In this document: in pieces, positions 1-64,000 of the stretch
How positions within the stretch are numbered: position 1 is the first letter of the stretch
Layout of the letters: the number at the start of each line of letters is the position of its first letter
Virus record (IMG/VR): IMGVR_UViG_3300042482_000702
Coordinates: 11,355-75,354 of that record
Origin: a virus
DNA length: 64,000 nt
Strand: one strand, 5' to 3'
Position numbers and translations under genes: made by a program
Notes under the pieces: model-generated
Databases searched by the model: none
Told to the model about the DNA's origin: nothing
What the model saw: the letters and a program-made list of their open reading frames with translations, nothing else

Positions 1-31
1 CTATTAAGTTCATAAAGTTCGTAATTTGTTT

Positions 32-427
32 TCATAATTTTTTAATCCATTTATTATCCGAGTTCAACAAAAATTCCCCAACAAAATCTTTTCCACGATT
101 CCATTCATCTGGACCGATAAGTGATAATGTTAATTCTCCAGCAAAGGTATATAAAAAATATGACTTTCCAACTATCGGCTCAAAAGAAATTTTAGATTCC
201 CAAACCATAATAGATGTATTGTACTCTTCATACATTTTTTCAATCCTTTCTTTTATCTCTTGATGTTCCCTGTTGAAGACATCCATCATCTTTTTTGACG
301 CTTCACTTCTAAACAAGGGAACATTGGGTAAATCAAAACTTTGACTACCAGCACTTGTGGGATATGTCCTTAACTTTGCGTCATACCCATCTTTTTCACT
401 CCAAACTATTAAATCAGGTTTTTTCAA
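32..427 (-). CDS. hypothetical protein (131 aa)
   Basis: Long ORF, AT-rich codon usage typical of window; no recognisable motif. Confidence 0.45.
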   Translation of the reverse strand: MKKPDLIVWSEKDGYDAKLRTYPTSAGSQSFDLPNVPLFRSEASKKMMDVFNREHQEIKERIEKMYEEYNTSIMVWESKISFEPIVGKSYFLYTFAGELTLSLIGPDEWNRGKDFVGEFLLNSDNKWIKKL

Positions 428-684
428 TTTAAATAACTTTGTTTATTTATAACAACATCGTAACCCGTAAAATTACTTAATTGTTCTCCCACATCTCCTT
501 TCATATTATCCTCCCACAATAATTTATTATTTGAAGTACTCGCAATCGTTACAAATAATGCTGGGGTATCTTTAACCCATTCATTGTTTTCGTCTAATTT
601 ATTCCTATCCAATACCGTATACTCCGAGACAATACAACCAGGGTAAAAACATTCAATTAATTTATCAAACATTTTTCTTGTCAT
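424..684 (-). CDS. hypothetical protein (86 aa)
   Basis: ORF abutting downstream gene; N-terminus MTRKMFDKLIE contains L-I-E. Confidence 0.4.
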   Translation of the reverse strand: MTRKMFDKLIECFYPGCIVSEYTVLDRNKLDENNEWVKDTPALFVTIASTSNNKLLWEDNMKGDVGEQLSNFTGYDVVINKQSYLN

Positions 685-895
685 ACCATAATAGAACTAA
701 TTACCCAACAAATTATTAACACCACTACTATATTATAGATGTAGTTCATCATCTCCTCTTTGAAGGTTGGTTTAGGTTTTGAAAACGAGTAAACCACAAA
801 TCTAAAAATGGTTACCCAAAATATTATGTTCATCATACAACCAAGTATAATAAAAATATTTTTAATAAAAAGTTGTTGTGTTAGTTTTTTTTATA

Positions 896-903
896 TATCT
901 TTG
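896..903 (+). promoter_or_regulatory. Bacteroidetes-type -7 promoter element TATCTTTG upstream of gene at 935
   Basis: Exact TAnnTTTG match ~30 nt before ATG; same motif recurs before many genes. Confidence 0.4.
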
Positions 904-934
904 TCCAATATTAATAATCTAAAACATTTAAAAA

Positions 935-1171
935 ATGGGTAAGCCAAGTACAAAAGGGAAATATGTCGTTAAAGCGGGACTTTATGACATTTATGTTAAA
1001 ATTATGTCCAAACCGGATACAACAAAAAAACACGGATATTCTATGTCCTACGAGTTTTGTATCTACAAATACGGAAAACTTATTGAGAAAGGATTAAAAT
1101 CAAGAGATGCTGCCGTGGCGAAAGCATTAACGATTGTTCCATCTAAACCAAAACAAAAACAGAAAGCATAA
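935..1171 (+). CDS. small basic protein (78 aa), Lys-rich C-terminus
   Basis: ORF with promoter motif upstream, stop overlaps start of ClpP gene (ATGA). Confidence 0.5.
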   Translation: MGKPSTKGKYVVKAGLYDIYVKIMSKPDTTKKHGYSMSYEFCIYKYGKLIEKGLKSRDAAVAKALTIVPSKPKQKQKA

Positions 1172-1905
1172 TGAATTACGGAAAAGATTTTCAAAAGTTC
1201 GCAATGAGCGAAAGTAATATCTCGGGACTTGATTTACATAACTACCAACAACATATCGTGGGGATGACCCCGTATATCTTGGAAGAAAGAGAATTGAGAG
1301 CAACCCAAATGGATATTTTCTCTCGACTTATGATGGATAGAATTATATGGGTGTCCGGCCCTGTTGAGAGCAAGATGGCGTCAATCATTCAAGCCCAACT
1401 TATTTACCTTGATACCACGGACAAAAAAGATGTGAATCTTTATCTTGATACTCCGGGCGGAAGTGTATTATCCGGACTTGGAATTAGAGACACAATGAAT
1501 TATATCAAAGCCGATGTTACAACTTTAAATGTTGGGATGTGCGCCTCTATGGGTTCAGTTTTAGTTTCTTCCGGAGCAAAAGGAAAAAGAAGTTCATTAA
1601 TCTTTTCAAAAGTTATGACCCATATGGTATCTCACGGAACATCAGGAAATGTTCAAGATACTCGTATCAATCAATTGGAAGCCGAGAAATATAATTATAT
1701 GTTATTCAAAATCTTGGCTGAGAATTGTGGTAAGTCATTTGATGAGATGTATGAATCCTCAAGACACGACAAATGGTTTAATTCAGATGACGCAAAAGCA
1801 TTCGGATTAATTGATAACATCGTTGGGTTAGAAACAAATAAATCTATGACCGAGATGATGGTGGGATTTGATGAGTTTTATTCTAAAGAAATTTTAAAAC
1901 GATAA
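1171..1905 (+). CDS. clpP: ClpP-family (S14) serine protease, candidate phage prohead/maturation protease
   Basis: TPGGSVLSGLGI and GMCASMGS (active-site Ser) blocks, downstream His (MTHMVSHG) typical of ClpP; translational coupling with flanking genes. Confidence 0.8.
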   Translation: MNYGKDFQKFAMSESNISGLDLHNYQQHIVGMTPYILEERELRATQMDIFSRLMMDRIIWVSGPVESKMASIIQAQLIYLDTTDKKDVNLYLDTPGGSVLSGLGIRDTMNYIKADVTTLNVGMCASMGSVLVSSGAKGKRSSLIFSKVMTHMVSHGTSGNVQDTRINQLEAEKYNYMLFKILAENCGKSFDEMYESSRHDKWFNSDDAKAFGLIDNIVGLETNKSMTEMMVGFDEFYSKEILKR

Positions 1906-1909
1906 TACA

Positions 1910-2428
1910 ATGGCGAACACGATGATGACTTATGTTAAGGTTGGAAACCTCAATGAAGAAACCCACAAGAAGTTTGTGGAGTTATTTGAAGAAATAGATG
2001 ACATACCAAACCACTACAATAAATTATACGAAACCAATTTTAAATGTTTTGAAGATATTGATAGAGAATGGATGTCGGAGAATATTGGAGCGAAATGGAT
2101 GGGAGTTGAGTGTGATGATTTAGAATACCACGACAATATGGATTTGGTCCTTGAATCCTCTTGGGATGTTCCAACTCAATATCTTCAAAAAATTGTTGAG
2201 TTCATCGGTGGTGATGTTGTGGTATATGGGACTTACGAAGATGAATCTTACAACCCAATCGGAGCATTTGTATATGCGGTGGGCTATGATGATATTGAAG
2301 ATTACGATGAGGTTGAAACCGATAAAATGTTTCAGGAAGAAGGTTATATGGAAGAGATTTATGATGGTTTATATGAACTCCGTGATTCTTTATATGAAGG
2401 TTATCTTGAAGTAAAAAACGAAGAATAA
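1910..2428 (+). CDS. very acidic hypothetical protein (172 aa), possible scaffold-like
   Basis: ORF immediately after protease; Asp/Glu/Tyr-rich. Confidence 0.5.
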   Translation: MANTMMTYVKVGNLNEETHKKFVELFEEIDDIPNHYNKLYETNFKCFEDIDREWMSENIGAKWMGVECDDLEYHDNMDLVLESSWDVPTQYLQKIVEFIGGDVVVYGTYEDESYNPIGAFVYAVGYDDIEDYDEVETDKMFQEEGYMEEIYDGLYELRDSLYEGYLEVKNEE

Positions 2429-2431
2429 ATT

Positions 2432-2530
2432 ATGGAACCATTATTTGTGGGAATCGGAATAGGATTTATTTTAGGTGCTATGGTAGTAGGTTTTTTTTGG
2501 AGTGAATATAAAAAATCAGAAAATGAATAA
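2432..2530 (+). CDS. small hydrophobic peptide (32 aa, MEPLFVGIGIGFILGAMVVGFFW...)
   Basis: Short ORF with single predicted TM helix, not in ORF track (<60 aa). Confidence 0.3.
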   Translation: MEPLFVGIGIGFILGAMVVGFFWSEYKKSENE

Positions 2531-2795
2531 ACAAGAAACCCTTGAAGAAACTATTGAAATACTATTTAGATATTACCCTGAAAGTACTGGTTATAGAAAA
2601 GCCGCTATAATTGGTAAAGAATGGCAACAAGAAAGAAGTTATAGCGAGGACGAAGTTAGAGAGTTATTAGAAACACAAAGAGGTAATTGTTATGTTGCAT
2701 TACTATCTCACACAAAGAATGATGATATATCTTCAATAGCATTACAATCACCAGAACCTGGTGGTAAAAACGGAACTTGGGTTAAATCAATTTAA
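2502..2795 (+). CDS. hypothetical protein (97 aa; alternative start at 2523)
   Basis: ORF; two candidate ATGs. Confidence 0.45.
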   Translation: MNIKNQKMNKQETLEETIEILFRYYPESTGYRKAAIIGKEWQQERSYSEDEVRELLETQRGNCYVALLSHTKNDDISSIALQSPEPGGKNGTWVKSI

Positions 2796-2967
2796 AAAGA
2801 AATATGAAAAGAGAAGATGAAATCGGAATAATAATTGAATATTTAAAAAAGGAGGTTATAGAAGTGTCAAATCGTTACAGCTCTTTACTTACTGATACCA
2901 TTATTAAAAATGGTAAACTTATAGAATCTTATAAAAATGAGTTAGAAGAATTAAAAAAAGAATAAAT

Positions 2968-3309
2968 ATGAAATCACATTTTAGAAAAACGGAGTATTAC
3001 ACCTCCCACAACGCAAACGCTCCGGTAGAGTTAGACAGCGAAAAATTCCCCGACTTTAAGGGAGAAACAGAAGAAGAGTTTTTACAATACATCTTTGATA
3101 ATTTAGATGGATGGGTCGATGGAGATGGTGAATCACCATTTGACGAAGAAACTCAAGACGCATTAGCAGAATTACAATACGGCTCAATGACAGAATATTG
3201 GGGTTCTTATCAAAACTATTTTGAAGGGGACATTCAGATAGGTAAACCAACACTGGATGATAATTACAAAAACGGTAATTTTGATATACGTCACTCATTA
3301 TCAATTTAA
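2968..3309 (+). CDS. acidic hypothetical protein (113 aa)
   Basis: ORF followed directly by bidirectional terminator. Confidence 0.5.
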   Translation: MKSHFRKTEYYTSHNANAPVELDSEKFPDFKGETEEEFLQYIFDNLDGWVDGDGESPFDEETQDALAELQYGSMTEYWGSYQNYFEGDIQIGKPTLDDNYKNGNFDIRHSLSI

Positions 3310-3317
3310 CAAAAAAT

Positions 3318-3356
3318 AAAAACCCTCACTTAACGGTGGGGGTTTCTTTTTTAAAA
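3318..3356. terminator. bidirectional rho-independent terminator
   Basis: AAACCCTCAC-ttaacg-GTGGGGGTTT hairpin flanked by A-run and T-run between convergent genes. Confidence 0.55.
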
Positions 3357-3662
3357 TAAGTTGAGGTGTCTTATTTTTTTATTTGTTATTCTTTCAACAA
3401 TTTCAGTTAATAAAGGTTTTAAACTTTTATAATCAAGACCCAACTGAGTTGTGATATCACTAATGGTTTTAATACTAAAAGCGATATCATCACTTATTTC
3501 ATCATAAATAATAACAATATCACCATTTCTTGACGAAATCCATTGTTCTTCTTCACCATAAGTATCGTTTCGTCTCATTTTAGATACTACTTTTTTCTCT
3601 AAAGGCCCGATAAATTTAACAATAACATCCAATAATCTATTTTCAGTAATCAATACTTTCAT
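3351..3662 (-). CDS. MKxxITEN-leader family protein (103 aa)
   Basis: N-terminus MKVLITENRLLDVIVKFI matches shared leader. Confidence 0.55.
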   Translation of the reverse strand: MKVLITENRLLDVIVKFIGPLEKKVVSKMRRNDTYGEEEQWISSRNGDIVIIYDEISDDIAFSIKTISDITTQLGLDYKSLKPLLTEIVERITNKKIRHLNLF

Positions 3663-3758
3663 ACTAATAAATACTATTATTTTCCATTATAATGTAATAT
3701 AACCCAATATTAAGATGTTTTTTTCCACTAAAAGTGGTATTTTGGTAAATATTTTCCA

Positions 3759-4151
3759 CTATTCTATTGTTTTAACCGGAACATTAAAGTTATCCCAAAA
3801 CCAATCAATAAATGGTTGTTTCCATCTATCACCAAAAAGACTATTTAATTGGTCTAATTTATCGGAGTCTTCAAATTCTAATATCGGAGATTTATCAATC
3901 ATTTCTTTTAAAAAAACAGGACTTAAAGTTTCAGATTCTTCACTACGCCAATAATCTTCATCATACCATCTAAATAGAGTGTTATCACCATCATCTTCAT
4001 AATCATCTGTATAAAATTCTGTTGCGTAATCAACTTCATTACCCCAATCATCTATACCTGGTGTCCACCCAATATTATTAACATCAAACATACTATTCAG
4101 ATGTTTGATAATTAGTTCGTTAATCTTATTTTCGGTTATTATAATTTTCAT
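3759..4151 (-). CDS. MKIIITENK-family protein (130 aa), conserved WF..F..PVK C-terminus
   Basis: N-term MKIIITENKINELIIKHL; C-term LNSLFGDRWKQPFIDWFWDNFNVPVKTIE shared with paralogs at 23638, 23267, 25069, 15859. Confidence 0.6.
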   Translation of the reverse strand: MKIIITENKINELIIKHLNSMFDVNNIGWTPGIDDWGNEVDYATEFYTDDYEDDGDNTLFRWYDEDYWRSEESETLSPVFLKEMIDKSPILEFEDSDKLDQLNSLFGDRWKQPFIDWFWDNFNVPVKTIE

Positions 4152-4173
4152 CTTTATAAATATGTGTAAATTA

Positions 4174-4198
4174 AAAACCCCCCGAATCCGAGGGGTTT
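4174..4198. terminator. rho-independent terminator hairpin
   Basis: AAACCCCCCG-aatc-CGAGGGGTTT. Confidence 0.45.
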
Positions 4199-4201
4199 AA
4201 A

Positions 4202-4663
4202 TTATATTTCTTCACCAAATAAGTCATCTATCCATCTTTCGGGAACTAACACCACAATATACCCTTTTACCACATTAACTGCGGATGTTGGTAGTAAGTT
4301 ATTAATTTCCTCTAATAGTTCCTCATTCTCCTTAAAAACGATTCGTAATTTACCATCTTCAGCGGTATCAACAACTTTATGTCTATTATTTTCCATAATG
4401 GACTTAAAATTTTCTATATCTCCAAATTTATCTTCTGTTTCTTCTGGCTCAATATCCAAATCACCACCTAAAAATCTATCAGGAACATTACTTTCACCAC
4501 CACTTTTTAAATACTCAATCTCCTCATCAGTCATACCTTCTAACCCAACCTCGTTGTATAAGTCTAAGATACTATCGTAATAATCGGTATTAAATTGTTC
4601 CATCATAATTAATTTAATGATGTCTTTCAATTCAGATTCTGTTAATTTTATAATTTTTCCCAT
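4202..4663 (-). CDS. acidic protein with N-terminal leader (153 aa)
   Basis: MGKIIKLTESELKDIIKLIMMEQ leader helix; Asp/Glu-rich. Confidence 0.55.
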   Translation of the reverse strand: MGKIIKLTESELKDIIKLIMMEQFNTDYYDSILDLYNEVGLEGMTDEEIEYLKSGGESNVPDRFLGGDLDIEPEETEDKFGDIENFKSIMENNRHKVVDTAEDGKLRIVFKENEELLEEINNLLPTSAVNVVKGYIVVLVPERWIDDLFGEEI

Positions 4664-4705
4664 AATTTATTTTATTAATAAATATCTAACGAAATTAATT
4701 ATACA

Positions 4706-4828
4706 ATTTATCGTATTTTTTTAAAGGTAATATAAATTAGATGTAATAAAAATATTGTCGATATTAATACCATTAACCCCAATAACACAGCACTTCCGGT
4801 TATTATAAATTTAAAAAAAGTTTCCATT
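4706..4828 (-). CDS. small membrane peptide (40 aa, METFFKFIITGSAVLLGLMVLISTIFLL...)
   Basis: Short ORF with TM helix, TATCTTTG promoter element at 4844-4851 just upstream. Confidence 0.3.
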
Positions 4829-4858
4829 TTTATTTATTTTTCACAAAGATAGTAATAA

Positions 4859-5065
4859 TTATTTACTTTGAACTAAAAAATAAACCATCCCCTCTTTTTT
4901 AAAAAACACATTTCTTGGATTATCCACACTTGGTGCTGTACTCCATAATTCCGTTAACCCCTCTTGGTCATCCATTGGTCTCATAATCGCTTTTTTGTCG
5001 GTGAACTTAATTGTTCTTGTAATTTCTTTTTCCATATGTAAAATATAAGGAAATTTAAATAACAA
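4859..5065 (-). CDS. hypothetical protein (68 aa)
   Basis: ORF only. Confidence 0.3.
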   Translation of the reverse strand: MLFKFPYILHMEKEITRTIKFTDKKAIMRPMDDQEGLTELWSTAPSVDNPRNVFFKKEGMVYFLVQSK

Positions 5066-5079
5066 GTAAATTTGATTGG

Positions 5080-5715
5080 TTGGAAATTAATAACTATATT
5101 TGGGTTATGGAAGAAATAATTAACAAATTAATAAATTATCACATAAAGGGTATGGATATATACACCCATGGTGGCTCCGTTTGGTTAATTTTTACCAAAA
5201 CCAAAGAATGGATACTTGAATTGGATAATAATAAAACTTTATGGTATAATTTTCATTATTTTGATGCAATATTTTCTTACGCATCGTTGGGTGTTATCGA
5301 TAACCAACAATATATCACAAAATGGGTAGAAGATAATATTCTAAATGGGGTGGAAGATACTCAGAATAACTCACATTCCAACGAAAGCTGGGTTGAGGGT
5401 GTTATTAAAAAGGGTGTAAAACAAACCTTACCTGAATTGGGAAAATATATTCACGATGTTGAAGAAGTAATTGAACAGGGAATAAATCATATTCAATCTC
5501 ATGTTATAAAAAATAAATATATCGTTGAAGAGGTAATTGAAGATGGAATTCTCAATACATATGAAGACTTATATCACCATAAACATAGAGTGGAGGGTGT
5601 AATTAAGAATGGTATCAAAGATACCGCACCAATGGATAATTGGGTTAATTCAGAACGAATGGTCACCGAGGTTATTAAAACCGGAATTAAAGAAACAAAT
5701 AACCCCACCGATTAA
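5080..5715 (+). CDS. repeat protein (211 aa) with four VEGVIK-G-K-T repeats
   Basis: Internal ~20-aa repeats VEGVIKKGVKQT / VEEVIEQGINH / VEEVIEDGILNT / VEGVIKNGIKDT / VTEVIKTGIKET; terminator follows. Confidence 0.55.
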   Translation: MEINNYIWVMEEIINKLINYHIKGMDIYTHGGSVWLIFTKTKEWILELDNNKTLWYNFHYFDAIFSYASLGVIDNQQYITKWVEDNILNGVEDTQNNSHSNESWVEGVIKKGVKQTLPELGKYIHDVEEVIEQGINHIQSHVIKNKYIVEEVIEDGILNTYEDLYHHKHRVEGVIKNGIKDTAPMDNWVNSERMVTEVIKTGIKETNNPTD

Positions 5716-5732
5716 GGATGGGGTTATTTTTT
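5701..5732 (+). terminator. rho-independent terminator
   Basis: AACCCCA-ccgattaagga-TGGGGTT + T-run. Confidence 0.45.
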
Positions 5733-5877
5733 ACATCTCAGATTTTAATCTTCTGAGAATTTCGTTGTTTTTATTAATTATTTTTAATTTCTTAACAACA
5801 TTTACTCTGTTTTTTTTAGGTTTCCCTGGTTTTCTTGATTTAGACATAATAATAATTTAATAATAAATATATCAAAA

Positions 5878-6126
5878 TCACATAATACCTTCTATAGGTA
5901 AATTATATCTAATTTTAAACCATTCACTAAAAAATTTTTGGAACTCCATTCTATTAATACTAAACATTAATTTACTGTCACGTAAAATACTATCATTATA
6001 AAACACAATTTGTTTTATATCGTGATACCCAAACGAATGACCCTTAAACCAATTAGGTTCATCATTACTTTCAACTAATTCACCTAAGTAATACTTATCA
6101 AAATATGTGAAGATTGATTTTTTCAT
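5878..6126 (-). CDS. hypothetical protein (82 aa)
   Basis: ORF; TATCTTTG element (6131-6138 on minus) 4 nt before ATG, so leaderless. Confidence 0.45.
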   Translation of the reverse strand: MKKSIFTYFDKYYLGELVESNDEPNWFKGHSFGYHDIKQIVFYNDSILRDSKLMFSINRMEFQKFFSEWFKIRYNLPIEGIM

Positions 6127-6180
6127 TTAGCAAAGATAATAAAAAAAACCCAACCTAATTAAAGATTGGGGATTTTTATT

Positions 6181-6522
6181 TTATTCCTCTTCGTCGTCCT
6201 CATCATCATCATCATCATCATCATCATCGTCTTCATCTACCTCAACAAAATATATTTCTTTTTCTTCGTCATAAATTTTGTCTTTGGTTTCGTACATATT
6301 AGTCAAATCATCATACAATGAGTCGCTATACGATTCCTCGTCCTCTTCCTCGATTGGGTTCATATCCCAAAAATTTTCTTCAATATATTTTTTCATTTCG
6401 TTTTCGGTCATACCATCCAATTCTGGATAGTCCGATACGGTAATGGTTACAGGTGCGTGCCAAACGGCAATACAATGGGATTCTAATAATCCGAAACTAA
6501 GTTTTTTTGGTGCTTCTGACAT
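6181..6522 (-). CDS. highly acidic protein with poly-Asp tail (113 aa)
   Basis: C-terminal D10-rich run encoded by (GAT)n trinucleotide repeat at 6205-6232; paralog of next gene (YPELDGMTE.E motif). Confidence 0.55.
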   Translation of the reverse strand: MSEAPKKLSFGLLESHCIAVWHAPVTITVSDYPELDGMTENEMKKYIEENFWDMNPIEEEDEESYSDSLYDDLTNMYETKDKIYDEEKEIYFVEVDEDDDDDDDDDDEDDEEE

Positions 6523-6524
6523 AA

Positions 6525-6812
6525 TTAAAACATTTTCTCAACTGCGTTAATTTCTTGCGACTCATTCGTAATTTTATCTCTACGAATATCCATATCGTTA
6601 AGTTCTTCAGCTAATGAATCATAACCTTCGTCATCGTTGGTTGGTTTCATTTCCCAAGCGTTTGATTCAACATAATCAATAGCTTCTTGTGTGGTCATAC
6701 CTTCCAATTCAGGATAATTTTCAAGGTTTAATTCTACCGGTTCTCTGGTAATTGATGTTTCATAATATTCTCTAGCGAATACTGCAATTGTTTTTGGTGT
6801 TTGTTCTGACAT
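6525..6812 (-). CDS. acidic paralog of 6181..6522 (95 aa)
   Basis: Shared N-terminal region (..YPELEGMTTQEAIDYVESNAWEM..). Confidence 0.55.
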   Translation of the reverse strand: MSEQTPKTIAVFAREYYETSITREPVELNLENYPELEGMTTQEAIDYVESNAWEMKPTNDDEGYDSLAEELNDMDIRRDKITNESQEINAVEKMF

Positions 6813-6847
6813 AGTGTTTAAGTTTTTTTATAAAGATACAAATAAAA

Positions 6848-6869
6848 AATCCCACTATCAAGTGGGATG
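6848..6869 (-). terminator. rho-independent terminator
   Basis: ATCCCACT-atca-AGTGGGAT perfect 8-bp stem preceded by A-run (T-run on minus strand). Confidence 0.5.
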
Positions 6870-6874
6870 TGTAA

Positions 6875-7270
6875 TTATTTACCAAATAATTCAAAAAATT
6901 TATCCTGATTAGTTTTCTCTGGTGGGATAATTAATGATTCAACCTTAAATGTCACAAAATCCATACCAGTATATGTCATCTTGAAATAATCATTTAACAT
7001 TAACTCATAACTCGTCTTATCTCCCAAAACCAAAATATTCTCATGACAAAATATATTAACACCAACAAGAAATTTTTTAATAGGTTCAAAACTTTGGGGG
7101 TCATACATAGATGTTACCTTAAATCCTGCCGACACAATATCTCTAATCTCCGGACGAGTCTTTAAGATAACCGATTTAAAATTATCAGGTAATTCAATTT
7201 CCCTATTTTGTAGAGAGTTCTCGTATAATACCCGAATCTCATCCATACTTAAATTATATTCATTTTCCAT
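6875..7270 (-). CDS. hypothetical protein (~131 aa; start moved to MENEYNLSMDEIRVLYE)
   Basis: Track ORF start at 7300 lies inside the terminator hairpin at 7291-7316; internal ATG at 7270 avoids it. Confidence 0.45.
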   Translation of the reverse strand: MENEYNLSMDEIRVLYENSLQNREIELPDNFKSVILKTRPEIRDIVSAGFKVTSMYDPQSFEPIKKFLVGVNIFCHENILVLGDKTSYELMLNDYFKMTYTGMDFVTFKVESLIIPPEKTNQDKFFELFGK

Positions 7271-7290
7271 AAACAATAATACAAATAAAA

Positions 7291-7316
7291 AACCCCACAA
7301 TCAAGTGGGGGTTAAA
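7291..7316 (-). terminator. rho-independent terminator
   Basis: AACCCCAC-aatcaa-GTGGGGGTT. Confidence 0.5.
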
Positions 7317-7595
7317 TTATTCTGAAATATCCTCAATACCGGCTTCAGGAAAATTATCTTGGAGATACCTCAACATTAAATCATTTGAGTTTCCCCCAAA
7401 GAAATCCTCCAACTCATCTTCCATATCATAACTTGCAAATATAAAACTACTTTTATTTTTCCATCCAAAAACATCCCCATGATTTTTCCAATTTCGAAAC
7501 TCCCTATGCTCGGGGACATAAATTAAATTTGTTCGGTGATTAATATATTTAACGAACGCATCATACATTTTACTTTCGGTGATTATTATTTTCAT
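7317..7595 (-). CDS. MKIIITESK-family protein (~93 aa)
   Basis: Leader MKIIITESKMYDAFVKYI (start at internal ATG of track ORF). Confidence 0.55.
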   Translation of the reverse strand: MKIIITESKMYDAFVKYINHRTNLIYVPEHREFRNWKNHGDVFGWKNKSSFIFASYDMEDELEDFFGGNSNDLMLRYLQDNFPEAGIEDISE

Positions 7596-7596
7596 A

Positions 7597-7956
7597 TTAT
7601 TCATTAACAAAGTTATTTATTATATAATCTAACCCAATACCCAAATGTTTAATACCAAGAATGTTTAAAAAATCAGATTCGTCAATTTTACGATTTTGTT
7701 TTTCACTTAAAACTAATACACCATATTCTTTTTGAGGTTGGGCATAATAATTATTACCATTAATATGAAACAAATACATTGACCCATAATTGTTAAGTAA
7801 CCATCTAAACTCTTCTCTACCATCAGAGAACAAGTATTGACCTTTAGGTCCTAATTCAACCCAATTTGTAATCACCTCAATATGGTCGGATAAATTATAT
7901 CCCACCTCCTTGGTAATTAAATCTTTTATTTTATTTTCCGTGATTATAAATTTCAT
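7597..7956 (-). CDS. MKFIITENK-family protein (~119 aa)
   Basis: Leader MKFIITENKIKDLITKEV (start at internal ATG; track ORF extends over upstream gene). Confidence 0.55.
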   Translation of the reverse strand: MKFIITENKIKDLITKEVGYNLSDHIEVITNWVELGPKGQYLFSDGREEFRWLLNNYGSMYLFHINGNNYYAQPQKEYGVLVLSEKQNRKIDESDFLNILGIKHLGIGLDYIINNFVNE

Positions 7957-7969
7957 ATCAATAAATATA

Positions 7970-8212
7970 CTACGATTTAGTTTCCAAACCATATTTCTCG
8001 CAGAACCATTTGTTGAAAAGATAATTATAACTCCCATCACCAAAAAACATATTTAAGTCCCGAATAACAATAGATAACGCACCTGCCCTTTTCAAATATT
8101 TATAATATACACAAACACCATTGACGCAAATTGTATCATCGGTTTCATATATTTCCCTATCACCATAGGTTGATTCCAAATATTTAATAACACACAACTC
8201 CGTCTTGGTCAT
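7970..8212 (-). CDS. hypothetical Cys-containing protein (80 aa)
   Basis: ORF; promoter element TACCTTTG (8222-8229 minus) upstream. Confidence 0.45.
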   Translation of the reverse strand: MTKTELCVIKYLESTYGDREIYETDDTICVNGVCVYYKYLKRAGALSIVIRDLNMFFGDGSYNYLFNKWFCEKYGLETKS

Positions 8213-8239
8213 ATATTTTTTTTACAAAGGTACAACAAT

Positions 8240-8881
8240 TTATTCAAATAAAAAAGGGGGTGGGGGGATTTGGAACCGACCGGAGGGAGTTCGGGTTATC
8301 AAACTATCATACACATTACAAATGTCTTGCTCATTAAGACCCAAGTATTTTTTTGTAATACACGTACTTAAATGACCAAATAATTCCTTCAATAAAATTA
8401 AACTTTCATTTGAATAATTATTCACTTCTAATACCCTTCTACCAAATGTTTTCCTAAAAGTATGTGTTGAAACATTCCCATCTAATTTTATTCTATACTT
8501 TTTTACCAATTCTTTAAGTTTTACATTCACATAAGATTTATCAATTGATTTAGTTCCGTACTTATTTATGAATATAAGTTGATTTAAATTAGTTATGTTG
8601 GATTTTAAAACAATCCTGTCAACAATCTCTTTTAAATCTTTATTTACTTTAACATTTCTTTGTTTTTTTGATTTTACCTCTCTGAATGTAAAAGTTTCAT
8701 TACTTAATAAATCTGAATAAGTAAGTTTTAATAAATCTGAAATCCTTAAACCTGTAAAAACCCCAATTGAAACTAAAAGACAGAATTTATAATGTTCATC
8801 TTTTTCTAATTTTGTAATTAATGATATAAAATCATTCCACTCAAAATATGCTGTAGTTATATTTTGTCCTCTGTTACTCAT
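8240..8881 (-). CDS. tyrosine recombinase / phage integrase family (213 aa, catalytic domain only)
   Basis: GLRISDLLKL (Arg I), HTFRKTFGRRV (HxxR), LLKELFGHLSTCITKKYLGL (His/Tyr) motif order typical of tyrosine recombinases. Confidence 0.7.
   Translation of the reverse strand: MSNRGQNITTAYFEWNDFISLITKLEKDEHYKFCLLVSIGVFTGLRISDLLKLTYSDLLSNETFTFREVKSKKQRNVKVNKDLKEIVDRIVLKSNITNLNQLIFINKYGTKSIDKSYVNVKLKELVKKYRIKLDGNVSTHTFRKTFGRRVLEVNNYSNESLILLKELFGHLSTCITKKYLGLNEQDICNVYDSLITRTPSGRFQIPPPPFLFE
8255..8296. repeat. att-like direct repeat copy A (part 1)
   Basis: Matches copy B with 2 mismatches; encodes integrase C-terminal PPPPFLFE. Confidence 0.6.
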
Positions 8882-8887
8882 AATATG

Positions 8888-9253
8888 TTATTTACTCATG
8901 TCGTATTTGAACTCTATATTGAATTCACATTGTTGTTCACATATCAAGTATCGTTCCACCATATCAACATAGTTTTTTGGGACATCAACGTATGAAAAGT
9001 ATTTTACCTTACACCTTCTATTAAGAATTATTTCATTATATTCATCATCATACTTACTTGGCATACCAACAAATAAATGGTTCATTAATCTTCCTCGAAT
9101 AGATGATACGGATTTCCCAATATACAATATTTCTTTATCCTCACCATATAGAAAATATACCCCTATTCTTTTATTATTAGGTAAATTATTCATACTCACT
9201 TCTAATATACCTGAAAAATTATCTATTGTATATTTTATTTCTTTACCTATCAT
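8888..9253 (-). CDS. GIY-YIG family endonuclease (121 aa)
   Basis: GVYFLYGEDKEILYIGKSVSSIRGRLMNH = GIY-(10)-YIG-...-R...H module. Confidence 0.6.
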   Translation of the reverse strand: MIGKEIKYTIDNFSGILEVSMNNLPNNKRIGVYFLYGEDKEILYIGKSVSSIRGRLMNHLFVGMPSKYDDEYNEIILNRRCKVKYFSYVDVPKNYVDMVERYLICEQQCEFNIEFKYDMSK

Positions 9254-9987
9254 TATTTTTTAATCTTTTCAAATAATAAAGCTTCCTTAACAATATCTTC
9301 ATTACCGGCAATAATTTTTTTAAGAACATCCCAATTATTGACTTTATTACTTGGTTCAACCCAATCCCCATTTTTAATCAACATCTTCTTAACTTTTAAT
9401 ATTGTATTTGTTGATTTATTAGTCACAACATTAATTAATCTACAGGTATACCCGGAATTAAGAAAATGAATAATATCTTCATGTTTTAATAAAAACATTG
9501 ATTCCAATTCTATTGAACCTTTTTTTCTACCAACAATACCACCATTAAGTAATTTATTTTGATATCCTCTTGCTAATCTTTTTTGAAGTTTACCAAGTTC
9601 TCTATTAGCGTATTCAATCTCAGTCATAAAAACAGGAATTGCATTTACATTTAATTTGTTATTAATTATGGTTTCCATTTCAATATCAACACAATATATT
9701 GAGACACCTAATTCATACAGTTCAGAAATTAATTCTTTACAATTGAAAGTATCTCTACTTAATCTTGATAATTCACTAACTACAATTTTATTAACTTTAT
9801 TTTCCCGAACATATTCTAACATAGAATCAAATCCTAAACGAGATTTTTTTAATCCACTATCAATATCTTCAAAATAAGACACAACAGACCATTTCTTTTT
9901 ATTACAAAAATCTAAAACATTAGACCTTTGAGACTTCATTTTTTGTTTGCTTGTAGAAATCCTACAGTAAATTACGACTTTATCCAT
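9253..9987 (-). CDS. serine recombinase (resolvase/invertase family, 244 aa)
   Basis: N-terminal VVIYCRISTSKQK catalytic-serine motif, resolvase core; start/stop overlap with neighbour. Confidence 0.8.
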   Translation of the reverse strand: MDKVVIYCRISTSKQKMKSQRSNVLDFCNKKKWSVVSYFEDIDSGLKKSRLGFDSMLEYVRENKVNKIVVSELSRLSRDTFNCKELISELYELGVSIYCVDIEMETIINNKLNVNAIPVFMTEIEYANRELGKLQKRLARGYQNKLLNGGIVGRKKGSIELESMFLLKHEDIIHFLNSGYTCRLINVVTNKSTNTILKVKKMLIKNGDWVEPSNKVNNWDVLKKIIAGNEDIVKEALLFEKIKK

Positions 9988-10005
9988 TTTTTATTTATTT
10001 ATTAT

Positions 10006-11712
10006 TTATTTATTTTTTAAATTAACCATATAAGAACATACCTCATCAAACCAACCATTTCTTTTTGCACCTTTGTAAGCACCTGAGTATAATTTTTGAA
10101 ATTCTGTTTTTGACCTACATTTTAAGGCAATCATTTCAACATTTTCTTTAATATCCCAATGCCCTATACTTTGTTTAGTTAATACCATATGCGAACATAC
10201 TTCATCCAACCACCCGTTTTTTAATGCCGAATTGTATGCCCCCCCGCAATGTTTGGAAAACTCAGACCTATTTTTATACTTCAATGATTCCTTTTTAATA
10301 TCCTCAATATTACCCCATTTTGAATTAAACTTTGGATATATGGAAAACACCTCATCCGACCATCCATTACTTCTAACAATCAAATAAGCTCCGGGACAAG
10401 ATTTTTTAAATTCTGTCTTTGACTTATATTTTTTCGCCTCATCTTTAATATCCTCAATGGTTTTCCATTTCCCATATAATATTTCCATATGAGAACATAC
10501 TTCATCTAACCAACCATTTCTTTTTGCGGATTTATACGCTGAAACATATAATTTATTAAATTCTGATTTTGTGTTACATTTTTTTGCAACCGTTTCAACA
10601 TTTGATTTAATATCCCAATATCCCATATCACCTTGTATTAGGTTTTCTTTAGGAAATAGAATATCCAACCAACCATTTCTATAAGCACCTTCGGATGCCG
10701 CTCTACATCCCCTCGCAAATTCTTTTCGGATTCTATATTTCACAGCTTCTTTTTGGACATTTTCAAAAATATCCCACTGACCACTCCTTAACACCATATG
10801 AGAACAAACCTCTTCTAACCAACCATTTTTGCGAGCAATTGATGAAGCCCCACCTGAATATCTATGGAAATCACTCCTATTGTCAAAAGTTAGCGCAATT
10901 TCTTTTATAGATTCTAAATCCCACATTCTTGAATAACTTCCTAAAGAACCGGATTTGGCTATGTTTACGGGATTGTAACCTAATTCAATGTAATTATCAA
11001 CCCATTTTTGTTCATATTCACCAGCAATATTAACATCAACAGGGGTTTCAGTAATTAATCTAAATATTGGAGAACCATATTCTTTTATGGTCTTAAATAC
11101 AATACAACTTTCAGTATTAAGATGTTCATTTTTCCTTCTTTTATAGTTTTCGGTTAAACCCACATAAACAAGTTTTACTTCTTCCCATATGAACGCGTAA
11201 ATATATCTAGGGGAGTCATTTATGTTTGGAGTCATATGTGAACAAACTTCATCATACCAACCTTTTCTACGAGCAATTTCAGCAACATATTTATGTTTAC
11301 CCTGACAAAAATCACTTCTATTATCATACATTAGAGCAATATCTTTAATCGATTCAAAATCCCACTTACTTTCACCTTTTTTAATCCCACATTTAATAAT
11401 CATATGTGAACAGACCTCATCAATCCAACCTTTTCTTACCGCTTGGAGATACGCTCCAGTATTTTGTTCATTAAATTCTGTTCGTGTTTCATATTTTAAC
11501 GCCACCTCCCAAACAGATTCTTTATTCCAAGAATTATTTCTTTTTTTAATAAGAGGTTGAGTTAATTCATCATACCAACCATTTTTTAGTAAAGAGTTAA
11601 GAATAGAAGTGCCTTGTAATTCATTAAGGTATGTCATATTAGATATACCCACCTTACATCTTTCGTATGTCCAATAACCGTAGGGTTTTTTTTCAGGTTT
11701 ATTTTCTATCAT
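10006..11712 (-). CDS. GIY-YIG domain protein flanked by ~11 tandem NGW.DEVCSHM repeats (568 aa)
   Basis: Central YIYAFIWEEVKLVYVGLTENYKRRKNEHL GIY-YIG core; repeated ~45-aa units ending (K/R)(N/K)GW(L/Y/F)DEVCSHM on both sides. Confidence 0.55.
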   Translation of the reverse strand: MIENKPEKKPYGYWTYERCKVGISNMTYLNELQGTSILNSLLKNGWYDELTQPLIKKRNNSWNKESVWEVALKYETRTEFNEQNTGAYLQAVRKGWIDEVCSHMIIKCGIKKGESKWDFESIKDIALMYDNRSDFCQGKHKYVAEIARRKGWYDEVCSHMTPNINDSPRYIYAFIWEEVKLVYVGLTENYKRRKNEHLNTESCIVFKTIKEYGSPIFRLITETPVDVNIAGEYEQKWVDNYIELGYNPVNIAKSGSLGSYSRMWDLESIKEIALTFDNRSDFHRYSGGASSIARKNGWLEEVCSHMVLRSGQWDIFENVQKEAVKYRIRKEFARGCRAASEGAYRNGWLDILFPKENLIQGDMGYWDIKSNVETVAKKCNTKSEFNKLYVSAYKSAKRNGWLDEVCSHMEILYGKWKTIEDIKDEAKKYKSKTEFKKSCPGAYLIVRSNGWSDEVFSIYPKFNSKWGNIEDIKKESLKYKNRSEFSKHCGGAYNSALKNGWLDEVCSHMVLTKQSIGHWDIKENVEMIALKCRSKTEFQKLYSGAYKGAKRNGWFDEVCSYMVNLKNK

Positions 11713-11724
11713 AATAATTTTTTA

Positions 11725-11732
11725 CAAAGATA
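11725..11732 (-). promoter_or_regulatory. TATCTTTG -7 promoter element for gene starting at 11712
   Basis: Exact motif 13 nt upstream of ATG. Confidence 0.4.
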
Positions 11733-11771
11733 TAATAAAGATTCCATACATCCAAATTTATTTTCAAAAAA

Positions 11772-11855
11772 AAGGGGGCGGGGGGATTTGGAACCGACCG
11801 GAGGGAGTCCGGGTGGTATGTCATCCCCCAATCCTATCTAAAGAAAATGGGGTTG
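11772..11855. repeat. att-like repeat copy B (part 1 + part 2)
   Basis: Part 1 matches 8255-8296; part 2 (CCCCAATCCTATCTAAAGAAAATGGGG) matches 12300-12328. Confidence 0.6.
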
Positions 11856-11887
11856 TATAATTAAATTATTATTTATATCTTTGTAAA

Positions 11888-12316
11888 ATGAAAAATAGTA
11901 TTACAATTTTATTAGATAGATGTTTTGAGTGTGGAACAATAGGTGATGTTGACTTACATCATGTTGTTCCCAAAAGTAAAGGGGGGACACAAATGATTCC
12001 ACTATGTTTATCCTGTCATTCAAAAGTTCACGGAGAACATATGTTAGAAATTAGAAAACTTGCGATGGAGGCAAAAAAAATAAAAATGAATGATTATAAA
12101 GAAAATGGAATACCCCATAATTTTGGTAGAAAAGTTGGGTCAAAAGAGAATAGAGAAACCTTTATGAATAAACAAACAACTAAAGACATTATTTATTTAT
12201 TATCATTCGAAGATAACACTATAAGAGAAATCGCCAAAATGGTTAAATGTTCAACAAGAACTGTTCAAAAAGTTAAAAAAATTATTAATGAATTAAATAT
12301 CCCCAATCCTATCTAA
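11888..12316 (+). CDS. HNH endonuclease (142 aa) with C-terminal HTH-like region
   Basis: CFECGTIGDVDLHHVVPKSKGG...CLSCHSKVHG = HNH motif with Zn-binding Cys pairs; TATCTTTG 5 nt before ATG (leaderless). Confidence 0.7.
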   Translation: MKNSITILLDRCFECGTIGDVDLHHVVPKSKGGTQMIPLCLSCHSKVHGEHMLEIRKLAMEAKKIKMNDYKENGIPHNFGRKVGSKENRETFMNKQTTKDIIYLLSFEDNTIREIAKMVKCSTRTVQKVKKIINELNIPNPI

Positions 12317-12328
12317 AGAAAACGGGGG
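12300..12328. repeat. att-like repeat copy C (part 2), at HNH gene 3-prime end
   Basis: CCCCAATCCTATCTAAAGAAAACGGGGG; the two part-2 copies bracket the HNH gene. Confidence 0.55.
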
Positions 12329-12797
12329 TGGAATCAATAATATCCATAAGACCCTCAACCCTTATACCAACCTTATCATAAACCATATAGTTAATCTCAT
12401 CATTATTTCTTGTATATAAAGTAACATCCCTATGTTCCTTCTCCGTTAATAAGATAGTTGAAGAATACTTACGAAGTAATTCAATGAATCCTTCAACACT
12501 CATATCAGGATTCTCACTCAACTTATCAAAGATAATCTCCATACATAATGACCTCTGAATATAATGGTCATCAACTCCCTTACCCCCACTCTGAATCAAA
12601 CCATCCGATTTTAATCCCGTCTTGAAATACTTAATGTTAGTTAAATCCCATATTGGGTTACGGTTCCTTGAACAGAACTCCTTCAATAATACCTTATCGT
12701 TCTTAACCTCGTTGAATCGTACAACCAAACACTTAAAGTCCTTTAAGGTTTCCTCAATCTTCCGCAATTTTAATGATGATATTTTCATAGACCACAA
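12309..12797 (-). CDS. hypothetical protein (162 aa)
   Basis: ORF; palindromic operator-like site upstream. Confidence 0.5.
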   Translation of the reverse strand: MWSMKISSLKLRKIEETLKDFKCLVVRFNEVKNDKVLLKEFCSRNRNPIWDLTNIKYFKTGLKSDGLIQSGGKGVDDHYIQRSLCMEIIFDKLSENPDMSVEGFIELLRKYSSTILLTEKEHRDVTLYTRNNDEINYMVYDKVGIRVEGLMDIIDSTPVFFR

Positions 12798-12834
12798 ATA
12801 TAATACATTCCTCCATTATAACCAAATTTTTTTT

Positions 12835-12853
12835 ATCCGGAAAATTTCCGGAT
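12835..12853. promoter_or_regulatory. perfect 19-bp palindrome ATCCGGAAAATTTCCGGAT plus two extra half-sites (12864-12876, 12896-12908)
   Basis: Palindrome read directly; TTCCGGA half-sites repeated three more times within 70 bp upstream of gene 12309..12797. Confidence 0.45.
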
Positions 12854-12927
12854 TATAAACCATTATTTCCGGATAGACATTTTAACCCCCTCCTTAACCG
12901 GAAAATAACACCACTCCAAAATGGGGG

Positions 12928-13422
12928 TTATTCTTTACTACGAACTTTACGAGGTTTCTTAACACATCCACAACTATATTCTTTACCGTCATATAAGTGT
13001 TTACCCGTTACAACCGTATTTTTACCACATTCACATTCACATAAAAATGTCCTAAAATACCAATTAGCGTTAACATCATCAGCATTAATAGGGTCAATTT
13101 GTTTTTTAATAGTAAATAAACCAAACTTATCCCCCACCTTCATCTTATTAACCTCATTAACCCATAACCTTCTTTCCTTACCATCTACAACCCACATTTG
13201 TTTCATCATTTCAGGAACAATACCTTTACTACCGTTTTGGTCATAAATTACAACTCCCAAATTCTTTATATTATTAGCGTCTATATATTTTTTAGCAAAC
13301 ACCTCATTAATGAAAGTTTTCTCTCTTTTAGACCTTTCACAAATTAAAGGTTCTGAATACCAAGTAATCGAACACTTACCATCCTTTTGTTTTTTAATTT
13401 CAATACCTTTGTATTTTCCCAT
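12928..13422 (-). CDS. hypothetical protein with C-terminal Cys cluster (164 aa)
   Basis: ORF; CECECGKN...YSCGC putative Zn ribbon. Confidence 0.5.
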   Translation of the reverse strand: MGKYKGIEIKKQKDGKCSITWYSEPLICERSKREKTFINEVFAKKYIDANNIKNLGVVIYDQNGSKGIVPEMMKQMWVVDGKERRLWVNEVNKMKVGDKFGLFTIKKQIDPINADDVNANWYFRTFLCECECGKNTVVTGKHLYDGKEYSCGCVKKPRKVRSKE

Positions 13423-13549
13423 ATCTTATATTTTTTAGTAAAATATACTATATCCCAAAATTATTATCAATTTTTCCCCAAAAATTTTTCCAGAATTTTT
13501 TAAACAAATTTTCTATAAAAGTTTTTTTCACCCATACACAATGTAGAGA

Positions 13550-13700
13550 GGATTATCCCCCCTTTTGACACCCAAAATACCCATATGGGGAGGGGGGATA
13601 CCCCCCCGGTAGGGGGTATGGGGGGTATGTAGGGGGGGGGATGGGAGGGTGTATGGACAAAAAACCCCCTGTAAATAGATAAGGGGGGAGGAGGTATATT
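13550..13700. repeat. G-run island (multiple G5-G9 tracts), G-quadruplex-prone, non-coding
   Basis: GGGGAGGGGGGATACCCCCCCGGTAGGGGGTATGGGGGGTATGTAGGGGGGGGGATGGGAGGG in an otherwise AT-rich genome. Confidence 0.5.
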
Positions 13701-13752
13701 TGGTTTATCCTAATAAAGTTATCAACCTGACAGTATGACATTGTTAATAACT

Positions 13753-14280
13753 TTATTCATTATAGACAATAAAGTTATGAACACTTGGTTGAGCGGGGTA
13801 TAGTCTATCGGGATTACCATACTCTGACTCATAGGTATAAAATCTTTTGAGTTCATCGGGGATGTATGAGTAGGCATTCTTGTAGTGGTCGGCTATCTTA
13901 TTCCTAAAGATGTGCATCTCCCTATCTTGGTTTGCGTATAGTTCCTCAAGGAATCCCCCAATTGAGTAAGTGGAGTTGTATTCATTGTTTGGGTCCTTAA
14001 GTCTTATAGCCCAATAGGGTTGTAATGGAATGTTGAGATAATCGGATAACATATAGAAATCAATGTATAGGTCAATGACAGTAATACCACCATACTTCTT
14101 ATAGTCATCCCCATATTTCCATCCTTTAATGAATGGGTATTTCTTTGATACAGCTTTGGTTGTTATATCAAACCCTTTAGTTATTAATTTATTTTCTTCC
14201 ATATGATATAAATATATTGAAATAATGTTTGTGTATGTAATATATTCTTTGTATCTTTGTACCACAGAATCGGTAATCAA
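13753..14280 (-). CDS. hypothetical protein (175 aa)
   Basis: ORF in low-coding region; Tyr-rich. Confidence 0.4.
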   Translation of the reverse strand: MITDSVVQRYKEYITYTNIISIYLYHMEENKLITKGFDITTKAVSKKYPFIKGWKYGDDYKKYGGITVIDLYIDFYMLSDYLNIPLQPYWAIRLKDPNNEYNSTYSIGGFLEELYANQDREMHIFRNKIADHYKNAYSYIPDELKRFYTYESEYGNPDRLYPAQPSVHNFIVYNE

Positions 14281-14728
14281 TCCGGATGGGGGCGCGACGA
14301 TAGGGTTGGAAGAGTAGACTCCACAGCGCTTTATATTTTTTTATATAAATCCCCCATCCTATTTGTTGAAGAATCCTCAATACGCCTACATACTTTATTT
14401 TTATTTACTGAATTATCTTCATTAGAATTGGGGATTAGATGAGAATCATTTAATATCCCCCCATTTTGGGTTTGTTCTACCCTCCGGATTGGTATCATCT
14501 TCAGTGAATTGGGGGTTTTATTGAGAATAATATAATCATCCCCCGTATATATTCTTACCTCATCCACATTATTCTCATAGAATGGGTCAATCCATTAATA
14601 ATTAAGTAATTGTGGGGGATTAATATGATTTTGTCGTACATTTGTCTATACTTATGTATTAAACAGTTATACTATGAAAAGAATTTTACATTGGTTGAAG
14701 TTGTTGTGGGTGTCTATTAAAGAGACAT

Positions 14729-15079
14729 CTAAGAATTGTCCCCTAGAGACAAAGTGGTAATGTATCTCTCCACACATTCTAATGAGTGGTTTCGTATCTC
14801 CATGTTGAGGTTCTTGTAATCCCCCTCGTTTAGTGGTGTCTCCACATTTATACTCTCTATTACCTTCCACATATCACAATTGATAAGTAGGAGTACATCC
14901 TGCTTGATTCGTCTACCCACCTTTCTATAGGAATATATACATTCCCCAATCCCATAATCCACTATATATAAATCATCTGACACACTGACAGTGGGGGTAA
15001 ATCCGGTTAAATAAGTTCTTGGTACCATAATTGTTAATAACTTTTCATAAATATAGTTATCAACAATTGAGTTGTACAT
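14729..15079 (-). CDS. hypothetical protein (116 aa)
   Basis: ORF only, low-coding region. Confidence 0.3.
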   Translation of the reverse strand: MYNSIVDNYIYEKLLTIMVPRTYLTGFTPTVSVSDDLYIVDYGIGECIYSYRKVGRRIKQDVLLLINCDMWKVIESINVETPLNEGDYKNLNMEIRNHSLECVERYITTLSLGDNS

Positions 15080-15858
15080 ACTCTCAGGGGGGATTGTTGA
15101 TAACTTTTTATGTTAAATTTCTTGTTTTTGACAAAATGTCAGTCTCTCTTCACGATGGGGATAATCCTTTTCCCCCATTTTAATGGTACACTCTTACCAT
15201 CTTCTACCACATATTCCCACCGATTATGGTTCTGTGGATAGTGAAACATCACTTTTTCCCCTCTGAGAGTAGTGTGAGGACTAATTAATTCACTATATAC
15301 ATTTCCCAGTGATTTATGTCAGTTATGGTACATAATGCGTGTGAACCGTTAGGTGTTAGGATGATTACTTCAACGACCCGTCAGGGGTATATAATTGACT
15401 ACTAATGGACGAACTTAATGGTTGTGGAATGGGACACTACAGAGACAGATAATACCATTAAAACTTACCTTTCGTATCAGTCCTGTGAGTTTTAAACTGA
15501 CTACAGTGATACAAAACATAAGTTACCTGAACAGTTACCAATCCGGATTATATTCATTTACATATAATTAACCACTTGTGGTTCCCTTTATATGTGTTTG
15601 CGTATAATCCCCTCATTAACTAACTAATCCTGTCCCTCATTTGTCCCCCCTTAAAAGGGGATTAGTTAAATGGGGGGTAAAATGTATATATGATGAGTAA
15701 AACAATTATAGTGTATGATGTATGGGGTAAAATGATTATATGTATAAATTATTGAGTTTTTTATACATATGGAAGTTGATGTGTATAGATAAATGGATTT
15801 CTTTTACATATATCCGTATTGATACGATTAATTATTTGAGAGATATATTTATATATAT

Positions 15859-16212
15859 ATGAAATTTATTATAACAGAGAATAAAAGGAATCAGATTGTC
15901 ACTGATTGGTTGGATAAGAACTATGGTAATTTAAAACCTGAACAACATAAAATTGCTTCAGTTACGTCTTATGTGGATGATAACGGTGATGAGGTATTCT
16001 CATATGATTGGTATGGATTGGTTACCATACATAACTCTGATTTACAAACAATGTTATTTACCGTATTTAATTTGGATAAGGATAGTTTAAATAGTATCTT
16101 TATACCTTGGATGATGGAGAGATATTATATAAAAGTTAATGATGTTCGGTATACCACTTGGCATTGTAATAAGTGTGGTGAATTTCATCCTACTAAATAT
16201 CATATTGATTAA
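15859..16212 (+). CDS. MKFIITENK-family protein (117 aa) with C-terminal CxxC
   Basis: Leader MKFIITENKRNQIVTDWLDK; family C-terminal block LNSIFIPWMMERYYIKV. Confidence 0.55.
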   Translation: MKFIITENKRNQIVTDWLDKNYGNLKPEQHKIASVTSYVDDNGDEVFSYDWYGLVTIHNSDLQTMLFTVFNLDKDSLNSIFIPWMMERYYIKVNDVRYTTWHCNKCGEFHPTKYHID

Positions 16213-16305
16213 TCCCCCTCGTTTAAAATAGTAAAGGATGAAACTATGAGTGAGTTCCGGAACGGAGTGTAGGAATGTTAACGAGTGGTTTTATACTTTA
16301 GTATT

Positions 16306-16662
16306 TTATTCACACTCTTTAATGTATTTTGGGAATATATCCACCCCATGTCCTGTGAAATTATATATGATATCCCACAGCTCATCTATTAAATTATCGT
16401 ATCTAATCTGTACAGCTTGAGTTTGTGGGAAAAACTTTGTCCCATATCCCCCGATAAATGTTATATCCACCCTGTAGTTATTGTAGGGATATTCCTGATG
16501 TTGTAATTTGGTTCTGTTGTCCGGATGTTTAACTCTTACACCACAGATAATGTCTTGGTTATCCTTAACCAACATCGTATTTAATAACTTCTCCATTGTT
16601 GGAGATAAATCCTTATTTGATTCTTCCCTTAATATTCTTCTTATGGTTGTTTGTAAGTTCAT
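16306..16662 (-). CDS. hypothetical protein with MNLQ-leader (118 aa)
   Basis: MNLQTTIRRILREESNKD leader. Confidence 0.5.
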   Translation of the reverse strand: MNLQTTIRRILREESNKDLSPTMEKLLNTMLVKDNQDIICGVRVKHPDNRTKLQHQEYPYNNYRVDITFIGGYGTKFFPQTQAVQIRYDNLIDELWDIIYNFTGHGVDIFPKYIKECE

Positions 16663-16668
16663 AGTATC

Positions 16669-17232
16669 TTAATAGAATGTTTTTAATTTCATATACGGTT
16701 CCAAATTGTATTTGTCTATAATCTGTTTGAAGATTTGTTGTCTGTGTCTTAAACCTAATGTATTTTTTTGAGTGATAAATCCATAACCAAATCCTGAATC
16801 ACCACTTAATCCCACAACTTTATAATATGGTTGGTCATAAAGTTTTATTGGGTATAATCTTGCTGTGAACTTATACATCATATGGTCTTTGGCTCCGAAT
16901 TTAAAATCCCCCAATTCTTTTTCACCACGATGTTGTAATCGTGTATTATCATTTAGTCCAAGTTTTTCAACCAACGCGTCATGTAGATATAATGACTTTT
17001 TATCTACCGACATATAAGCCAATGGAGTATGAGTATCTTCACTGAACTTCATAATATCACCATCATAAAGAACACTTATTAAATAATCAATCCCACCTAT
17101 TAATTTAGATGTTACGTCTATCCCCAATTTTTTTAACATGGATTTCATAGAATCTTTTTTTGATTCAGATTCTTCGGTTATAAGTCCACCCATCATTTGA
17201 TGTATTCTATTTATATTCTCTTGTAAGTTCAT
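16669..17232 (-). CDS. MNLQENI-RI--MMG leader family protein (187 aa)
   Basis: Leader MNLQENINRIHQMMGGLITEE; homolog of 19151..19618. Confidence 0.55.
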   Translation of the reverse strand: MNLQENINRIHQMMGGLITEESESKKDSMKSMLKKLGIDVTSKLIGGIDYLISVLYDGDIMKFSEDTHTPLAYMSVDKKSLYLHDALVEKLGLNDNTRLQHRGEKELGDFKFGAKDHMMYKFTARLYPIKLYDQPYYKVVGLSGDSGFGYGFITQKNTLGLRHRQQIFKQIIDKYNLEPYMKLKTFY

Positions 17233-17280
17233 AACTATAAATATAAAAAAAAGGGAAAATATTACTTTCCCCTCTTTTAA

Positions 17281-17907
17281 TTATCTTCTTATAAAGAAAT
17301 TATCATCGTCTCTCCTTATCTTCTTCATAAAGGAAAGGTAATCACCTGAATCTCTATATCCTAATGGTAATAATAATGTTGACTTTAATCCTAACTCTTT
17401 TAATCCTAATATCTCATCCACTTGTGCTGGTACAAATCCCTCCATTGGTGTTGAATCTATCCCCTCGAGTGCTGACGCAACCAATGAGAACCCTAACCCT
17501 ATATATGTTTGTTTCTGTGCCCATGTTGTTTTTTGTTCCTCTGACATATTATTGATTGTTCCTATCATCATATTTTTAAAATCATCTAACCCCTCTACAG
17601 GGATGTTTCTTTGTGTTGCCGTATCATTAATATACTTATCCACCGATTCCTCATTTATTGTGTCCCATACAGCAAATACCAATACAGCCGATGAATCCTT
17701 TAATTGTGTCTGTCCGTAGCACGCCGGAACCAATCGTTCTTTTAACTCTTGGTCCTCGATGACAATCACCTGATATGGCGTTAGTCCATATGAACTTGGA
17801 GCCAACTTGGTTACCTGTAATATTTTATCTAATTTGTCTTGAGGGATTTTATCCCCATTCATTTTCTTGGTGGCATATCTCCACTCTAACGATTCTAATA
17901 ATTCCAT
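17281..17907 (-). CDS. NAD(P)H nitroreductase family (NfsB-like, 208 aa)
   Basis: RYATKKM...L.KIL.....APSSYGLTPYQVIVIED.ELKERL matches nitroreductase N-terminal signature; correct length. Confidence 0.75.
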   Translation of the reverse strand: MELLESLEWRYATKKMNGDKIPQDKLDKILQVTKLAPSSYGLTPYQVIVIEDQELKERLVPACYGQTQLKDSSAVLVFAVWDTINEESVDKYINDTATQRNIPVEGLDDFKNMMIGTINNMSEEQKTTWAQKQTYIGLGFSLVASALEGIDSTPMEGFVPAQVDEILGLKELGLKSTLLLPLGYRDSGDYLSFMKKIRRDDDNFFIRR

Positions 17908-17965
17908 AATATATCTTTTTGTTATTAAATATATGATATTCCCCCCGATTAATCAATAGTACGAA
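17900..17965. repeat. ~60-bp conserved 5-prime region, copy 1 (upstream of nitroreductase)
   Basis: CCATAATATATCTTTTTGTTRTWAAATATATGWTATTCCCCCCGATTAATCAATAGTA also at 18812-18880. Confidence 0.5.
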
Positions 17966-17969
17966 TCTA

Positions 17970-18251
17970 TTACCTACCTTCGTATTGCCATAATACCGCA
18001 TTACAATAACTATGAACCGCTCCTTCAGTCATATTGGTTTTATGACAATGTTGTAGATGAATTGGATAATTTAAAAACCCCTCCGGAAACAATCGCCAAT
18101 TGATTGGGTTCTTTGTTATTCTTTCAGGGGCAACCTCATCTAATGTCTCCCCACAATACATACATAGATTATCCTGTTCTTTGATATATTGTATTCTAAC
18201 CTCTCTTCGTTGTTGAGGTTTTAATTTTGTATAATCTGTTGGTAATTCCAT
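17970..18251 (-). CDS. Cys/His-rich small protein, possible His-Me finger/HNH-like (93 aa)
   Basis: CMYCGETL ... HLQHCHKT ... HSYCNAV. Confidence 0.4.
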   Translation of the reverse strand: MELPTDYTKLKPQQRREVRIQYIKEQDNLCMYCGETLDEVAPERITKNPINWRLFPEGFLNYPIHLQHCHKTNMTEGAVHSYCNAVLWQYEGR

Positions 18252-18255
18252 ATTA

Positions 18256-18819
18256 TTAAAGTCTCACAGGTATCTTATGTTTGGTACCATCAGTCCTTGA
18301 ATATACTGCGTGTTGTGGCGTCATCATCATTTCATTATGTTCATCACCCAACATATTAATATAATCATTACCTTTACCAGGTTTAAGATATGCAATTGTC
18401 ATATGTGGATGATAGTCCGGATAATCACTTGTGAATGGAAATTGTTTTAAATCCTCGTTTGTTTCATTTAAACTATCCCCCATTATATCATACTTTAATA
18501 CATCATATTTCGGGTTGTTGAAACAAGATAGATTATGAGCTTTACAATTTGTGTATGTATATTTGTTTAACACATTAATTATGTCGTCAATACTCACCTC
18601 GTTATCGTGTAATCCGTATAGTAATGTACAATGTGATTCAGGTTCTAAACCAAACCCCTCTTCTTCGGTGTATAAATCATCAGGGTTTATTTTGTTGTGT
18701 AATTCCGCAATAGAATCAGGGTTAAAGTATAACATCGCACAAGAATAAGGATATGTTTGTTTATTCTCATTTATCCCCATCATTGTTTTGATTTTTGTTA
18801 ACTGTTCGTTTAATTCCAT
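18256..18819 (-). CDS. 2H phosphoesterase (LigT / Acb1-like cyclic-nucleotide phosphodiesterase, 187 aa)
   Basis: Two H-x-T-h motifs (ESHCTLLYG and HPHMTIAYL) at the spacing typical of the 2H superfamily; N-terminal MELNEQLTKIKTMMG leader. Confidence 0.65.
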   Translation of the reverse strand: MELNEQLTKIKTMMGINENKQTYPYSCAMLYFNPDSIAELHNKINPDDLYTEEEGFGLEPESHCTLLYGLHDNEVSIDDIINVLNKYTYTNCKAHNLSCFNNPKYDVLKYDIMGDSLNETNEDLKQFPFTSDYPDYHPHMTIAYLKPGKGNDYINMLGDEHNEMMMTPQHAVYSRTDGTKHKIPVRL

Positions 18820-18880
18820 AATATATCTTTTTGTTGTAAAATATATGTTATTCCCCCCGATTAATCAATAGTAAAAATAT
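18812..18880. repeat. ~60-bp conserved 5-prime region, copy 2 (upstream of 2H phosphoesterase)
   Basis: Near-identical to 17900-17965. Confidence 0.5.
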
Positions 18881-19150
18881 AACCATAATCGGTTATAAAT
18901 GTATTCTATAACTTATTATGGCTATAAGGTTCAGGACTTATTTTGTGGGTTTATAAGGGTTGGGACTTATATGTCTTTTACCATATAATTTGGATTATAT
19001 GGTTTTTATCATATATTTTGATAATATGGTGAAATATGATTATCTTTGGTGAATTGTGGTTATATTAATCCTCCGGTGGTGAAATATACTTATTAAAAAG
19101 TAAATCTTTGCCGTTGGTACCACTTATCGGTACTTTGAGCAATAATTTAC

Positions 19151-19618
19151 TTATTTGTAATAGTTTGATGCATCAACCATAAATAGGAAAACATCGTCTA
19201 ATGATTTATCATCCAAATCTGTATACTTCTTATTGTAGGATAATTTATGATATCCACCTTCATACACATCTATGGAGACAGTGTCCGAATAAAAATACTC
19301 AATTTGTTGTGCGGTATCATCATCAGGTGTACCATATGGAACGGCATTTAAACCTAATGTATATATAGAAACTCCGGTTGAATTATTTTCTTTTGATAAA
19401 TCTTGTACCACATCTTTAATAAAACCAATCTTTTGTTCGTTTGTTAAATTAATACTATCACCATACATATTCATAATAGAATCATAACCACCGAAAAGTT
19501 TAATGGTGTAATATAACCCCATCTTATCAATCATTTTGCTTATCTTTGCGGACTTATCATCCTCATTGATAACCCCCATCATTTGGTGGATTCTATGTAT
19601 GTTTTCGTGTAAGTTCAT
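19151..19618 (-). CDS. MNLHENI-RI--MMG leader family protein (155 aa)
   Basis: Leader plus homology to 16669..17232 (KLGI..T.KL.GG.D). Confidence 0.55.
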   Translation of the reverse strand: MNLHENIHRIHQMMGVINEDDKSAKISKMIDKMGLYYTIKLFGGYDSIMNMYGDSINLTNEQKIGFIKDVVQDLSKENNSTGVSIYTLGLNAVPYGTPDDDTAQQIEYFYSDTVSIDVYEGGYHKLSYNKKYTDLDDKSLDDVFLFMVDASNYYK

Positions 19619-19619
19619 A

Positions 19620-20393
19620 TTATTTTTCTTCAGGCAATTTTGTATCCTTTATAAATTTCTTGTGAGAATCCTTATATGATTTTTGTGTCTCATCATTTAC
19701 ATCTTTGGTGTATTGCCAATTCCAATATAAATCATCGTTTGGTTTGAATCCGTAAAACTCATGAACTTCTTTTTGTGTTTCACTAACTACCTCACCATTC
19801 CAATTCTGACCGACACAGATAAATCCTGTCTCAATATCCTCAACAAGATTTGATTCCCCCAATGTTGCATGTCTATTCTCAATCCAAGTCAATCTCTCTA
19901 TTAGATTCTGATAAAACATATTGGTTTGTCCCCACCTTACCGAACTAAAGAATATAATTGCGTCTGACTCAAATAACTCTTTGGATATCTTCCATAGCTC
20001 ATCCTTTGGATTATTTATATTTGCCCAACATCTATGATTACCTGACGGATTTTTTTTCTTATCTTTGAGCATTGCCTTTAATACCCCACAACTATTTCCG
20101 TCTTTTCTTGAAACATTCCCTTCACAAGGAACTATGTTAAGTTCCGGAACATCAATTAGAACTGACTTGTCACCCAACTCATCGTTGAGGTACATCGCAA
20201 TCATTTTGGATTTTGGTATGTCTTGGTTTTTTTCATCCCAATTATATCTATTGGAACAACTTAGTAGTAATACCTTTTTCTTTTTCTTTAGAATGTCCAA
20301 TGTTTTCTTTACTGATTTCCATGCGTCCGATTGAACCATCTCCTCAGCAATCATCATTTCTCTTATTCTAATTATATTTTCCTGTAAGTTCAT
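19620..20393 (-). CDS. flavodoxin-like fold / NADPH-dependent FMN reductase-like protein with Cys cluster (257 aa)
   Basis: KKVLLLSCSNR (GSxR-like) and SDAIIFFSSVRWGQ blocks; CEG..C..C cluster; MNLQENIIRIREMM leader. Confidence 0.45.
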   Translation of the reverse strand: MNLQENIIRIREMMIAEEMVQSDAWKSVKKTLDILKKKKKVLLLSCSNRYNWDEKNQDIPKSKMIAMYLNDELGDKSVLIDVPELNIVPCEGNVSRKDGNSCGVLKAMLKDKKKNPSGNHRCWANINNPKDELWKISKELFESDAIIFFSSVRWGQTNMFYQNLIERLTWIENRHATLGESNLVEDIETGFICVGQNWNGEVVSETQKEVHEFYGFKPNDDLYWNWQYTKDVNDETQKSYKDSHKKFIKDTKLPEEK

Positions 20394-20433
20394 AATAATA
20401 AATATATTGTTTGGTAGAATAGTTTTTATTTCT

Positions 20434-20441
20434 TATCTTTG
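20434..20441 (+). promoter_or_regulatory. TATCTTTG -7 promoter element for gene at 20463
   Basis: Exact motif 22 nt before ATG. Confidence 0.4.
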
Positions 20442-20462
20442 CGTTCTAAATAAATTATACCT

Positions 20463-21179
20463 ATGAAAAATATACACTTATTATCAACAAAATCAAAAAC
20501 AAGATTGTATCTATCTAACTATGGTAAAGAACTTAATTTAGCTAGTCATCCAACAACATTTTTCACCACAGGTCAACACATCTACATCACTTCTGATGAA
20601 GAAATTAAAGAGGGGGATTGGTGTTTAGATTTAATGAATAATACAATTTATGTAGCTACAAAAGTTGTTGTACATAATCTAAAATCATTAGAGTATGAAG
20701 AATATCTTAAAAAAATCATCCTAACAACAAACCAAGATTTAATTAATGATGGTATACAAGCTATTGATGATGAATTTTTAGAATGGTTTGTTAAGAATCC
20801 AAGTTGTGAGGAGATTAAAGTTGAGGTTGTTGATGATAATATACAATGGTATAAAATAATAATGTCAAATAAAGTCTTTACACCAATTTATAACCATGTT
20901 GAATTTATCAATGATAATATTGATGAGTTTGATGAAAAGATTAAGGAGTTCAAACACGAATTTAAAGTATTAACTACAAAAGAAGTTATGGAAGGACGAA
21001 GTAGTGCATATAACTTTATTGATTTTGGTAAAATAGAAACACTTGAAGATATTAAACTTGAAGAAGTGGTTGGGAGTAAGCATTGTCGATATTCAGTCAT
21101 TGAAAATAAGTTATCAGCACTCTATAGAAATCAAGAACAAATTTTAAAAGCTATTAAAATGTTAAACCATAGAAGATAA
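20463..21179 (+). CDS. hypothetical protein (238 aa)
   Basis: ORF with promoter motif. Confidence 0.5.
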   Translation: MKNIHLLSTKSKTRLYLSNYGKELNLASHPTTFFTTGQHIYITSDEEIKEGDWCLDLMNNTIYVATKVVVHNLKSLEYEEYLKKIILTTNQDLINDGIQAIDDEFLEWFVKNPSCEEIKVEVVDDNIQWYKIIMSNKVFTPIYNHVEFINDNIDEFDEKIKEFKHEFKVLTTKEVMEGRSSAYNFIDFGKIETLEDIKLEEVVGSKHCRYSVIENKLSALYRNQEQILKAIKMLNHRR

Positions 21180-21186
21180 TACTTAA

Positions 21187-21594
21187 ATGAAATATAAATT
21201 CCCTTCGACAAATATAGACGATAATGCTTACTCAACCAAAATAATTCCTTTGATGAAGAAATTCATTAAAAAACATCCGTGGTCCGGAGTAATAGAAGCC
21301 GATAGGTGGTTTAGATATGATTATAAAATTGTTGGTATGACTCTTAATCAAGACTACTTTGAACCAAGATTATTAATCCATATTGAAATTAATAACTTTA
21401 GAACTCATTATCATAATAAATTAGACAACACTCTTGAGTGGAGAAAACATAAATTTCATTTTTGGTCAGCAATAAAAAGAAATGAATATGTTAGAACTTG
21501 GGGTTTGAGGGAAATGTATTTATTCGTTAAATTATTCTCATTCCCTTATCAAATTGGAATTGGAAAAATTAAATTAATAGATGATGAACGATAA
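21187..21594 (+). CDS. hypothetical protein (135 aa)
   Basis: ORF. Confidence 0.45.
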   Translation: MKYKFPSTNIDDNAYSTKIIPLMKKFIKKHPWSGVIEADRWFRYDYKIVGMTLNQDYFEPRLLIHIEINNFRTHYHNKLDNTLEWRKHKFHFWSAIKRNEYVRTWGLREMYLFVKLFSFPYQIGIGKIKLIDDER

Positions 21595-21901
21595 AATGTC
21601 CTCCTTAATCATTAAATACCTAAATCTTACTTATCCTAATAAGCTAACATTTAGTCAATCCAACTATCACAATAAATCAATTGTGTTTAGACACGGTGAT
21701 AATGAAATTGGAATAATGCGGTCGGATATGGATTTTATCAGAATTAATAACCAAACACATAGAGACATATTTATGTGGTTTGGTAATGATTTGGACAGCG
21801 GATTTATTAGTGAATGCGTCATTAAATGGTTATTGATGAAGTACAACTTTAATAATATGAATGAACTACTTATATCGGAATGGTTTGGATTTGACAATTA
21901 A
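21581..21901 (+). CDS. hypothetical protein (106 aa)
   Basis: ORF overlapping previous stop. Confidence 0.4.
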   Translation: MMNDKMSSLIIKYLNLTYPNKLTFSQSNYHNKSIVFRHGDNEIGIMRSDMDFIRINNQTHRDIFMWFGNDLDSGFISECVIKWLLMKYNFNNMNELLISEWFGFDN

Positions 21902-22029
21902 AATTAATTAAATTATCATTTTAAAAAAAAAGAAATTATGAAAAAATGTTTAGTATGTTTATTACTCGTTACTCTATTATTAGAGAGTTGTTCAACCTGT
22001 CACTCAAGACGTAGAGCACAGAATAAAAA

Positions 22030-22935
22030 ATGGTATGTGGAAGTTGGAGCGAAGAAATGTTTCAACAAAAAAGTTCAATCAATTCAAACACAATTAGTAT
22101 GAACTATCATTTAGAGAATGCAAAGAGATACTTAATCTATATGTACCATCTTATCAAAGGAGATTCAATTTCCTCTCGAGTACTTAATCAATGGGATAAA
22201 TTAAATCCAAATGAAAAAAAGTTATTCATGGAAGGAATGGAACACAATTCCCAATTTGATTTTAAATCATTTAAAGTATTAAATAATAAATGGGGTGAAT
22301 GGAAATTAAAAAAGGGTGAAAAATATATCCAATATTTAGTTGAACTCGACAATAAAATAGGTTGGAAATATGTAACACCAAATAAAAACAGAGGTGTAAT
22401 AGGATTCCCAGAGGTATTCATTGGAAAGTCGCCTTTTGGAGGAGAATCAACCAATGAATACTTCCCAAAAAAAATAGATGATATCAAAATCTTAAATGCT
22501 ACTTACGATGTATCAATGTATCTTGAACCTAAAAAGTACAATCTAGCATTTGACTTATGGGTAACCAAAGAAGGTAAGAATGAAACAAAAGATATCTCTC
22601 ATGAAATAATGATATGGGAAGATAGGAATGTGGCAATGCCTGCTGGAAAGTTCATGGGAGAAGTCAATACTACTTCAGGTGTTTACAGAATGTATCACAC
22701 ATATATGGATAGAACATCTGAAAATTTAGGAACACCCGGATGGAACTTTACAGCATTTGTTAAAAAAGATAGAAGAAGAAGTGGTACAGTTAATCTGAAA
22801 GAATTTATCTATATTATGTTAATAGATAATTTATTAAATGAAAACCACTTTGTATCAACAGTAGAGTTTGGAAATGAAATTTATAACTCATGTGGTTATA
22901 CCATTGTGAATGATTATAAGTTAGATATAAAATAA
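22030..22935 (+). CDS. glycoside hydrolase family 12-like protein (301 aa)
   Basis: HEIMIWED block (GH12 nucleophile motif EIMIW) and downstream VEFGNEIY (putative acid/base Glu), beta-jelly-roll-like composition. Confidence 0.45.
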   Translation: MVCGSWSEEMFQQKSSINSNTISMNYHLENAKRYLIYMYHLIKGDSISSRVLNQWDKLNPNEKKLFMEGMEHNSQFDFKSFKVLNNKWGEWKLKKGEKYIQYLVELDNKIGWKYVTPNKNRGVIGFPEVFIGKSPFGGESTNEYFPKKIDDIKILNATYDVSMYLEPKKYNLAFDLWVTKEGKNETKDISHEIMIWEDRNVAMPAGKFMGEVNTTSGVYRMYHTYMDRTSENLGTPGWNFTAFVKKDRRRSGTVNLKEFIYIMLIDNLLNENHFVSTVEFGNEIYNSCGYTIVNDYKLDIK

Positions 22936-22981
22936 GTGATTAATATTTCCATGTGTTGGAATTATGTCGTATCTTTGACAT

Positions 22982-23266
22982 ATGAGACTACTTAAATATT
23001 TGATTATCCGGACAACAACAAAGGGTTCTAATGAGGCAATTAGTGTATATAATACATTATACAACACCAATGTGGTTACGACCCCTATAAAACCCTTACC
23101 CGTTGTTAAACCTACTATTAATGTTCATAATTCACCACTGAAACCTATGGACAAGAAACAAGAGATGATTGATTCTTTGGAATACCTTAAAGGTAAATCT
23201 GTAAAGACAAAAAAAGATAAGGAATCAATCTCTATGTTGGAAGCTATTTTGAAGAATATGACATAA
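22982..23266 (+). CDS. hypothetical protein (94 aa)
   Basis: ORF. Confidence 0.35.
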   Translation: MRLLKYLIIRTTTKGSNEAISVYNTLYNTNVVTTPIKPLPVVKPTINVHNSPLKPMDKKQEMIDSLEYLKGKSVKTKKDKESISMLEAILKNMT

Positions 23267-23638
23267 TTACCAATTATGTATATCCCCAATACCCATATTC
23301 TCCCAATCTAATGAACCCGGATTTGAAAAATATACCTCATCAGGTTCAATATTCACCCGACTTTTAAACCATTGGGAGATTAATTGGGTTTTCTCATTTT
23401 CATCAAATGAGAAGATATCTAAAATATTCTCAAAACTATTTGTAACATATAAATGGTCTCTCTTTTCAGACCATCTCATAATAATATCACCATCATTGTC
23501 TTTGAACACCACTTGTTGATTACTATATACAGAATCTTTATTTGAATCAAAATCTTCCCGACTTAAATCATTAAAGATATCATCTAATAACTTATACGCT
23601 AAATCTTTTCTTTTATTCTCTGTTATTAATATTTTCAT
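23267..23638 (-). CDS. MKILITENK-family protein (123 aa)
   Basis: Leader + family C-terminus QLISQWFKSRVNIEP. Confidence 0.55.
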   Translation of the reverse strand: MKILITENKRKDLAYKLLDDIFNDLSREDFDSNKDSVYSNQQVVFKDNDGDIIMRWSEKRDHLYVTNSFENILDIFSFDENEKTQLISQWFKSRVNIEPDEVYFSNPGSLDWENMGIGDIHNW

Positions 23639-24033
23639 TATATTTTTAAATAATCGTCCGTTATTTGTTTAACCTCTAATCCCGTATTTTCTTCAAACCA
23701 CTGTTTAAATATTGGTTTCCATAAATTTCCAAATAAAGAAGTTAGTTTTCTACCAACTATAGGATATATGTGTAATAAAGGACAGTCATAGTCATGTAAA
23801 GGGCCATAACCCGCAAAATATTCATCTTCCGGGCCAGCATTTGCATTACAACCATAATAAATGTAAGAATCAACATCATTTATAAAAAAAACAAGGTCTC
23901 CCCACTTATCAACATCATCTTGGTAAGTACCTGAGCGGTTATTTTCATGCCACCCATAATCCGGAGTATATTCCCTATCCAAATACTTACGGACAACACC
24001 CTCAATCTTATTTTCCGTTATTACTATTTTCAT
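23638..24033 (-). CDS. MKIVITENK-family protein (131 aa)
   Basis: Leader + C-terminus LTSLFGNLWKPIFKQWFEENTGLEVKQI, clear paralog of 3759..4151. Confidence 0.6.
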   Translation of the reverse strand: MKIVITENKIEGVVRKYLDREYTPDYGWHENNRSGTYQDDVDKWGDLVFFINDVDSYIYYGCNANAGPEDEYFAGYGPLHDYDCPLLHIYPIVGRKLTSLFGNLWKPIFKQWFEENTGLEVKQITDDYLKI

Positions 24034-24055
24034 ATAAATAAATATCCCATAAAAT

Positions 24056-24082
24056 AAAAACCCCCATTAATCTTGGGGGTTA
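24056..24082 (-). terminator. rho-independent terminator
   Basis: AAAACCCCCA-ttaatct-TGGGGGTT. Confidence 0.45.
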
Positions 24083-24280
24083 TCTTTTTCTTTATTACGC
24101 ACTACATAAAAATTATGTCCAAAGTAAGGTAAATCAATATTATCACCAAACCCTAACGACTCAACCATATTTTCAAGGTCTCTATTGGACATCTTATTTA
24201 GGACATCCACCCCAACCTTTAATAGTATCAATTCTATAACCTCATCTCTACTAATTTCTACTGTTGATTTCCATCCCATA

Positions 24281-24481
24281 TTACTTTCTAGCTTTACCAA
24301 CAAATTCTATCAATTCATTCGCCAATCGTATCGCCTCATCATAGGACATATACAATCTTGTATCAATACTCATATCTTGTCTTTCTACCACTCGTAGTAC
24401 AATTGAACTTTGTGTTTCACTTTCTTGGATAACCACTTCTTGATATCCACCATCCATTATTATTTTTGTTTCTACCCACAT
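24281..24481 (-). CDS. hypothetical protein (66 aa)
   Basis: ORF. Confidence 0.3.
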   Translation of the reverse strand: MWVETKIIMDGGYQEVVIQESETQSSIVLRVVERQDMSIDTRLYMSYDEAIRLANELIEFVGKARK

Positions 24482-24507
24482 ATTACTTAATTGAATTAGT
24501 TAATTTT

Positions 24508-25014
24508 TCACTCATAATCATCAAAATATTTATTCATCGGTATTGGTTTTTCATAACCTCCGATTTTTTTTAATCCCTTTTTCATTTCCGATATATCATC
24601 TTTAGTGTAATGTGGTGGAAAAGTTGGTTTCATCCCATATGGCATGTTATGTCTCTCTTCCCAAATTTTCAACCTGTGTTCCGCAGTTGATATTTCGTTA
24701 GCAAATTCCGTCCCTAATAACCATTTATCATACTCATCTTTAGATTTAATAAGCATTATATCACCACCATAATTGGTGATTTTAGCATCCGGATTGGTTG
24801 TATAAACATTTACAATCCCATCTTGACCATTGTATTCCTCACATAAATCATTCACCGCAAGTTCATTGGTTAATGTGTTTTTCCATTTACTACCATATGA
24901 CCTAACCTCACAGATATATATAAACCCATCTTCACGAGTTTGTAAATAATTACCTATCTTGTTTTGAAGCTCTCTTAATTCTTCTACCGAGTATTTAATA
25001 AAATCTATTTCCAT
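24508..25014 (-). CDS. hypothetical protein (168 aa)
   Basis: ORF bounded by terminator at 25036-25062. Confidence 0.5.
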   Translation of the reverse strand: MEIDFIKYSVEELRELQNKIGNYLQTREDGFIYICEVRSYGSKWKNTLTNELAVNDLCEEYNGQDGIVNVYTTNPDAKITNYGGDIMLIKSKDEYDKWLLGTEFANEISTAEHRLKIWEERHNMPYGMKPTFPPHYTKDDISEMKKGLKKIGGYEKPIPMNKYFDDYE

Positions 25015-25035
25015 AAGGCAAATATAGGCATAAAA

Positions 25036-25062
25036 AAAGGAACCACCAAATAGTTCCCTTAT
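25036..25062 (-). terminator. rho-independent terminator
   Basis: AAGGAAC-caccaaata-GTTCCCTT + T9. Confidence 0.5.
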
Positions 25063-25068
25063 TTTTTT

Positions 25069-25404
25069 TTAACTTAAATCTTCTTTATCTTCCATATAAT
25101 GAACAATTTTAACCGGTAATTTAAATTTATCTTCAAACCAATGTTTTACTAACAATTTACTTTCATCCATTGAATAACTGAACCAAACTATAGGTGCGAG
25201 AATATCATCACAAATTGATAAAGTATTTAAATTTGGATTGTACACCATTATAATACCATCACCATTTATATAATTAACCAGAAAAACCTCCTTCCCTTGA
25301 CCATTTCTAATCTGTTTAGTTTTATTATACATTTTAGAAAATGTTTTATTCAAGTTTTTTATAGCTAATTCGTCTCTACGACTTTCCTTTATTAATAATT
25401 TCAT
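25069..25404 (-). CDS. MKLLIKESRRDE-family protein (111 aa)
   Basis: Tandem paralog of next gene (CDDILAPIV.FSY...K.LVK.WFEDKF.LPVKI). Confidence 0.55.
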   Translation of the reverse strand: MKLLIKESRRDELAIKNLNKTFSKMYNKTKQIRNGQGKEVFLVNYINGDGIIMVYNPNLNTLSICDDILAPIVWFSYSMDESKLLVKHWFEDKFKLPVKIVHYMEDKEDLS

Positions 25405-25419
25405 ATGTTATTTTATTTT

Positions 25420-25749
25420 TTAATTTAAAACACCTTTTTGTGTGTGATGAATAATTTTAACAGGTAATTCAAACTTATCTTCAAACCAATTTTTTACTAA
25501 CATTTTACTTTCATGTGGTGTATAACTGAAATAAACTATGGGAGCAAGAATATCATCACAAATGTATAAAGTACTCGCCCTTTCACCATAAATCATTATA
25601 ACACCATCACCATTTCTATAATCAATTCTCCTATGTTCTCCTGTTGAATCTGTAATATAATCAACATCAATATACATATTGGAAAATGCTTTATCCAACT
25701 CTTTTTTTGCCAATTCGTCTCTACGACTTTCTTTTATCACTATTCTCAT
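25420..25749 (-). CDS. MRIVIKESRRDE-family protein (109 aa)
   Basis: Paralog of 25069..25404. Confidence 0.55.
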   Translation of the reverse strand: MRIVIKESRRDELAKKELDKAFSNMYIDVDYITDSTGEHRRIDYRNGDGVIMIYGERASTLYICDDILAPIVYFSYTPHESKMLVKNWFEDKFELPVKIIHHTQKGVLN

Positions 25750-26360
25750 ATGTCATTTGATTTTATGTTATAAACACTTCTGTATCTACTCTTTAAATCA
25801 TAATCACTTAAATCTTCCAATTCACTAACCCTATATAATGAATTTTTATGAAGATAATTAATCATTTCACCCCTACTTAAATTATCAGTATTAACCATCT
25901 GATAACATTTACGCATATTGTCACTTTCATGAGTTTCATCAATCTCTATTTCCGGATGACCAATCTCTTGCCCAAACTTGGTTGTATATTTATCGTCATA
26001 CCATTCGGTAATAACATTTAATATAAAGGTTTTTCTAACTTGTAACATTTTAGATAAATAATCAATCTCTTCTTTATCAATATATAAATCACCAGCAAAA
26101 AACTTATCACCACTTTCAAAATCAGAGTCATCATCTTCATCACTGTTAAAATAATATCTAGCCTCCATAATAATTTTATCCCCTTTACACCATTCCTCAT
26201 TATAGTTTCCATAATTCTCTTCAGTAGGTGGAGTGACTCTTGTTGTATTAGAGATAATTTTCTCCATATGTTTAATGATAATCGATTTAGCGGCGTCTGT
26301 ACCTCTAATAAATCGTTTATTAACCTCTTCTCTTAATATCTTTTTAATTAAATCTCTCAT
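25746..26360 (-). CDS. hypothetical acidic protein with MRDLIKKILREE leader (204 aa)
   Basis: Leader shared with 38978..39916. Confidence 0.5.
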   Translation of the reverse strand: MRDLIKKILREEVNKRFIRGTDAAKSIIIKHMEKIISNTTRVTPPTEENYGNYNEEWCKGDKIIMEARYYFNSDEDDDSDFESGDKFFAGDLYIDKEEIDYLSKMLQVRKTFILNVITEWYDDKYTTKFGQEIGHPEIEIDETHESDNMRKCYQMVNTDNLSRGEMINYLHKNSLYRVSELEDLSDYDLKSRYRSVYNIKSNDI

Positions 26361-26361
26361 A

Positions 26362-26976
26362 TTATTTAATAATTCTGAACCTTAATAATGGTTTACCATT
26401 TATTGTTATATCACCTTTTTCATTCTTATCTATTGTCTTAACAACAACCTTTTTGTTTTTGAATTTTCCACCCATTATGGTATCACCGACTTTAATATCT
26501 AACTTAATCATTTCACTTAATGTTAATTCTCTCTCATCATCTTGAGTGTTCCAAATATCTTGCCCTGTTCCTTTATATATTAATCTGATTGCATCAACCG
26601 GAATGTCTTCAAAGGTAACAATATGATGTTTATAATCACCACCATCAAAATGAGCGTCTTTATACCATTGTACACCGGCTCTTTCTGTATCAATCGCCCA
26701 TATGTCATCATCATAAGTCGAATCGAACATATCTTTTTTCTTTAAACTATCTGTCGCAAATACCGCAGGGACACACTCATCATCTTCATCATAATTACTA
26801 TCAGCATAAATCATATAACATTCCCCCAAGACCGCTCTGATTCCGTATTCAGAAATACTATCTCGATTTTCTCTACTCGAAGCATGAACAACATATTTTC
26901 CGGGAGTAATCTCATCTCCCTTAACCCTTTGTTCTTGCAACAATTTATATTGTAATTCTGTTATAATTATTTTCAT
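26362..26976 (-). CDS. hypothetical protein with MKIIITE leader (204 aa)
   Basis: Leader MKIIITELQYKLL. Confidence 0.5.
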   Translation of the reverse strand: MKIIITELQYKLLQEQRVKGDEITPGKYVVHASSRENRDSISEYGIRAVLGECYMIYADSNYDEDDECVPAVFATDSLKKKDMFDSTYDDDIWAIDTERAGVQWYKDAHFDGGDYKHHIVTFEDIPVDAIRLIYKGTGQDIWNTQDDERELTLSEMIKLDIKVGDTIMGGKFKNKKVVVKTIDKNEKGDITINGKPLLRFRIIK

Positions 26977-26977
26977 A

Positions 26978-27355
26978 TTATTCTAAATTTCTTTCTAAAA
27001 ATATAACATGTTCAGGGTCTTTATCATCATAAATACTTGGGTATCTACTAGTATATATTTTAAAAATTCTTCTAATTAAATCTTCTCTTATTACATTATA
27101 AATGTTACGGGAACCAAAAATTGAACTAACTAAATCATAGAAATAGTCGTCAGACACTCTAATAAAATTTTTATTATCAAATCCGTAATATTCAGCTATT
27201 ACATGTTTTCTTGTTCCCGGAGTTAAAAATTGAACTTTATATCCGTTCATTCTTGATTGAAAGGCTCTTATTAAGTTATCCTTATCAATACCAAGACTAC
27301 TAATAACAATATCTTTTAATTTTTCTATTTTTTCTTCACTAATCTTAATATCCAT
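26978..27355 (-). CDS. hypothetical protein (~125 aa; start chosen at MDIKISEEKIEKL)
   Basis: ORF; leader-like N-terminus at internal ATG. Confidence 0.4.
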   Translation of the reverse strand: MDIKISEEKIEKLKDIVISSLGIDKDNLIRAFQSRMNGYKVQFLTPGTRKHVIAEYYGFDNKNFIRVSDDYFYDLVSSIFGSRNIYNVIREDLIRRIFKIYTSRYPSIYDDKDPEHVIFLERNLE

Positions 27356-27495
27356 ATGTATAAATATGACGATTTTGTCTTTTATTCTATTTGCATAACT
27401 CCACACAATGTGTAGTAAAGGGCAAATGAAATATATTACCAATCACCGCAAGATGAACCCCAATTTTTAGGGTTTATATTACCACCAAAAGTAAT

Positions 27496-27520
27496 AAACC
27501 CCCAACAATGTGAGGGTTTA
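27496..27520. terminator. rho-independent terminator
   Basis: AAACCCCCA-acaatg-TGAGGGTTT + T9. Confidence 0.45.
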
Positions 27521-28285
27521 TTTTTTTTTCATTAGTTCTATAATCTCTTTTCGTAGATGAAATAATTCAGGGTCAGTCATTAAAAGATAACGTGATTTAA
27601 TATCCCGATAATTGTTTGTCATATCCTTAATTGTCCATTTTAAAAATAGAATTGTCAAGTCAATTTTTATTTTCAGGTTTTTCATCTCTTAATATATCGT
27701 GAATCACCAAACAGCAAAAAATAACCAACAATAATATAAAACCGTACAACGGGAATATTGGGTCGGGTATCACAACTTTTATGGTAATAGATTAGGGAAG
27801 ACTAAGATATCTTCGTCTGATAAATACTCATCATCATCGAATTGTTCCATTTTTTTGTGATATTATTTCAATTATTTAAATATATTTGTATTTTTCTGTT
27901 AAATATTCCTTTTTTTCATTAAAATATAACAGAAAAGATACCATAAACTATTGATGATAGAATAAATCCTATTATACACCCTTTTAAAAAACTACAATCC
28001 AAATTTGTTTTTAATGGGATTATCGTTTTACATCTTTGTCTATCACATAAAACATTCCAATAATTTTTAATCATTTCATCAACAACAAAATTATCATTGT
28101 TTTTTACTTTTTCATCCATAACTTTTATTTTTCTGATTCACCAATTATTAAAAAACCTAAAACACCCAATACAAACCATACATTAACAAAATAAGTTAAT
28201 GCACCACATAATAGCATTAAAATGTCGTATTTATTTTTTAACACAAATTGTTTTATTTCATTCATAATTTTTAATTTTAAATAGT

Positions 28286-28471
28286 TTAACAAACGCAGTT
28301 TCCATCACCACCTTTAGCAGGATTACAGACACATTCTTTTTTTTCTTTAACTACTCCGGTAATTAGAGTATATCCCTTGAATATCTCTAATAAAGATTTA
28401 ATTTCATCAACTCTACCTTCACTATTGTGAACGGTAATAGTTTTATCTTCGTGATTTATTATATGTTTCAT
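28286..28471 (-). CDS. small Cys-rich protein (61 aa)
   Basis: C-terminal CVCNPAKGGDGNCVC. Confidence 0.3.
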   Translation of the reverse strand: MKHIINHEDKTITVHNSEGRVDEIKSLLEIFKGYTLITGVVKEKKECVCNPAKGGDGNCVC

Positions 28472-28629
28472 GTTAAAATTATTATATATAGAATAATAAT
28501 AAATATTATTTGAGCAATCAATATTTTAGTACCCAATCTACTTTGTTTCCCAACTCTTAAATATTCTTGTCTTGTCATCTTAAAACATTTTCGATACAAA
28601 GATATTAATCCATTTTATTATAACCAAAT

Positions 28630-30225
28630 TTATATTGAAATATCATCTAATCTGTAATTAACATTTTCATTAACAATATCGTAATCAGGTGATGGGTACC
28701 ATCTATCATCAGGACTATAATCAGGTTTTTCTATATAATCTTCTGAAATTAATGTATCAAGAACACCTTCTAAATTATAACCTCCACCTAGTTTATTTAG
28801 ATTATCTTCAAATATTACATCAATATCTTCATCATCAACATCAACTAAACTACTTAAATCAATTTGGATTTTGGCTCCATCACTATTAAAGAAAGACACA
28901 TTACCATAAAACTCTAACGCCGATTTTATTTCATCCTGTAAATGATTAACATAATCATCAGCATCAGCATCATTTATTGCACTACCGATAGCGTTTTTAA
29001 TTTCATAATCATTATCAACCTCATTTATCGCATCCTCTAAATCTAATTCCTCATCTAATTCTATACCATCTCTTTGAGCCATGTCTCTAACAATCGCCCA
29101 TATCTTTTCTTCGGTTGGTTTATCCATTACATATTGGAAATAAGAACCCAAATCTTCATTATCGTGATGACCCCATAAATTCCAAGCGTCACCTTCCATA
29201 ATCTCTTCAAAAATACTAACCCTTTTTACTACACCTGTTGTTCTATTGGTATAACTATTGTAAGTCCCCCCATCAATATACCTGTAAAAATCATCCGGAG
29301 TAATATCTAATGTAAATGTTGTTGGGAGTGGTTGGGCATCCACAATCCCCATCTTACCTAACAATCGTTGCATGGTTCTTGATGAGAATAACTCCGGTCT
29401 ATTTTGATATAAATCTTTGATTGTTTGTTCAGGTAAATCAGATAGTTTGAAGTCCTGTTCTGATGCGTATTCTGTTCCGAATCCTTGAATCAAGTAATCC
29501 TCTTCTTCACCTGAACCACCTAACACATAGAATAGTGGTAAGATATATTGTTGGTATTTTTCATCCGGCTTAGAGTTCTTAACACCCTTCAACTGATACA
29601 TAATACCGTCCTCACCGATTGCAGCAGTTAAAACCGATTTGTTTAATTTATATTTGTTGTTAATTGGAATCACTTGTCTTAATGAATAAAGATATCCGTA
29701 AGAACTTCTCCCACAGTGACCCATTCTTTCACATTCTGCTTCAGAACTTTTTGTTTCCAAATCAGCCCAATAGAATCCATTACCATCTTCATCTCTAAAA
29801 TCTAATAAAATTGGGTTTGTTTCTCTGTAATTGATATCACCCTGACCAACTTCTAAACTATTGTGCCATTCCTCTGATTTTTGTTGTAATTCTTTAAATG
29901 TTAAATCCTTGTATGGATTCACATTACCATTTAATCCGACTCTAATCCAATCCATAATAGATTGAATCCTACCACGATGTCCGGTAATAAAACGATTACT
30001 GTTCATTTTATCAACCAATACTTGACCCTGACTAGCCGGCTTACCCCAACCTAACTCAACATCTTGTTGAAACCCCATAACTTTTTTAGCCATCCAAACA
30101 GATAACGGACCACAAACAGTATCTAATATATCAGCGTTCTCCTCGTTAAACCCAATCTTATCCATTAAGATTTGTTTCTTGGATGCTTCAGTTATAATTT
30201 GTTTTATACTCTCTATTAATTTCAT
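28630..30225 (-). CDS. large hypothetical protein with MKLIESIKQIITE leader (531 aa)
   Basis: Long ORF, acidic C-terminal half. Confidence 0.55.
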   Translation of the reverse strand: MKLIESIKQIITEASKKQILMDKIGFNEENADILDTVCGPLSVWMAKKVMGFQQDVELGWGKPASQGQVLVDKMNSNRFITGHRGRIQSIMDWIRVGLNGNVNPYKDLTFKELQQKSEEWHNSLEVGQGDINYRETNPILLDFRDEDGNGFYWADLETKSSEAECERMGHCGRSSYGYLYSLRQVIPINNKYKLNKSVLTAAIGEDGIMYQLKGVKNSKPDEKYQQYILPLFYVLGGSGEEEDYLIQGFGTEYASEQDFKLSDLPEQTIKDLYQNRPELFSSRTMQRLLGKMGIVDAQPLPTTFTLDITPDDFYRYIDGGTYNSYTNRTTGVVKRVSIFEEIMEGDAWNLWGHHDNEDLGSYFQYVMDKPTEEKIWAIVRDMAQRDGIELDEELDLEDAINEVDNDYEIKNAIGSAINDADADDYVNHLQDEIKSALEFYGNVSFFNSDGAKIQIDLSSLVDVDDEDIDVIFEDNLNKLGGGYNLEGVLDTLISEDYIEKPDYSPDDRWYPSPDYDIVNENVNYRLDDISI

Positions 30226-30286
30226 ATCACTATAAATATAACAAATTTAATTAATAGGTTAAGATATTTATTATAAAATATAACGA

Positions 30287-30919
30287 ATGAAAAATTTTAT
30301 ACTATACACCCTATTAATATTCTCTCTATCGTCTTACTCACAAGATTTAGTCACCATAAAACACACCAATTACACCACAACATTTAGTAAATCATTAAAG
30401 TATCCAATTGTTGTTGAATGGTGGGAGACAAAATCCAATGTTGCTTGTCCAACCCCATTGAAAAGAAAAGACCAATTCCAATCTGACCCACAATTATTAA
30501 AAGATACCAACCTAATGTCGGATTATGTTCGTTCAGGGTTTGATAGAGGACATATGAGTCCTGCAGCATCCAATCTATGTGGTGGTGATAAAGTTCTAAC
30601 AGAATGTTTTTACTTCTCTAATATGTCTCCCCAGACACATACATTAAACGCTGGTGATTGGAAATCGTTAGAAATGGAGACAAGAAGTATTGCAACCGAA
30701 AAAGATAGTGTACATGTGTGGTGTGGAAACATTGGTGTATTAAAAAAGATTGGTTCTGTTTCTGTCCCAACCAAATGTTGGAAGGTAATCTACATTAAAA
30801 AGACAAAGAAGTTTAAAGCGTATCTTTTCATTAACAATACATCTAAACCGGATGGTATAATAGACAATGAAGTAAGTGTTCTCTTCATCTCAAAACTAAC
30901 CGGATTAACATTTAAATAA
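30287..30919 (+). CDS. secreted DNA/RNA non-specific endonuclease (Serratia nuclease/EndoG family, 210 aa)
   Basis: N-terminal signal peptide MKNFILYTLLIFSLSSYSQ; catalytic SGFDRGHMSPAA (DRGH) and NMSPQ....W..LE blocks. Confidence 0.8.
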   Translation: MKNFILYTLLIFSLSSYSQDLVTIKHTNYTTTFSKSLKYPIVVEWWETKSNVACPTPLKRKDQFQSDPQLLKDTNLMSDYVRSGFDRGHMSPAASNLCGGDKVLTECFYFSNMSPQTHTLNAGDWKSLEMETRSIATEKDSVHVWCGNIGVLKKIGSVSVPTKCWKVIYIKKTKKFKAYLFINNTSKPDGIIDNEVSVLFISKLTGLTFK

Positions 30920-30941
30920 AAAACCCCCTAAAAGGGGGTTT
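30919..30941 (+). terminator. rho-independent terminator
   Basis: AAAACCCCCT-aaa-AGGGGGTTTT. Confidence 0.55.
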
Positions 30942-30945
30942 TGTT

Positions 30946-31191
30946 TTATAAATTAAAGGAGAAATAATTATTCCCATCAAAATCAAAATTCGCAATCACA
31001 TCATCACAACCCCATACAAGTCGGATATATAAACTAATATCGGGATATAAATCACCGGACATTCCTGGAAATTCAATAGTAAGTTTTCTTTCATAATTAT
31101 CAGTTAATGATTCAGAAATAAATACTTTATCCACATACTCCGGATGGTATCGTTTTAATATTCTTATAAAACTTTTGACACCTGATACCAT
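30946..31191 (-). CDS. hypothetical protein (81 aa)
   Basis: ORF. Confidence 0.4.
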   Translation of the reverse strand: MVSGVKSFIRILKRYHPEYVDKVFISESLTDNYERKLTIEFPGMSGDLYPDISLYIRLVWGCDDVIANFDFDGNNYFSFNL

Positions 31192-31195
31192 TATT

Positions 31196-31558
31196 TTATA
31201 ATCCTAATTTTTCTCTTTTTGTTTTTGTATCAACACTTTTAACACTCAACTCACCATATAGTTTTTTAATCTCACCATACGACTTATACCATCTTGGTAT
31301 TGAACCGACATCGTTAATGTAACATCCCATTAAACAACTTGATACACGATTTGATATAAAAGGTAACCCATTACCAAACCGTATTAAAGAATTCTTTTTT
31401 GACCCATCAATTATACTTGGGTTAGAGTTTCTCGCTTTCACAAGGAACTCTAAAACATCCTTATCTTTTGGGGGAAACCCTGTAGAACCTACTTGAGCAA
31501 TTTCATTCGTTAAAAAAATAAAAAAAACCCACACTAATAAAAAAACTAATCCTACCAT
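31196..31558 (-). CDS. membrane-anchored hypothetical protein (120 aa)
   Basis: N-terminal TM helix MVGLVFLLVWVFFIFL. Confidence 0.45.
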   Translation of the reverse strand: MVGLVFLLVWVFFIFLTNEIAQVGSTGFPPKDKDVLEFLVKARNSNPSIIDGSKKNSLIRFGNGLPFISNRVSSCLMGCYINDVGSIPRWYKSYGEIKKLYGELSVKSVDTKTKREKLGL

Positions 31559-31564
31559 AACTTT

Positions 31565-32422
31565 CTATTTTCTATTTAACAATATTCCCTGAACCGAACC
31601 GAAGACATTATTAGAACCATAAGGTGATTTACCTTTCTCCGCCCATACTCTTTCAGTTTCTGCTCTATACAACTCTAACATTTTAGGTTGAGATAGTATC
31701 TCTTTTGTTTTAGCGTCGTAAATAGCCGCCTCATAATTACCTTTAGCCAATGCCACTTTCTTTAGAGCCGTTTGTTCCGCTTGTTTTGTTTGGGAAATAA
31801 TGGTTGCCGTCTCCTGAAGAACCGCAATCTTTCTCTCAATCGCCTTTTTATATGATGCCGGTAATGCCATCTTTAGAATTGCAATATTGTTTAAGGTAAA
31901 TCCTTCCTTATTCAAAGCTACCGTCAATGTTTTAGTGACATCTGACTCATACACATTTCTATGTTGTAATAAACTATCTGATGCGAAATTAACAGCGTTG
32001 TCCAACAATTCTTTTCTAACAATCGTTCTCACTCTCGTTTCTATCAACTCCGTCATATCAACTCTATACTTAACAAACAATTCAGAGGCTCTTGCTCTCT
32101 GTAATTGTAAATTAATAGAAACATCCAACCCAAATGTCGCTCCATCAGCCGATGTTACATCAATATGTTCATCCGTGTCAGAATCTTCATTAATATCTGC
32201 CGTCCATACTTTGTGTTGTACCGATGTTGGATACATATATACATCTTGTGTTGGTGGGAAATAAAAAATAACTCCCGACGCCATTTCAATATTAGGAACC
32301 CCTTTATTAGTTCCAATTTGGTCAACAACCAACGCAACTTCCGCTGAATCAGCAATTTTACAAGAACTAACTCCTAAAATAAACAATAATACTACTCCTA
32401 CAATAATTAAAATTCTTTTCAT
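31565..32422 (-). CDS. SPFH/band-7 (prohibitin/HflK-like) lipoprotein (285 aa)
   Basis: Lipoprotein signal with lipobox VSSC; SPFH core and C-terminal coiled-coil QTKQAEQTALKKVALAKGNYEAAIYDAKTKE. Confidence 0.7.
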   Translation of the reverse strand: MKRILIIVGVVLLFILGVSSCKIADSAEVALVVDQIGTNKGVPNIEMASGVIFYFPPTQDVYMYPTSVQHKVWTADINEDSDTDEHIDVTSADGATFGLDVSINLQLQRARASELFVKYRVDMTELIETRVRTIVRKELLDNAVNFASDSLLQHRNVYESDVTKTLTVALNKEGFTLNNIAILKMALPASYKKAIERKIAVLQETATIISQTKQAEQTALKKVALAKGNYEAAIYDAKTKEILSQPKMLELYRAETERVWAEKGKSPYGSNNVFGSVQGILLNRK

Positions 32423-32459
32423 TTTTCTTTTTTTTTAAATTAATTTTTAAATTGGGTAC

Positions 32460-32467
32460 AAAGATAC
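32460..32467 (-). promoter_or_regulatory. TATCTTTG -7 element for SPFH gene
   Basis: Exact motif ~38 nt upstream of ATG. Confidence 0.35.
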
Positions 32468-32496
32468 CACATTTTTTTTAATACACAACTTTTTTT

Positions 32497-32724
32497 TTAT
32501 TTTTTTTCTTTATCAAAGAAAACACCTTTCATATTCTTCAGGAACATTACAATATTATCTAAATAATAAATTATAGGACCAGCAGTAATTAACGCTAATA
32601 CTAATACTCCCCAAAAAAAGTAAAAGGTACTAGGTTGTGTCATCAGATAAAATGATAGATTAATTAATTCTATCCACAAGAAGATTCCAATTAGAACCCC
32701 CATAAATTTTAATACATTTTTCAT
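32497..32724 (-). CDS. small two-TM membrane protein (75 aa)
   Basis: Paralog of 32750..32998. Confidence 0.45.
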   Translation of the reverse strand: MKNVLKFMGVLIGIFLWIELINLSFYLMTQPSTFYFFWGVLVLALITAGPIIYYLDNIVMFLKNMKGVFFDKEKK

Positions 32725-32749
32725 ATTATTTTTTTTTATTAAAGAAACT

Positions 32750-32998
32750 TTACCTCGTAAGGTTTTTTAAAAGATTTTTCATATTTTTCATAGACATTAC
32801 AATATCGTCCCAAAACACAAATGCCGGCAATACAATTAATGCTATCAACCTTAAAATTCCATAATAAAAGTTAAGAGTGTCAGGTTTTTTCGTAAAATCA
32901 AACGATAATTCAATCGCCTCGAACCACATAAAGATAAGAATTTGATTCCAAAGGAATAATATTATTTTTTTTACATTATTATTCATCTTACTTTTCAA
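32750..32998 (-). CDS. small two-TM membrane protein (82 aa)
   Basis: Paralog of 32497..32724 (E.I.LSF....P.T..F..G.L.L.). Confidence 0.45.
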   Translation of the reverse strand: MKSKMNNNVKKIILFLWNQILIFMWFEAIELSFDFTKKPDTLNFYYGILRLIALIVLPAFVFWDDIVMSMKNMKNLLKNLTR

Positions 32999-33197
32999 TT
33001 AACATATTCGTATTCGCCACCGGAACTCTTAATACCGGAATTACTGAACTTGTTGATTTTTGCATTACTTCATAATACCCACTCTCAATCCTTACCGTTG
33101 GGACATTTTCAAAAGAATATACTTTATATCCATCAAACGCGGATAAAAGGGTTACTGTTTTTTCTGTGCTGTTAAACACCAATACTTGATTTGTCAT
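32988..33197 (-). CDS. hypothetical protein (69 aa)
   Basis: ORF; TATCTTTG at 33213-33220 upstream. Confidence 0.4.
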   Translation of the reverse strand: MTNQVLVFNSTEKTVTLLSAFDGYKVYSFENVPTVRIESGYYEVMQKSTSSVIPVLRVPVANTNMLIEK

Positions 33198-33276
33198 TTT
33201 ATTTTGTTTTTACAAAGATAACATAATTATCCCAATAATAAAACATTTTCACAAAAAAAAAAATAGATTAGAAGAT

Positions 33277-33900
33277 TTACCCAATTTTAGGTGGTAGTGG
33301 CGGGTCTAACAAAAACTTATCATTAACCCAATGTCTTAATTCATTCTCAACAAAATATTCAGGGACTTCTTCGTCTTCTGATTTTTCTGAAGCCAATTCA
33401 CTAATATGTTTAGCAAATTTAATTTTATATTTATCATTTAACATAGTCATTAATCCGTCAGATATGAAAAATATTTTAGAAAATGGGTCGTCTAAATGTA
33501 TTTCACCTTCGGCAACTTGAAAAGCTTTTAATATTAATTTACCCCAAAAAGTTTTATAACTTTCTGTTTCAGTTAAACTTGGTCGTAAAAGTTTATTAAC
33601 CGCTCTCATTGTACTGGCAATAATGCCCGGAATCATAAGTTGGGGTAAGAACCACGGTAATAATCTAATAGTTGTTTTTACACCACCTTCACCAACATGT
33701 CTAAACACTCTTCGTTTGGTTGCACTATCAACAATAGCCTTTAATTGCCCAAAAGTTATCTTACCTTGACTACTACAAAATCTCTCACTATCACAAATAT
33801 TTTTAATAGTTGTTTTTGACGGATGTACCTCTACGTTTTCAAATAATTTAATATATTGGGTTTCATTTACTATAATTCTCATATTTATAAATACATTCAT
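33277..33900 (-). CDS. hypothetical protein (207 aa)
   Basis: ORF. Confidence 0.5.
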   Translation of the reverse strand: MNVFINMRIIVNETQYIKLFENVEVHPSKTTIKNICDSERFCSSQGKITFGQLKAIVDSATKRRVFRHVGEGGVKTTIRLLPWFLPQLMIPGIIASTMRAVNKLLRPSLTETESYKTFWGKLILKAFQVAEGEIHLDDPFSKIFFISDGLMTMLNDKYKIKFAKHISELASEKSEDEEVPEYFVENELRHWVNDKFLLDPPLPPKIG

Positions 33901-33913
33901 ACTTTAAAATAAC

Positions 33914-34741
33914 ATGGAAAAAAATAAATTATTAAAACTTGTTAGTAGAAGCTCTAAATCATTTAAAGAGTTAACTCCAACCCAAATTTATAATAAAATA
34001 CAATCAGACTCAATGTTTGAACCTTTGTTGTCTATATTACAACCTAACGATATTGTATTATATTGTTTTTTAGTTAATCAAAACCAATTAAAAAAAGATA
34101 TTGATGAGATGTATGACCGAATAATTAGTGGTCTATACGCTGTTCAAATTGCTGAAATAGACGAACAAAACCCTGAAGTGGATTGTTCATATTGTGATGC
34201 AGGTCTTACTAATTGTAGTAATTGTGATTCAGCTGGAACTATTTCTTGTGACCAATGCTCTGAAACCGGTGAAGTTGATTGTCATTATTGTGAAGGTAGT
34301 GGTTACGAAGATGATGATACCGAATGTGAATATTGTGATGGTAGTGGCAATGAAACTTGCGATAAGTGTAATGGAGATGGTGAGGTTGATTGTCATTGGT
34401 GTGATGATGGTTATAATCTTTGCGATGAATGTGGTGGAAGTGGAGAAATACCCGATTATGATTTAACATCTGTTGTCTTTTCAGAGTTTGTATCTTGGAG
34501 TGAAGGTTGGAGAAATAATTTTGACACTTATGTTTCAGATGAAATCATTGATGACGATGATTACCACAATTTTATTGAGAATAATCAAACTTTATTACTT
34601 AACTATATCACATTAAAAAGTGAACATTATAAAGATTTTGAAGTTGGTGAATTAGTTTTTGATGGATTAATATTTCAACCGACAATCAGTCGAGCAGGAA
34701 CAATAGGAAATAAATTAGTAGTTAAAAACTTTAGACATTAA
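33914..34741 (+). CDS. Cys-rich protein with 8 DnaJ-type CxxCxGxG zinc-finger repeats (275 aa)
   Basis: CSYCDAG, CSNCDSAG, CDQCSETG, CHYCEGSG, CEYCDGSG, CDKCNGDG, CHWCDDG, CDECGGSG. Confidence 0.55.
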   Translation: MEKNKLLKLVSRSSKSFKELTPTQIYNKIQSDSMFEPLLSILQPNDIVLYCFLVNQNQLKKDIDEMYDRIISGLYAVQIAEIDEQNPEVDCSYCDAGLTNCSNCDSAGTISCDQCSETGEVDCHYCEGSGYEDDDTECEYCDGSGNETCDKCNGDGEVDCHWCDDGYNLCDECGGSGEIPDYDLTSVVFSEFVSWSEGWRNNFDTYVSDEIIDDDDYHNFIENNQTLLLNYITLKSEHYKDFEVGELVFDGLIFQPTISRAGTIGNKLVVKNFRH

Positions 34742-34742
34742 A

Positions 34743-35390
34743 ATGGAAAAACTTATTGGAATGTATTACAAATCCCTTAAAAAGCCAACAAACATAAACG
34801 GTCTTTTACTTTATCCATTTATGGAAGATGGGAATATAAGGTGGGAATATGATAACCAAAATAATGTATCATTTAATATTGATACAATAGAAGGATATTT
34901 AGAACAATTAATTTATGATTTTTTTAAATTAGTGGGTCTTGAACCTGATTTCAGAGAACTAACCCCAAAATATTGTAAAATAGATTCCCCTAAAACTTTA
35001 TATATCACTAACGAATTAAAATCAAAACTTGAAAAGTCATTATCTAAAATAAAGACAATATATCTTTTTGATGGTGAAGAGAATTTTAAATGCGATTCAC
35101 AAATGATTAATTGGGAGTTAAAAAGACAGGACACCGAATCATTATCTCTTTATGTTAGTTTTAAAATTTACAACGCATCTATAGATAAAGAACCGGTTGA
35201 TGATATTAAAGCGAGTATGTGGTTACAAGAATTTACTTATTCTGATGAGGCAATGGAAAGTGAAGAAGATGTGATACACGAAGCGACAAGTATCATATAC
35301 AATGAAAAAAATATATATGATAGTGATTATATGTATGTTAATACGGTACTAGATTATTATGACACCGAAGGTAATCCAATGCTTCGTTAA
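34743..35390 (+). CDS. hypothetical protein (215 aa)
   Basis: ORF immediately following previous stop. Confidence 0.5.
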   Translation: MEKLIGMYYKSLKKPTNINGLLLYPFMEDGNIRWEYDNQNNVSFNIDTIEGYLEQLIYDFFKLVGLEPDFRELTPKYCKIDSPKTLYITNELKSKLEKSLSKIKTIYLFDGEENFKCDSQMINWELKRQDTESLSLYVSFKIYNASIDKEPVDDIKASMWLQEFTYSDEAMESEEDVIHEATSIIYNEKNIYDSDYMYVNTVLDYYDTEGNPMLR

Positions 35391-35399
35391 GTGAATTAT

Positions 35400-36434
35400 C
35401 TATATGTTGTCAGGAAATATTTCATTTATGTCTTTAATAATACGACGATAATCCGCATAATCGGGGATTCTAAAATCAAGACGAGGTTCTTCACCATCAT
35501 CCATTAGTTCATTCATCATAGTTAACCAAGACCCTATATAATCAATATTGTACTGATAACTTCCCCACAAATTTCTATCCCCAACATATTTTTTAATTGA
35601 GTTCTTAACTTCATTGGGATTAAATTTGATATAATAATATTCTATAAGTTGGTCAGGATAATTTCTTTTAGGCTCTGATATCCATTGTGTTGATTTAGTA
35701 TCAAAAAAAGTCTCTAACTCATTCATGACCATATCGTAAATTTCAGATTCTAAAGCGCTATTATAAGCATTGTTATGAATGTTATATAATTCACTTTCTA
35801 AATCTTCTAAATAACCTTCATTCATCAAATAGTTCATTGATTCCTCATCACCTATAACATCACCAACATTATCTGATTCTAAATAAAAAACACCCTCATC
35901 ATCCACATAATTTTGAAATAAATCAGGACTATCATCATCAACCTCAACCTTCCAATTGGTTAATCTATCTAAAATATATGTTTTTAATAAGTTAACATTA
36001 CTAGGGTTTAACTCACTAATAACATCACGATAAACATCATCTGTTGTATTATCATATGGATGCCAACTATCTTCTCCCAATACCGATGTCGCTATCTGAG
36101 ATGCGGTCACATCTCTACCTCTATCATCAAATAAAATTGATAAATCTTCTCGGTCACCCATTTTTAAATAATAACCATCTTCTTTTTGAACAATATTTGA
36201 CAATTGTTTTATACATTTTTGAAGAACCTCTTCACTACCTAATGTGTTAATCATATAGTCAAGTAATTCTAACTGCTCATCCTCTAATTCACCAATAAAT
36301 GGGTCAATTAAATGAATTAAGTTTTTAGTTTTGAAGAATCTTAATACACTATTAATATCACCAAATATATCAACAAGATTATTAATTTCACCTCTATTAA
36401 ATTCCTCAACATATTTTAATAATTTATCTGCCAT
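35400..36434 (-). CDS. acidic hypothetical protein (344 aa)
   Basis: Long ORF. Confidence 0.55.
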   Translation of the reverse strand: MADKLLKYVEEFNRGEINNLVDIFGDINSVLRFFKTKNLIHLIDPFIGELEDEQLELLDYMINTLGSEEVLQKCIKQLSNIVQKEDGYYLKMGDREDLSILFDDRGRDVTASQIATSVLGEDSWHPYDNTTDDVYRDVISELNPSNVNLLKTYILDRLTNWKVEVDDDSPDLFQNYVDDEGVFYLESDNVGDVIGDEESMNYLMNEGYLEDLESELYNIHNNAYNSALESEIYDMVMNELETFFDTKSTQWISEPKRNYPDQLIEYYYIKFNPNEVKNSIKKYVGDRNLWGSYQYNIDYIGSWLTMMNELMDDGEEPRLDFRIPDYADYRRIIKDINEIFPDNI

Positions 36435-36963
36435 AATATCTTTTCCTTTTACTCGTATATTCCGGTGTTCCGTAGATAACTTTTATTCCAGTATTTGTTG
36501 TTATGTTATCTTTAAAATAATCATTTACACCCCAATCTACCTCATCTTTTATTTCCCACCCAAAAATATCATCACTTAATGCGTCTTCTAATGTCCTGTG
36601 TTCATTACCTAAATCAACACTACCCGCCATATCATCTACCTTTATTCTAACAACGACAAATGGTTCATCATCGTCTAAATCCCAATTATCAATATCCACA
36701 ACCTCAAAAAAGAAATCATAATTACCATAATCATCTACATGATGGGGATTTTGAAGTAATAAAGATTTTGCTAACTCTTTTGATTGGTCATTACCTCTAA
36801 ACTCAACTAAATATTTATATGCTTGGTCATAAGTCACCATTGGATTACCACTATCCAACCCGAATAAACTAATAAAAGTTTTATCTACCTTCCATTTTCC
36901 GGTCTTATCCCAATATTTGAAAAAGATGTTCTTTAATTTGGATTCTGTCAGTATAAATTTCAT
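36424..36963 (-). CDS. MKFILTESK-leader protein (179 aa)
   Basis: Leader MKFILTESKLKNIFFKYWDK. Confidence 0.55.
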   Translation of the reverse strand: MKFILTESKLKNIFFKYWDKTGKWKVDKTFISLFGLDSGNPMVTYDQAYKYLVEFRGNDQSKELAKSLLLQNPHHVDDYGNYDFFFEVVDIDNWDLDDDEPFVVVRIKVDDMAGSVDLGNEHRTLEDALSDDIFGWEIKDEVDWGVNDYFKDNITTNTGIKVIYGTPEYTSKRKRYYGR

Positions 36964-37019
36964 TGATTAATTGTCTCGTTAAATTATAATTATAATGATA
37001 AATAGTTAAAACTACAGAA

Positions 37020-37370
37020 ATGGCTCATCCAATATTACATTCTAAATCATCCGCCAAAAAGTTTGGTGGAATATGGGAAGATTATATCCATCTACATAAT
37101 TGGCTAGACGAAACCAAGGCGTGGTATGGACATTCATTACATAGAATTTTCAGACATCACAGTGAGGGCATATTTGAGATGGAACAGAAGTTTGGAGCAT
37201 CCTTTACAAATAGTGATGGGAAAATTGTTTATACCCGATATGTGGGTGAACAGCATGTTAAAGAAGATTGTTATAATTATATTCCCACAGCCCGTGAGTG
37301 GTTACAAGCATTAGAAAATAAAGAAAAACCGATGTGGATGATAAGAACTTTAGATATTAATGTAGATTAA
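37020..37370 (+). CDS. hypothetical protein (116 aa)
   Basis: ORF. Confidence 0.45.
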   Translation: MAHPILHSKSSAKKFGGIWEDYIHLHNWLDETKAWYGHSLHRIFRHHSEGIFEMEQKFGASFTNSDGKIVYTRYVGEQHVKEDCYNYIPTAREWLQALENKEKPMWMIRTLDINVD

Positions 37371-37394
37371 CATATTTATAATAAAAAACAGATT

Positions 37395-38093
37395 ATGCAA
37401 CCAGAAATAACAGAAGACCAATTAAAATCCCTTAAACTATTCGCAATCTATTGTAGAGGTTACGGAGCCGATGAAGTTAATTACACAATATACACAATGA
37501 ATTGTGAGGAAGATTGGAGAGACGATAGATTTTATCCAACTAACGGGGTTAGTGGTATCGAAGGATATGATAGGATTAATGAAGTTCTTGACCAAATTAT
37601 TGACCAAAACGAGTTATTTGAAAATAGTGTCACCGATTGTGAATATAGAGGACAATTAGTATTTAATATTGATTGTAAAGAAAGAACATTAACAGTAAAC
37701 GCTTGGGAATGGCAATACGGAACCAATGAATCTTCAGCATCTTGGACATTAGAAGAGATTAAAAATGATGATGAAGATTATTATAACGAAGTTATTCGGG
37801 TATTTGAAATGTTAGGTGATGGTAGAACAGCAAGTGTTAGTTTTGAAGGAAGTGGTGACTCAGGTTCTCTTAATGATTATATGGATATTGAGGGTCAAAG
37901 TGAAGATATTTCGGCAGGTCTTGAAGATTTATTATATAAATTATTATCTAATCATTATGATGGTTGGGAAAATAACGAAGGTGCTAGTGGAGATTTTATA
38001 TTTAATCCCTCCGATGGTGAGATACAATTAGAATTTCTTGAGAATACCGAAGAAGAAGTTTCAGTCCCACTAAATTTCACAATAAAATTTTAA
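37395..38093 (+). CDS. acidic hypothetical protein (232 aa)
   Basis: ORF followed by terminator 38097-38125. Confidence 0.5.
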   Translation: MQPEITEDQLKSLKLFAIYCRGYGADEVNYTIYTMNCEEDWRDDRFYPTNGVSGIEGYDRINEVLDQIIDQNELFENSVTDCEYRGQLVFNIDCKERTLTVNAWEWQYGTNESSASWTLEEIKNDDEDYYNEVIRVFEMLGDGRTASVSFEGSGDSGSLNDYMDIEGQSEDISAGLEDLLYKLLSNHYDGWENNEGASGDFIFNPSDGEIQLEFLENTEEEVSVPLNFTIKF

Positions 38094-38096
38094 TAA

Positions 38097-38125
38097 AAAA
38101 CCCCACCGAAAGATGGGGTTTTTAT
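38097..38125. terminator. bidirectional rho-independent terminator
   Basis: AAAACCCCACC-gaaaga-TGGGGTTTTT between convergent genes. Confidence 0.5.
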
Positions 38126-38132
38126 TTATGAT

Positions 38133-38879
38133 TTAAATCATTTTAAGGATGATTTCGGTTTTACCTTCCCATTTTATGATTTTAGATTTTGGTATCCAAA
38201 ATTCCATCTCACCAATCTCATCAACCTTTTTTAGATACTCCTCTCTAAATCTTTCAGTCTGACTTCTGTCGGTGATATAAGGGATTCCCATATGTTTAGA
38301 ACATAACTTACCAACTCCGGTTAACATAGAGAACTCATCGGTCAATGTTTTAGCACAACATCTACAAATATCACCTCGTTTAATTGTCATCTTACCCTCA
38401 AATTTAACCGCTTTTGGCGAAACACCCAATACTTTAGTAATATCAATTAAAATTGGGTTAAACTTTAATCCGTATTTTTCTTTCAAATCCTGACCGATTG
38501 TTCTACCAATTTTAAGAGTCTCACCAGGAGTGGGAATTTTTAATTGGAGAGTTTTTTTCTTATCAGACTCTTTTTGAATTTGATTCAGTGCCGCTCTAAC
38601 TTGACTATCGGTTAAAGTCCCGTAGGTTATTAATTTATTTTTAATGTCCACCATAAATACATTAGTACCATCATATTTAGCGATTTTTTGTAAGTCTTCA
38701 GACATTTCCTCAACTTTAACCACCTGAACACTTTTAAGTGCTTTTTCAGCGAATTCAAGTTGTTTTGGAGTTAAATTACCCCATTTTTTTAATGAAGCTT
38801 TAAGATTTAAAAGAAATGGAATAGTACCTTCGTAGTTTCTTACTCTTGAGAAGATAGTCGATGTTGATGTAGTTGTCAT
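38133..38879 (-). CDS. hypothetical protein (248 aa)
   Basis: ORF; TATCTTTG at 38908-38915 upstream. Confidence 0.5.
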   Translation of the reverse strand: MTTTSTSTIFSRVRNYEGTIPFLLNLKASLKKWGNLTPKQLEFAEKALKSVQVVKVEEMSEDLQKIAKYDGTNVFMVDIKNKLITYGTLTDSQVRAALNQIQKESDKKKTLQLKIPTPGETLKIGRTIGQDLKEKYGLKFNPILIDITKVLGVSPKAVKFEGKMTIKRGDICRCCAKTLTDEFSMLTGVGKLCSKHMGIPYITDRSQTERFREEYLKKVDEIGEMEFWIPKSKIIKWEGKTEIILKMI

Positions 38880-38977
38880 AGGATGTTTGTTTTTAGTTTT
38901 GTGAGTACAAAGATAAGCCTTTATTTCATATAACCAAACTTTTTATAAAAAAAAAAGGAACAAAATGTTCCTTTAAT

Positions 38978-39916
38978 TTAATGTATGAATTCAAATGTAG
39001 AATTATCCTCCGATAAATACTTTTCATTACTTGAGATTATTTGTCGTTTTATCCCATTTTCAACCTCTTCAACAAATCCCGGAATATTTTGGTAGTCATT
39101 ATCTACAACCATTTTATTATTAACAACTTTACCGGCTTTAATTATTGTAATAATAATTTTAATTTTCCCATCTTCTTCTTTAATATCTGAAATGGTATAA
39201 CTCACTTTTTTTGCCGTATCACCATAACCCAAAGTCAATAATTTTTTAGAACCAACTAATTCAGATTTAATTTTTGTTGTAAAATTTACCACTTTTGCAT
39301 TATTAATCTCCTCTAAAGTATAAACACCATACATAAGACCTTTAATATCGTCTTGAGTAACTTTTATAACATCACTCTTTAAATCCGAACTATAACTTAT
39401 CGGATTAACTTGGGACATTTGTTTTCTTGTAGAACTTGAATAGGTGTCAGAGGTTTTAAACCATTTATCATTAATAAATAAATAAACAGGATACCATCCA
39501 TATGATGTTATAACATAATACCATTCATTTTTTCTATTAACATCCCACTTACCTTCAATGTTTGAACCCTTAAAAGGAATTTTAGCTGAACTATATTCTG
39601 AAGCTTTATTATTTGGAGTCTTACTTTGTTTAAATAATCTATAATCTTTGAAGTTCTCTTTGGTTAAATTTTCATAGTCCCCGTCTTCCCTAAAATTCGC
39701 AGTATAAACCTCATAGTAGAATAAAGCATCGTTAGATGGTAACCCAAAAACATCCATCATCGATTTAATTAAATCAACTAATACTTTTTTAGTTTTTGTT
39801 TGATGTTTGTGTTTGTTAAGGTATTTGAAAAGTAATATTTCTTTTTTTGATAAAGGATTATCATTCTCACCACCCTCAAGTTGTTCTTTTAATATTTTCT
39901 TAATTAAATCTCTCAT
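38978..39916 (-). CDS. hypothetical protein with MRDLIKKILKEQ leader (~312 aa)
   Basis: Start set at internal ATG giving shared leader and abutting upstream stop codon. Confidence 0.5.
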   Translation of the reverse strand: MRDLIKKILKEQLEGGENDNPLSKKEILLFKYLNKHKHQTKTKKVLVDLIKSMMDVFGLPSNDALFYYEVYTANFREDGDYENLTKENFKDYRLFKQSKTPNNKASEYSSAKIPFKGSNIEGKWDVNRKNEWYYVITSYGWYPVYLFINDKWFKTSDTYSSSTRKQMSQVNPISYSSDLKSDVIKVTQDDIKGLMYGVYTLEEINNAKVVNFTTKIKSELVGSKKLLTLGYGDTAKKVSYTISDIKEEDGKIKIIITIIKAGKVVNNKMVVDNDYQNIPGFVEEVENGIKRQIISSNEKYLSEDNSTFEFIH

Positions 39917-39917
39917 T

Positions 39918-40517
39918 TTAGAAATAAGTTTGCTCAAAATATAATACTTGGAATTTATCGTTTTTATCAATTAAATTACTAGCATTGATTAAATCATTAT
40001 ATTCTACAACAGCATTTTTTTGAAATTTTCTAAATTTAGTTAAAACATCAAAAGTTGTAATATCATCATTAAATAATGATTGTGAGTTTTTATTATATTC
40101 ATTCATTAATCCTAACTCCATTTTATATGCTCCGTGAACAATATCAATTAAATTTGAAAAATTATATTTTGTTGGTGCTTGGGGTATTTCCGGTTGAACA
40201 TTAAAGTCCACCATATATTCTTGTAGAGTCTGAGCATGTGTTAATTCATCTGCCGCCTCATTTGTAAAAAATTCTGCAGCTTTTTTATAATTCATATCCT
40301 GACACCAATTAGATGCCGCTCTATAATAATAATGCGCAGTATATTCATCTTTAATTCTATCAGTAAGAATTTTGATTGTTTTTGTGTCTAACTTATATAA
40401 TGTAACCTTACTAATTTTATTTAAGGTATTATCGCTTTCAACAATAACTTCTTCATTAGATAATTCCATATTTTTAATTTGTTGGAACATTTTGTCTGTT
40501 AATGATTTATTTTCCAT
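39918..40517 (-). CDS. ferritin-like di-iron protein (199 aa)
   Basis: EYTAHYYYRAASNW and NEAADELTHAQTLQEYM blocks resemble ferritin helix A/B (E..Y.Y and E..H ligands). Confidence 0.5.
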   Translation of the reverse strand: MENKSLTDKMFQQIKNMELSNEEVIVESDNTLNKISKVTLYKLDTKTIKILTDRIKDEYTAHYYYRAASNWCQDMNYKKAAEFFTNEAADELTHAQTLQEYMVDFNVQPEIPQAPTKYNFSNLIDIVHGAYKMELGLMNEYNKNSQSLFNDDITTFDVLTKFRKFQKNAVVEYNDLINASNLIDKNDKFQVLYFEQTYF

Positions 40518-40534
40518 TTTTTAATTATTTTAAT

Positions 40535-40882
40535 TTATTTACCAATTATTATATCACTATAATCTAATTTACCCATACCATCAACATCTTTTTCATCAAT
40601 AACTTCATCATACATAAATGCTTTCACGACAGATGTTATACTTTCTTCAGATTGAGCGATTTTACTTTCCATCCAATCATCAAGTTGTTCTCCGTCTTCT
40701 AATTGTTCCCACATTTTATGAGCCAAAGTTGCTATTATAAATAATTGTTGTTTAGCCATATAAGAACCTTTACCATCGTTTTCTTTAATGGTTTTCATTT
40801 TTGTTACCAATTTTTCAAATTGTTTTTCAGTAAGTATAATGTTTTTCATATTCAGTTTATTTATAAATATACCATAAAACAA
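40535..40882 (-). CDS. hypothetical protein (~105 aa from MKNIILTEKQFEKL)
   Basis: ORF with leader at internal ATG. Confidence 0.45.
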   Translation of the reverse strand: MFYGIFINKLNMKNIILTEKQFEKLVTKMKTIKENDGKGSYMAKQQLFIIATLAHKMWEQLEDGEQLDDWMESKIAQSEESITSVVKAFMYDEVIDEKDVDGMGKLDYSDIIIGK

Positions 40883-40883
40883 A

Positions 40884-40908
40884 AAACCCCCACTATTGTG
40901 AGGGTTAA
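40884..40908. terminator. rho-independent terminator
   Basis: AACCCCCAC-tattgt-GAGGGTT. Confidence 0.45.
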
Positions 40909-40958
40909 TTTTGGACCGACAGATGTCGGCGACTCCACCATCCTATTTTTAAAGAGAA

Positions 40959-41462
40959 TCAGGAAAACTCCGCACTTGTTGATACTCTGAGACCATCAAC
41001 ATTTTTATCATAATAACTTGACATATTAAATGAACTAGGTCTGTAATTAGGTTTCTTGCGTTGTTCTTCCATATAATTGTCATCCAACACATAACCATCC
41101 GGTTGACCCCACTCTAACGCCATCTTAATAAACTCTTCAGTGTCTTGTAATTCACCATATTCATCAATAATTCTACCTGACCGGATGAACTTCAAAAGTT
41201 CTTCTTTATTACTATAGAATTTATTGTCTTGAAAATTCCAAAGAAATTTCCAACCTCCACTTCTCTTTCCAATATGGATTCTCATATCGTCCAAGAACAC
41301 ATCCCAAGGAGATAAGTAATCAAACCCTCTCTCAGTAGTTCTAAAGTCGTTTCTAATGTTATCCGGACACCATATATCCAAATTATTTATTTCTTCAACC
41401 AGCTTAAGATATTTCTCTCTAACCTCAGTTGCTTTTGGTATTTTATAGTAATTAGTAGACAT
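40959..41462 (-). CDS. hypothetical protein (167 aa)
   Basis: ORF; HIGKRSGGWKF motif of unknown meaning. Confidence 0.5.
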   Translation of the reverse strand: MSTNYYKIPKATEVREKYLKLVEEINNLDIWCPDNIRNDFRTTERGFDYLSPWDVFLDDMRIHIGKRSGGWKFLWNFQDNKFYSNKEELLKFIRSGRIIDEYGELQDTEEFIKMALEWGQPDGYVLDDNYMEEQRKKPNYRPSSFNMSSYYDKNVDGLRVSTSAEFS

Positions 41463-41464
41463 AG

Positions 41465-41701
41465 TTATCTTTCTTGTTTATAAATGAATAAAGTATCAAT
41501 TGTTTTTCCGTCAGTTGTTAATCTTTTTTCCGGGACGATGATTTTTCTACTTTGGATTGTGGTCTCACCCGACATTCCCCATAATAAAACTATTAAACAA
41601 GTTAACACCCCAATAAACCAACCTACCATAAATACACCGGTTAAACCTCCTGTATGATTTGTACCGTCTTTTGAATCTCTTCCGGTTGTAGTATTTCTCA
41701 T
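41465..41701 (-). CDS. small membrane protein (78 aa)
   Basis: TM helix GWFIGVLTCLIVLLWGM. Confidence 0.35.
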   Translation of the reverse strand: MRNTTTGRDSKDGTNHTGGLTGVFMVGWFIGVLTCLIVLLWGMSGETTIQSRKIIVPEKRLTTDGKTIDTLFIYKQER

Positions 41702-41710
41702 ATTTACACT

Positions 41711-42109
41711 TTAATTAAAATATTCTATGGAATCTTTAAAATTTTCATTGGTAAATATTCGGAGAGCGGTATCAAATAGTTGTAAGTAAAGCACATTCCC
41801 CTTATCTTTATTTATACACTTAACCAATTGATATTTAGTACCATTATTAGTAACACCTGTCTCAACTTTACCGGAACTATATAATAACACTTTATTATTC
41901 CCAAAATACAAACCAATATCTGTACCGTTATTCTCATTATACACAATAGTGGTTAAACTATGTTGAGCCGCTTCAGGGACATCATTCTTTGTGATAATGT
42001 ATTTTGTGTATTTTCTAACGAATGTTCCGTTATTAGCACTTTCTTGACCAAACATTGATAATGACACAACAATCATTAAACCTAACAGTAATTTTTTCAT
42101 AATATTCAT
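41711..42109 (-). CDS. secreted hypothetical protein (132 aa)
   Basis: Signal peptide MNIMKKLLLGLMIVVSLSMFGQ. Confidence 0.45.
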   Translation of the reverse strand: MNIMKKLLLGLMIVVSLSMFGQESANNGTFVRKYTKYIITKNDVPEAAQHSLTTIVYNENNGTDIGLYFGNNKVLLYSSGKVETGVTNNGTKYQLVKCINKDKGNVLYLQLFDTALRIFTNENFKDSIEYFN

Positions 42110-42111
42110 TT

Positions 42112-42294
42112 TTATTTATCTTTAATATCCAAGTAACCCACTATCGCCCCCACACCAGTTAAACTAGCCACCGTATATACAGCCTCAGCCTTACCTATTG
42201 GTTCCCAATTACACTGAAGTGCTTTTATAATACACTTAACCTCTCCCACAATCAAAACTACCACAATCAATATTGCTATGATTCCTGTTTTCAT
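42112..42294 (-). CDS. small membrane protein, holin-like candidate (60 aa)
   Basis: Two hydrophobic segments in 60 aa. Confidence 0.35.
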   Translation of the reverse strand: MKTGIIAILIVVVLIVGEVKCIIKALQCNWEPIGKAEAVYTVASLTGVGAIVGYLDIKDK

Positions 42295-42305
42295 AATATT
42301 TATTT

Positions 42306-42581
42306 TTATTTAGTTACTAACGCCTCTACTTTACTTCTCATATGGTCCGCCAAATCATAATCATTAACTGATGTTACGATGATGGAATCCACCAAATATT
42401 TATAAGGAATGTGGATTAAAAAATCCGTCCCGTTGAAGAACGACAAATCATTCTTTAACTCAATACATCCTTGAACCATCTTCAAAAATAACTTGAATTG
42501 GATTGCATCCACGAATGTTTCGTGTAATAGTTTTCCGAACTTCTCGTTCTCAATTCTAATTGTGTGAGTGTTTGTTGTCAT
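42306..42581 (-). CDS. hypothetical protein (91 aa)
   Basis: ORF with TATCTTTG at 42602-42609. Confidence 0.4.
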   Translation of the reverse strand: MTTNTHTIRIENEKFGKLLHETFVDAIQFKLFLKMVQGCIELKNDLSFFNGTDFLIHIPYKYLVDSIIVTSVNDYDLADHMRSKVEALVTK

Positions 42582-42638
42582 ATGTTTTAGTTTCTATGGT
42601 ACAAAGATAATTCTTTTTTTGATAATACCAAACTTTTT

Positions 42639-42893
42639 TTAATATTTTTCAATATTATATGAACCACAGATTCTGTGCTCTCTATTATACTCATCTTTGA
42701 ATGTAATACATCCGTTTTTCTCCACATATGTATTAGTGAAAAAATTTGTGTTTTGAGTTCTATTACCCGAAATGGTAATTTCATAATAATGTCCATTTAT
42801 TGAGACACGACTTACCATATACATTCTGTGTCCAATAATAACAAAAACAAATAAAAAAATAACACCCACCAAAGTCAATAACTTACTTACCAT
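42639..42893 (-). CDS. membrane-anchored hypothetical protein (84 aa)
   Basis: N-terminal TM; extended promoter ATCAAAAATAGTATTATCTTTG at 42917-42945. Confidence 0.4.
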   Translation of the reverse strand: MVSKLLTLVGVIFLFVFVIIGHRMYMVSRVSINGHYYEITISGNRTQNTNFFTNTYVEKNGCITFKDEYNREHRICGSYNIEKY

Positions 42894-42964
42894 ATTAATT
42901 TAATTTAAATTCCCGACAAAGATAATACTATTTTTGATAATACCAAGCATTTTTTTTAATTATT

Positions 42965-43702
42965 TTATTGTTCCGTTGTTGGTTTCAACCATAACAATTT
43001 GTTTTCAAAAATATAATTCTTTAATGTTGGAAAATAATACAACATCTCCAAAGTTTTTAATGTGTCGTGTTTGAAACATTTTAATAGTTCCTCTCGGATT
43101 CTTTCCGTTGAAACCACCCCCATTTTATTTTCATAGTCATAGTTGTTGATATAGTAATCCAAAAACTTTAAACTAAACCCTTTTGTAATTGAGAATCTGA
43201 TAGCCCTTAAAATACGAAGAGGGTCATCATTAAAAGTTTCTTTACAAGATTTTGGAGTAATTAAAACTTTTCTTTCCAAATCAAGTCGTCCATTAAAATA
43301 ATCAATGATGGTACCATCCTCATCTTTAGCGAGAGCATTTAATGTGAAGTCACGTCTCTCTAAATCATCATATAATGTTCCCGGTTTAACGATTGGTGTT
43401 CTTGTTCCCGGAATGTACCCAACTTCTTTACGAGCCATCACAAAGTCAGCAACACCGCTATACTTGTGGTCTTTTGGGAATTTAGCTCTGATGGTAAAAC
43501 AATCCGCAGTAATTAAGAAGATTTCAAACTTCTCATCTCTCAAATATTGTTCCAACATAGAGAACATAGATTCCGCAGTATCAAAGTCCTGAAGTAATTT
43601 ATCACTTGGAACCGCAACATAATCCACGTCCTTAGATTCAAGACCTAAAATCTCGTCTCTAACTTTTCCCCCGACCTCATAAAACTTAAACATATTTTCC
43701 AT
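42965..43702 (-). CDS. cca: tRNA nucleotidyltransferase (CCA-adding enzyme head/neck, 245 aa)
   Basis: GGKVRDEILG...DVDYV, RRDFTLNA and DDPLRILRAIRF blocks = class II nucleotidyltransferase signature. Confidence 0.85.
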   Translation of the reverse strand: MENMFKFYEVGGKVRDEILGLESKDVDYVAVPSDKLLQDFDTAESMFSMLEQYLRDEKFEIFLITADCFTIRAKFPKDHKYSGVADFVMARKEVGYIPGTRTPIVKPGTLYDDLERRDFTLNALAKDEDGTIIDYFNGRLDLERKVLITPKSCKETFNDDPLRILRAIRFSITKGFSLKFLDYYINNYDYENKMGVVSTERIREELLKCFKHDTLKTLEMLYYFPTLKNYIFENKLLWLKPTTEQ

Positions 43703-43707
43703 TTTTT

Positions 43708-43950
43708 CTATTTATTTTCATTCATTGGATATAAAATTGTTTGTAATGTCGCCTTGTACGCGGAAGATTTGAATGGGTCTTTTTGATGTTGTATCACAGC
43801 ACCCTCAAATAACTCAATCGCCTTATCTAATCCATCATATTGAGCTATCATTCTACCTGCGGCAGGAATCGTAAATGGATTACTCACTTTATGTTTATCA
43901 CATATGTTATCAATCGTCTCTTTAATTCTTTCTTGAAATGTCTTTTCCAT
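43708..43950 (-). CDS. hypothetical protein (80 aa)
   Basis: ORF. Confidence 0.4.
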   Translation of the reverse strand: MEKTFQERIKETIDNICDKHKVSNPFTIPAAGRMIAQYDGLDKAIELFEGAVIQHQKDPFKSSAYKATLQTILYPMNENK

Positions 43951-44294
43951 TATCGTTTAATTACATAATTATTTGACTGATATGTGGTAGTTTTTCTTTC
44001 TTTCTTTTCAATCCAACCATCTCTCAACACTCTTTTAACCGGACCTAATCCAAACCAACTTTTATAATCTTTAAAGGCGCTGTCCGTAAATAATTCTTCC
44101 TTACCCAATTCACTACTAAACATATTACATTCCATAATACATTTTTCACCGGTAATATTAATTACACCAAGTTCATCATCAATCTCAACAACAACATTAT
44201 AATGTTTATCAAAATTATTATAGTCGGAAGTATTGATTGTTACCGAACCATAACGATAAGAAACACCACATTTATCAAAAGTTAATTTTCTCAT
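43950..44294 (-). CDS. hypothetical protein (114 aa)
   Basis: ORF. Confidence 0.45.
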   Translation of the reverse strand: MRKLTFDKCGVSYRYGSVTINTSDYNNFDKHYNVVVEIDDELGVINITGEKCIMECNMFSSELGKEELFTDSAFKDYKSWFGLGPVKRVLRDGWIEKKERKTTTYQSNNYVIKR

Positions 44295-44461
44295 AATTTA
44301 TTTTTAAGTTTCTTAATTTTTAATCTTGACCATCTTACACCTAATTCATTCTCTTTCATTACCATCTCCCTATATACTAAATTCCACCACCAAAGCAATA
44401 TTTTGTTTAACATATTAATTTATTTTAAGCAAAGATAATACTATTTTTGATATAAACAAAA

Positions 44462-44497
44462 AAAACCTCAACAAATTTTACTCTGTTGAGGTTTTTA
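44462..44497. terminator. rho-independent terminator
   Basis: CCTCAACA-aattttactc-TGTTGAGG flanked by A8/T5. Confidence 0.5.
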
Positions 44498-44564
44498 TTA
44501 TACCAACCATAGAAAGGGGTTGTTGGCTGAATGAGTATATAAATATGTTGTAAAATTAGAAAAG

Positions 44565-44990
44565 TTAATCTTTTTTTAACAATCTCATAATTAATTTACA
44601 TAATTGGTCGTTTTTATTATCAAATGGTAGATTTTCAAGGTTAAAATACCCACATTCGGTATGTTCTTCACCATCTTTTGCATTTTCTAAATCCGGATTT
44701 ATTGGTTCGTCTGTTTCCATCATAAAAACATACATCAAACCTTTTATTTCCGAACCTTCACGATTATATCTCTTAACAAACCCAACTAATTTTAAATCAT
44801 TATCTAATGTATAGTTAGTCTCTTCTTTGAATTCGCGTTTTACACCATCCATAGGGTGTTCCCCCTTTTCCAAATGACCACAAGGAATACTCCATTGTCC
44901 TGGTAACTCACCTGTAGCGTTTCTTTTACAAAGCAAAACCTCATCACCACATTTAACTATTACCCCGGAATATCGTTTAACCTCTTTCAT
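44565..44990 (-). CDS. NUDIX hydrolase (141 aa)
   Basis: Nudix box GHLEKGEHPMDGVKREFKEETN (Gx5Ex7REuxEExGu). Confidence 0.75.
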   Translation of the reverse strand: MKEVKRYSGVIVKCGDEVLLCKRNATGELPGQWSIPCGHLEKGEHPMDGVKREFKEETNYTLDNDLKLVGFVKRYNREGSEIKGLMYVFMMETDEPINPDLENAKDGEEHTECGYFNLENLPFDNKNDQLCKLIMRLLKKD

Positions 44991-45002
44991 TTTATTAAAT
45001 TT

Positions 45003-45359
45003 ATGATATTTATCTATATGATTATAAATATAGGTAATTCAGAATTCAATGTCAAAGTAGTTTTTTCAAAAAAAGATACATCAAATGGTATGATGGGTAA
45101 AAGATTTGATAAAACCTTTAATGGTATGTTATTTTTAATGTCCGATGGTCAACACGGATTTTGGATGAAAGATTGTGTTATACCTTTAGATATTATTTTC
45201 ATATCAGATAATGTAATTACAAAAATATACCATAATTGTCCACCTTGTAATACCAACGAATGTAAATCATATATTGGTGAAGGAGATACAATCCTTGAAG
45301 TTCAAGGGAACACCTGTAAAAAATTAGGTATTAAAATTGGTGATAAAGTATCCGCATAA
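45003..45359 (+). CDS. DUF192-like small protein (118 aa)
   Basis: FWMKD..IPLDIIF...PC...C pattern reminiscent of COG1430/DUF192. Confidence 0.35.
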   Translation: MIFIYMIINIGNSEFNVKVVFSKKDTSNGMMGKRFDKTFNGMLFLMSDGQHGFWMKDCVIPLDIIFISDNVITKIYHNCPPCNTNECKSYIGEGDTILEVQGNTCKKLGIKIGDKVSA

Positions 45360-45384
45360 AAAATGACCCATTATAGGTCATCTC

Positions 45385-46794
45385 TTATTTTTTTGTTTCA
45401 ATTTTACTTTGTAATACTTTCACAAACTCATTCTGAATCATTTTAACAAACTTTACATAAGGAGAATCGTCAGAGTCCGGATTGTATTTATAATCACCTT
45501 TTGGTGGACGAGTACTTCTACCCATAAAATTTAATCCCGATATGTTTGTAATACATTTGTGTCCTCCACTATTAGATTGGATGAAGTCCCAAGCATTTAC
45601 TTTAATATCATCCAACATCTTTCTATGTTCTTCAGGTAATTCAGAAAAAGGTTTTTCCATCATCTCACCAATGTGAACTAATTTTCCCTTACCATCTTCC
45701 ATTGTCTTATATTCTTTACCATATAAAGCAACAAAATCTTTAAAAGTAAACCCAACTGATTCCCCACTAAAATCTTTCGACGATTCCGATATCCACTTAA
45801 TTGTTGATAAAGGAATTTCTCTTTGTTTTAATTGGTCTTCCCATTTAGATAAAACTTCTTGAGCTATCTCACCTAAATTAACACCTTTTAATTCTCGTTC
45901 TTTTTTAAATGGATTACAGGACGCTTGAACTAACCCTAATGGCCAAGCAATAACTATAAAGTCAGCTTCAGGGTTATTTTTAAATGGTGTATATCTATCG
46001 TAAGAACCTGGTTTAAACATTGACCCACCACCATACTGAACAATAATATTACCCAATACTTTAACATTGGGATTGGTTTTCATTGACTCAACATAGTCTT
46101 CTTTATTTTTTTCAAGTTGTTCAGGTTTCGCATAACCTTTTTCAACCATTATTCTTTTGATGTTGTGTAATATGTTTAACAATGATGGTGTTGATTTCAT
46201 AACCAACTCATCTAAAAACCCAGGTTTGTTTTTAAAAGCTAACAACAATTTATTAGCAACTAATCCCATCGCAGTTTTATTTTTAGACAAAGATTTTTCT
46301 TTATCTAATCTAAATAAATAAGAAATTACTTGGTCAACACTAATATCATTTATAGCGTAATTAGCTGAATCTACAGTAGAGATAAGTAATATATCTTCAT
46401 TTGGAAATATATCTCGTGGAGAGACTATTTGAGATAATGTCTCAACATTTGACCGAGAAGGTCTAAACGATGTTGATGTAGTTTCTTCCGCACCAGCTTG
46501 TCTATCGTGGTGGTCTGTGTGAATCATAAACATTGGTTTACCGTGAGCAAAATCTACCAACACTGGCATAATATCACCACTAGCATCAGGTTTTTTAACC
46601 GCAAATTCTTTATCACCGTATTGGATAATCTCACAATCAACGACTTGAATACCATTACTCTCGAGATATTGTTTCATAGCAATTGCTGAAACAACACCAT
46701 CAAGGTCCATATGATAATATATCTTAGCCTTCTGATATCTTTTAGCAAGAGATTTTATTTCCCTTATCCCACTCTCAATAATTAATTTTTTCAT
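45385..46794 (-). CDS. DHH-family phosphoesterase (NrnA/RecJ-like, 469 aa)
   Basis: DHH motifs: YYHMDLDGVVSA (DxD), VLVDFAHG, and MIHTDHHD (DHH); long C-terminal DHHA1-like region; leader MKKLIIESGIRE. Confidence 0.6.
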   Translation of the reverse strand: MKKLIIESGIREIKSLAKRYQKAKIYYHMDLDGVVSAIAMKQYLESNGIQVVDCEIIQYGDKEFAVKKPDASGDIMPVLVDFAHGKPMFMIHTDHHDRQAGAEETTSTSFRPSRSNVETLSQIVSPRDIFPNEDILLISTVDSANYAINDISVDQVISYLFRLDKEKSLSKNKTAMGLVANKLLLAFKNKPGFLDELVMKSTPSLLNILHNIKRIMVEKGYAKPEQLEKNKEDYVESMKTNPNVKVLGNIIVQYGGGSMFKPGSYDRYTPFKNNPEADFIVIAWPLGLVQASCNPFKKERELKGVNLGEIAQEVLSKWEDQLKQREIPLSTIKWISESSKDFSGESVGFTFKDFVALYGKEYKTMEDGKGKLVHIGEMMEKPFSELPEEHRKMLDDIKVNAWDFIQSNSGGHKCITNISGLNFMGRSTRPPKGDYKYNPDSDDSPYVKFVKMIQNEFVKVLQSKIETKK

Positions 46795-46795
46795 A

Positions 46796-47743
46796 TTATA
46801 TCAAACCCTTTACAGCATTTCCTAACAATGGTGCTAATAGAGTTGTTATTGGGTCAGACCCTGTTTTAGGTTGTGATGGAGGTGTTGGTTTTATTTCCTG
46901 ACTTTCACCACCAAATTCACTATTAAACAATTCTTTATTTTTTGGGTCACTATTAAATTTCTCAACCTTTTGGTCTATGTCCGTAACCTTTTGTTCCAAC
47001 TCATCCGGACCAACAAAATTATGAATACCTAACATATCTAATAATGCCAAATACCATTTACTCCTTCTCATTAATGACCTTGTCGCCGCATTACCACCAA
47101 TTCTTGGGACACCACCAACAAGTCTATTAAGAAATGATGGTTTTAATGCCTCATAACCTCTGAAAGCCTTAAATTTACCTGTCGCACCCATTTCTTTACT
47201 CGCTTTAGTAAATAATTTTACATATTCTTCCAATAAATTAACGAATCTACTACCTAAATAAGGAACTTTTCCAATGGATGACCTCAATGTTGTTATTAAT
47301 TTTTCACCCCAAGCAGGAGATTTTTCTACCATTTTAGCAATTGGACCACCAACTGATTTGGCTGCACCAGCAACTTTAACAGCATCACCAGTAAGAGTGG
47401 CAGCTTTAAACGCTTTAGCTCCTTCACCACCTAATTTCATAACACCTACAACCGGTTTAGCAATAATATCACCGAAAATAGGTAAAGCCGCAATAAAAGA
47501 TAAAATCGCAAACAATTTATCTCCTTGTCTCCAATAACTAATACCATTAACTAAATCTACAACACCTGTTGGGTCAAATATACCCGCAATATCACCAACG
47601 GTGTTATACCATTTTGATTCTGAAAGTAATTTTGTTTTTTCAGGATAAAGGGTTTTCATCACTTCAACAACAAAAATTTTCTCACCACGAGTTAAACCTT
47701 CCCATTTTTCAGTTAAGTCATTAATTTGATTTAAGTTTTTCAT
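46796..47743 (-). CDS. Gly/Ala/Lys-rich hypothetical protein (315 aa)
   Basis: ORF. Confidence 0.5.
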   Translation of the reverse strand: MKNLNQINDLTEKWEGLTRGEKIFVVEVMKTLYPEKTKLLSESKWYNTVGDIAGIFDPTGVVDLVNGISYWRQGDKLFAILSFIAALPIFGDIIAKPVVGVMKLGGEGAKAFKAATLTGDAVKVAGAAKSVGGPIAKMVEKSPAWGEKLITTLRSSIGKVPYLGSRFVNLLEEYVKLFTKASKEMGATGKFKAFRGYEALKPSFLNRLVGGVPRIGGNAATRSLMRRSKWYLALLDMLGIHNFVGPDELEQKVTDIDQKVEKFNSDPKNKELFNSEFGGESQEIKPTPPSQPKTGSDPITTLLAPLLGNAVKGLI

Positions 47744-47745
47744 AA

Positions 47746-48105
47746 TTAATCTAAACCTAAAAAATGAATACCTTTATCTATAATACTACCTTCTTGAGAT
47801 ACACAATCTTTAAAGATTTGAACATCCGAGTCAGGCATTTTATTTTGTGTTGCAGGACCCCAAACACCATCAACAGGATAAACACCAATTTTTGATTGAT
47901 ATTTACTCAACGCTTGTTTAACACTATCACCCAAAAGTCCATCAACTTTTAATGGTTGGTTTTTATCATCTCTGTGTCCTTTTTTATTTAAAAAACATTG
48001 GATACCCTTTTTTAATTCAGGACTCTCATTTTGTTCAGTAACCAATCCGTATATAGAACGGATGTCACTTCTTTCTTCTTCGGAAATTATAAATCTTTTT
48101 GCCAT
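47746..48105 (-). CDS. peptidoglycan-binding domain protein (119 aa)
   Basis: VDGLLGDSVKQALSKYQ...VDGVWGPAT = PG_binding_1 repeat signature. Confidence 0.5.
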   Translation of the reverse strand: MAKRFIISEEERSDIRSIYGLVTEQNESPELKKGIQCFLNKKGHRDDKNQPLKVDGLLGDSVKQALSKYQSKIGVYPVDGVWGPATQNKMPDSDVQIFKDCVSQEGSIIDKGIHFLGLD

Positions 48106-48148
48106 AATAAATCATTTAGTTATAAATATACAGAAAACAAAAAAGAGG

Positions 48149-49048
48149 TTATAACACCTCTTCTTTTAATTCTAATTTTGTCTGTTTCTTATCATCAATG
48201 AATGCTTGAACTCTTTTCCGAGCAACTTCCGTATAATCCGGAGATAACTCAATCCCCACCCATCGTCTCTCTAAAACTTCTGCCGCTACCGCCGATGTCC
48301 CACTTCCCATAAATGGGTCAAGAACAATATCATCCTTATATGTAAGTATCTTAATCGCCTTTCCCGGTATATCCATACTAAATGTCGCCTTGGTTAAGGA
48401 TTTTGTATCAGCAAAGTATTCCCACCTTCCAAACACCAAGTTCATAAACTCTTTCTTATCTTCATCCTTATAAACCATCTTATTTTTGATAGTTCCATCT
48501 TCCTGAATTACTTTAGTTGGTTCTCCTTCCCATTGTGATTGTCCTTTAAGTAATTTCTTACTTGTTTTCTTATAAGCTAGAATGATACATTCTTTTGGAT
48601 TATAGATGTAAGGACTAGATGCTGACATCCAACTACCCCAAGCTGTTTGTCTCACTCTATGTGGTGAATCTTCGGTAAGGTCAACCATTCCATAAAATTT
48701 AAATCCAACTTCCTTCATCTTCATCCAAAATTCAGCATTGAATAGTATTCTTCCACCTCTTTCCTGAACATTTACTTCTATTGGAACATTGATTGCTATT
48801 CTTCCATCATCCTTTAATACTCTATACGCTTCAGTTAACCATTTTGTTGTAAAATCCCAATACTCGTCCATTGGAATACTATCGTTATAGACATCGTATT
48901 TAATGTTAACCGAATATGGAGGACTAGTCACCACTAAATCAACACAACCTTCAGGAAATGTTCCCATAACCTCAACACACTCACCATTTATAATCTTTCC
49001 TGTCTCTATCATATTACTTTGCGTGGTATTCCCACTCGTTTTCTTCAT
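48149..49048 (-). CDS. DNA methyltransferase, beta class (SPPY motif, likely N4-cytosine or N6-adenine; 299 aa)
   Basis: Motif IV VVTSPPYSV near N-terminus, motif I VLDPFMGSGTSAVAA near C-terminus; no cognate endonuclease nearby. Confidence 0.75.
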   Translation of the reverse strand: MKKTSGNTTQSNMIETGKIINGECVEVMGTFPEGCVDLVVTSPPYSVNIKYDVYNDSIPMDEYWDFTTKWLTEAYRVLKDDGRIAINVPIEVNVQERGGRILFNAEFWMKMKEVGFKFYGMVDLTEDSPHRVRQTAWGSWMSASSPYIYNPKECIILAYKKTSKKLLKGQSQWEGEPTKVIQEDGTIKNKMVYKDEDKKEFMNLVFGRWEYFADTKSLTKATFSMDIPGKAIKILTYKDDIVLDPFMGSGTSAVAAEVLERRWVGIELSPDYTEVARKRVQAFIDDKKQTKLELKEEVL

Positions 49049-49313
49049 TTTTAATTGGTTCTAAACCTTGGTCCAGAAACACAGCATTTTGTTCGCCAGC
49101 ATATAAACCTAATATGTTATAGTCATAGAACTCTTCTGCTTCTCCCATAGTCATTTGGTCTCGTTCTTGCAGAATATCAAGGATTCTCTGTTTTGAGTAT
49201 AGAACTCTATTACCATTCCCAAACTCTTGGACAATTCCAATAATAGCACTTTCTAACCCATTCAATAGAATCGCTCCTTCAGCATATTCGTCAATATCTA
49301 CTAACACTTTCAT
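49014..49313 (-). CDS. hypothetical protein (99 aa)
   Basis: ORF overlapping MTase start. Confidence 0.4.
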   Translation of the reverse strand: MKVLVDIDEYAEGAILLNGLESAIIGIVQEFGNGNRVLYSKQRILDILQERDQMTMGEAEEFYDYNILGLYAGEQNAVFLDQGLEPIKNEENEWEYHAK

Positions 49314-49499
49314 TTACTCTTCTATAAGATTGATATCAGTCGGAATTGAATCCACATCTTCGTAAATACAATCACCCCAATCTTCCTCAAACTCATCCCA
49401 AAATTCATCCGGACTTTCTCTATATTGTTTTAATTCATCATCTGATAGTTCATACTCATAGATGAAATTTGTTGTCTCAATTTTTTGTAATTTTGCCAT
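49314..49499 (-). CDS. very acidic small protein (61 aa)
   Basis: ORF, Asp/Glu/Trp-rich. Confidence 0.35.
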   Translation of the reverse strand: MAKLQKIETTNFIYEYELSDDELKQYRESPDEFWDEFEEDWGDCIYEDVDSIPTDINLIEE

Positions 49500-49526
49500 T
49501 TTTTTATATTTAATTTTGTTTATTTT

Positions 49527-50021
49527 CTAAATTTTCATAAAAATATTAGTGTAATATTTTTTACCATCTAAATTAGGTCTTATTGATATTCCAAAATGAG
49601 TGTAATCCCCAATTACATTTTCTTTATGTGTAGGGCTATTTAACCAACCATTTAAAACTCCTTTAGCTGTGCTATAATTATAAGCCACATTTTCCCCAAC
49701 TCTTTTAGCCCCTAAAGTAGAAACTAAATCTTCTTGTCTACCAACAAAACCATTATGATTAGTAAAATTTCCATTAATCATGTAAGTAGTGTGTTTTTCT
49801 GATATGTAAGAAATATAATTACTTATCTTTAAAGGTATTAATCCTACACTTACTCTATAATCATTAATGATTGACATAGTTTCTAATTCTATAATACTAT
49901 GGTCATATGTTATTTCTTTTTGATTTGAAATTGGTGATGGTTTTTGAGACTTAACACGGGAGTCTATAAAATACTTTCCTACTATAGCAATTATTACGAC
50001 GGCAATTATTACAAATTCCAT
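49527..50021 (-). CDS. membrane-anchored CAP/SCP/PR-1-like domain protein (164 aa)
   Basis: N-terminal TM; GENVAYNYSTAKGVLNGWLNSPTHKENVIGDYTHFG resembles bacterial SCP-like (YkwD) core. Confidence 0.5.
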   Translation of the reverse strand: MEFVIIAVVIIAIVGKYFIDSRVKSQKPSPISNQKEITYDHSIIELETMSIINDYRVSVGLIPLKISNYISYISEKHTTYMINGNFTNHNGFVGRQEDLVSTLGAKRVGENVAYNYSTAKGVLNGWLNSPTHKENVIGDYTHFGISIRPNLDGKKYYTNIFMKI

Positions 50022-50023
50022 AT

Positions 50024-50251
50024 TTAATTTTGTTTATTTTCTAAATTTTCAATTCTACGATTAAGATACCATTGAGCTTTGAGTAAATCCTCCAATTCTT
50101 TCTCCGGATATTTCTTACCCGCCCTTGAGATATATTTCACCGTATTACCCAAATGAAAATCTAAAGACCAATTTTCTATCACCTTAATGGCTTCATATGG
50201 ATTATCTACTCCCCCATAATGCTCGGGGTTTTTTACCATTTCTTTACTCAT
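50024..50251 (-). CDS. DUF3310 family phage protein (75 aa)
   Basis: NPEHYGG...IE......FHLGNTVKYISRAGKK......DLLKAQWYLNRRI pattern of DUF3310. Confidence 0.55.
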   Translation of the reverse strand: MSKEMVKNPEHYGGVDNPYEAIKVIENWSLDFHLGNTVKYISRAGKKYPEKELEDLLKAQWYLNRRIENLENKQN

Positions 50252-50472
50252 AATTTTACTATATAATATTTACCTAATTTTATACTCTTTCTATAACCCT
50301 GTCTAACAGAAAACAATGGTTTTGTTGTTATTTTAAACCCAACCCCACTCTTACCTGAAATAAGATAAAACTGACTTTTAGATTTACCAATTAAGAGGGG
50401 AAAGTTAAATATTTTAATCACTGTTTGACTACAACCACTACCAATATGATATGTTTTTTTAGATAACCACAT
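50248..50472 (-). CDS. hypothetical protein (74 aa)
   Basis: ORF. Confidence 0.3.
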   Translation of the reverse strand: MWLSKKTYHIGSGCSQTVIKIFNFPLLIGKSKSQFYLISGKSGVGFKITTKPLFSVRQGYRKSIKLGKYYIVKL

Positions 50473-50641
50473 AAAACCCTTCTGCTATATTACTTTCTAC
50501 AATAATACCGGATTCTATTAAAAAATCCAGCTCTTTTTTTGTTTCTTCAATATTCTTTTTGAGAATATACTTTGAAATGTAGGTAATGTGGATTGGTTGT
50601 CTTAATTTACCAATCAAATTGTTAATTTGTTTTTCGTCCAT
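50459..50641 (-). CDS. hypothetical protein (60 aa)
   Basis: ORF. Confidence 0.3.
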   Translation of the reverse strand: MDEKQINNLIGKLRQPIHITYISKYILKKNIEETKKELDFLIESGIIVESNIAEGFYVVI

Positions 50642-50822
50642 AATTAAATTTTTCTTTAATTTTATCTTCTGTTAATCCTTTCATATACCATTTATAAACT
50701 TTAGATGATATTTTATCCGACAGAATTAACATATCCGATTTAAACAACAAAGTTAAACCTAAATTATTATTAAAACAATTTTTTACCGATTTTTTATCAA
50801 TTATTTTTTTGTTAAATCCCAT
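50622..50822 (-). CDS. hypothetical protein (66 aa)
   Basis: ORF. Confidence 0.3.
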   Translation of the reverse strand: MGFNKKIIDKKSVKNCFNNNLGLTLLFKSDMLILSDKISSKVYKWYMKGLTEDKIKEKFNYGRKTN

Positions 50823-51592
50823 TAAGACAATAATCTTTTATTTTGTTTTCCACTTTGATTTATATATGCTAATATTTTCCTTTTAAAGATTGGTATTAAT
50901 GTTTCCTCTAATGGAAAAATATCACTACAAAAAACTTCAAATAATGGATGTGATTCTTCATTATTCTTTTCATAAGTTTTAGAAAATTTAGATATAATTT
51001 GGGGAATTGTCAAATCGTCTTGGACTCCTTCATAAACTAATTTTAACGATGTTTTAGTTTGGTTTTTTGTTTTGTAAATTTTTCTTGTAGTATATTGCCA
51101 AATATATAATTTATCCGGTAATTTGTAGTAAAAAAACCCTGACTTGTTTGATAAATTATTTTTGTTTTTTTTCACAACAACATCTATGGAATCATAAACA
51201 ATACTCCAAATAGATTTTGCAAAATTAAAATAGTCGTATAATTGGGGTTGGCTATTTTTTAAAATTTTTCGGTATTCAATTACCTCTTCATCCGCTAGCA
51301 CGGGAATATCTTTAACTTTTAAATCTGAAAAAATTAATTCATCATCTTTTGATGATAATTTTCTATCAATATAAAGTATTTTGTTTTGAGTTAATAAAGT
51401 TTGCATATTACCCAAATGTAATGAAAGCTCAATAAACATTGGGTAAACCTCCATTTTCTCTAGATGTTTATTCATCTTTTGAAAATAGTCTAATAAAACA
51501 TATTGTTTCTGTTCCGCGTCAAGGACACCATCGAATAACCAATCGGTATTCATTATAAATGATGTCTTTTTATTTTTTTGTTTCTTTTCCAT
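50822..51592 (-). CDS. hypothetical protein (256 aa)
   Basis: ORF. Confidence 0.5.
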   Translation of the reverse strand: MEKKQKNKKTSFIMNTDWLFDGVLDAEQKQYVLLDYFQKMNKHLEKMEVYPMFIELSLHLGNMQTLLTQNKILYIDRKLSSKDDELIFSDLKVKDIPVLADEEVIEYRKILKNSQPQLYDYFNFAKSIWSIVYDSIDVVVKKNKNNLSNKSGFFYYKLPDKLYIWQYTTRKIYKTKNQTKTSLKLVYEGVQDDLTIPQIISKFSKTYEKNNEESHPLFEVFCSDIFPLEETLIPIFKRKILAYINQSGKQNKRLLS

Positions 51593-51641
51593 ATATTATT
51601 ATATTAATTATATGAAAATATATTAAAGAAATGAATAGTTT

Positions 51642-53000
51642 TTAATTAACTCTCATAACATAATATCTAGTATTGTTAACAACTACATCATCATATGTAC
51701 CATCGTATCCATTCATCACACCCCAACCATCTTCATCAACTAATCCTTGAGCTAAAGCATCTTTATCAATATAATCCTCAATACTTAATCCAAAATCACT
51801 CATATAAGATGTAATATCATTCTCAACATCTTTTAACATTGAGTCTACCTTATTATCAATCATATCTTGGGATGGTTCCATATCAACCTCAATATTATCT
51901 AATTCTTCTTGAAGATATTCTATGTGGTCTTGTGTTTGTTCATATTCTGTTGAATCCGAATCATCCATAATTATTAATCTTTCTTTATATTCTTCAATTT
52001 CAGATTCAAGTTGTTCTTTCCTTTCTTCTTGTTCTGAGGTTAACTCAAAATCATCATCACTAAAATAGACATCCGGTTCGTTAGCTATATCATTTTCATA
52101 AAAATCTCTAAAATAATCAAGAACCTCATCTTCATTAATATAACCATCAATAAAACCACTTCTAAAACCCTCAACACCCATATCATCAACTAAATTTTTT
52201 GAGTATTCTAATGCCGAAGTTTCCATCTCATCTTCTGTACCAACAGAATATTCTCTACCTTTAAATCCTGGTAGTAAAACCTCAAATTGGGATAAACCAT
52301 AATAACTGTAATTACCAGGGTACATATCATAAACATCCGCAACATCTTCTGTTAACCCATCAATTTCTTCTTGAATTTCCTCAATAGTATTTAATATTTC
52401 AACATTTTCATCGGGGTCACCTTCTCTATCTTTATCTTCATACTGAGCTTCAAGGTCTTCTTTCTTTTTTATTAATACCGATAATTTTTCTTTATCATCC
52501 TCATCTAAAACTTTTACATCACCCTCTTGGTCTAAATATTCTAATAACGCTTGAGCCTTCATACCTAACTCGTCTTCTTTTTCAAGATTCCAATCATCAC
52601 CATTTCTATATTCATTCATGGTTTCTTTCATCTTATTTAACTCCTCCAATTCTCGTCTTTTTTCTCGAGGTGAACCGTAATCACTAATATAACCTTTAAC
52701 TTTCGTATTTGATACATCAGACACACTAGTACGACTAATATCTAAATTTCCGTCAATATATCCAATATTACCCAATGAAGTTGTTGGTGTATTTGCAAGA
52801 TTTAAATCACCGGTTATCCATATTGGTTTTCCACCAAATTTTTTAAGATTCGTGACAGAATTACCGTTGTAACTAGTTAAAACCATTAAGTCCGTATATT
52901 CTTTAGGCGTCATTTTATAATAATCATCCTCAACTTGTTCAACAATTGTTTTAATAAAACGATATAACCCTTCTTCCGTAAGTCTAATTTTTCTACTCAT
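51642..53000 (-). CDS. large acidic hypothetical protein with MSRKIRLTEEGLYRFIK leader (452 aa)
   Basis: Long ORF; Asp/Glu-rich. Confidence 0.55.
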   Translation of the reverse strand: MSRKIRLTEEGLYRFIKTIVEQVEDDYYKMTPKEYTDLMVLTSYNGNSVTNLKKFGGKPIWITGDLNLANTPTTSLGNIGYIDGNLDISRTSVSDVSNTKVKGYISDYGSPREKRRELEELNKMKETMNEYRNGDDWNLEKEDELGMKAQALLEYLDQEGDVKVLDEDDKEKLSVLIKKKEDLEAQYEDKDREGDPDENVEILNTIEEIQEEIDGLTEDVADVYDMYPGNYSYYGLSQFEVLLPGFKGREYSVGTEDEMETSALEYSKNLVDDMGVEGFRSGFIDGYINEDEVLDYFRDFYENDIANEPDVYFSDDDFELTSEQEERKEQLESEIEEYKERLIIMDDSDSTEYEQTQDHIEYLQEELDNIEVDMEPSQDMIDNKVDSMLKDVENDITSYMSDFGLSIEDYIDKDALAQGLVDEDGWGVMNGYDGTYDDVVVNNTRYYVMRVN

Positions 53001-53089
53001 AATAATAAATATGTAAAATTAAAAAAAAATCTTTACATATTACCATTATAACAGATATTTATTGATATAAACATTTAAAAAAATATATC

Positions 53090-53236
53090 ATGGGATGCGG
53101 TTGCAAAGGAAATTCGAATCAAACACAAACAACACAACAAACGAGCCAGTCTCAACCTAAAGCTCCTGAGCCAAAAACTCAGCCTATACAAGAGTCAATT
53201 CGTAAAGTTGTTGAGAAATATTATAATAAAAAATAA
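53090..53236 (+). CDS. small Gln/Thr-rich peptide starting MGCGCKG (48 aa)
   Basis: Short ORF in otherwise empty 340-bp gap. Confidence 0.25.
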   Translation: MGCGCKGNSNQTQTTQQTSQSQPKAPEPKTQPIQESIRKVVEKYYNKK

Positions 53237-53337
53237 TATTTATTGTGTTAAAAATCTGAGGGACTTTATGTCCCTTTTTTTATTTTCTATTTAGAATTAA
53301 TATAATTTTAATTATTAATTGGTATAAGTCTAAAATT

Positions 53338-54162
53338 ATGAAATATATTAACGAAAAATCAAACAGAGGTATTGTGAATTTATTCTCCGATTACCTATTA
53401 AAAGAATTAACTAAAGAAAATAATATTGATGCAGTTATAGAAGTAACCGATTGTGGTAAATTTTTTATTGTTAATGGATTAACTAATTCAAATAAGATAT
53501 TAGATATGACTAAATTAAAATCTTCTTTCTTGGAAGAATATAAAGAACTATTATCTGAATTTGGTTATACACAAATAAATATTATTGATGTAATCACTTA
53601 TGGTCAAGAATTAGTTAAAAAATCTGAATATACTTATAATTTTTATGATTCAGTTAGACCAATATATTCACAATCAATCATTGATTATGTATCGAATGAT
53701 ACTCAAGGATTAAAATACCACTCTATTTCTGATACTAATGGTTTAACCCTTGAATTAGATTATTCTGAAGAGAATACTAAAGATTTAACAACTTTTAATT
53801 ATTCACCTTTAAACATCACATCCGAATTCCCACACGGATATAGTTTAGATATGGGTAGATTAGAATTTTATTATTCAGAATATATTGCCAATCACTTATT
53901 TTGTCATTCAATCACCGATAAAATACAATTCAAATATTCTAACATTAAAAATAATGATGACGATTACATGATTAACATTAATACAACATCTGTCCATAAT
54001 AATGAATCTATCATTTCAATGGTATTAGATGTGTTTGATTTTGATATGTTGAAATTTAAATCTACAATAAAATCATATGATATAATTGGGGACTTAACAA
54101 AACCTTTTGATAAAAAACCTTGGTTAATAAAAGACCGTATAAAAGATTTGGTTATATTTTAA
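53338..54162 (+). CDS. hypothetical protein (274 aa)
   Basis: ORF. Confidence 0.5.
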   Translation: MKYINEKSNRGIVNLFSDYLLKELTKENNIDAVIEVTDCGKFFIVNGLTNSNKILDMTKLKSSFLEEYKELLSEFGYTQINIIDVITYGQELVKKSEYTYNFYDSVRPIYSQSIIDYVSNDTQGLKYHSISDTNGLTLELDYSEENTKDLTTFNYSPLNITSEFPHGYSLDMGRLEFYYSEYIANHLFCHSITDKIQFKYSNIKNNDDDYMININTTSVHNNESIISMVLDVFDFDMLKFKSTIKSYDIIGDLTKPFDKKPWLIKDRIKDLVIF

Positions 54163-54256
54163 CTAATTAGGAAAACAGGTATCTAATTTTACAAAGACAC
54201 CTTTAAGACCAACATCAGTACTGTCAGTATACCCACCATAATTATCCAATATATAA

Positions 54257-55687
54257 TTATTGGATACAAACCACATCTCGATAAGTTGCGATGTCAGCAG
54301 CACCATTAAAAATACCAGCAGCGTTTGCACCAGTTGTTGGTGATAATACAGTAATATTAGTTACAGTATTAACATTATTAACAGATATTATAGGACCCAT
54401 AAATAAAATATTTCCATCAGATAACGCAGAAATTTTATTTGAGGGGAACCATTCATTTGTTGGTTCGTTTCTATATGATGCAAATGTAGTCCAAGTTCCG
54501 TCATTTAAACCAGTAGTTAATACTCTAGCAATACCAGTTTTTGTACCCACCAGAGTTCCCACCTGTGTGAATTTACCCGCAAGAATAACTTTTCCTCCTT
54601 GACCAGGTTGGTCTAACATAGAAGTAATTGGCCCATTGCACTGTGGATACCAACTAGTGTCTAAAACACCAGCAGCACTAAGTCTAACAGGATTTAATCC
54701 TGTAGAATTAAGACTACCTACCCCAGTAAATGAAGTAGTCCCTGTGTAACCAATCATAATTCTATTATTATTGTCTAACTGCATACAGGTTATACTACCT
54801 AAACCATCATTAGTTCTCGGGAAGACTGCGACATTAGAAGATGCAAAACTAGTATCGATTACACCATTTGCAGTAAGCTTTAGGATTCCACCATATGGGT
54901 TAAGAAAATTTCCAGCAACCAATATGCTCTGTTGGTCATTAGGTTGGACTAGAACAATCTTAACTGTCCCATTTACGGAATAAAATCCACTAGAGGCAAA
55001 TGAAGTATCGGTACTTCCATTAACATTTAATCTAGCAACGTATCCAGCACCAGTAGTAGTAGTGGTTGTTACGGTATTGACATACCCACCTAAAATAAGT
55101 TTACCATCTGATTGAGTATCAACTGATAGAATTGTATAAGGGAATGAAGAGGCACCAGAAAAAGTATAATCTTTACTACCATCAGGATTTAACCGAATAA
55201 TTCTCTGTATTGTTACCCCATCGTATGACGTTACAGTACCTACAACAACTATTTTACCATTAGATTGTTTAACAATTGACATTGGACCCGGAACTCCTTC
55301 AGCAGTCGGAAAAACAGACCCAAAATTAAACCCACTCCCAACATTAAAAGTTCTATCAAGACTTAAATTATTCGTTAATTTTACTATACCTACTGAAGAT
55401 GACCCAGAATAATTACTGAAAGTACCAATAATAATAGGACCTTGTGAAAACACTAAACTATAATCTTGGGATGGTGATGTGCTACAAGTACCTAAAGGCA
55501 CCACATACCCTCTAACTATCGAAGATGTAGTAGTATATGTGTATCCTGTCAATAATTGACCTTTAGTTATATTTGATGCTAATAGGATTGGTGTGGTACT
55601 AGTACCAGTATATCCAAATAAGTTAAATGCTGATACGGCGTATGAAGACCCCGAATATTCCGCTTGTAATGTAAATCTAATATCCAT
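54257..55687 (-). CDS. Ser/Thr/Gly/Val-rich beta-rich protein, probable virion fibre/adhesin component (476 aa)
   Basis: Composition and position next to fibre genes. Confidence 0.45.
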   Translation of the reverse strand: MDIRFTLQAEYSGSSYAVSAFNLFGYTGTSTTPILLASNITKGQLLTGYTYTTTSSIVRGYVVPLGTCSTSPSQDYSLVFSQGPIIIGTFSNYSGSSSVGIVKLTNNLSLDRTFNVGSGFNFGSVFPTAEGVPGPMSIVKQSNGKIVVVGTVTSYDGVTIQRIIRLNPDGSKDYTFSGASSFPYTILSVDTQSDGKLILGGYVNTVTTTTTTGAGYVARLNVNGSTDTSFASSGFYSVNGTVKIVLVQPNDQQSILVAGNFLNPYGGILKLTANGVIDTSFASSNVAVFPRTNDGLGSITCMQLDNNNRIMIGYTGTTSFTGVGSLNSTGLNPVRLSAAGVLDTSWYPQCNGPITSMLDQPGQGGKVILAGKFTQVGTLVGTKTGIARVLTTGLNDGTWTTFASYRNEPTNEWFPSNKISALSDGNILFMGPIISVNNVNTVTNITVLSPTTGANAAGIFNGAADIATYRDVVCIQ

Positions 55688-55715
55688 AATTATAAATATT
55701 TGTTATTTGTATAAA

Positions 55716-55757
55716 AGTTTAAGTTTAGTTGTTAATTGTTTAAGTTTAGTTGTTAAT
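55716..55757. repeat. tandem 21-bp repeat GTTTAAGTTTAGTTGTTAATT x2
   Basis: Read directly in intergenic spacer. Confidence 0.5.
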
Positions 55758-55800
55758 TTGAACATCGATTCTATATTCACATGACACCGAACTCATATCC
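55745..55800. repeat. extragenic copy of the 42-bp unit that is tandemly repeated inside gene 55815..58712
   Basis: ACATCGATTCTATATTCACATGACACCGAACTCATATCCTGAA vs intragenic units at 56458-56660. Confidence 0.5.
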
Positions 55801-55814
55801 TGAATATCATATTT

Positions 55815-58712
55815 TTATCTATAATCTTTTATTAATCTTACCGAGTAACCCCATTTCTTATTCTGCCATGACCGATTCAAATCACCACCACCATTAGTAC
55901 TAAGGTTTCGGTAATAGGCTCCATTAGCATCGAACTCGAACTGTGACGAACTCCACCAGTTACCTACTTCTCCCATAGTAGTAAACACCCCAATGTCCAT
56001 TCGCTCCCCTCCTGGAAGACCTGTCCACCCACTTTCGTTAGTAGCATTAGAATTAGGGTATTGCCAAAGTCCAGTGCCGAGTTGTTGTACTGGGTTACCT
56101 GTCGGACCCAATGGGCCCGTTCCTGTTGATTTCATTTTCCCTTTTGGACCATTTAATATAGGTGGTCCACTTAAACAGACTCCAAATGTATCCCATTCGT
56201 CATTTGTAGGAACGTGATAACCTAATGGAGCTAATCCTCTTGAATCATTTACCGCAAACCAGTTGTATAGTTTGCCATAGATAGGTCCGTTAGATGATAA
56301 GTTTAAATAATAAGACCAAGCACCTACCCCACTGTTACCATAATTTATCCATTCTGTATTAGTAGTTGCTTGGAATATAGTATCTCCATTTCTATAAGTA
56401 GTTACTTCGAGGTTTTTGGCTTCCCATATTAAATTGAATGGGGCACAATTGCAACTAACGTCAATTCTATATTCACATGAATAAATAGGTGATGTCTCCT
56501 GAACATCAATTCTATATTCACACGAATAAATAGGTAATATCTCCTGAACATCAATTCTATATTCACATGCCGCCGAACTCATATCCTGAACATCAATTCT
56601 GTATTCACATGCCGCCGAACTCATATCCTGAACATCAATTCTATAGTCACAATAAGAAAAGTTTAGAGAAGCATTTAAACAACTAGGTATTTGAGATGCT
56701 CCTAAAATATTAATATTATTAATATCTCGAACATAAACCACATCATATGGCGGATTTTGATTAATAATATATAATTTATTTGGAGATGTGCTAGATTCAG
56801 TTATGTAAATATTTCCATTGTCTTCAAAAAGACCATAAGTTGCACAACCAATATTTACTAGTTGAACATCAACTTCCGGAATACCACCTGTTAAATAATC
56901 CCATTGAGTTATATAACAATACCTTATAACCTCAAACTCATCCTCCACCTCTACATAATTAAGTGCTATGAATTTATTTGTTGTTGTTTTATAAAAATCT
57001 CCAGTTATTCCAGATTGGGAAATGTTTGATATTGGCCTATTAATGACCATTGGAAATTTAGTTGTCATAACAGGACTTCCACCTGACACATCAATCTCAA
57101 CAACTTCGTCAGGATTAGTAAAAGTATTTACAGCCAAAATCACAGTATTTGAAATTGCCGCCAAACCTGCTGATGAAGTAAAACCAACTGGAAAATCTAT
57201 GAATCTAAAAAATGTTGCCGTAAATGATGGTAAGGTTATATTATACTCAACAAATGATGTTCCGGAAATACCCCAAAGTTTACCCGTTGTTCCATTAAAT
57301 GAATGAGCAATATCAACACTATTATTTGGAAAATTTGGTACTGTTAACAGTGTTAAGGTGTTTACAGAAGCATTATAAGCATAAACATTAGAACCAGCAT
57401 TAAACAATACAGCGCAAGTTGATACAACAGAATTACTAGTTTGTGTTGGTGTTTGTGTTGGGGTTTGTGTTGGTGTTTGGGTTGGTGTTGGTGTTCGAGT
57501 TGGTGTTTTAGTTGGCGATGGTGATGGACAAATCACGTCCACACAGTTATCTTTTTTACTTGAGTCTAAAATCGAAAATGACGCAACATCGTAATATGCC
57601 CCATCAAATGAAGTTATTTGTATAATATAATTGATTCCATTTTGGTTGAAGATATACCATTTTCCAACCGTTAATTCTTCACTATTACTCATATTACCAC
57701 CACCATATGGGAAAGTACAATCTGAACATTGACGTAATGATATACTATATAACCAATATGTATAAGGTTTTGTAGATGTTGGTGTTTGTGTTGGTGTTTT
57801 AGTTGGTGTTTGTGTTGGTGTTTTAGTTGGTGTTTGTGTTTGAGTTTGTGTAGGTGTTGGTGTTTTAGTCGGTGTTTGAGTTGGAGTTTGTGTTGGTGTT
57901 GGAGTTTGTGTTGGTGTTGGAGTTTGTGTTTGTGCTGGTATTCCCGAATTTGAACATATTGACAATAAAGCCCCAGCTAGACCTCCATCCCCCGAAATTG
58001 TTAATGACGTAAAATTAACCGAATTATTAATTAAAAATTTACCCCCTCCACCGGTAGCACCAGCACCTTGTCCAGATAATATTTGGTTACCTATTATTGT
58101 ACTGAAACAACTTTCCGAAGACGAAATTGATGGGATTCCACTTCCCGTATTAGTAGTAAATATAAAATTCTCATTACCCCCTCCTCCTGTTGCCGTTAAG
58201 AAAACTATAATACCGTTAACTGATGCACTAAAATTCATCGTATAAGTAAAAGCTCCACTTGCACCTAAATATATTGAGTTTATAGGTGTGGTTACAGTTC
58301 CACAACTTGTATAAGCAGGTCCGTAATTTGATACACTACCTGTTCGAATATCAGTAATAACAACACCATTTATTGTTGTTGGTGGAACAACGCTGCTCAC
58401 ACAATTTAATATCACACTTGTTGATGTTGGAGTTGGCGTATTTGTTGGTGTTGGTGTTTTAGTTGGAGTTTGTGTTGGGGTTTGGGTAGGTGTTTTAGTT
58501 GGTGTTTGTGTATTTGTTGGTGTTAGTGTTGGTGTTTTAGTTGGTGTTTGAGTTGGTGTTTTAGTCGGTGTTTGTGTTTGAGTTTGTGTAGGTGTTTGCG
58601 TAAATTGTAATAAAACACCATTAATTCTAATGGTGTTTGGTATAGGATTATTGTTGGCTTTTTTCATAGAAGCCAACGATACATCATCAAATTTTTTAAG
58701 TAATTGTGTCAT
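55815..58712 (-). CDS. large secreted/virion protein with (TQTP/TKTP)n linkers and C-terminal Fib_succ_major-type domain (965 aa)
   Basis: Three long PT-rich linkers; C-terminus GKLYNWFAV...GYHVPTNDEW...GYSVRLIKDYR resembles TIGR02145 (Fibrobacter succinogenes major paralogous domain). Confidence 0.6.
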   Translation of the reverse strand: MTQLLKKFDDVSLASMKKANNNPIPNTIRINGVLLQFTQTPTQTQTQTPTKTPTQTPTKTPTLTPTNTQTPTKTPTQTPTQTPTKTPTPTNTPTPTSTSVILNCVSSVVPPTTINGVVITDIRTGSVSNYGPAYTSCGTVTTPINSIYLGASGAFTYTMNFSASVNGIIVFLTATGGGGNENFIFTTNTGSGIPSISSSESCFSTIIGNQILSGQGAGATGGGGKFLINNSVNFTSLTISGDGGLAGALLSICSNSGIPAQTQTPTPTQTPTPTQTPTQTPTKTPTPTQTQTQTPTKTPTQTPTKTPTQTPTSTKPYTYWLYSISLRQCSDCTFPYGGGNMSNSEELTVGKWYIFNQNGINYIIQITSFDGAYYDVASFSILDSSKKDNCVDVICPSPSPTKTPTRTPTPTQTPTQTPTQTPTQTSNSVVSTCAVLFNAGSNVYAYNASVNTLTLLTVPNFPNNSVDIAHSFNGTTGKLWGISGTSFVEYNITLPSFTATFFRFIDFPVGFTSSAGLAAISNTVILAVNTFTNPDEVVEIDVSGGSPVMTTKFPMVINRPISNISQSGITGDFYKTTTNKFIALNYVEVEDEFEVIRYCYITQWDYLTGGIPEVDVQLVNIGCATYGLFEDNGNIYITESSTSPNKLYIINQNPPYDVVYVRDINNINILGASQIPSCLNASLNFSYCDYRIDVQDMSSAACEYRIDVQDMSSAACEYRIDVQEILPIYSCEYRIDVQETSPIYSCEYRIDVSCNCAPFNLIWEAKNLEVTTYRNGDTIFQATTNTEWINYGNSGVGAWSYYLNLSSNGPIYGKLYNWFAVNDSRGLAPLGYHVPTNDEWDTFGVCLSGPPILNGPKGKMKSTGTGPLGPTGNPVQQLGTGLWQYPNSNATNESGWTGLPGGERMDIGVFTTMGEVGNWWSSSQFEFDANGAYYRNLSTNGGGDLNRSWQNKKWGYSVRLIKDYR
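56458..56665. repeat. 5 tandem copies of a 42-bp (14-aa, CEYRIDVQDMSSAA) in-frame repeat
   Basis: ACATCAATTCTATATTCACATGCCGCCGAACTCATATCCTGA repeated head-to-tail. Confidence 0.6.
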
Positions 58713-58722
58713 TTATTTAAAT

Positions 58723-61700
58723 TTACAGTACCTCGACCCAACTATTATCCGGACAGAAATATATTATGTCGTTTGTTGCATCAGTACAATAACCAATGAT
58801 TCGAACATTATTACCCGATACAGGTGGAGATATTGAACTGAACTCTCCAGCAGTTGTTGATACATATAGTATAGAACCTAAAGTCGCTGAGGTAAATGAT
58901 GTTGTACTAAATTTAGCATAACCTCTTAATAACATTCCACCAGCAATTGTTGTCCCTAACGCCATACCTAATAATCCTAATGATGTAACAACTGTTGTTG
59001 CATCTGCCAATGTCCAAGTCCCACCAGTACTATAATAATAAACTGACCCGGCAGTTAATGATGTACCTACACCAAAATAAACAACTTCTCCCGCACCTCC
59101 GTTATTAACAGGTACTGTAAATATTTTATTTTTTTCAATGTTAAGATTATTAACAAATGTTGTGTTACTTCTGTTTGCAGTAATATTACTACCTATAATG
59201 TTAGAATTATTAAAGGAAGATGGAATTCTATTATATGTACCACCAAGGATTGATGATAAAGACGCACAAGCCCAATTTCCATTACCAGCACCAACGAATG
59301 AACAATAACCAACAGCACAGTTTTGGTCACCACCACCAATAAATGAACCTTTTTTACCACAGTTAATTGAACCACCCGCAATTGTTGTACAAGAATCACT
59401 TACACTATTACGAAATCCACCACCAATGAATGACCGTACCCCATAAGCACAATTTGACCAACCACCACCTATTGTTGAATTGACCCCTGACGCTATATTA
59501 TTTATATTAGGATACGTACTAGAGTAATATTCATTATACCCACCTCCAATAAAACTTCCTGCTCCTCTGGCAATATTATGTTGGCCTCCTCCAATTGTTG
59601 AAGAGTATCCGAAAGATTTATTCAAACGTCCACCACTAACTGTTGAGGTAAATCCCGTCGCAATATTACCTACACTTCCCATCATAGGGAAATAACCTGG
59701 GGAACTTGTATTTCCAGTAACTTTAAATCCACCACCACCACCAATTGTAGAATAATTTCCAGAAGCAATATTCCCACTACCCCCACCTATTGTAGAATGA
59801 CAACCACAAGTAACATTACAAATACCACCACCAATAACAGACCCACAGGCGTTAGCTGTGTTCCCAATACCACCACCAATAAATGAAGAATTTCCACCAC
59901 CTAAACTTTTTGTTAAATTCCTAACTAATGGTTCATTTCCAATTCCAAATACTTGAACCGAGCCTGTTGCTCCGGTAACGTTTATATCGGTATATCCAAT
60001 GTAAGACCCAGAGGTATAAGTCGAAGCTGTTACAACAACATTTCTCGAACAAGCGTTATTATCAAAAGTTAATAATAAGTCATTAGTTGTAAAACAACTA
60101 GTTAAATTCCCAATAAACCTTAATGAACAATTTCCAATAACAATAGAAGATTGTATTTTTGGTGAATTACCCACCATATTTAAAACACCTCCAGCAATAC
60201 CACCTTGGTATCCACAAACAACATTCACATGTCCACCACCTACAAAGGTCATATTAGTAGCCGATTTATTATTATTACCTGAAACTATCCCTGAACCATA
60301 ACCACACGCATAATTACCACAACCACCTAAAATAGCCGCTCTAGTACGAAAAGTTTTATTAGAAAGACCACCAGCAATAACCGCATCTTCACCACATTGA
60401 CTAGTCGTTCCTGTTATAATATTACATCTACCACCACCAATAGTTGACATAGTAGTTGAAATAAGATTAACTCTACCCCCAACAATTGATGAGAATGTCC
60501 CCCCACTAAGTACACGGTTATAAAATCCACCACCAATTGTTGAATCTCCTCCAAACGCTCTATTACAACTACCACCACCAATGAATGATAATGTTCCACA
60601 AGTACAATTTAACCAACCACCACCTATGGTTGAGCTATTACCGCAAGCTCTATTTAGACGACCTCCACCAATTGTTGAACAAGTACTAACAATACAGTTT
60701 GAACATCCCCCACCAATAGATGAATAACAGGAAGAAATTTTATTATAACAACCACCACCAATAGATGAATACCTATTACCGACACAGTTAGATTTTCCAC
60801 CACTAATAGTTGAACCAATAACATTCATCACTGTATTACAACAACCACCACCAATAGTCGATGTATCACCAAACGCTTTGTTTAAAACACCACCACCAAC
60901 TGTTGAATTGCTCTGGGTAGTACAATTTGAATTACCACCACCAATAAATGACCCTTCACCATTTGCTTTATTATTATTACCACCACCAATGAATGAACAA
61001 TTTCCCTTTGCATAGTTTTTAAATCCACCCGCAATTGTTATATTCTTACCACCATCAGTAATTGTTGACCTATTTATAAAATATAATTCACCAAATGTTG
61101 TCCCAACATTATTTTGAAGGTTTACCAGAGTAACATCATAATAACTTGGATATCCAGTATTTGATAGAACAATAGAGTCAACATCGGATTGAATCGTTTT
61201 TCCGTAATTTGGGTTATACGATAAAATATTATTTCCAATGGTAAAATATGGTGATACGTCACCATAAAAATATAAAGTAGCATAATTAGTTTTATAAGGA
61301 TTACCTATAAAAATTGTTTGTTGACCCACAACATTTAATACACCACCCCCTATAGTCGATGAACAACCTTGTATTGTATTTCCTTGACCACCTAATATTG
61401 TAGAATTTTTACATTTTATTTGATTAAGATATCCTCCCAAAATATTTGATGTTGTTCCTGAAGCAATATTACCTTGACCACCAACAACAACAGATGCATA
61501 CCCAAATGCTATATTAGTCTTATATCCACTATAGGTACGTCCTCCACCACCAACGAATGATAATGTTCCTGAAGCAATATTACAATTACCACCACCAACT
61601 GTTGATAGAGAACCTGATGCTTGGTTACGATAACCACCACCAATTGTTGACCGATAATTAGAAGCTGTATTACACTGACCACCACCGACTGTTGAATAAC

Positions 61701-64000
61701 GTAGTGTCGCACAGTTTTTATCGCCTCCACCGATTGTTGTATAACTATTAGATGCGATATTACCTCGACCACCACCGATTGTTGCAAAATCTCCAGAAGC
61801 AGTATTACCATAACCATACCACCCTCCATTATTAAAACACTTACCACCACCACCAATTGTTGAACTAACACCGGAAGCTTTGTTATGACCACCACCACCA
61901 ATTGTTGAGGTACTACCGGAAGCAATGTTATAACCACCTCCACCTATTGTTGACCGATAAGTAGAAGCAGTATTATTTTCACCACCACCAATTGTTGTCC
62001 AATAGGCTGAAGCTTTATTACAAACACCCCCACCAACAGTAGAGTTTAAACCTCCGGATTTATTACAAGTTCCACCACCAATTGTTGAACCATAACCATA
62101 ACTATTATTACACTTACCACCACCTATTGTTGCTCGAGGATTTGAAGCTGAATTATTTTCACCACCTCCAATTGTTGTATAGTAACCTGTTGCGCAGTTC
62201 CTAAAACCACCACCAATGGTTGACAATACACCAGAATTAAAACAAATCGTAGTTCCAGTTAATAGACCTGTTGAATAAGTAAATGTTCCTCCGGAAGTAT
62301 TATGCCCAATACCTCCACCAATTGTCACACCTAAAGATTTATTTTCATTAGGTAATGATTGAATTACATTTCTATGTCCTCCACCAATAAATGACATTCT
62401 TGCGTTTGTTGTATTACGATAACCACCAACAACTGTTGAATAAGTCCCACTACTAATATTACATTTCCCTCCTAAAGACGCTGAATAATTCCCTATTGAA
62501 GTATTCAAAACACCACATCTAACAGACGAACAAGTACCACCACCTAATACAATGACTGGAGGTTCAGGACTTGTTCCGCTAGTCCCCGCAGAACCAGTTG
62601 CTCCACTAGTCCCTGACGAACCATTTACTCCACTAGTTCCTGACGAACCATTTACTCCACTAGTTCCTGATGTTCCTCTAGTTCCTGACGAACCTGACGA
62701 ACCTGTCGCTCCACTAGTTCCTGACGAACCTGTCGCTCCACTAGTTCCTGACGAACCATTTACTCCACTAGTTCCTGACGAACCTGTTGCCCCACTAGTT
62801 CCTGACGAACCATTTACTCCACTAGTTCCTGACGAACCATTTACTCCACTAGTTCCTGACGAACCTGTCGCTCCACTAGTTCCTGATGTTCCTGTTGCCC
62901 CACTAGTTCCTGATGTTCCTCTAGTTCCTGACGAACCTGACGAACCATTTGCTCCACTAGTCCCTGACGAACCATTTACTCCACTAGTTCCTGACGAACC
63001 TGTTGCTCCACTAGTTCCTGATGTTCCTCTAGTTCCTGACGAACCTGACGAACCTGTCGCTCCACTAGTTCCTGACGAACCTGTCGCTCCACTAGTTCCT
63101 GACGAACCATTTACTCCACTAGTTCCTGACGAACCTGTTGCCCCACTAGTTCCTGACGAACCTGTTGCCCCACTAGTTCCTGACGAACCATTTACTCCAC
63201 TAGTTCCTGACGAACCTGTCGCTCCACTAGTTCCTGACGAACCATTCGCTCCCGATGTTCCTGATGTTCCTCTATTTCCTGACGAACCTGACGAACCTGT
63301 TGCACCACTAGTTCCTGACGAACCTGTTGCACCACTAGTTCCTGACGAACCATTTGCTCCCGATGTTCCTGACGAACCATTTGCTCCCGATGTTCCTGAC
63401 GCTCCACTAGTTCCCGATGAACCTGTTGCTCCCGATGTTCCTGACGCTCCACTAGTTCCCGATGAACCTGTTGCTCCCGATGTTCCTGACGAACCATTTG
63501 CTCCCGATGTTCCTGACGCTCCACTAGTTCCCGATGAACCTGTTGCTCCCGATGTTCCTGATGAACCTGTTGCTCCCGATGTTCCTGACTCTCCACTAGT
63601 TCCCGATGTTCCTGACTCTCCACTAGTTCCCGATGAACCTGTTGCACCACTAGTTCCTGATGAACCTGTTGTTCCACTAGTTCCTGACGCTCCACTAGTT
63701 CCTGACGAACCTGTTGTTCCACTAGTTCCTGACGCTCCACTAGTTCCTGACGAACCATTTGCTCCCGATGTTCCCGATGAACCTGTTGCTCCCGATGTTC
63801 CTGACGAACCATTTGCTCCCGATGTTCCTGACGCTCCACTAGTTCCCGATGAACCTGTTGCTCCACTAGTTCCTGACGAACCTGTTGCTCCCGATGTTCC
63901 TGACGCTCCACTAGTTCCTGATGAACCTGTTGCACCACTAGTTCCTGATGTTCCGGATGAACCACTAACACCTGAAGTTCCACTAGAACCATTTGCTCCT
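58723..64000 (-). CDS. giant fibre protein: N-terminal collagen-like Gly-X-Y domain fused to a >1200-aa IGGG beta-helix repeat array (partial; N-terminus beyond window)
   Basis: Gly-X-Y collagen-like frame (GTSGVNGSSGTSGAT...) stays open from 64000 down to the annotated start at 62508, which is a TTG (Leu) codon in that same frame; ~40 x S-T-I-G-G-G-x-x-N-x-A repeats in 58723-62508. Confidence 0.7.
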   Translation of the reverse strand, partial: GANGSSGTSGVSGSSGTSGTSGATGSSGTSGASGTSGATGSSGTSGATGSSGTSGASGTSGANGSSGTSGATGSSGTSGANGSSGTSGASGTSGTTGSSGTSGASGTSGTTGSSGTSGATGSSGTSGESGTSGTSGESGTSGATGSSGTSGATGSSGTSGASGTSGANGSSGTSGATGSSGTSGASGTSGATGSSGTSGASGTSGANGSSGTSGANGSSGTSGATGSSGTSGATGSSGSSGNRGTSGTSGANGSSGTSGATGSSGTSGVNGSSGTSGATGSSGTSGATGSSGTSGVNGSSGTSGATGSSGTSGATGSSGSSGTRGTSGTSGATGSSGTSGVNGSSGTSGANGSSGSSGTRGTSGTSGATGTSGTSGATGSSGTSGVNGSSGTSGVNGSSGTSGATGSSGTSGVNGSSGTSGATGSSGTSGATGSSGSSGTRGTSGTSGVNGSSGTSGVNGSSGTSGATGSAGTSGTSPEPPVIVLGGGTCSSVRCGVLNTSIGNYSASLGGKCNISSGTYSTVVGGYRNTTNARMSFIGGGHRNVIQSLPNENKSLGVTIGGGIGHNTSGGTFTYSTGLLTGTTICFNSGVLSTIGGGFRNCATGYYTTIGGGENNSASNPRATIGGGKCNNSYGYGSTIGGGTCNKSGGLNSTVGGGVCNKASAYWTTIGGGENNTASTYRSTIGGGGYNIASGSTSTIGGGGHNKASGVSSTIGGGGKCFNNGGWYGYGNTASGDFATIGGGRGNIASNSYTTIGGGDKNCATLRYSTVGGGQCNTASNYRSTIGGGYRNQASGSLSTVGGGNCNIASGTLSFVGGGGRTYSGYKTNIAFGYASVVVGGQGNIASGTTSNILGGYLNQIKCKNSTILGGQGNTIQGCSSTIGGGVLNVVGQQTIFIGNPYKTNYATLYFYGDVSPYFTIGNNILSYNPNYGKTIQSDVDSIVLSNTGYPSYYDVTLVNLQNNVGTTFGELYFINRSTITDGGKNITIAGGFKNYAKGNCSFIGGGNNNKANGEGSFIGGGNSNCTTQSNSTVGGGVLNKAFGDTSTIGGGCCNTVMNVIGSTISGGKSNCVGNRYSSIGGGCYNKISSCYSSIGGGCSNCIVSTCSTIGGGRLNRACGNSSTIGGGWLNCTCGTLSFIGGGSCNRAFGGDSTIGGGFYNRVLSGGTFSSIVGGRVNLISTTMSTIGGGRCNIITGTTSQCGEDAVIAGGLSNKTFRTRAAILGGCGNYACGYGSGIVSGNNNKSATNMTFVGGGHVNVVCGYQGGIAGGVLNMVGNSPKIQSSIVIGNCSLRFIGNLTSCFTTNDLLLTFDNNACSRNVVVTASTYTSGSYIGYTDINVTGATGSVQVFGIGNEPLVRNLTKSLGGGNSSFIGGGIGNTANACGSVIGGGICNVTCGCHSTIGGGSGNIASGNYSTIGGGGGFKVTGNTSSPGYFPMMGSVGNIATGFTSTVSGGRLNKSFGYSSTIGGGQHNIARGAGSFIGGGYNEYYSSTYPNINNIASGVNSTIGGGWSNCAYGVRSFIGGGFRNSVSDSCTTIAGGSINCGKKGSFIGGGDQNCAVGYCSFVGAGNGNWACASLSSILGGTYNRIPSSFNNSNIIGSNITANRSNTTFVNNLNIEKNKIFTVPVNNGGAGEVVYFGVGTSLTAGSVYYYSTGGTWTLADATTVVTSLGLLGMALGTTIAGGMLLRGYAKFSTTSFTSATLGSILYVSTTAGEFSSISPPVSGNNVRIIGYCTDATNDIIYFCPDNSWVEVL

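Follow-up and report, generated by a model that had tools for sequence, protein, structure and literature searches.

A modular N-terminal leader on unrelated jumbo phage proteins as a candidate capsid-targeting propeptide

Five proteins encoded between positions 16306 and 20393 of a 64,000-nucleotide stretch of viral DNA (the window) begin with the same short peptide. This leader recurs throughout the lineage as a modular tag on proteins unrelated to one another and does not mark this gene island in particular. It is probably a capsid-loading signal for enzymes, among them an anti-CBASS nuclease, with packaging and cleavage as predicted steps. The best reading, which we hold with about even confidence, is that the leader is a modular N-terminal capsid-targeting propeptide, used as T4 uses its capsid targeting sequence (CTS).

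Genes and regulatory elements of the locus

The window comes from an uncultured freshwater jumbo phage. The locus, whose coordinates the first-pass annotation had given correctly, consists of seven consecutive minus-strand ORFs. Five consecutive leader genes had been described; the leader is indeed on five ORFs, but these are interspersed with two that do not carry it. From high to low coordinate, the features are as follows.

20469-20496, minus: promoter-like TTGATT-N16-TATATT upstream of the flavodoxin-like gene, from a consensus scan only
19620-20393, minus: protein with a predicted flavodoxin/FMN-reductase fold, 257 aa, leader MNLQENIIRIREMMIAE at nt 20343-20393
19151-19618, minus: 155-aa protein, leader MNLHENIHRIHQMMGVINE at nt 19562-19618
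19098-19152, minus: terminator-like long hairpin followed by a T-run, directly 3' of the 155-aa gene, from RNA folding
18882-19097, minus: conserved non-coding spacer with hairpins at 18981-19002 and 18881-18923
18799-18881, minus: 83-nt repeat, copy 2, with promoter-like TTGATT-N17-TATATT at 18840-18868
18256-18819, minus: putative Acb1-family 2H phosphodiesterase, 187 aa, leader variant MELNEQLTKIKTMMGINE at nt 18766-18819
17970-18251, minus: small Cys/His protein, 93 aa, EndoVII/HNH-like, without leader
17887-17969, minus: 83-nt repeat, copy 1, with promoter-like TTGATT-N17-TATATT at 17928-17956
17281-17907, minus: nitroreductase, 208 aa, NfsB-like at family level, without leader (starts MELLESLEW...)
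17245-17278, minus: intrinsic terminator, GGGGAAA...TTTCCC plus T8
16669-17232, minus: 187-aa protein, leader MNLQENINRIHQMMGGLITE at nt 17173-17232
16306-16662, minus: 118-aa protein, leader subtype MNLQTTIRRILRE-E at nt 16621-16662

The 2H phosphoesterase proposed at 18256-18819 was confirmed by two invariant HxT motifs, H63-x-T65 and H139-x-T141. It scored 30.5 bits against Pfam PF23474 Acb1 (cut-off 27), the family to which nearly all of its homologues belong. Its AF2 model (pLDDT 89.6) was matched by Foldseek to phage BCSR5 PDE, Usb1, poxvirus cGAMP PDE and Acb1 7t27, and a sequence search of the PDB gave Acb1 as the only match, a weak one (E 0.28). We place the protein in the anti-CBASS Acb1 family on the strength of these matches. 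Copy 2 of the repeat spans the promoter-like element, 5' UTR and first codons of this gene. The spacer ahead of it holds two palindromes, TATAAG-N8-CTTATA (18952-18971 and 18924-18941), has a folding z-score of -6.98, is kept in three relatives without covariation, and matched no Rfam family; it is probably operator or regulatory DNA ahead of the promoter.

The flavodoxin/FMN-reductase fold suggested for 19620-20393 is supported by a moderate AF2 model (pLDDT 65), whose top Foldseek matches are FMN proteins (SP1951-FMN, RosB, SsuE, azoreductase, ArsH and WrbA), and by the JGI name 'multimeric flavodoxin WrbA' among its relatives (3226 metagenomic clusters); a Pfam search gave no match. Its predicted Cys cluster is present as an invariant Cys/His insertion (C90, C102, H120 and C122). 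The 93-aa Cys/His protein matched phrog_14729 (E 2.7e-30) and the endonuclease VII family phrog_423 (E 1.3e-6), with Pfam Endonuclease_7 at 19.2 bits, under the 23.6 cut-off. The 155-aa protein has no match in Pfam, PHROG or NCBIfam and carries a second shared N-terminal module after the leader, to about residue 57. It had been paired with the 16669-17232 product as a paralog; the likeness is real (47% identity) but confined to residues 1-57. The window encodes ferritin-like and rubrerythrin-like domains as well.

The leader peptide and its predicted cleavage motif

The leader follows the consensus MNLQENIxRIxxMMG and then hydrophobic-x-Glu, making a tag of about 18 residues. It reads MNLQENIIRIREMMIAEE in the flavodoxin-like protein and MNLQTTIRRILREE in the 16306-16662 protein, which belongs to a MNLQESIRRILREE subtype found in relatives too. 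It starts at the initiator Met in every case and is always N-terminal. A degenerate DNA pattern for the leader matched 83 stretches of IMG/VR contigs and none of 185,579 cellular species genomes, and its occurrence is far above chance; we found no cultured relative carrying it. The leader heads 23 unrelated cargo clusters by the strict DNA pattern and at least 40 unrelated clusters among 105 proteins at the HMM level, and among the cargo are a P-loop kinase, a protein with an HD domain, and one that combines a PG-binding domain with a phosphatase. T4 internal proteins are diverse, and their CTS is the sole conserved part (PMC3012670).

An [ILVM]-x-E ending is present in 65 of 67 non-redundant leaders, compared with 18.7% of interior windows, and its Glu lies at position 15-24, with a peak at 17-19. 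Both the ending (VINE, LITE, INE, IAE, LRE) and the spacing (GINE, GVINE, GGLITE) vary. T4 gp21 cuts after the Glu of I/L-x-E (PMC12991175), and the leader ends in this cleavage motif. Even where the leader sequence differs (e.g., MIKLTDLIKEMVLNEE), orthologues of the flavodoxin-like and Acb1-like proteins still start with a helix that closes with hydrophobic-x-Glu. The leader pattern is heptad-like and amphipathic, and the Acb1-like AF2 model predicts a detached leader helix (residues 3-13), then coil of low confidence at 14-25 that contains the INE site, and the catalytic domain from residue 26. Of the window's 86 ORFs, 38 carry [ILVM]xE[ESNDQ] in their first 25 residues, against 10.4 +/- 2.7 for interior windows and 14.2 +/- 3.2 when each N-terminus was shuffled. 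Since the enrichment survives shuffling of the N-terminal residues, composition alone is not a sufficient explanation.

The leader is conserved at the protein level, with selection acting on the peptide. Synonymous codons vary at its invariant residues (E5 GAA/GAG 49/43, R9 AGA/AGG 50/42, I10 ATT/ATA/ATC), and amino acids stay fixed in this way out to residue 15-19. This pattern counts against the proposal that the leader works chiefly as a module at the level of mRNA and recombination. On that view it would be a portable translation-initiation region, copied ahead of newly acquired genes in a Bacteroidota-like host that lacks Shine-Dalgarno pairing; the peptide would be a by-product, and the DNA identity would supply the joints for cassette swapping. 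Several observations do fit such a module: no Shine-Dalgarno sequence precedes the leaders, where the DNA is A/T-rich with A favored at -3, -6 and -12, and the N2 and N6 (AAC) and I7 (ATA) codons are unusually fixed relative to background usage (N2 AAC 83%, 71/85 Asn codons; I7 ATA 98%). The over-fixed codons, together with the A content of codons 2-10 of the window's genes (48.6%, compared with 35.6% in gene interiors), point to an additional mRNA-level constraint. At the DNA level, the leaders of different genes in the window share 71-84% identity, and in a relative that lacks gene 16669-17232 (L092), the indel junction falls exactly within the 12 nt ATGAACTTACAA common to two leaders. However, the module does not account for a hydrophobic-x-Glu ending that is retained despite variable spacing, for a helix-plus-Glu pattern kept by orthologues with quite different nucleotides, or for motif enrichment that persists after N-terminal shuffling. 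We consider it unlikely as the main explanation, and it can hold together with capsid targeting.

T4-type head genes in relatives

Homologues of T4 head proteins adjoin the tagged flavodoxin-like gene in relatives' loci: gp21 in nine loci (E 1e-14 to 1e-17), with ELNHP and GISSRGVGS motifs that match the T4 catalytic H85 and S140; gp23 in 20 loci (E down to 4e-27); and the portal gp20 in six (E about 1e-26). The gp21-type protease occurs in 518 IMG/VR stretches, 214-334 kb contigs among them. Because the leader sits on unrelated proteins and closes with the cleavage motif of a T4-type head protease, a capsid-loading signal is probable, and relatives with the tagged flavodoxin-like gene have T4-type portal, gp21 protease and gp23 capsid genes beside it, which makes a capsid-targeting propeptide the best reading. 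Neither the window nor contigs syntenic with it yielded a homologue of gp21, gp23 or gp20, so T4-type head assembly there is extrapolated from relatives. Among the matches listed, ClpP-bearing (window-like) contigs did not overlap with 80 gp21 contigs.

In the mechanism we propose, the amphipathic leader helix (residues ~3-14; hydrophobic face L3, I7, I10, M13/14) would dock onto the prohead scaffolding core, and a short exposed linker would terminate in hydrophobic-x-Glu. A gp21-type prohead protease would cleave after that Glu, and the mature enzyme would be retained in the head and enter the next host cell together with the DNA. The locus would be part of a hypervariable accessory region where cassettes of tagged cargo genes come and go. 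Cargo here would comprise an Acb1-type nuclease directed at cyclic-nucleotide immune signals, the FMN-reductase-fold protein and the three other tagged proteins. Two untagged genes, the EndoVII-like gene and the nitroreductase gene, which brings a promoter copy of its own, would be interspersed morons. We infer docking, cleavage, packaging and ejection, as well as a gp21 homologue in the window's own genome. Besides the missing head-gene homologues, the lack of evident similarity to the T4 CTS and the mRNA-level constraint on the leader codons, two further points weigh against capsid targeting: the number of tagged genes is large for cargo (five here; up to ~40% of ORFs with an N-terminal hydrophobic-x-Glu), and capsid cargo has to be produced late, yet the promoter ahead of the Acb1-like gene is host-type and looks early.

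The amphipathic, heptad-like leader with its detached model helix would also suit a docking tag unrelated to the capsid, recruiting enzymes to a common hub or compartment, or else an N-terminal degron that would deliver early proteins to a Clp protease. A bona fide ClpP is encoded at 1171-1905 (Pfam E 8.7e-50); it scores far higher on ClpP models than on head-maturation models and does not adjoin structural genes. No adaptor, ClpX or ClpA was identified, though, and no case is known in which dozens of phage enzymes have a degron in common. Neither kind of tag explains the conserved hydrophobic-x-Glu ending or its co-occurrence with a gp21-type protease, and we regard both as improbable.

The nitroreductase cassette

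The nitroreductase at 17281-17907 was confirmed (Pfam PF00881, E 1.6e-19; phrog_18935, E 7e-46), with the NfsB-type NF008275 as best NCBIfam model at 107.7 bits, under the 227 equivalog cut-off. It is unusual for a phage, as had been remarked, occurring in 6 of 50,697 GenBank records. The ~60-bp element reported upstream of this gene and the phosphodiesterase gene is real and longer, an 83-nt direct repeat (87% identical). The window has exactly two occurrences of its 25-nt core (0 expected from shuffles), and its 21-nt core is absent from IMG/VR. Of the proposed co-regulation, a shared promoter remains plausible from the TTGATT-N17-TATATT in both copies. The nitroreductase with its promoter copy (17281-17969), of which repeat copy 1 forms the 5' end, is an insertion relative to L017, an 87%-identical relative without the cassette in which the 17245-17278 terminator directly follows the EndoVII-like gene. 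It is a self-contained promoter-gene cassette placed upstream of a pre-existing terminator.

The earlier view of a co-regulated redox and phosphodiesterase island for nitro/quinone detoxification or host redox takeover, with the leader as its membership mark, could draw on the nitroreductase and FMN-reductase-fold protein within 3 kb, the identical promoter-like elements, and the ferritin-like and rubrerythrin-like domains, but it is not supported and is very doubtful: the nitroreductase carries no leader and was inserted independently, terminators divide the two redox genes into different transcription units, the phosphodiesterase groups with Acb1, the leader heads at least 40 unrelated clusters elsewhere, and another lineage has the flavodoxin-like gene beside head genes without a nitroreductase.

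Comparison with known systems

As a putative capsid-targeting propeptide, the leader most resembles the T4 CTS, carried by IPI-III and Alt and removed by gp21. Both are short N-terminal propeptides on unrelated, fast-evolving accessory proteins, end in I/L-x-Glu, occur in phage lineages with T4-type gp20, gp21 and gp23, serve cargo that includes anti-defense functions, and are encoded in variable regions. T4 CTS propeptides have 10-20 residues (PMC5694885). The leader differs in being new in sequence, with no evident similarity to the CTS, and longer (a 15-residue conserved core plus linker). It heads a much wider range of cargo, with at least 40 clusters overall and several per genome, and with packaging and cleavage presumed; its cargo consists of enzymes such as the Acb1-type nuclease and FMN-reductase-fold protein, and its host is probably from the Bacteroidota.

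The giant phages phiKZ, 201phi2-1 and SPN3US likewise have many head-internal proteins, including paralogous families. Giant-phage head and ejection proteins are cleaved after Glu at x-x-E, with Ser preferred at P1', and some processed head proteins have short propeptides of 20-24 residues (PMC10052503). These phages differ in their A/S/G-x-E sites, mostly long propeptides, lack of a single conserved tag, and separate lineage.

Compared with Acb1 (T4 gene 57B family; PF23474; PDB 7T26/7T27), the phosphodiesterase here shares the 2H fold, two HxT motifs and a phage origin, and adds an N-terminal extension of ~25 residues (leader plus linker) before the catalytic fold. Sequence similarity to solved Acb1 is weak, and among solved structures a different phage phosphodiesterase (9q2g) comes closest.

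PeSLs (promoter-early stem-loops) are mobile regulatory cassettes of T4-type phages. The 83-nt repeat differs in having only two copies in the window and a 21-nt core not seen in IMG/VR, and the stem-loop at the nitroreductase locus is an ordinary terminator. As with PeSLs, small accessory genes lie next to a repeated element that contains a promoter, and the nitroreductase cassette is present or absent between close relatives.

Gene content of the region

The region at 16306-20393 comprises seven consecutive ORFs, all on the minus strand, together with repeats, terminator-like hairpins, and a noncoding spacer.

Features of the region 16306-20393
16306-16662, minus strand: ORF, no match in Pfam, PHROG, or NCBIfam
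16669-17232, minus strand: ORF of 187 aa, no match in Pfam, PHROG, or NCBIfam
17245-17278, minus strand: terminator-like hairpin, 3' of the nitroreductase gene
17281-17907, minus strand: nitroreductase
17887-17969: first copy of the 83-nt repeat
17970-18251, minus strand: Cys/His protein, 93 aa
18256-18819, minus strand: 2H phosphoesterase, Acb1 family
18799-18881: second copy of the 83-nt repeat
18882-19150: noncoding spacer of about 270 nt
19098-19152, minus strand: terminator-like hairpin, directly 3' of the 155-aa gene
19151-19618, minus strand: ORF of 155 aa, no match in Pfam, PHROG, or NCBIfam
19620-20393, minus strand: flavodoxin/FMN-reductase-fold protein, from structural matches of its model

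Five of the seven proteins start with a leader, MNLQENIxRIxxMMG followed by hydrophobic-x-Glu. The first-pass annotation had seen this leader on five consecutive genes; the number holds, but the run is one of seven ORFs, in which the nitroreductase and the Cys/His protein lack it. Four of the five leaders are of the MNLQENIxRIxxMMG type, one of them as the variant MELNEQLTKIKTMMG, and the fifth is of a related type, MNLQTTIRRILREE.

The nitroreductase was recovered as such (Pfam PF00881, E 1.6e-19, 71.1 bits against a cut-off of 23.5; PHROG 18935, E 7e-46). The NfsB type suggested for it stands only as the best model: the NfsB-type equivalog NF008275 was the top NCBIfam model, at 107.7 bits, under its cut-off of 227. 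The Cys/His protein matched phrog_14729 (E 2.7e-30) and has a weak likeness to endonuclease VII/HNH proteins, with a PHROG endonuclease VII match at E 1.3e-6 and 19.2 bits to the Endonuclease VII profile PF02945, below the cut-off of 23.6.

We confirmed the proposed 2H phosphoesterase by a match to Acb1 (PF23474) at 30.5 bits, above the curated cut-off of 27, and by the same domain in nearly all of the 120 closest among its 379 relatives. Its two catalytic HxT motifs, H63/T65 and H139/T141, are invariant across 32 aligned sequences. The AlphaFold (AF2) model (pLDDT 89.6) matched viral and cellular 2H phosphodiesterases, including Acb1 (7t27), and Acb1 was the sole PDB sequence match. By sequence and model, the protein is a putative Acb1-type anti-CBASS nuclease, predicted to hydrolyze CBASS cyclic oligonucleotides.

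The product of 19620-20393 gave no match in Pfam, NCBIfam, or PDB-sequence searches, although a flavodoxin/FMN-reductase-like protein had been proposed. Structure supports that proposal: all 26 Foldseek matches of its moderate model (pLDDT 65) at E <= 1e-3 were FMN-dependent flavodoxin-like proteins or close homologues (best E 1.2e-5; TM 0.31-0.60), the best being SsuE, azoreductases, ArsH, and WrbA. The protein has 3226 metagenomic relatives, some labeled "multimeric flavodoxin WrbA" by JGI. The Cys cluster noticed earlier is invariant (C90, C102, H120, and C122) and lies in an insertion that is modeled poorly. The two supposed paralogs, encoded at 16669-17232 and 19151-19618, are alike in their first 57 residues but share no likeness beyond them.

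Transcription signals and gain or loss of genes

A conserved sequence shared upstream of the nitroreductase and phosphoesterase genes had been reported, and we found it as an 83-nt repeat, 87% identical between its two copies. Each copy holds a promoter-like TTGATT-N17-TATATT, followed after about 25 nt by the start codon, and a comparable site precedes the flavodoxin-like gene. The core of the repeat occurs at these two sites only in the window. A widespread mobile element was ruled out, because its 21-nt promoter core has no match in IMG/VR. Terminator-like hairpins follow both the 155-aa gene and the nitroreductase, indicating that the region forms several transcription units rather than one operon. 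We saw no enrichment of the T4 late-promoter motif TATAAATA before window genes; its 28 sites are about the number expected from base composition, and only 4 of them fall in the 70 nt ahead of an ORF start.

The spacer at 18882-19150, between the 155-aa gene and the promoter of the Acb1-like gene, folds more stably than shuffled sequence (z -6.98). Its sequence is kept in three relatives and contains two TATAAG-N8-CTTATA palindromes, but these relatives show no covariation, the spacer matches no Rfam family, and an Rfam search of the whole region returned nothing. We therefore did not adopt an RNA gene here; the spacer looks more like operator DNA plus terminators.

Comparison with relatives shows that whole genes are gained and lost. 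A close relative about 87% identical, L017, lacks exactly 17281-17969, that is, one promoter copy and the nitroreductase, and its terminator comes directly after the endonuclease VII-like gene. Another, L092, lacks the 187-aa gene at 16669-17232, with the junction inside 12 nt (ATGAACTTACAA) common to both neighboring leaders. Accessory genes are shuffled as cassettes, each opening with a common leader or a common promoter. We place the region within a hypervariable accessory stretch of the genome of a T4-superfamily jumbo phage, uncultured and from fresh water.

A widespread modular N-terminal leader

What distinguishes the region is its modular N-terminal tag, which is both new and widespread. 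Searched as a degenerate DNA pattern, the leader matched 83 stretches of viral contigs in IMG/VR, many 200-318 kb long, and had no match in 185,579 bacterial and archaeal species, represented by one genome each. The island is found at 12.8-22.5 kb of the 208-kb contig IMGVR_UViG_3300023184_000027, and the 318-kb contig 3300042465_005589 is syntenic; samples 3300034022, 3300034105, and 3300042890 are examples from lakes in which these contigs abound. Under the strict pattern the proteins behind the leader (the cargo) fall into 23 unrelated clusters; at the HMM level there are 105 proteins in 40 clusters, with similarity confined to the leader. The few recognizable cargo domains include a P-loop kinase, HD, and a peptidoglycan (PG)-binding domain with a phosphatase. 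In every match the leader begins at the initiator Met1, and tagged genes often stand in runs of several.

Synonymous codons alternate at the invariant leader residues, so the peptide is under selection. Some codons are oddly fixed, namely AAC at N2 and N6 and ATA at I7. After the conserved core, [ILVM]-x-Glu is present in 65 of 67 nonredundant leaders, with the Glu at position 15-24, compared with 18.7% of interior windows. Even where the leader is of another type, orthologues of both the flavodoxin-like and the Acb1-like protein retain a helix at the N terminus that closes with hydrophobic-x-Glu. The Acb1-like model shows the leader as a detached helix (residues 3-13), the I-N-E site in a low-confidence coil (14-25), and the catalytic domain from residue 26. 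The residues right after the leader Glu are NKQTYPYSCAMLYF in the Acb1-like protein and DDKSAK in the 155-aa protein.

Searches against GenBank phages, by megablast with 14-24 kb of the window and by tblastn with the flavodoxin-like protein and the 20-aa leader, gave no match; judged by sequence, the region and its tag appear to have no cultured reference among these phages. A 44-column leader profile found nameless short fragments only in a set of 5.8 billion proteins, and a literature search for leader motif strings found none. In the cultured Flavobacterium phage immuto, whose capsid protein is related, the first 50 kb contain only two leader-like N termini.

The earlier description was largely correct, but a "redox island" is not the best reading. 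The region has several transcription units, its nitroreductase is leaderless and missing from L017, and the leader occurs on 40 clusters elsewhere.

Other recurring N termini and translation starts

The motif [ILVM]xE[ESNDQ] lies within the first 25 residues of 38 of 86 window ORFs, against 10.4 +/- 2.7 for interior windows and 14.2 +/- 3.2 for shuffled N termini. Across the window, A makes up 48.6% of the bases in codons 2-10 and 35.6% of those in gene interiors; this A-richness accounts for part of the N-terminal bias, not all of it. Leader genes have no Shine-Dalgarno sequence upstream, and within positions -12 to -1 they favor A at -3, -6, and -12. Such A-rich starts lacking a Shine-Dalgarno sequence fit Bacteroidota-type initiation and hint at the host, which is probably a member of the Bacteroidota.

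Eight small proteins of 95-131 aa share a second kind of start, MK(I/L/V)(I/L)ITENK or MK/R..IKESR.

Small proteins with the MKIIITENK-type start
3351-3662
3759-4151
7317-7604
15859-16212
23267-23638
23638-24033
25069-25404
25420-25749

By BLAST, seven of them are full-length paralogues and the eighth (7317-7604) is alike at the N terminus only. The same N terminus is also found on the unrelated proteins at 26362-26976, 33277-33900, 36424-36963, and 40535-40849. A third type, MRDLIKKILRE(E/Q), occurs at 25746-26360 and 38978-39916 and is related to the MNLQESIRRILREE subtype common in relatives. The 469-aa protein at 45385-46794 has a leader-like start, MKKLIIESGIREIK, and a weak DHH/RecJ-like N-terminal domain under cut-offs; judged by sequence, it may be a further enzyme that degrades nucleotides or signals. 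In a related 634-kb uncultured phage (LR745206.1, 55122-95859), about a dozen ORFs within 40 kb share an N terminus of their own, MKYLKxFExx(x)ES or MKYIKSYKIFES, ending again in hydrophobic-x-Glu-Ser. The ClpP of this phage is 58% identical to that of the window.

Elsewhere in the window, ARAGORN called a tRNA-Leu(TAA) at 54644-54732 (minus strand) inside a 476-aa DUF5122 beta-propeller ORF (54257-55687); either the tRNA is spurious or the ORF was modeled incorrectly. GC content rises to 47% at 62000-64000, where the window closes with a repeat-rich gene adjoined by proteins of 965 and 1261 aa with a Fib_succ_major domain, and these genes are probably tail-fiber or receptor-binding genes. At 8240-11712, a tyrosine integrase adjoins a serine resolvase and a GIY-YIG-like protein of 568 aa (phrog_20046); the cluster could be a mobile element within the phage genome.

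Head genes and proteases

At many IMG/VR loci the tagged flavodoxin-like gene adjoins a T4-type head module.

T4 head protein homologues at leader-bearing loci
gp20 (portal): 6 loci, E about 1e-26
gp21 (prohead protease): 9 loci, E 1e-14 to 1e-17
gp23 (major capsid protein): 20 loci, E down to 4e-27

The module runs terminase, portal, small core proteins, protease, scaffold-like protein, and capsid protein, followed by more genes with leader-like N termini. The gp21 homologue keeps the motifs around T4 catalytic His85 and Ser140 (ELNHP and GISSRGVGS) and was found in 518 IMG/VR stretches, including contigs of 214-334 kb. The nearest cultured relatives of the capsid protein are in Microcystis phage Mel-JY01, Rhodothermus phage RM378, and Flavobacterium phage immuto, and it also matches huge uncultured phages.

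In the leader-bearing T4-like lineage (loci L064, 2475-7727, and L042), head-module proteins have candidate I/L-x-E sites near their N termini: the capsid protein has MGALLES and YLINEAA, a core protein of 245 aa has KLTES, and the scaffold-like protein has SILEQ. In L064 the gp21 homologue is encoded at 3966-4649 and scaffold-like proteins at 4738-5976 and 2475-3212. The predicted capsid-protein cleavage site is LINE-AA or SFE-T, between which alignment to T4 gp23 did not decide.

Of the readings considered, the most likely is that the tag works like the T4 capsid targeting sequence (CTS), with presumed docking, cleavage, and packaging; we give this reading about even odds. Against it, the promoter of the Acb1-like gene is host-type and early-looking, and the tagged genes are numerous for capsid cargo. 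Searches for gp20, gp21, and gp23 homologues found none in the window or its syntenic contigs. ClpP-bearing, window-like contigs did not overlap the best 80 of the 518 gp21 stretches, which may reflect only that these 80 were compared.

The window encodes a ClpP at 1171-1905 (Pfam E 8.7e-50) that scores as a true ClpP and lies away from structural genes. Its closest GenBank relatives are in uncultured phages of 634-642 kb and Prevotella Lak megaphages. In related contigs its neighbors are thymidylate synthase (split by an I-TevI-like ORF), SHMT, and FKBP, with no head genes. We rejected ClpP as the head maturation protease because of its true-ClpP score and its place among nucleotide-metabolism genes. 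The same properties of this ClpP keep alive the idea that the leader is a degron-type tag, to which we assign a low probability.

Possible role in effector delivery

Extending the capsid-targeting reading, we tentatively propose that an uncultured freshwater clade of T4-superfamily jumbo phages has turned capsid targeting into general effector delivery, one tag loading dozens of enzymes. Tagged enzymes would be loaded into the head and then coinjected with the DNA; the cargo would include the Acb1-type nuclease destroying CBASS signals, the FMN-reductase-fold protein, kinases, phosphatases, and ParB-like proteins. A more specific variant would have the prohead protease activate the enzymes by cutting the tag away. 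Prohead-protease activity was recently reported to trigger CBASS; if true, the variant would couple anti-CBASS activity to that trigger.

Should the tag indeed direct capsid loading, the injected "first-strike" proteins of these very abundant, uncultured freshwater jumbo phages could be listed by a simple rule from sequence. Acb1-like anti-signaling enzymes could be delivered premade, and the tag would be a portable means of loading foreign proteins into phages that infect Bacteroidota-type hosts. Should the capsid reading fail, a 15-residue peptide on at least 40 unrelated clusters, absent from cellular genomes, still calls for explanation.

Comparison with known capsid targeting sequences

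The T4 CTS, which we take to be MKTYQEFIAE, has no obvious similarity to the leader except for the I-x-E ending. Like the CTS, the leader is short, sits at the extreme N terminus of otherwise unrelated proteins, and ends in I/L-x-Glu. The T4 CTS is an N-terminal propeptide of 10-20 residues that directs Alt as well as the internal proteins into the core of the prohead before being cleaved off (PMC5694885), and T4 gp21 cuts after the Glu of I/L-x-E (PMC12991175). In SPN3US, some propeptides are likewise short, at 20-24 residues, and Ser is preferred after the Glu (PMC10052503). By analogy, the leader appears to match these published descriptions of the T4 CTS and of gp21-processed and SPN3US propeptides.

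Follow-up and report, generated by a model that had tools for sequence, protein, structure and literature searches.

A family of small, mostly acidic proteins with a portable N-terminal tag in an uncultured freshwater jumbo phage

We describe a family of small paralogous proteins encoded by an uncultured jumbo phage from fresh water, which probably infects a member of the Bacteroidota. The family is new and has no relative in Pfam, PHROG or the PDB, and its most conserved element is a short N-terminal tag that is also present on unrelated proteins. We analysed a window of 64,000 nucleotides from this phage (positions 11,355 to 75,354 of IMG/VR record IMGVR_UViG_3300042482_000702). Our preferred reading, to which we assign a probability of about 0.5, is that this is an old, expanded family of mostly acidic, non-enzymatic alpha/beta binding modules (about 80–180 aa) carrying a portable tag, putatively accessory host-interaction proteins of a phage with a probable Bacteroidota host, whose arrays turn over by whole genes. 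Each paralog would bind a different fixed partner, from the host or the phage, through its own central surface, and the common tag would link all tagged proteins to one shared process. Family genes sit in accessory small-ORF regions, and the gene for the anti-CBASS enzyme Acb1, which carries a sibling leader, is located 5 kb away; from this context, an anti-defence or host-takeover role is plausible.

Membership, spread and fold of the family

The first-pass annotation had described a multi-copy family at ten positions. An iterative HMM search of the 267 window ORFs confirmed that all ten are ORFs of one family (92–179 aa), most of them with E-values from 1e-15 to 1e-35 and one, at 36424–36963, borderline. 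The ORF at 15859 lies on the plus strand and all the others on the minus strand. In total, the family profile matches 12 ORFs in the window, and the copy number in this phage is at least 12–13, with a paralog length of ~110 residues. The ORFs at 5878, 7970 and 21581 are new to the initial ten and were overlooked at first because they lack the MKIIITE start.

The minus-strand gene at 23638..24033 (131 aa, HMM E=1.6e-32), which belongs to the 3759/23638 subfamily, is the first behind a cassette formed by a hairpin and ATATTTAT, and has more than 100 orthologs with 60–94% identity. Its stop is overlapped by the start of the gene at 23267..23638 (minus strand, 123 aa, E=2.3e-22), the ortholog of which is 95% identical in L004 and missing from the close relative L003. 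The partly tandem arrangement proposed earlier is exemplified by the minus-strand genes at 25420..25749 (109 aa, a compact form, E=8e-22) and 25069..25404 (111 aa, a profile match), tandem duplicates sharing 59% amino acid identity. Also on the minus strand are 3759..4151 (130 aa, net charge -20, pI 4.06, E=2.4e-35), likewise behind a hairpin and ATATTTAT cassette; 3351..3662 (103 aa, with a divergent C-terminus, E=6.6e-11); 7317..7595 (92 aa, E=3.9e-16), with its start corrected to the ATG at 7595; and 7597..7956 (119 aa, E=1.2e-9), with its start corrected to the ATG at 7956. The plus-strand gene at 15859..16212 (117 aa, E=1.9e-26) represents a subfamily with a C-terminal CxxC...H...H tail, for which 30 representatives were found.

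The ORF at 36424..36963 (minus strand, 179 aa) is a probable member, with the tag, a C-terminal block and a long insert; its E-values were borderline before it joined the profile (6e-4 to 7e-3), stayed above 1e-3 with the 145-sequence profile and were not significant against the A2 and A3 profiles. The three untagged members are located at 5878..6126 (minus strand, 82 aa, E=1.7e-6), downstream of TATCTTTG, a Bacteroidetes-type -7 box; at 7970..8212 (minus strand, 80 aa, E=8e-8), downstream of TACCTTTG; and at 21581..21901 (plus strand, 106 aa, E=8e-7), whose orthologs in L003 and L004 are 77–79% identical.

A search of 1.84 billion metagenomic proteins (E<=1e-3) retrieved 451 cluster representatives at 50% identity, nearly all of 90–145 aa and matching the profile from end to end, so the resemblance is no coincidence. 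Phage contigs bearing members reach 318 kb, and related phage DNA totalling ~1.06 Mb contains 150 members. The C-terminal block reported initially, L..LFG..WK.PF..WF...F..PVK.I, occurs in full only in the 3759/23638 subfamily; the other members have a weaker version, F/L...W(F/M)...(Y/F).L.V.

As had been suspected from the sequence, the family fits no described domain. The best E-value of its members was 0.009 against Pfam and PHROGs and 0.49 in a PDB profile search, BFVD yielded matches only to uncharacterised relatives from uncultured phages, and a fold search with the predicted structures retrieved no relative that could lend a function. Cultured phages lack any match at either the DNA or the protein level (tblastn, 50,697 phage records), and GTDB genomes contain no relatives and thus provide no prophage or host clue. 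A tRNA-Leu call was judged spurious, as it lies inside an ORF. Irrespective of what the tag does, this is a sizeable and confidently modelled family with no solved structural relative.

The AF2 models of the 23638 protein (pLDDT 85, pTM 0.81) and the 25420 protein (pLDDT 93, pTM 0.84) show the same order of helix, beta-meander, helix and strand, an agreement that is not fully independent since both AlphaFold models drew on largely one family alignment. In these models, the constant scaffold and divergent core proposed earlier take the form of a constant frame, built from the helix at the N-terminus, one or more C-terminal helices bearing the conserved F and W, and the last beta-strand, around a subfamily-specific centre of beta-meander and loops. 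Most members are acidic (median pI 4.7, with pI <5.5 in 113 of 145). No conserved polar residue was found in the family alignment columns outside the tag, which speaks against an enzyme. Small anti-defence binders (the DNA mimics Ocr and ArdA, Acr proteins, Acb2, Tad) are similarly small, acidic and non-enzymatic, and the family resembles them also in its accessory location near Acb1. A DNA mimic of the Ocr/ArdA type was rejected, since net charges span +2 to -20 and there was no fold match.

A portable N-terminal tag

The tag comprises seven to nine residues, MK-I-I-I-T-E-[SN]-[KQ], or in its general form M-K-phi-phi-I-T-E-[SN]-[KRQ]; the nearly invariant columns of the family are M1, K2, I5 and E7, together with one F and one W. 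It lies outside the predicted fold: residues 1–3 have pLDDT <50 with no strand assigned, and the mean pLDDT of the first ten-residue block is 65 and 78 in the two AF2 models, versus 97 in the following block. In the fusions P0205, P0169, P0248 and P0228, internal family domains lack the tag or carry a degenerate one; Pfam and PHROG scans of the fusion partners found no informative domain. Conversely, 52 non-family ORFs carry the tag. They form 18 clusters with no similarity to one another once residues 1–12 are masked, and include a 204 aa protein with the same MKIIITE tag (26362..26976, minus strand) and a 201 aa protein starting with MRIIVNET (33277..33882, minus strand), which has both the tag and the D10 cassette described below. 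Pfam and PHROG scans of the large tagged proteins gave no informative match, and a literature search found the string MKIIITE in no paper. The tag is, therefore, a separable, portable element common to unrelated proteins, a point absent from the first-pass annotation. Its presence on at least 18 unrelated families points to a shared signal for addressing or for expression, with a putative role.

The closest analogy may be with the internal proteins of phage T4, which bear a capsid-targeting sequence. T4 IPI, IPII and IPIII, like the family and the 18 clusters described here, combine a short conserved N-terminal peptide with diverse small proteins. Both systems have variable loci and a peptide with a terminal (I/L)-x-E, the form taken by residues 5–7 of the tag (I-T-E), and here indel junctions fall in the conserved 5' coding DNA. 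The two systems differ in that the tag is unlike the T4 capsid-targeting sequence, MKTYQEFIAE, the bodies are homologous too within the family, dozens of genes per genome are tagged, the proteins are acidic and no gp21-type protease was seen. Neither tblastn (50,697 phage records) nor PHROG searches turned up any homology with the capsid-targeting sequence of T4 or with the bodies of its internal proteins. IPI* has a documented role against host defences (PMC3012670).

T4 propeptides are 10–20 residues long, and ejection-protein paralogs of giant phages combine strong divergence with identical N-termini, thought to serve prohead targeting and processing (PMC5694885). The inner-body proteins of phiKZ-like phages (e.g. 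SPN3US gp53 and gp54) are likewise jumbo-phage paralogs with diverged bodies and the same N-terminal residues. However, they are much larger, have propeptides of >100 residues and are proven virion components; PHROG and BFVD searches detected no homology between them and the family.

If the resemblance to T4 extended to function, the tag would act as a capsid-targeting sequence that loads these proteins into the prohead and would be removed by a prohead protease cleaving after Glu7 (I-T-E); the mature products would then be injected along with the DNA to counter host defences. We consider this unlikely. Such a role would be consistent with the strictly N-terminal position of the tag, with its portability and with a recombination junction that falls in its coding DNA, within a variable locus. 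In addition, the pattern phi-phi-x-E-[ESNDL] occurs more often within the first 22 residues than elsewhere (15/101 window proteins versus 10/704 internal windows, p=1e-8), and tagged genes avoid the host-type TAnnTTTG box in favour of another (36/105 versus 69/727, p=3e-10). However, [IL]-x-E is frequent by chance, being present in 22% of internal windows, and ~8% of ORFs are tagged in related phage DNA, a fraction far above any known capsid cargo set. The sole protease seen is ClpP-like and lies behind a host-type promoter, with no portal or capsid genes nearby; the loci around it hold more small ORFs. Moreover, the genes behind the ATATTTAT box are a mixed set including a glycosyltransferase, so the box is no marker of virion genes.

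We also hold as doubtful a related reading, in which an N-terminal address tag, MK(I/Y/F)IITE[SN][KQ], and sibling leaders such as MNLQENIxRIxxMMG would mark these ~8% of genes, from at least 19 unrelated families including this one, and steer all of them to one machine, which might be a protease, a route of capsid loading and injection or some other hub. In that case, the tagged effector repertoire would exceed the T4 internal proteins by an order of magnitude, with the present family, which would have a new fold, as its largest part. A true addressing signal would further offer a sequence rule to pick the effector set of a large clade of uncultured phages, flag many candidate anti-defence or takeover proteins and, like the capsid-targeting sequence of T4, lend itself to the loading of foreign proteins.

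Repeated cassettes and expression signals

The tag codons form part of a repeated DNA cassette, D10, which consists of a hairpin tail, the ATATTTAT box, 4 nt, the ATG and the tag codons. A repeat search located it upstream of and within the 23638 gene (24004..24065, minus strand), where it is conserved in L003 and L004, with further copies at 4122–4183, 7927–7988 and 33853–33914; another repeat, D17, corresponds to a second leader type. A terminator-like hairpin precedes the 23638 cassette (24059..24081, minus strand) and similar ones are found at 4175–4198, 6149–6170, 7293–7310, 25036–25060 and 3320–3345, such hairpins being enriched between 1 and 20 kb (26 found versus 9.6+-3.6 expected). 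Bacteroidetes-type TTTG/TAnnTTTG promoter cassettes are present. A scan for sigma-70 promoters showed no enrichment, nor is there an overall excess of the bare TAnnTTTG pattern (113 found versus 104 expected).

These features allow a reading, in our view quite unlikely, in which the tag has no peptide function and is simply where a mobile expression cassette (box, ATG and A-rich first seven to nine codons) extends into the coding sequence; the cassette would be optimised for starting translation without Shine-Dalgarno, perhaps on leaderless mRNA, and recombination would carry it to unrelated genes. The ATATTTAT box ends only 4–5 nt before the ATG, just 4 of 101 genes have a Shine-Dalgarno core, and the tag DNA holds recombination junctions. 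For each of the tag residues (K, I, T, E and N), A-rich codons exist, and A-ending synonyms are preferred (ATA for 67% of Ile versus 33%, p=3e-20). Nevertheless, codons 2–9 of untagged genes are also biased (ATA 50% versus 32%), so this preference is genome-wide and not specific to the tag. Variation in the tag DNA falls mostly at third codon positions (T6 uses all four codons, E7 either GAA or GAG), peptide replacements are conservative (I, V, L or F at positions 3–4), and C17 and G19 are conserved despite being neither A nor U.

The cassette recalls the PeSL elements, reportedly described by Arbiol et al. in 2010 as promoter/stem-loop mobile regulatory cassettes in T4-type hyperplastic regions: both place a repeated stem-loop and promoter-like box before small accessory ORFs and are tied to modular gene shuffling. 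Here, in contrast, the repeat unit enters the ORF, encoding the first ~9 residues, and the box lies only 4–5 nt from the ATG. If the tag were only an expression cassette, it would record gene shuffling at conserved 5' coding ends in non-Shine-Dalgarno phages.

Selection and turnover of the arrays

The family had also been called hypervariable, with ongoing diversifying selection on its core. The central regions of different paralogs are indeed nearly unalignable, as first described. However, orthologs are 82–97% identical among close relatives, and their dN/dS ratios (0.20–0.49, window versus L001, L003, L004 and L005) fall within those of neighbouring genes (0.03–0.71). The 23638 copy varies least in the centre (entropy of 0.57 bits across 114 orthologs, versus 0.88 and 0.83 bits for the termini), and pN/pS among its orthologs is no higher there than in the termini. 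Region-wise pN/pS was mixed among 25420 orthologs (0.42 versus 0.20, and 0.44 versus 0.58). A raised centre was seen only in the young tandem pair 25420/25069 (pN/pS of 1.18 versus 0.44 for the termini), a contrast that is not significant (Fisher p=0.13); the 25069 gene also differs from its L003 ortholog by six nonsynonymous and no synonymous changes. A repeat search found no template/variable pair involving family genes, and a diversity-generating-retroelement target was rejected. Continuous hypervariability, through ongoing diversifying selection or targeted mutagenesis, is thus highly improbable. The low ortholog dN/dS and the conserved centre indicate that the paralogs are old specialisations, each under its own constraint. 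It could be that the conserved frame is the functional surface and the centre mere filler, but this fits poorly with how well orthologs conserve the centre.

Virion structural or decoration proteins are equally improbable: some members share the ATATTTAT box with a beta-propeller gene (54257–55687) that adjoins fibre-like genes, but family genes lie in small-ORF accessory regions, match no PHROG structural family and, among viral structures, only their own relatives, and their copy content differs between near-identical genomes.

Array turnover involves the gain or loss of entire genes. Under the preferred reading of old, separately constrained binding modules, the arrays would evolve by recombination at short repeats, tag-coding DNA included, rather than by continuous hypermutation. 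The 25069 gene is missing from L004, with microhomology at the junction, and L004 has one extra paralog flanked by two copies of ATGAAAATAGTAATAACAGAAA.

Family membership and distribution

At ~30% G+C, the window is a dense array of small ORFs, the majority of them on the minus strand. Six ORFs matched a regular-expression pattern for starts of the MKIIITENK type, and an iterative HMM search, run on all 267 window ORFs of 40 aa or more, settled on 12: 3351-3662, 3759-4151, 7317-7595, 7597-7956, 7970-8212, 15859-16212 (+), 21581-21901 (+), 23267-23638, 23638-24033, 25069-25404, 25420-25749 and a borderline, tagged member at 36424-36963. A profile built from 145 diverse homologues recovered a further member at 5878-6126. 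Since these searches retrieve family ORFs at all ten positions listed in the first-pass annotation, those copies are real; the list had overlooked three members lacking the N-terminal tag. Members of the 3759/23638 subfamily have a strong version of the C-terminal block described there; in other members it is weaker. The initial observation is confirmed, and its interpretation partly supported.

This is an undescribed family with no detectable fold relative. Its members had no match in Pfam or PHROGs, and a profile search of PDB sequences found nothing. Relatives were absent from cultured phages and from 185,579 GTDB species genomes. The family profile matched 303 proteins in a 5.8-billion-protein collection and 451 representatives (50% identity) in a 1.84-billion library, nearly all of the latter being 90-145 aa long and matching end to end. 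Contigs carrying the family reach 226 kb and 318 kb. Copy number in related loci ranges from 1 to 11 per 20 kb, with 150 copies across ~1.06 Mb of DNA from the clade. BLAST clustering separated three main subfamilies, besides singletons: the 3759/23638 type (86 representatives), the 15859 type (30, with a C-terminal CxxC...H...H tail) and the 25069/25420/23267 type (12).

Selection and predicted fold

The window is syntenic with two related metagenomic phage loci, L003 and L004, in which family orthologues are 77-97% identical. Nei-Gojobori dN/dS values were 0.20-0.49 for family pairs, compared with 0.03-0.71 for neighbouring genes. Among 114 orthologues of the 23638 copy (identity at least 55%), mean column entropy was 0.57 bits for central residues 26-90, against 0.88 and 0.83 bits in the N- and C-terminal parts. 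In the orthologue comparisons of this copy, pN/pS of the centre never exceeded that of the termini. Orthologues of the 25420 copy gave mixed values (centre versus termini, 0.42 versus 0.20 and 0.44 versus 0.58), and none of the orthologue contrasts was significant. A repeat search of the window found no template/variable repeats. Given this constraint and the lack of such repeats, the divergent cores are old specialisations, each separately constrained, and not the hypervariable region under diversifying selection that had been proposed.

The 25420 and 25069 copies form a single young tandem pair with even dS (~0.47). Their dN/dS reaches 1.27 over the central residues 23-60, against 0.35 over residues 1-22 and 0.29 over residues 61-103, which suggests relaxed or positive selection following duplication, although the contrast was not significant when the whole remainder was pooled as termini (pN/pS 1.18 versus 0.44, p=0.13). 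Between 25069-25404 and its L003 orthologue (7594-7929), all six nucleotide changes are nonsynonymous and fall at residues ~50-75, a count too small to test.

AlphaFold2 models were built with the 145-sequence family alignment. The 23638 model (pLDDT 85, pTM 0.81) comprises helices 7-21, 36-44 and 91-117 and strands 46-51, 54-60, 86-89 and 123-125, with a low-confidence loop at residues 61-80. The 25420 model (pLDDT 93, pTM 0.84) comprises helices 9-21, 65-74 and 78-93, four strands within residues 26-63 and a strand at 99-102. In both, a helix at the N-terminus is followed by a central antiparallel meander, then by one or two C-terminal helices and finally by a strand; their length differences are confined to the centre. 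Near-invariant columns are limited to M1, K2, I5, E7, one Phe and one Trp; the family alignment contains no conserved catalytic constellation. Most members are acidic (median pI 4.7). The best-supported reading is that the family consists of putative non-enzymatic binding modules with a portable N-terminal tag attached. The conserved termini would act as a frame, and the centre, subfamily-specific yet conserved among orthologues, may form the recognition surface.

A portable N-terminal tag

The tag is of most interest for its portability. It begins at Met1 in every case, is unstructured in both models and is absent or degenerate in the internal domains of four fusion proteins (P0205, P0169, P0248 and P0228); it is separable from the fold. 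The MKIIITENK-type start is indeed shared by the paralogues, but is not merely a family start, as two non-family window proteins (26362-26976 and 33277-33882) also carry it. Clade-wide, 52 tagged non-family ORFs fall into 18 clusters, including LRR and DUF5872 proteins; with residues 1-12 masked, no similarity between clusters is detectable. Tagged genes make up ~8% of clade ORFs. The protein at 26362-26976 ends in a KOW-like module (residues 149-204, KVGDT.MGGKFKNKKVVVKTI.KN.KGDITINGKPLLRF) that shares 68-75% identity with proteins from Pelagibacter phage HTVC008M and from huge phages of 630-640 kb; loci L001 and L008 also contain this module as a separate tagged ORF of 64 aa.

Other leaders occur. 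MNLQENIxRIxxMMG...I[TN]E opens three otherwise unrelated proteins (16669-17232, 19151-19618 and 19620-20393, all minus strand), and a variant opens an Acb1 homologue (18256-18819, -); with the upstream ATATTTAT box, this leader DNA constitutes repeat family D17. A ..KILREE type occurs at 25746 and 16306, and a KLTESE type at 4202 and 51642. The motif phi-phi-x-E-[ESNDL] was enriched in N-terminal windows (15/101 versus 10/704), albeit inflated by paralogy.

The ATATTTAT box ends 2-9 nt before the ATG in 36/105 tagged genes versus 69/727 (p=3e-10). TAnnTTTG is rare at that distance in tagged genes (1/105 versus 32/727; not significant, p=0.11). The window holds 37 boxes (22.7+-4.3 expected), six of which end exactly 4 nt before the ATG (4156-4163, 17237-17244, 20398-20405, 24038-24045, 53005-53012 and 55692-55699). 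A Shine-Dalgarno core precedes only 4/101 genes, and the box position suggests leaderless transcripts or a non-Shine-Dalgarno ribosome-binding element.

A T4-like capsid-targeting and processing signal would share its logic and I-x-E ending with T4 and giant-phage precedents, yet this analogy is an unlikely explanation of the tag: tagged genes are very numerous, a gp21-type protease was not seen and a glycosyltransferase is among the genes behind the same box.

The arrays themselves vary. L004 lacks the 25069 copy, the difference being a clean indel of the whole gene between TTTAA(A/G)TTAAAAAA repeats; L003 lacks the 23267 copy, and L011 has a further, different arrangement. L004 also carries an extra paralogue of another subfamily, placed after the promoter cassette and before the 23638 orthologue. 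Identity to the window there extends through the hairpin, the box and about 22 initial coding bases (ATGAAAATAGTAATAAC(A/G)GAAA) before breaking down, and the same 22 bases open the next gene. An independent repeat search of the window recovered box, ATG and tag as a four-copy repeat (D10), one copy preceding a non-family gene. Codons 2-9 prefer A-ending codons genome-wide. Within the tag, third codon positions vary and replacements at residues 3-4 stay within I/V/L/F; it is conserved as a peptide, and a peptide-neutral cassette for expression and recombination is an unlikely account of it. Within the binding-module reading, the tag might be a docking or oligomerisation peptide for another hub. 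The size and charge of the proteins, their context and the dynamics of the arrays lead us to infer a putative accessory role in host interaction (takeover or anti-defence).

Genomic context

The window also encodes a DNA methylase, a CCA-adding enzyme, DHH, Band-7, GH12, Fib_succ_major and DUF5122 beta-propeller proteins. The Acb1 anti-CBASS homologue (PF23474, 30.5 bits against a Pfam threshold of 27) bears a ~20-aa N-terminal add-on, MELNEQLTKIKTMMG. An 83-nt repeat (17887-17969 and 18799-18881, 87% identical) covers the upstream region and first codons common to its gene and a nitroreductase gene (17281-17907). A ClpP-like 'head maturation protease' (1171-1905, +; phrog_94, E=5.5e-31) lies isolated among small ORFs and follows a TAnnTTTG box, with neither a portal nor a capsid gene in its vicinity. 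IMG/VR yielded 45 related loci, whose contigs reach 435 kb; locus L015, from an IMG/VR contig, carries a copy of the gene with a 100% identical protein product.

Repeated cassettes (families D12/D18) carry TTTG-N19-TAnnTTTG, which we take to be the Bacteroidetes promoter consensus. Cassettes of the form TTTG-N19-TA(T/n)CTTTG (-33/-7 type; 32458-32506, 38907-38955, 42601-42649 and 42916-42964) precede small genes, of which several seem to be membrane-associated. Intrinsic-terminator hairpins are enriched and sigma-70-type promoters are not. Together with the gene content and the scarcity of Shine-Dalgarno cores, these features suggest that the window is an accessory region in the genome of a lytic jumbo phage whose host is probably a freshwater Bacteroidota.

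Beside the family cluster at 7317-8212, 60-nt direct repeats (8237-8296 and 11755-11814, 90% identical) flank a 3.5-kb segment, probably an inserted mobile element, encoding a tyrosine integrase (8240-8881), a serine invertase (9253-9987) and a 568-aa GIY-YIG protein with internal ~150-nt repeats. A tRNA-Leu(TAA) called by ARAGORN (54644-54732, -) lies inside the beta-propeller ORF 54257-55687 and is probably a false positive. The region 55815-58712 combines 12-nt repeats with a Fib_succ_major domain, and a 1261-aa ORF (58723-62508) has 45-nt periodic repeats. It adjoins a 27-nt (9-nt based) tandem repeat of ~53 copies (62591-63948), which reads as collagen-like Gly-X-Y in another frame on the minus strand and accounts for a jump in G+C to 47%.

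Follow-up and report, generated by a model that had tools for sequence, protein, structure and literature searches.

Jumbo-phage 'counter-nucleotide and RNA-repair' gene sets, with predicted roles, were described by Iyer et al. 2021 (PMC7824862); they include a DHH phosphodiesterase, a Nudix hydrolase, a CCA-adding enzyme and a 2H phosphoesterase, and both these families and the roles proposed for them match those of the 64,000-nt stretch of viral DNA analysed here (the window). Absent from that work are the present DHH subfamily, its DUF192 partner, the fusions and the cassette polymorphism described below. The window DHH protein belongs to the same superfamily as two CRISPR-associated enzymes, namely MAD, a nuclease that, according to work cited in PMC8284326, is a DHH enzyme degrading cA4, and NrN, a DHH phosphodiesterase degrading SAM-AMP, for which SAM lyases are alternative degraders (PMC10600005); a Bacteroidota connection is also shared.

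The nearest known DHH-DHHA1 relatives form the NrnA/pAp-phosphatase/PggH branch (PDB 8a8k, 7d62, 4py9, 5o1u and 8iu7), to which the window protein is 12-16% identical. NrnA-type proteins are compact (~310-340 aa), with a short linker, whereas the window protein has 469 aa, adding an interdomain helical insert of ~100 aa and a C-terminal helix. Unlike the NrnA branch, its family is limited to phage and metagenome sequences and has a DUF192 neighbour.

Setting and transcription units of the accessory genes

The region at 42965-46794 comes from a jumbo phage and lies in a zone where the accessory-gene content is hypervariable. The phage is represented by a contig of at least 208 kb with a GC content of ~30%, and its host group is probably the Bacteroidota; a single-protein scan of genome contigs for host assignment gave no close relative. 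No match was obtained when the region was compared by megablast with 50,697 phage records, and identification was therefore done via the proteins. Translations and profiles confirmed that the four genes named in the first-pass annotation (CCA-type, NUDIX, DUF192 and DHH) are all truly encoded there. The features considered are the following:

18256..18819, minus strand: Acb1-like 2H phosphoesterase, 187 aa (Pfam Acb1, 30.5 bits against a cut-off of 27)
42602-42624: third, diverged copy of the promoter-like repeat
42917..42939, minus strand: second exact copy of the promoter-like repeat, bounding the CCA cassette on its downstream side
42965..43702, minus strand: class II nucleotidyltransferase, head and neck only, 245 aa (GGKVRD, DVD, RRD and DDPLR motifs)
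43708..43950, minus strand: 80-aa ORF, second gene of the cassette
43950..44294, minus strand: 114-aa ORF, first gene of the cassette, no family match
44430..44452, minus strand: repeated intergenic promoter-like motif, TTTG-N19-TAtcTTTG on the coding strand, bounding the CCA cassette on its upstream side
44461..44496, minus strand: strong intrinsic-terminator-like hairpin (15 pairs and a T-run) 3' of NUDIX, parting it from the CCA cassette
44565..44990, minus strand: minimal MutT-like NUDIX hydrolase, 141 aa (PF00293, 64 bits; Nudix box)
45003..45359, plus strand: DUF192 (UPF0127/COG1430; PF02643) protein, 113-118 aa, convergent with DHH and the only opposite-strand gene of the stretch
45027..45055, minus strand: sigma-70-type promoter-like site, TTGACA-17-TATATT (11/12 consensus), within the 5' end of DUF192 and just upstream of NUDIX
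45363..45381, no strand assigned: predicted hairpin ATGACC-N7-GGTCAT with T-runs on both flanks, lying where the DUF192 and DHH genes converge
45385..46794, minus strand: divergent DHH/DHHA1 phosphoesterase, 469 aa (motifs, AF2 model, fold matches)
46796..47743, minus strand: 315-aa protein, hydrophobic around residue 77, whose gene separates DHH from the PG-binding gene
47746..48105, minus strand: PG_binding_1 protein, 119 aa (profile match)

From this arrangement we predict at least four transcription units, comprising the PG-binding, 315-aa (g88) and DHH genes; DUF192, which is oppositely oriented; NUDIX by itself; and the 114-aa ORF, the 80-aa ORF and the CCA gene (g84, g83, CCA). The hairpin between DUF192 and DHH is probably a bidirectional terminator. 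The TTTG-N19-TAtcTTTG repeat, with three copies against zero expected, resembles the Bacteroidota -33/-7 promoter type, and two blastn segments on a related locus (L006) overlap at its copy at 42917..42939. The sigma-70-type site was identified by consensus matching only, and promoter-like sites are altogether no more numerous in the region than in shuffled sequences.

The proposal that the four genes form one coordinated module is not supported, given the opposite strand of DUF192, the terminators, the separate promoter motifs and the independent presence or absence of the genes, which speak against co-transcription and against conserved co-occurrence among relatives. In genomes that are ~94% identical in DNA, DHH+CCA+, DHH+CCA- and DHH-CCA+ combinations all occur, and the DHH gene and the CCA cassette are gained and lost independently; none of 154 DHH-centred loci had a CCA gene close to DHH. 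In our best reading, the four enzymes adjoin through cassette shuffling and are not one machine. Within the cassette, the 114-aa ORF is found in 4 of 80 CCA loci, and in one locus (L176) the 80-aa ORF and CCA are in swapped order. The 315-aa gene is found in the closest relatives only, and in a clade 45-60% identical a phage lysozyme gene is the one directly upstream of DHH.

The DHH/DHHA1 phosphoesterase family

The DHH protein, whose AF2 model has a pLDDT of 90, consists of a DHH domain (~20-145), a helical insert (~153-239), a DHHA1-like domain (~244-420) and a C-terminal helix (445-468). In the DHH superfamily, motifs I-IV (DxD, D, DHH, D) coordinate two metal ions. These motifs (H28/D30/D32, D81, D94-H95-H96 and D142) are invariant across 38 sequences with 29-65% identity and likewise in another alignment, made up of divergent members, and the DHHA1 substrate-binding GGGH motif is present and conserved as S409-G410-G411-H412. 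Fold matches showed the two-lobed DHH + DHHA1 fold, the second domain superposing structurally on DHHA1 domains. The score against Pfam PF01368 (22.3 bits) lies under the gathering cut-off of 28.1 because the protein has diverged and not because the domain is absent. By its motifs, the protein is a catalytically intact, yet divergent, predicted DHH/DHHA1 phosphoesterase. The leader peptide attributed to it was not borne out, as no signal peptide was found and the N-terminus is not hydrophobic.

A search of the PDB with the single DHH sequence gave nothing meaningful, and with a profile the sole match was PggH (E = 0.024). There is no PHROGs family for DHH or DUF192, PADLOC gave no match for DHH, DUF192 or CCA, and in NCBIfam none of the region's proteins scored above cut-off. 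The phage DHH/DHHA1 family has ~4,000 members; a scan that took divergent sequences as seeds (A2) mainly resampled the main clade and not distant ones, and several intermediate representatives lay on contigs whose shortness made them uninformative. This abundant phage and metagenome subfamily escapes the phage family libraries, having no PHROG and scoring under the Pfam cut-off.

Among the full-length representatives, 18 of 86 extend C-terminally by 100 aa or more. These tails fall into 14 unrelated clusters, which include M23 peptidase, PG_binding_1+GH19, PG_binding_1, SET, GNAT, ECF-type sigma factor and SAM-lyase-like domains; no such tail exists in the window protein. In the largest cluster (P0172, P0178, P0186 and P0195), three of the four tails score as DUF3293/S-AdoMet-lyase-like. 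The P0178 fusion is a genuine single ORF, and since its tail gave no PDB sequence match, the assignment is by Pfam only.

The most conserved neighbour of DHH is DUF192, which lies tail-to-tail with it in 115 of 137 loci and is kept beside it down to ~48% identity. An obligate co-dependence of the two was ruled out, as DUF192 remains where DHH is deleted. A looser neighbourhood of DHH, NUDIX and genes of nucleotide metabolism and replication (RNR, NrdDG, CTP synthase, DnaB, RecA) recurs in independent lineages.

CCA-type, NUDIX, 2H and DUF192 proteins

The minimal CCA-type nucleotidyltransferase claimed for this stretch is supported by its translation, which contains head motif A (G11-G-K-V-R-D and D25-V-D) and motif B (R116-R-D), and by alignment to CCA enzymes, which places the neck motif D, the (E/D)DxxR nucleotide template, at D-D-P-L-R (DDPLRILRAIRF). 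Cellular CCA-adding enzymes have ~400 aa, whereas the 245-aa window protein is without their tRNA-holding body and tail domains; it scores 64.5 bits against PF01743, its matches end near position 220 of ~400-position models, and its best NCBIfam score (103 bits against a cut-off of 290) lies below equivalog level. It matches over its full length (2.5e-59) the phage tRNA nucleotidyltransferase family phrog_24229, exemplified by Cellulophaga phage phi4:1 and by Microbacterium and Synechococcus jumbo phages, and it is 45-47% identical to annotated phage tRNA nucleotidyltransferases, which also have ~240 aa and class II head and neck motifs. It is a putative CCA-type enzyme whose sequence fits CCA, CC, A or poly(A) addition alike. 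A tRNA-Leu predicted by ARAGORN at 54644-54732, considered as a link between tRNA and CCA, was discarded because it sits within a 476-aa ORF.

The NUDIX and DUF192 genes are divergent, with starts 12 nt apart. The NUDIX product shares the Nudix fold and catalytic box with minimal hydrolases such as MutT, NudI and T4 NudE-like proteins, the box G38-HLEKG-E-HPMDGVK-RE-F-K-EE-T-N-Y conforming to GX5EX7REUXEEXGU with the final Gly to Asn as sole replacement and the catalytic REx2EE intact. All NCBIfam equivalogs score far under cut-off (best MutT-like, 34.9 against 97.9), the best sub-threshold matches being MutT and NTP pyrophosphatases. The 2H enzyme placed alongside these genes does exist as an intact Acb1-like gene with both H-x-T-x motifs (HCTL and HMTI), although it lies 26 kb away from the four-gene stretch.

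DUF192/UPF0127 occurs widely and is represented by two crystal structures, but to our knowledge no role has been established for it. The window protein shows both the family profile (PF02643/UPF0127) and the fold, and the fold search gave no functional lead, retrieving only a trypanosome mitoribosome assembly factor and DUF192 structures that are themselves uncharacterised. Literature searches on DUF192, UPF0127 and COG1430 found incidental mentions at most.

Proposed roles and their significance

In our best reading, held tentatively and at somewhat under an even chance, these accessory genes serve nucleotide recycling and pool maintenance. The DHH protein would be an NrnA/pAp phosphatase/PggH-like enzyme, with two metal ions held by the DHH motifs, and by analogy would cleave 5'-phosphorylated dinucleotides or other short oligonucleotides, pAp, or both, releasing mononucleotides; it would in this way complete host nucleic-acid breakdown (compare the non-specific Endonuclease_NS encoded elsewhere in the window) and supply the nucleotide pool of the phage. 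Nucleoside di- and triphosphates would be sanitised or converted by the MutT-like NUDIX hydrolase. Upkeep of tRNA 3' ends would be a separate task of the truncated CCA-type nucleotidyltransferase, and DUF192 may be a partner or modulator of DHH.

It is also possible, if doubtful, that the genes act one by one in counter-defence, with DHH degrading an immune messenger, NUDIX clearing ADPR-type signals and CCA repairing tRNA 3' ends. The candidate messengers for DHH are cOA, cyclic di- and trinucleotides, and the SAM-AMP of type III-B CorA CRISPR systems, which are found in Bacteroidota. Such a role is suggested by the degradation of cA4 and SAM-AMP by MAD and NrN, the SAM-lyase-like tails of the largest cluster with P0178 as a single ORF, the presence in one locus (L087) of genes for cREC and S-AdoMet lyase some kb upstream of DHH, the hypervariability and presence/absence polymorphism of the region, the intact Acb1-like 2H enzyme in the window, the match of NUDIX to the PADLOC candidate family PDC-S07 (1.3e-12) and the published prediction for jumbo phages (PMC7824862). 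No type III CRISPR or CorA genomic association and no membrane anchor were found for the DHH protein, and the profile matches of NUDIX give no specific pointer to ADPR or gcADPR. A role in phage replication or recombination as a RecJ/Cdc45-like DNA enzyme, either a helicase-associated factor or an exonuclease degrading ssDNA 5'-3', seems quite improbable; the RecJ signature and extra domains (TIGR00644 and archaeal RecJ equivalogs) were not found in the DHH protein.

We consider it very improbable that the enzyme is virion-delivered or envelope-associated, its DHH core carrying variable effector domains (compare polyvalent proteins) or joining lysis and cell-wall enzymes. The unrelated tails with cell-wall domains among them, the lysozyme (44 loci) or PG-binding gene directly upstream of DHH, and the typical export of bacterial DUF192 proteins (3pjy is named 'signal peptide protein') point in this direction, but the window protein lacks both tail and signal peptide, the invariant catalytic residues favour a real enzyme over a carrier, and accidental in-frame joining of neighbours can yield fusions in a deletion-prone region.

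Even if it existed, a coordinated counter-defence toolkit would be of little consequence, since such roles are already predicted for jumbo phages in the literature. In our view, what is worth keeping is the phage and metagenome DHH subfamily with its near-obligatory DUF192 neighbour and its SAM-lyase-like and cell-wall fusions. The DHH family and the convergent DUF192 could form a new two-gene anti-signalling system in which DHH destroys an immune nucleotide messenger (SAM-AMP, or cOA/CBASS signals), which we regard as unlikely; SAM-AMP would be the most attractive messenger because SAM-lyase-like fusions recur. If true, this would give a first functional handle on the long-orphan DUF192, which might, for instance, act as regulator or inhibitor, or bind the messenger or what is formed from it. 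DHH function is directly testable through the fusions and through the DHH+ and DHH- variants that occur naturally among otherwise near-identical phages, and any functional result for DHH would provide the first functional context for DUF192/UPF0127.

Transcription units of the region

The four ORFs named by the first-pass annotation are all present in 42965-46794 with the named domains; the proposal that they form a single module is contradicted by both the transcription layout and comparative genomics.

Features of the region
42602-42632, 42917-42947 and 44430-44460, repeated intergenic element, upstream of successive small genes
42965-43702 (-), CCA-type nucleotidyltransferase, 245 aa
44496-44461, strong terminator-like hairpin of the NUDIX gene
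44565-44990 (-), NUDIX protein, 141 aa
45055-45027, near-consensus promoter-like site of the NUDIX gene
45003-45359 (+), DUF192 protein, 118 aa
45363-45381, hairpin between DUF192 and DHH
45385-46794 (-), DHH protein, 469 aa
46796-47743 (-), protein g88, 315 aa

DUF192 lies on the opposite strand and is convergent with DHH, and its start is 12 nt from that of the divergent NUDIX gene. Two small ORFs (g84 and g83) form a unit with the CCA gene; this unit has an identical 23-nt intergenic motif at either side, of which there are three copies in the window against zero expected. The repeated element reads TTTG-N19-TAtcTTTG on the coding strand (general form TTTG-N19-TAnnTTTG). In its loose full form the motif is counted 12 times in the window, where shuffles average 2.8. 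The element resembles the Bacteroidota promoter type, gives indirect support for a Bacteroidota host, and is likely the recombination substrate of cassette gain and loss.

Independent gain and loss of the DHH and CCA genes

The CCA cassette of ~1.45 kb is missing from the related locus L006 (94% DNA identity), on which the two blastn segments overlap at the repeat. No CCA gene was found within 8-10 kb of DHH in 154 DHH-centred loci. Among 80 CCA-centred loci (63-96% identity), the context is unrelated in 62, NUDIX lies upstream in 18, and DHH is within 5 kb in nine; thus, the arrangement of the window recurs in one sublineage only. The order of g83 and CCA varies among relatives. DHH is wholly missing in eight of the ten closest relatives, in which DUF192 is 97-100% identical and abutted by g88, the junction being a clean deletion between A-rich microhomologies at both ends of the DHH ORF. 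Of the four combinations that DHH and CCA could form, three occur in genomes ~94% identical in DNA (DHH+CCA+, DHH+CCA- and DHH-CCA+), and therefore the two genes assort independently.

The window (GC ~30%, AT-rich) belongs to a jumbo phage, since it is ~94% nucleotide-identical to a 207,952-bp IMG/VR contig (L006/L264) whose DHH protein is 99% identical. Pfam annotation of the larger ORFs gives a typical accessory-gene landscape, with ClpP, integrase, resolvase, a GIY-YIG protein, nitroreductase, GH12, Endonuclease_NS, an SPFH protein, ferritin, DNA methylase and large tail-fibre-like proteins. A ~0.7 kb segment (49314-50033) with a CAP/SCP-domain protein (PF00188, 164 aa) and a 61-aa ORF is missing from L006, and is another cassette-type indel of the same zone. 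The N6/N4 DNA methylase at 48149-49048 is without an intein; its counterparts in L006/L264 (8152-10059 in L264) and L256-L263 carry an in-frame insertion of ~1 kb with Intein_splicing and LAGLIDADG matches, placed after ...RQTAWG (near 48631 of the window), and in L001 the gene is broken into fragments. An 89-nt tRNA-Leu(TAA) called by ARAGORN at 54644-54732 (-) is probably a false positive, as it falls inside a 476-aa DUF5122 beta-propeller ORF (54257-55687), so that the window has no tRNA gene to accompany the CCA enzyme.

The DHH family, its fusions and its neighbours

The DHH match of the 469-aa protein reaches 22.3 bits, under the Pfam cut-off. The family comprises ~4,000 proteins in a 5.8-billion-protein database (371 clusters at 50% identity); its matches in the phage collection are only metagenomic megaphages of 634-735 kb, and there is no PHROG for the protein and no close relative among 185,579 species-representative genomes. 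The motifs invariant in 38 homologues (29-65% identity) are exactly DHH motifs I-IV and the DHHA1 GGH motif, and R267, Y268, N294, K333 and E337 are also invariant. The protein is a real, intact, divergent DHH/DHHA1 enzyme. The leader peptide previously ascribed to it is absent, the N-terminus being hydrophilic and continuing directly into the domain's first strand. In comparison with NrnA, it has an additional interdomain helical insert of ~100 aa and an additional C-terminal helix.

Comparison table for the DHH protein
Archaeal pAp phosphatase 8a8k: 16.7
PggH: 14.1
PF0399: 14.1
B. fragilis NrnA-like protein 4py9: 13.5
RecJ-Cdc45: 13.2
TM1595: 12.6
DhhP: 12.5
S. aureus NrnA/Pde2: 12.1
GdpP: 10.1
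Bacterial RecJ: 8-9.6
CRISPR NrN 9lq9: 7.6

C-terminal tails of at least 100 aa are present in 18 of 86 full-length DHH representatives and fall into 14 unrelated clusters. In the largest (P0172, P0178, P0186 and P0195), three of the four tails resemble DUF3293/S-AdoMet lyase; the S-AdoMet-lyase score is marginal (31.3 against a cut-off of 28), and the tail of P0178 has no sequence match in the PDB. Other tails are PG_binding_1+GH19, PG_binding_1, M23 peptidase, SET, GNAT and an ECF-type sigma factor. The ORFs of P0178 and P0122 are uninterrupted in code 11. The tails are very heterogeneous between lineages (P0121-P0195, relatives of 45385-46794), for which polyvalent-protein logic and accidental in-frame fusion in a deletion-prone region are candidate causes.

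DUF192 abuts the DHH 3' end on the opposite strand in 115 of the 137 loci with sufficient flank, down to ~48% DHH identity, and likewise in L272, a locus whose DHH has the M23 tail; the most divergent homologues, megaphages included, have no adjacent DUF192. A Cys cluster (C58, C79, C82, C87; NC...NCPPC...C) is common to the phage-clade DUF192 proteins (alignments A4 and A5), is not kept in more distant homologues, and may be a metal site. NUDIX is found in 78 of 154 DHH loci, mostly those with DHH at least 60% identical, and recurs independently near DHH. It lies ~1.4 kb downstream in LR745206 (HMM E = 8e-9); LR756502 has a NUDIX-like gene, a weaker match, in the same relative position. In L272 NUDIX follows a CTP synthase gene, and in the locus L271 it adjoins NrdD and NrdG. 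The most divergent DHH members come directly after DnaB, in the order gp32, RecA, FEN, DnaB, DHH, RNR. In the divergent relative L087, the RecA, DnaB, DHH block is preceded at a distance of a few kb by genes for cREC_REC and S-AdoMet lyase (770-2046), so that anti-defence-type genes adjoin replication genes.

The gene directly upstream of DHH encodes a phage lysozyme in the clade of 45-60% identity (44 loci); in the window its place is held by a PG_binding_1 protein, followed by the hydrophobic g88. This 315-aa protein has no family match, carries a strongly hydrophobic segment near residue 77, and lies between the PG_binding_1 gene and DHH in the closest relatives only. Taken with the PG-binding/lysozyme neighbour, it is a hint of a link to the envelope or to lysis.

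The CCA-type protein, with a PolyA_pol head, matches phrog_24229 ('tRNA nucleotidyltransferase') from end to end. It carries the head and neck motifs of class II enzymes (GGKVRD, DVD, RRD and DDPLR), but stops at the point where cellular CCA enzymes would go on into their body and tail domains. All its equivalog scores are far under cut-off, and many large phages carry annotated CCA-type homologues of the same size. The NUDIX protein has an essentially intact Nudix box, and its best matches are MutT-like, all sub-threshold. It also matches the N-terminal half of the PADLOC candidate defence family PDC-S07 (1.3e-12), which may simply be the common Nudix fold.

Functional readings

Judging by its fold, its invariant active site and a neighbourhood in which nucleotide-metabolism and replication genes recur, we tentatively favour, as the most economical reading, an NrnA/pAp-phosphatase-like DHH enzyme that would turn short oligonucleotides or pAp into mononucleotides. 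The MutT-like NUDIX would likewise act on the nucleotide pool, whereas the CCA-type enzyme would be a separate, unrelated tRNA-maintenance cassette. This assignment also agrees with the family's long vertical history, with the natural dispensability of the DHH gene and with the presence of a non-specific endonuclease elsewhere in the window. A counter-defence role, as first proposed, is a less likely candidate. In its favour, DHH enzymes degrade cA4 (MAD, as cited in PMC8284326) and SAM-AMP (NrN, PMC10600005), SAM lyases are the other enzymes that degrade SAM-AMP and the family repeatedly shows SAM-lyase-like tails, the region is hypervariable, and the genome has an intact Acb1-like 2H enzyme (18256-18819 (-), 187 aa). 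A RecJ/Cdc45-like role of DHH seems improbable, and the least probable is a virion-delivered or envelope-associated role, to which the cell-wall fusions of the family would point.

The Acb1-like phosphoesterase, 26 kb away, reaches 30.5 bits against the anti-CBASS Acb1 profile, for which the curated Pfam threshold is 27, and both of its H-x-T-x motifs (HCTL and HMTI) are present. As an anti-signalling candidate it is more specific than any protein of 42965-46794.

The counter-defence idea is essentially a computational prediction already published for jumbo phages (Iyer et al. 2021, PMC7824862). What is new is that this DHH subfamily has been delineated, together with its partnership with DUF192, the fusions and the natural presence/absence alleles. 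The region 42965-46794 is an ordinary accessory region with one moderately interesting, testable orphan enzyme pair.
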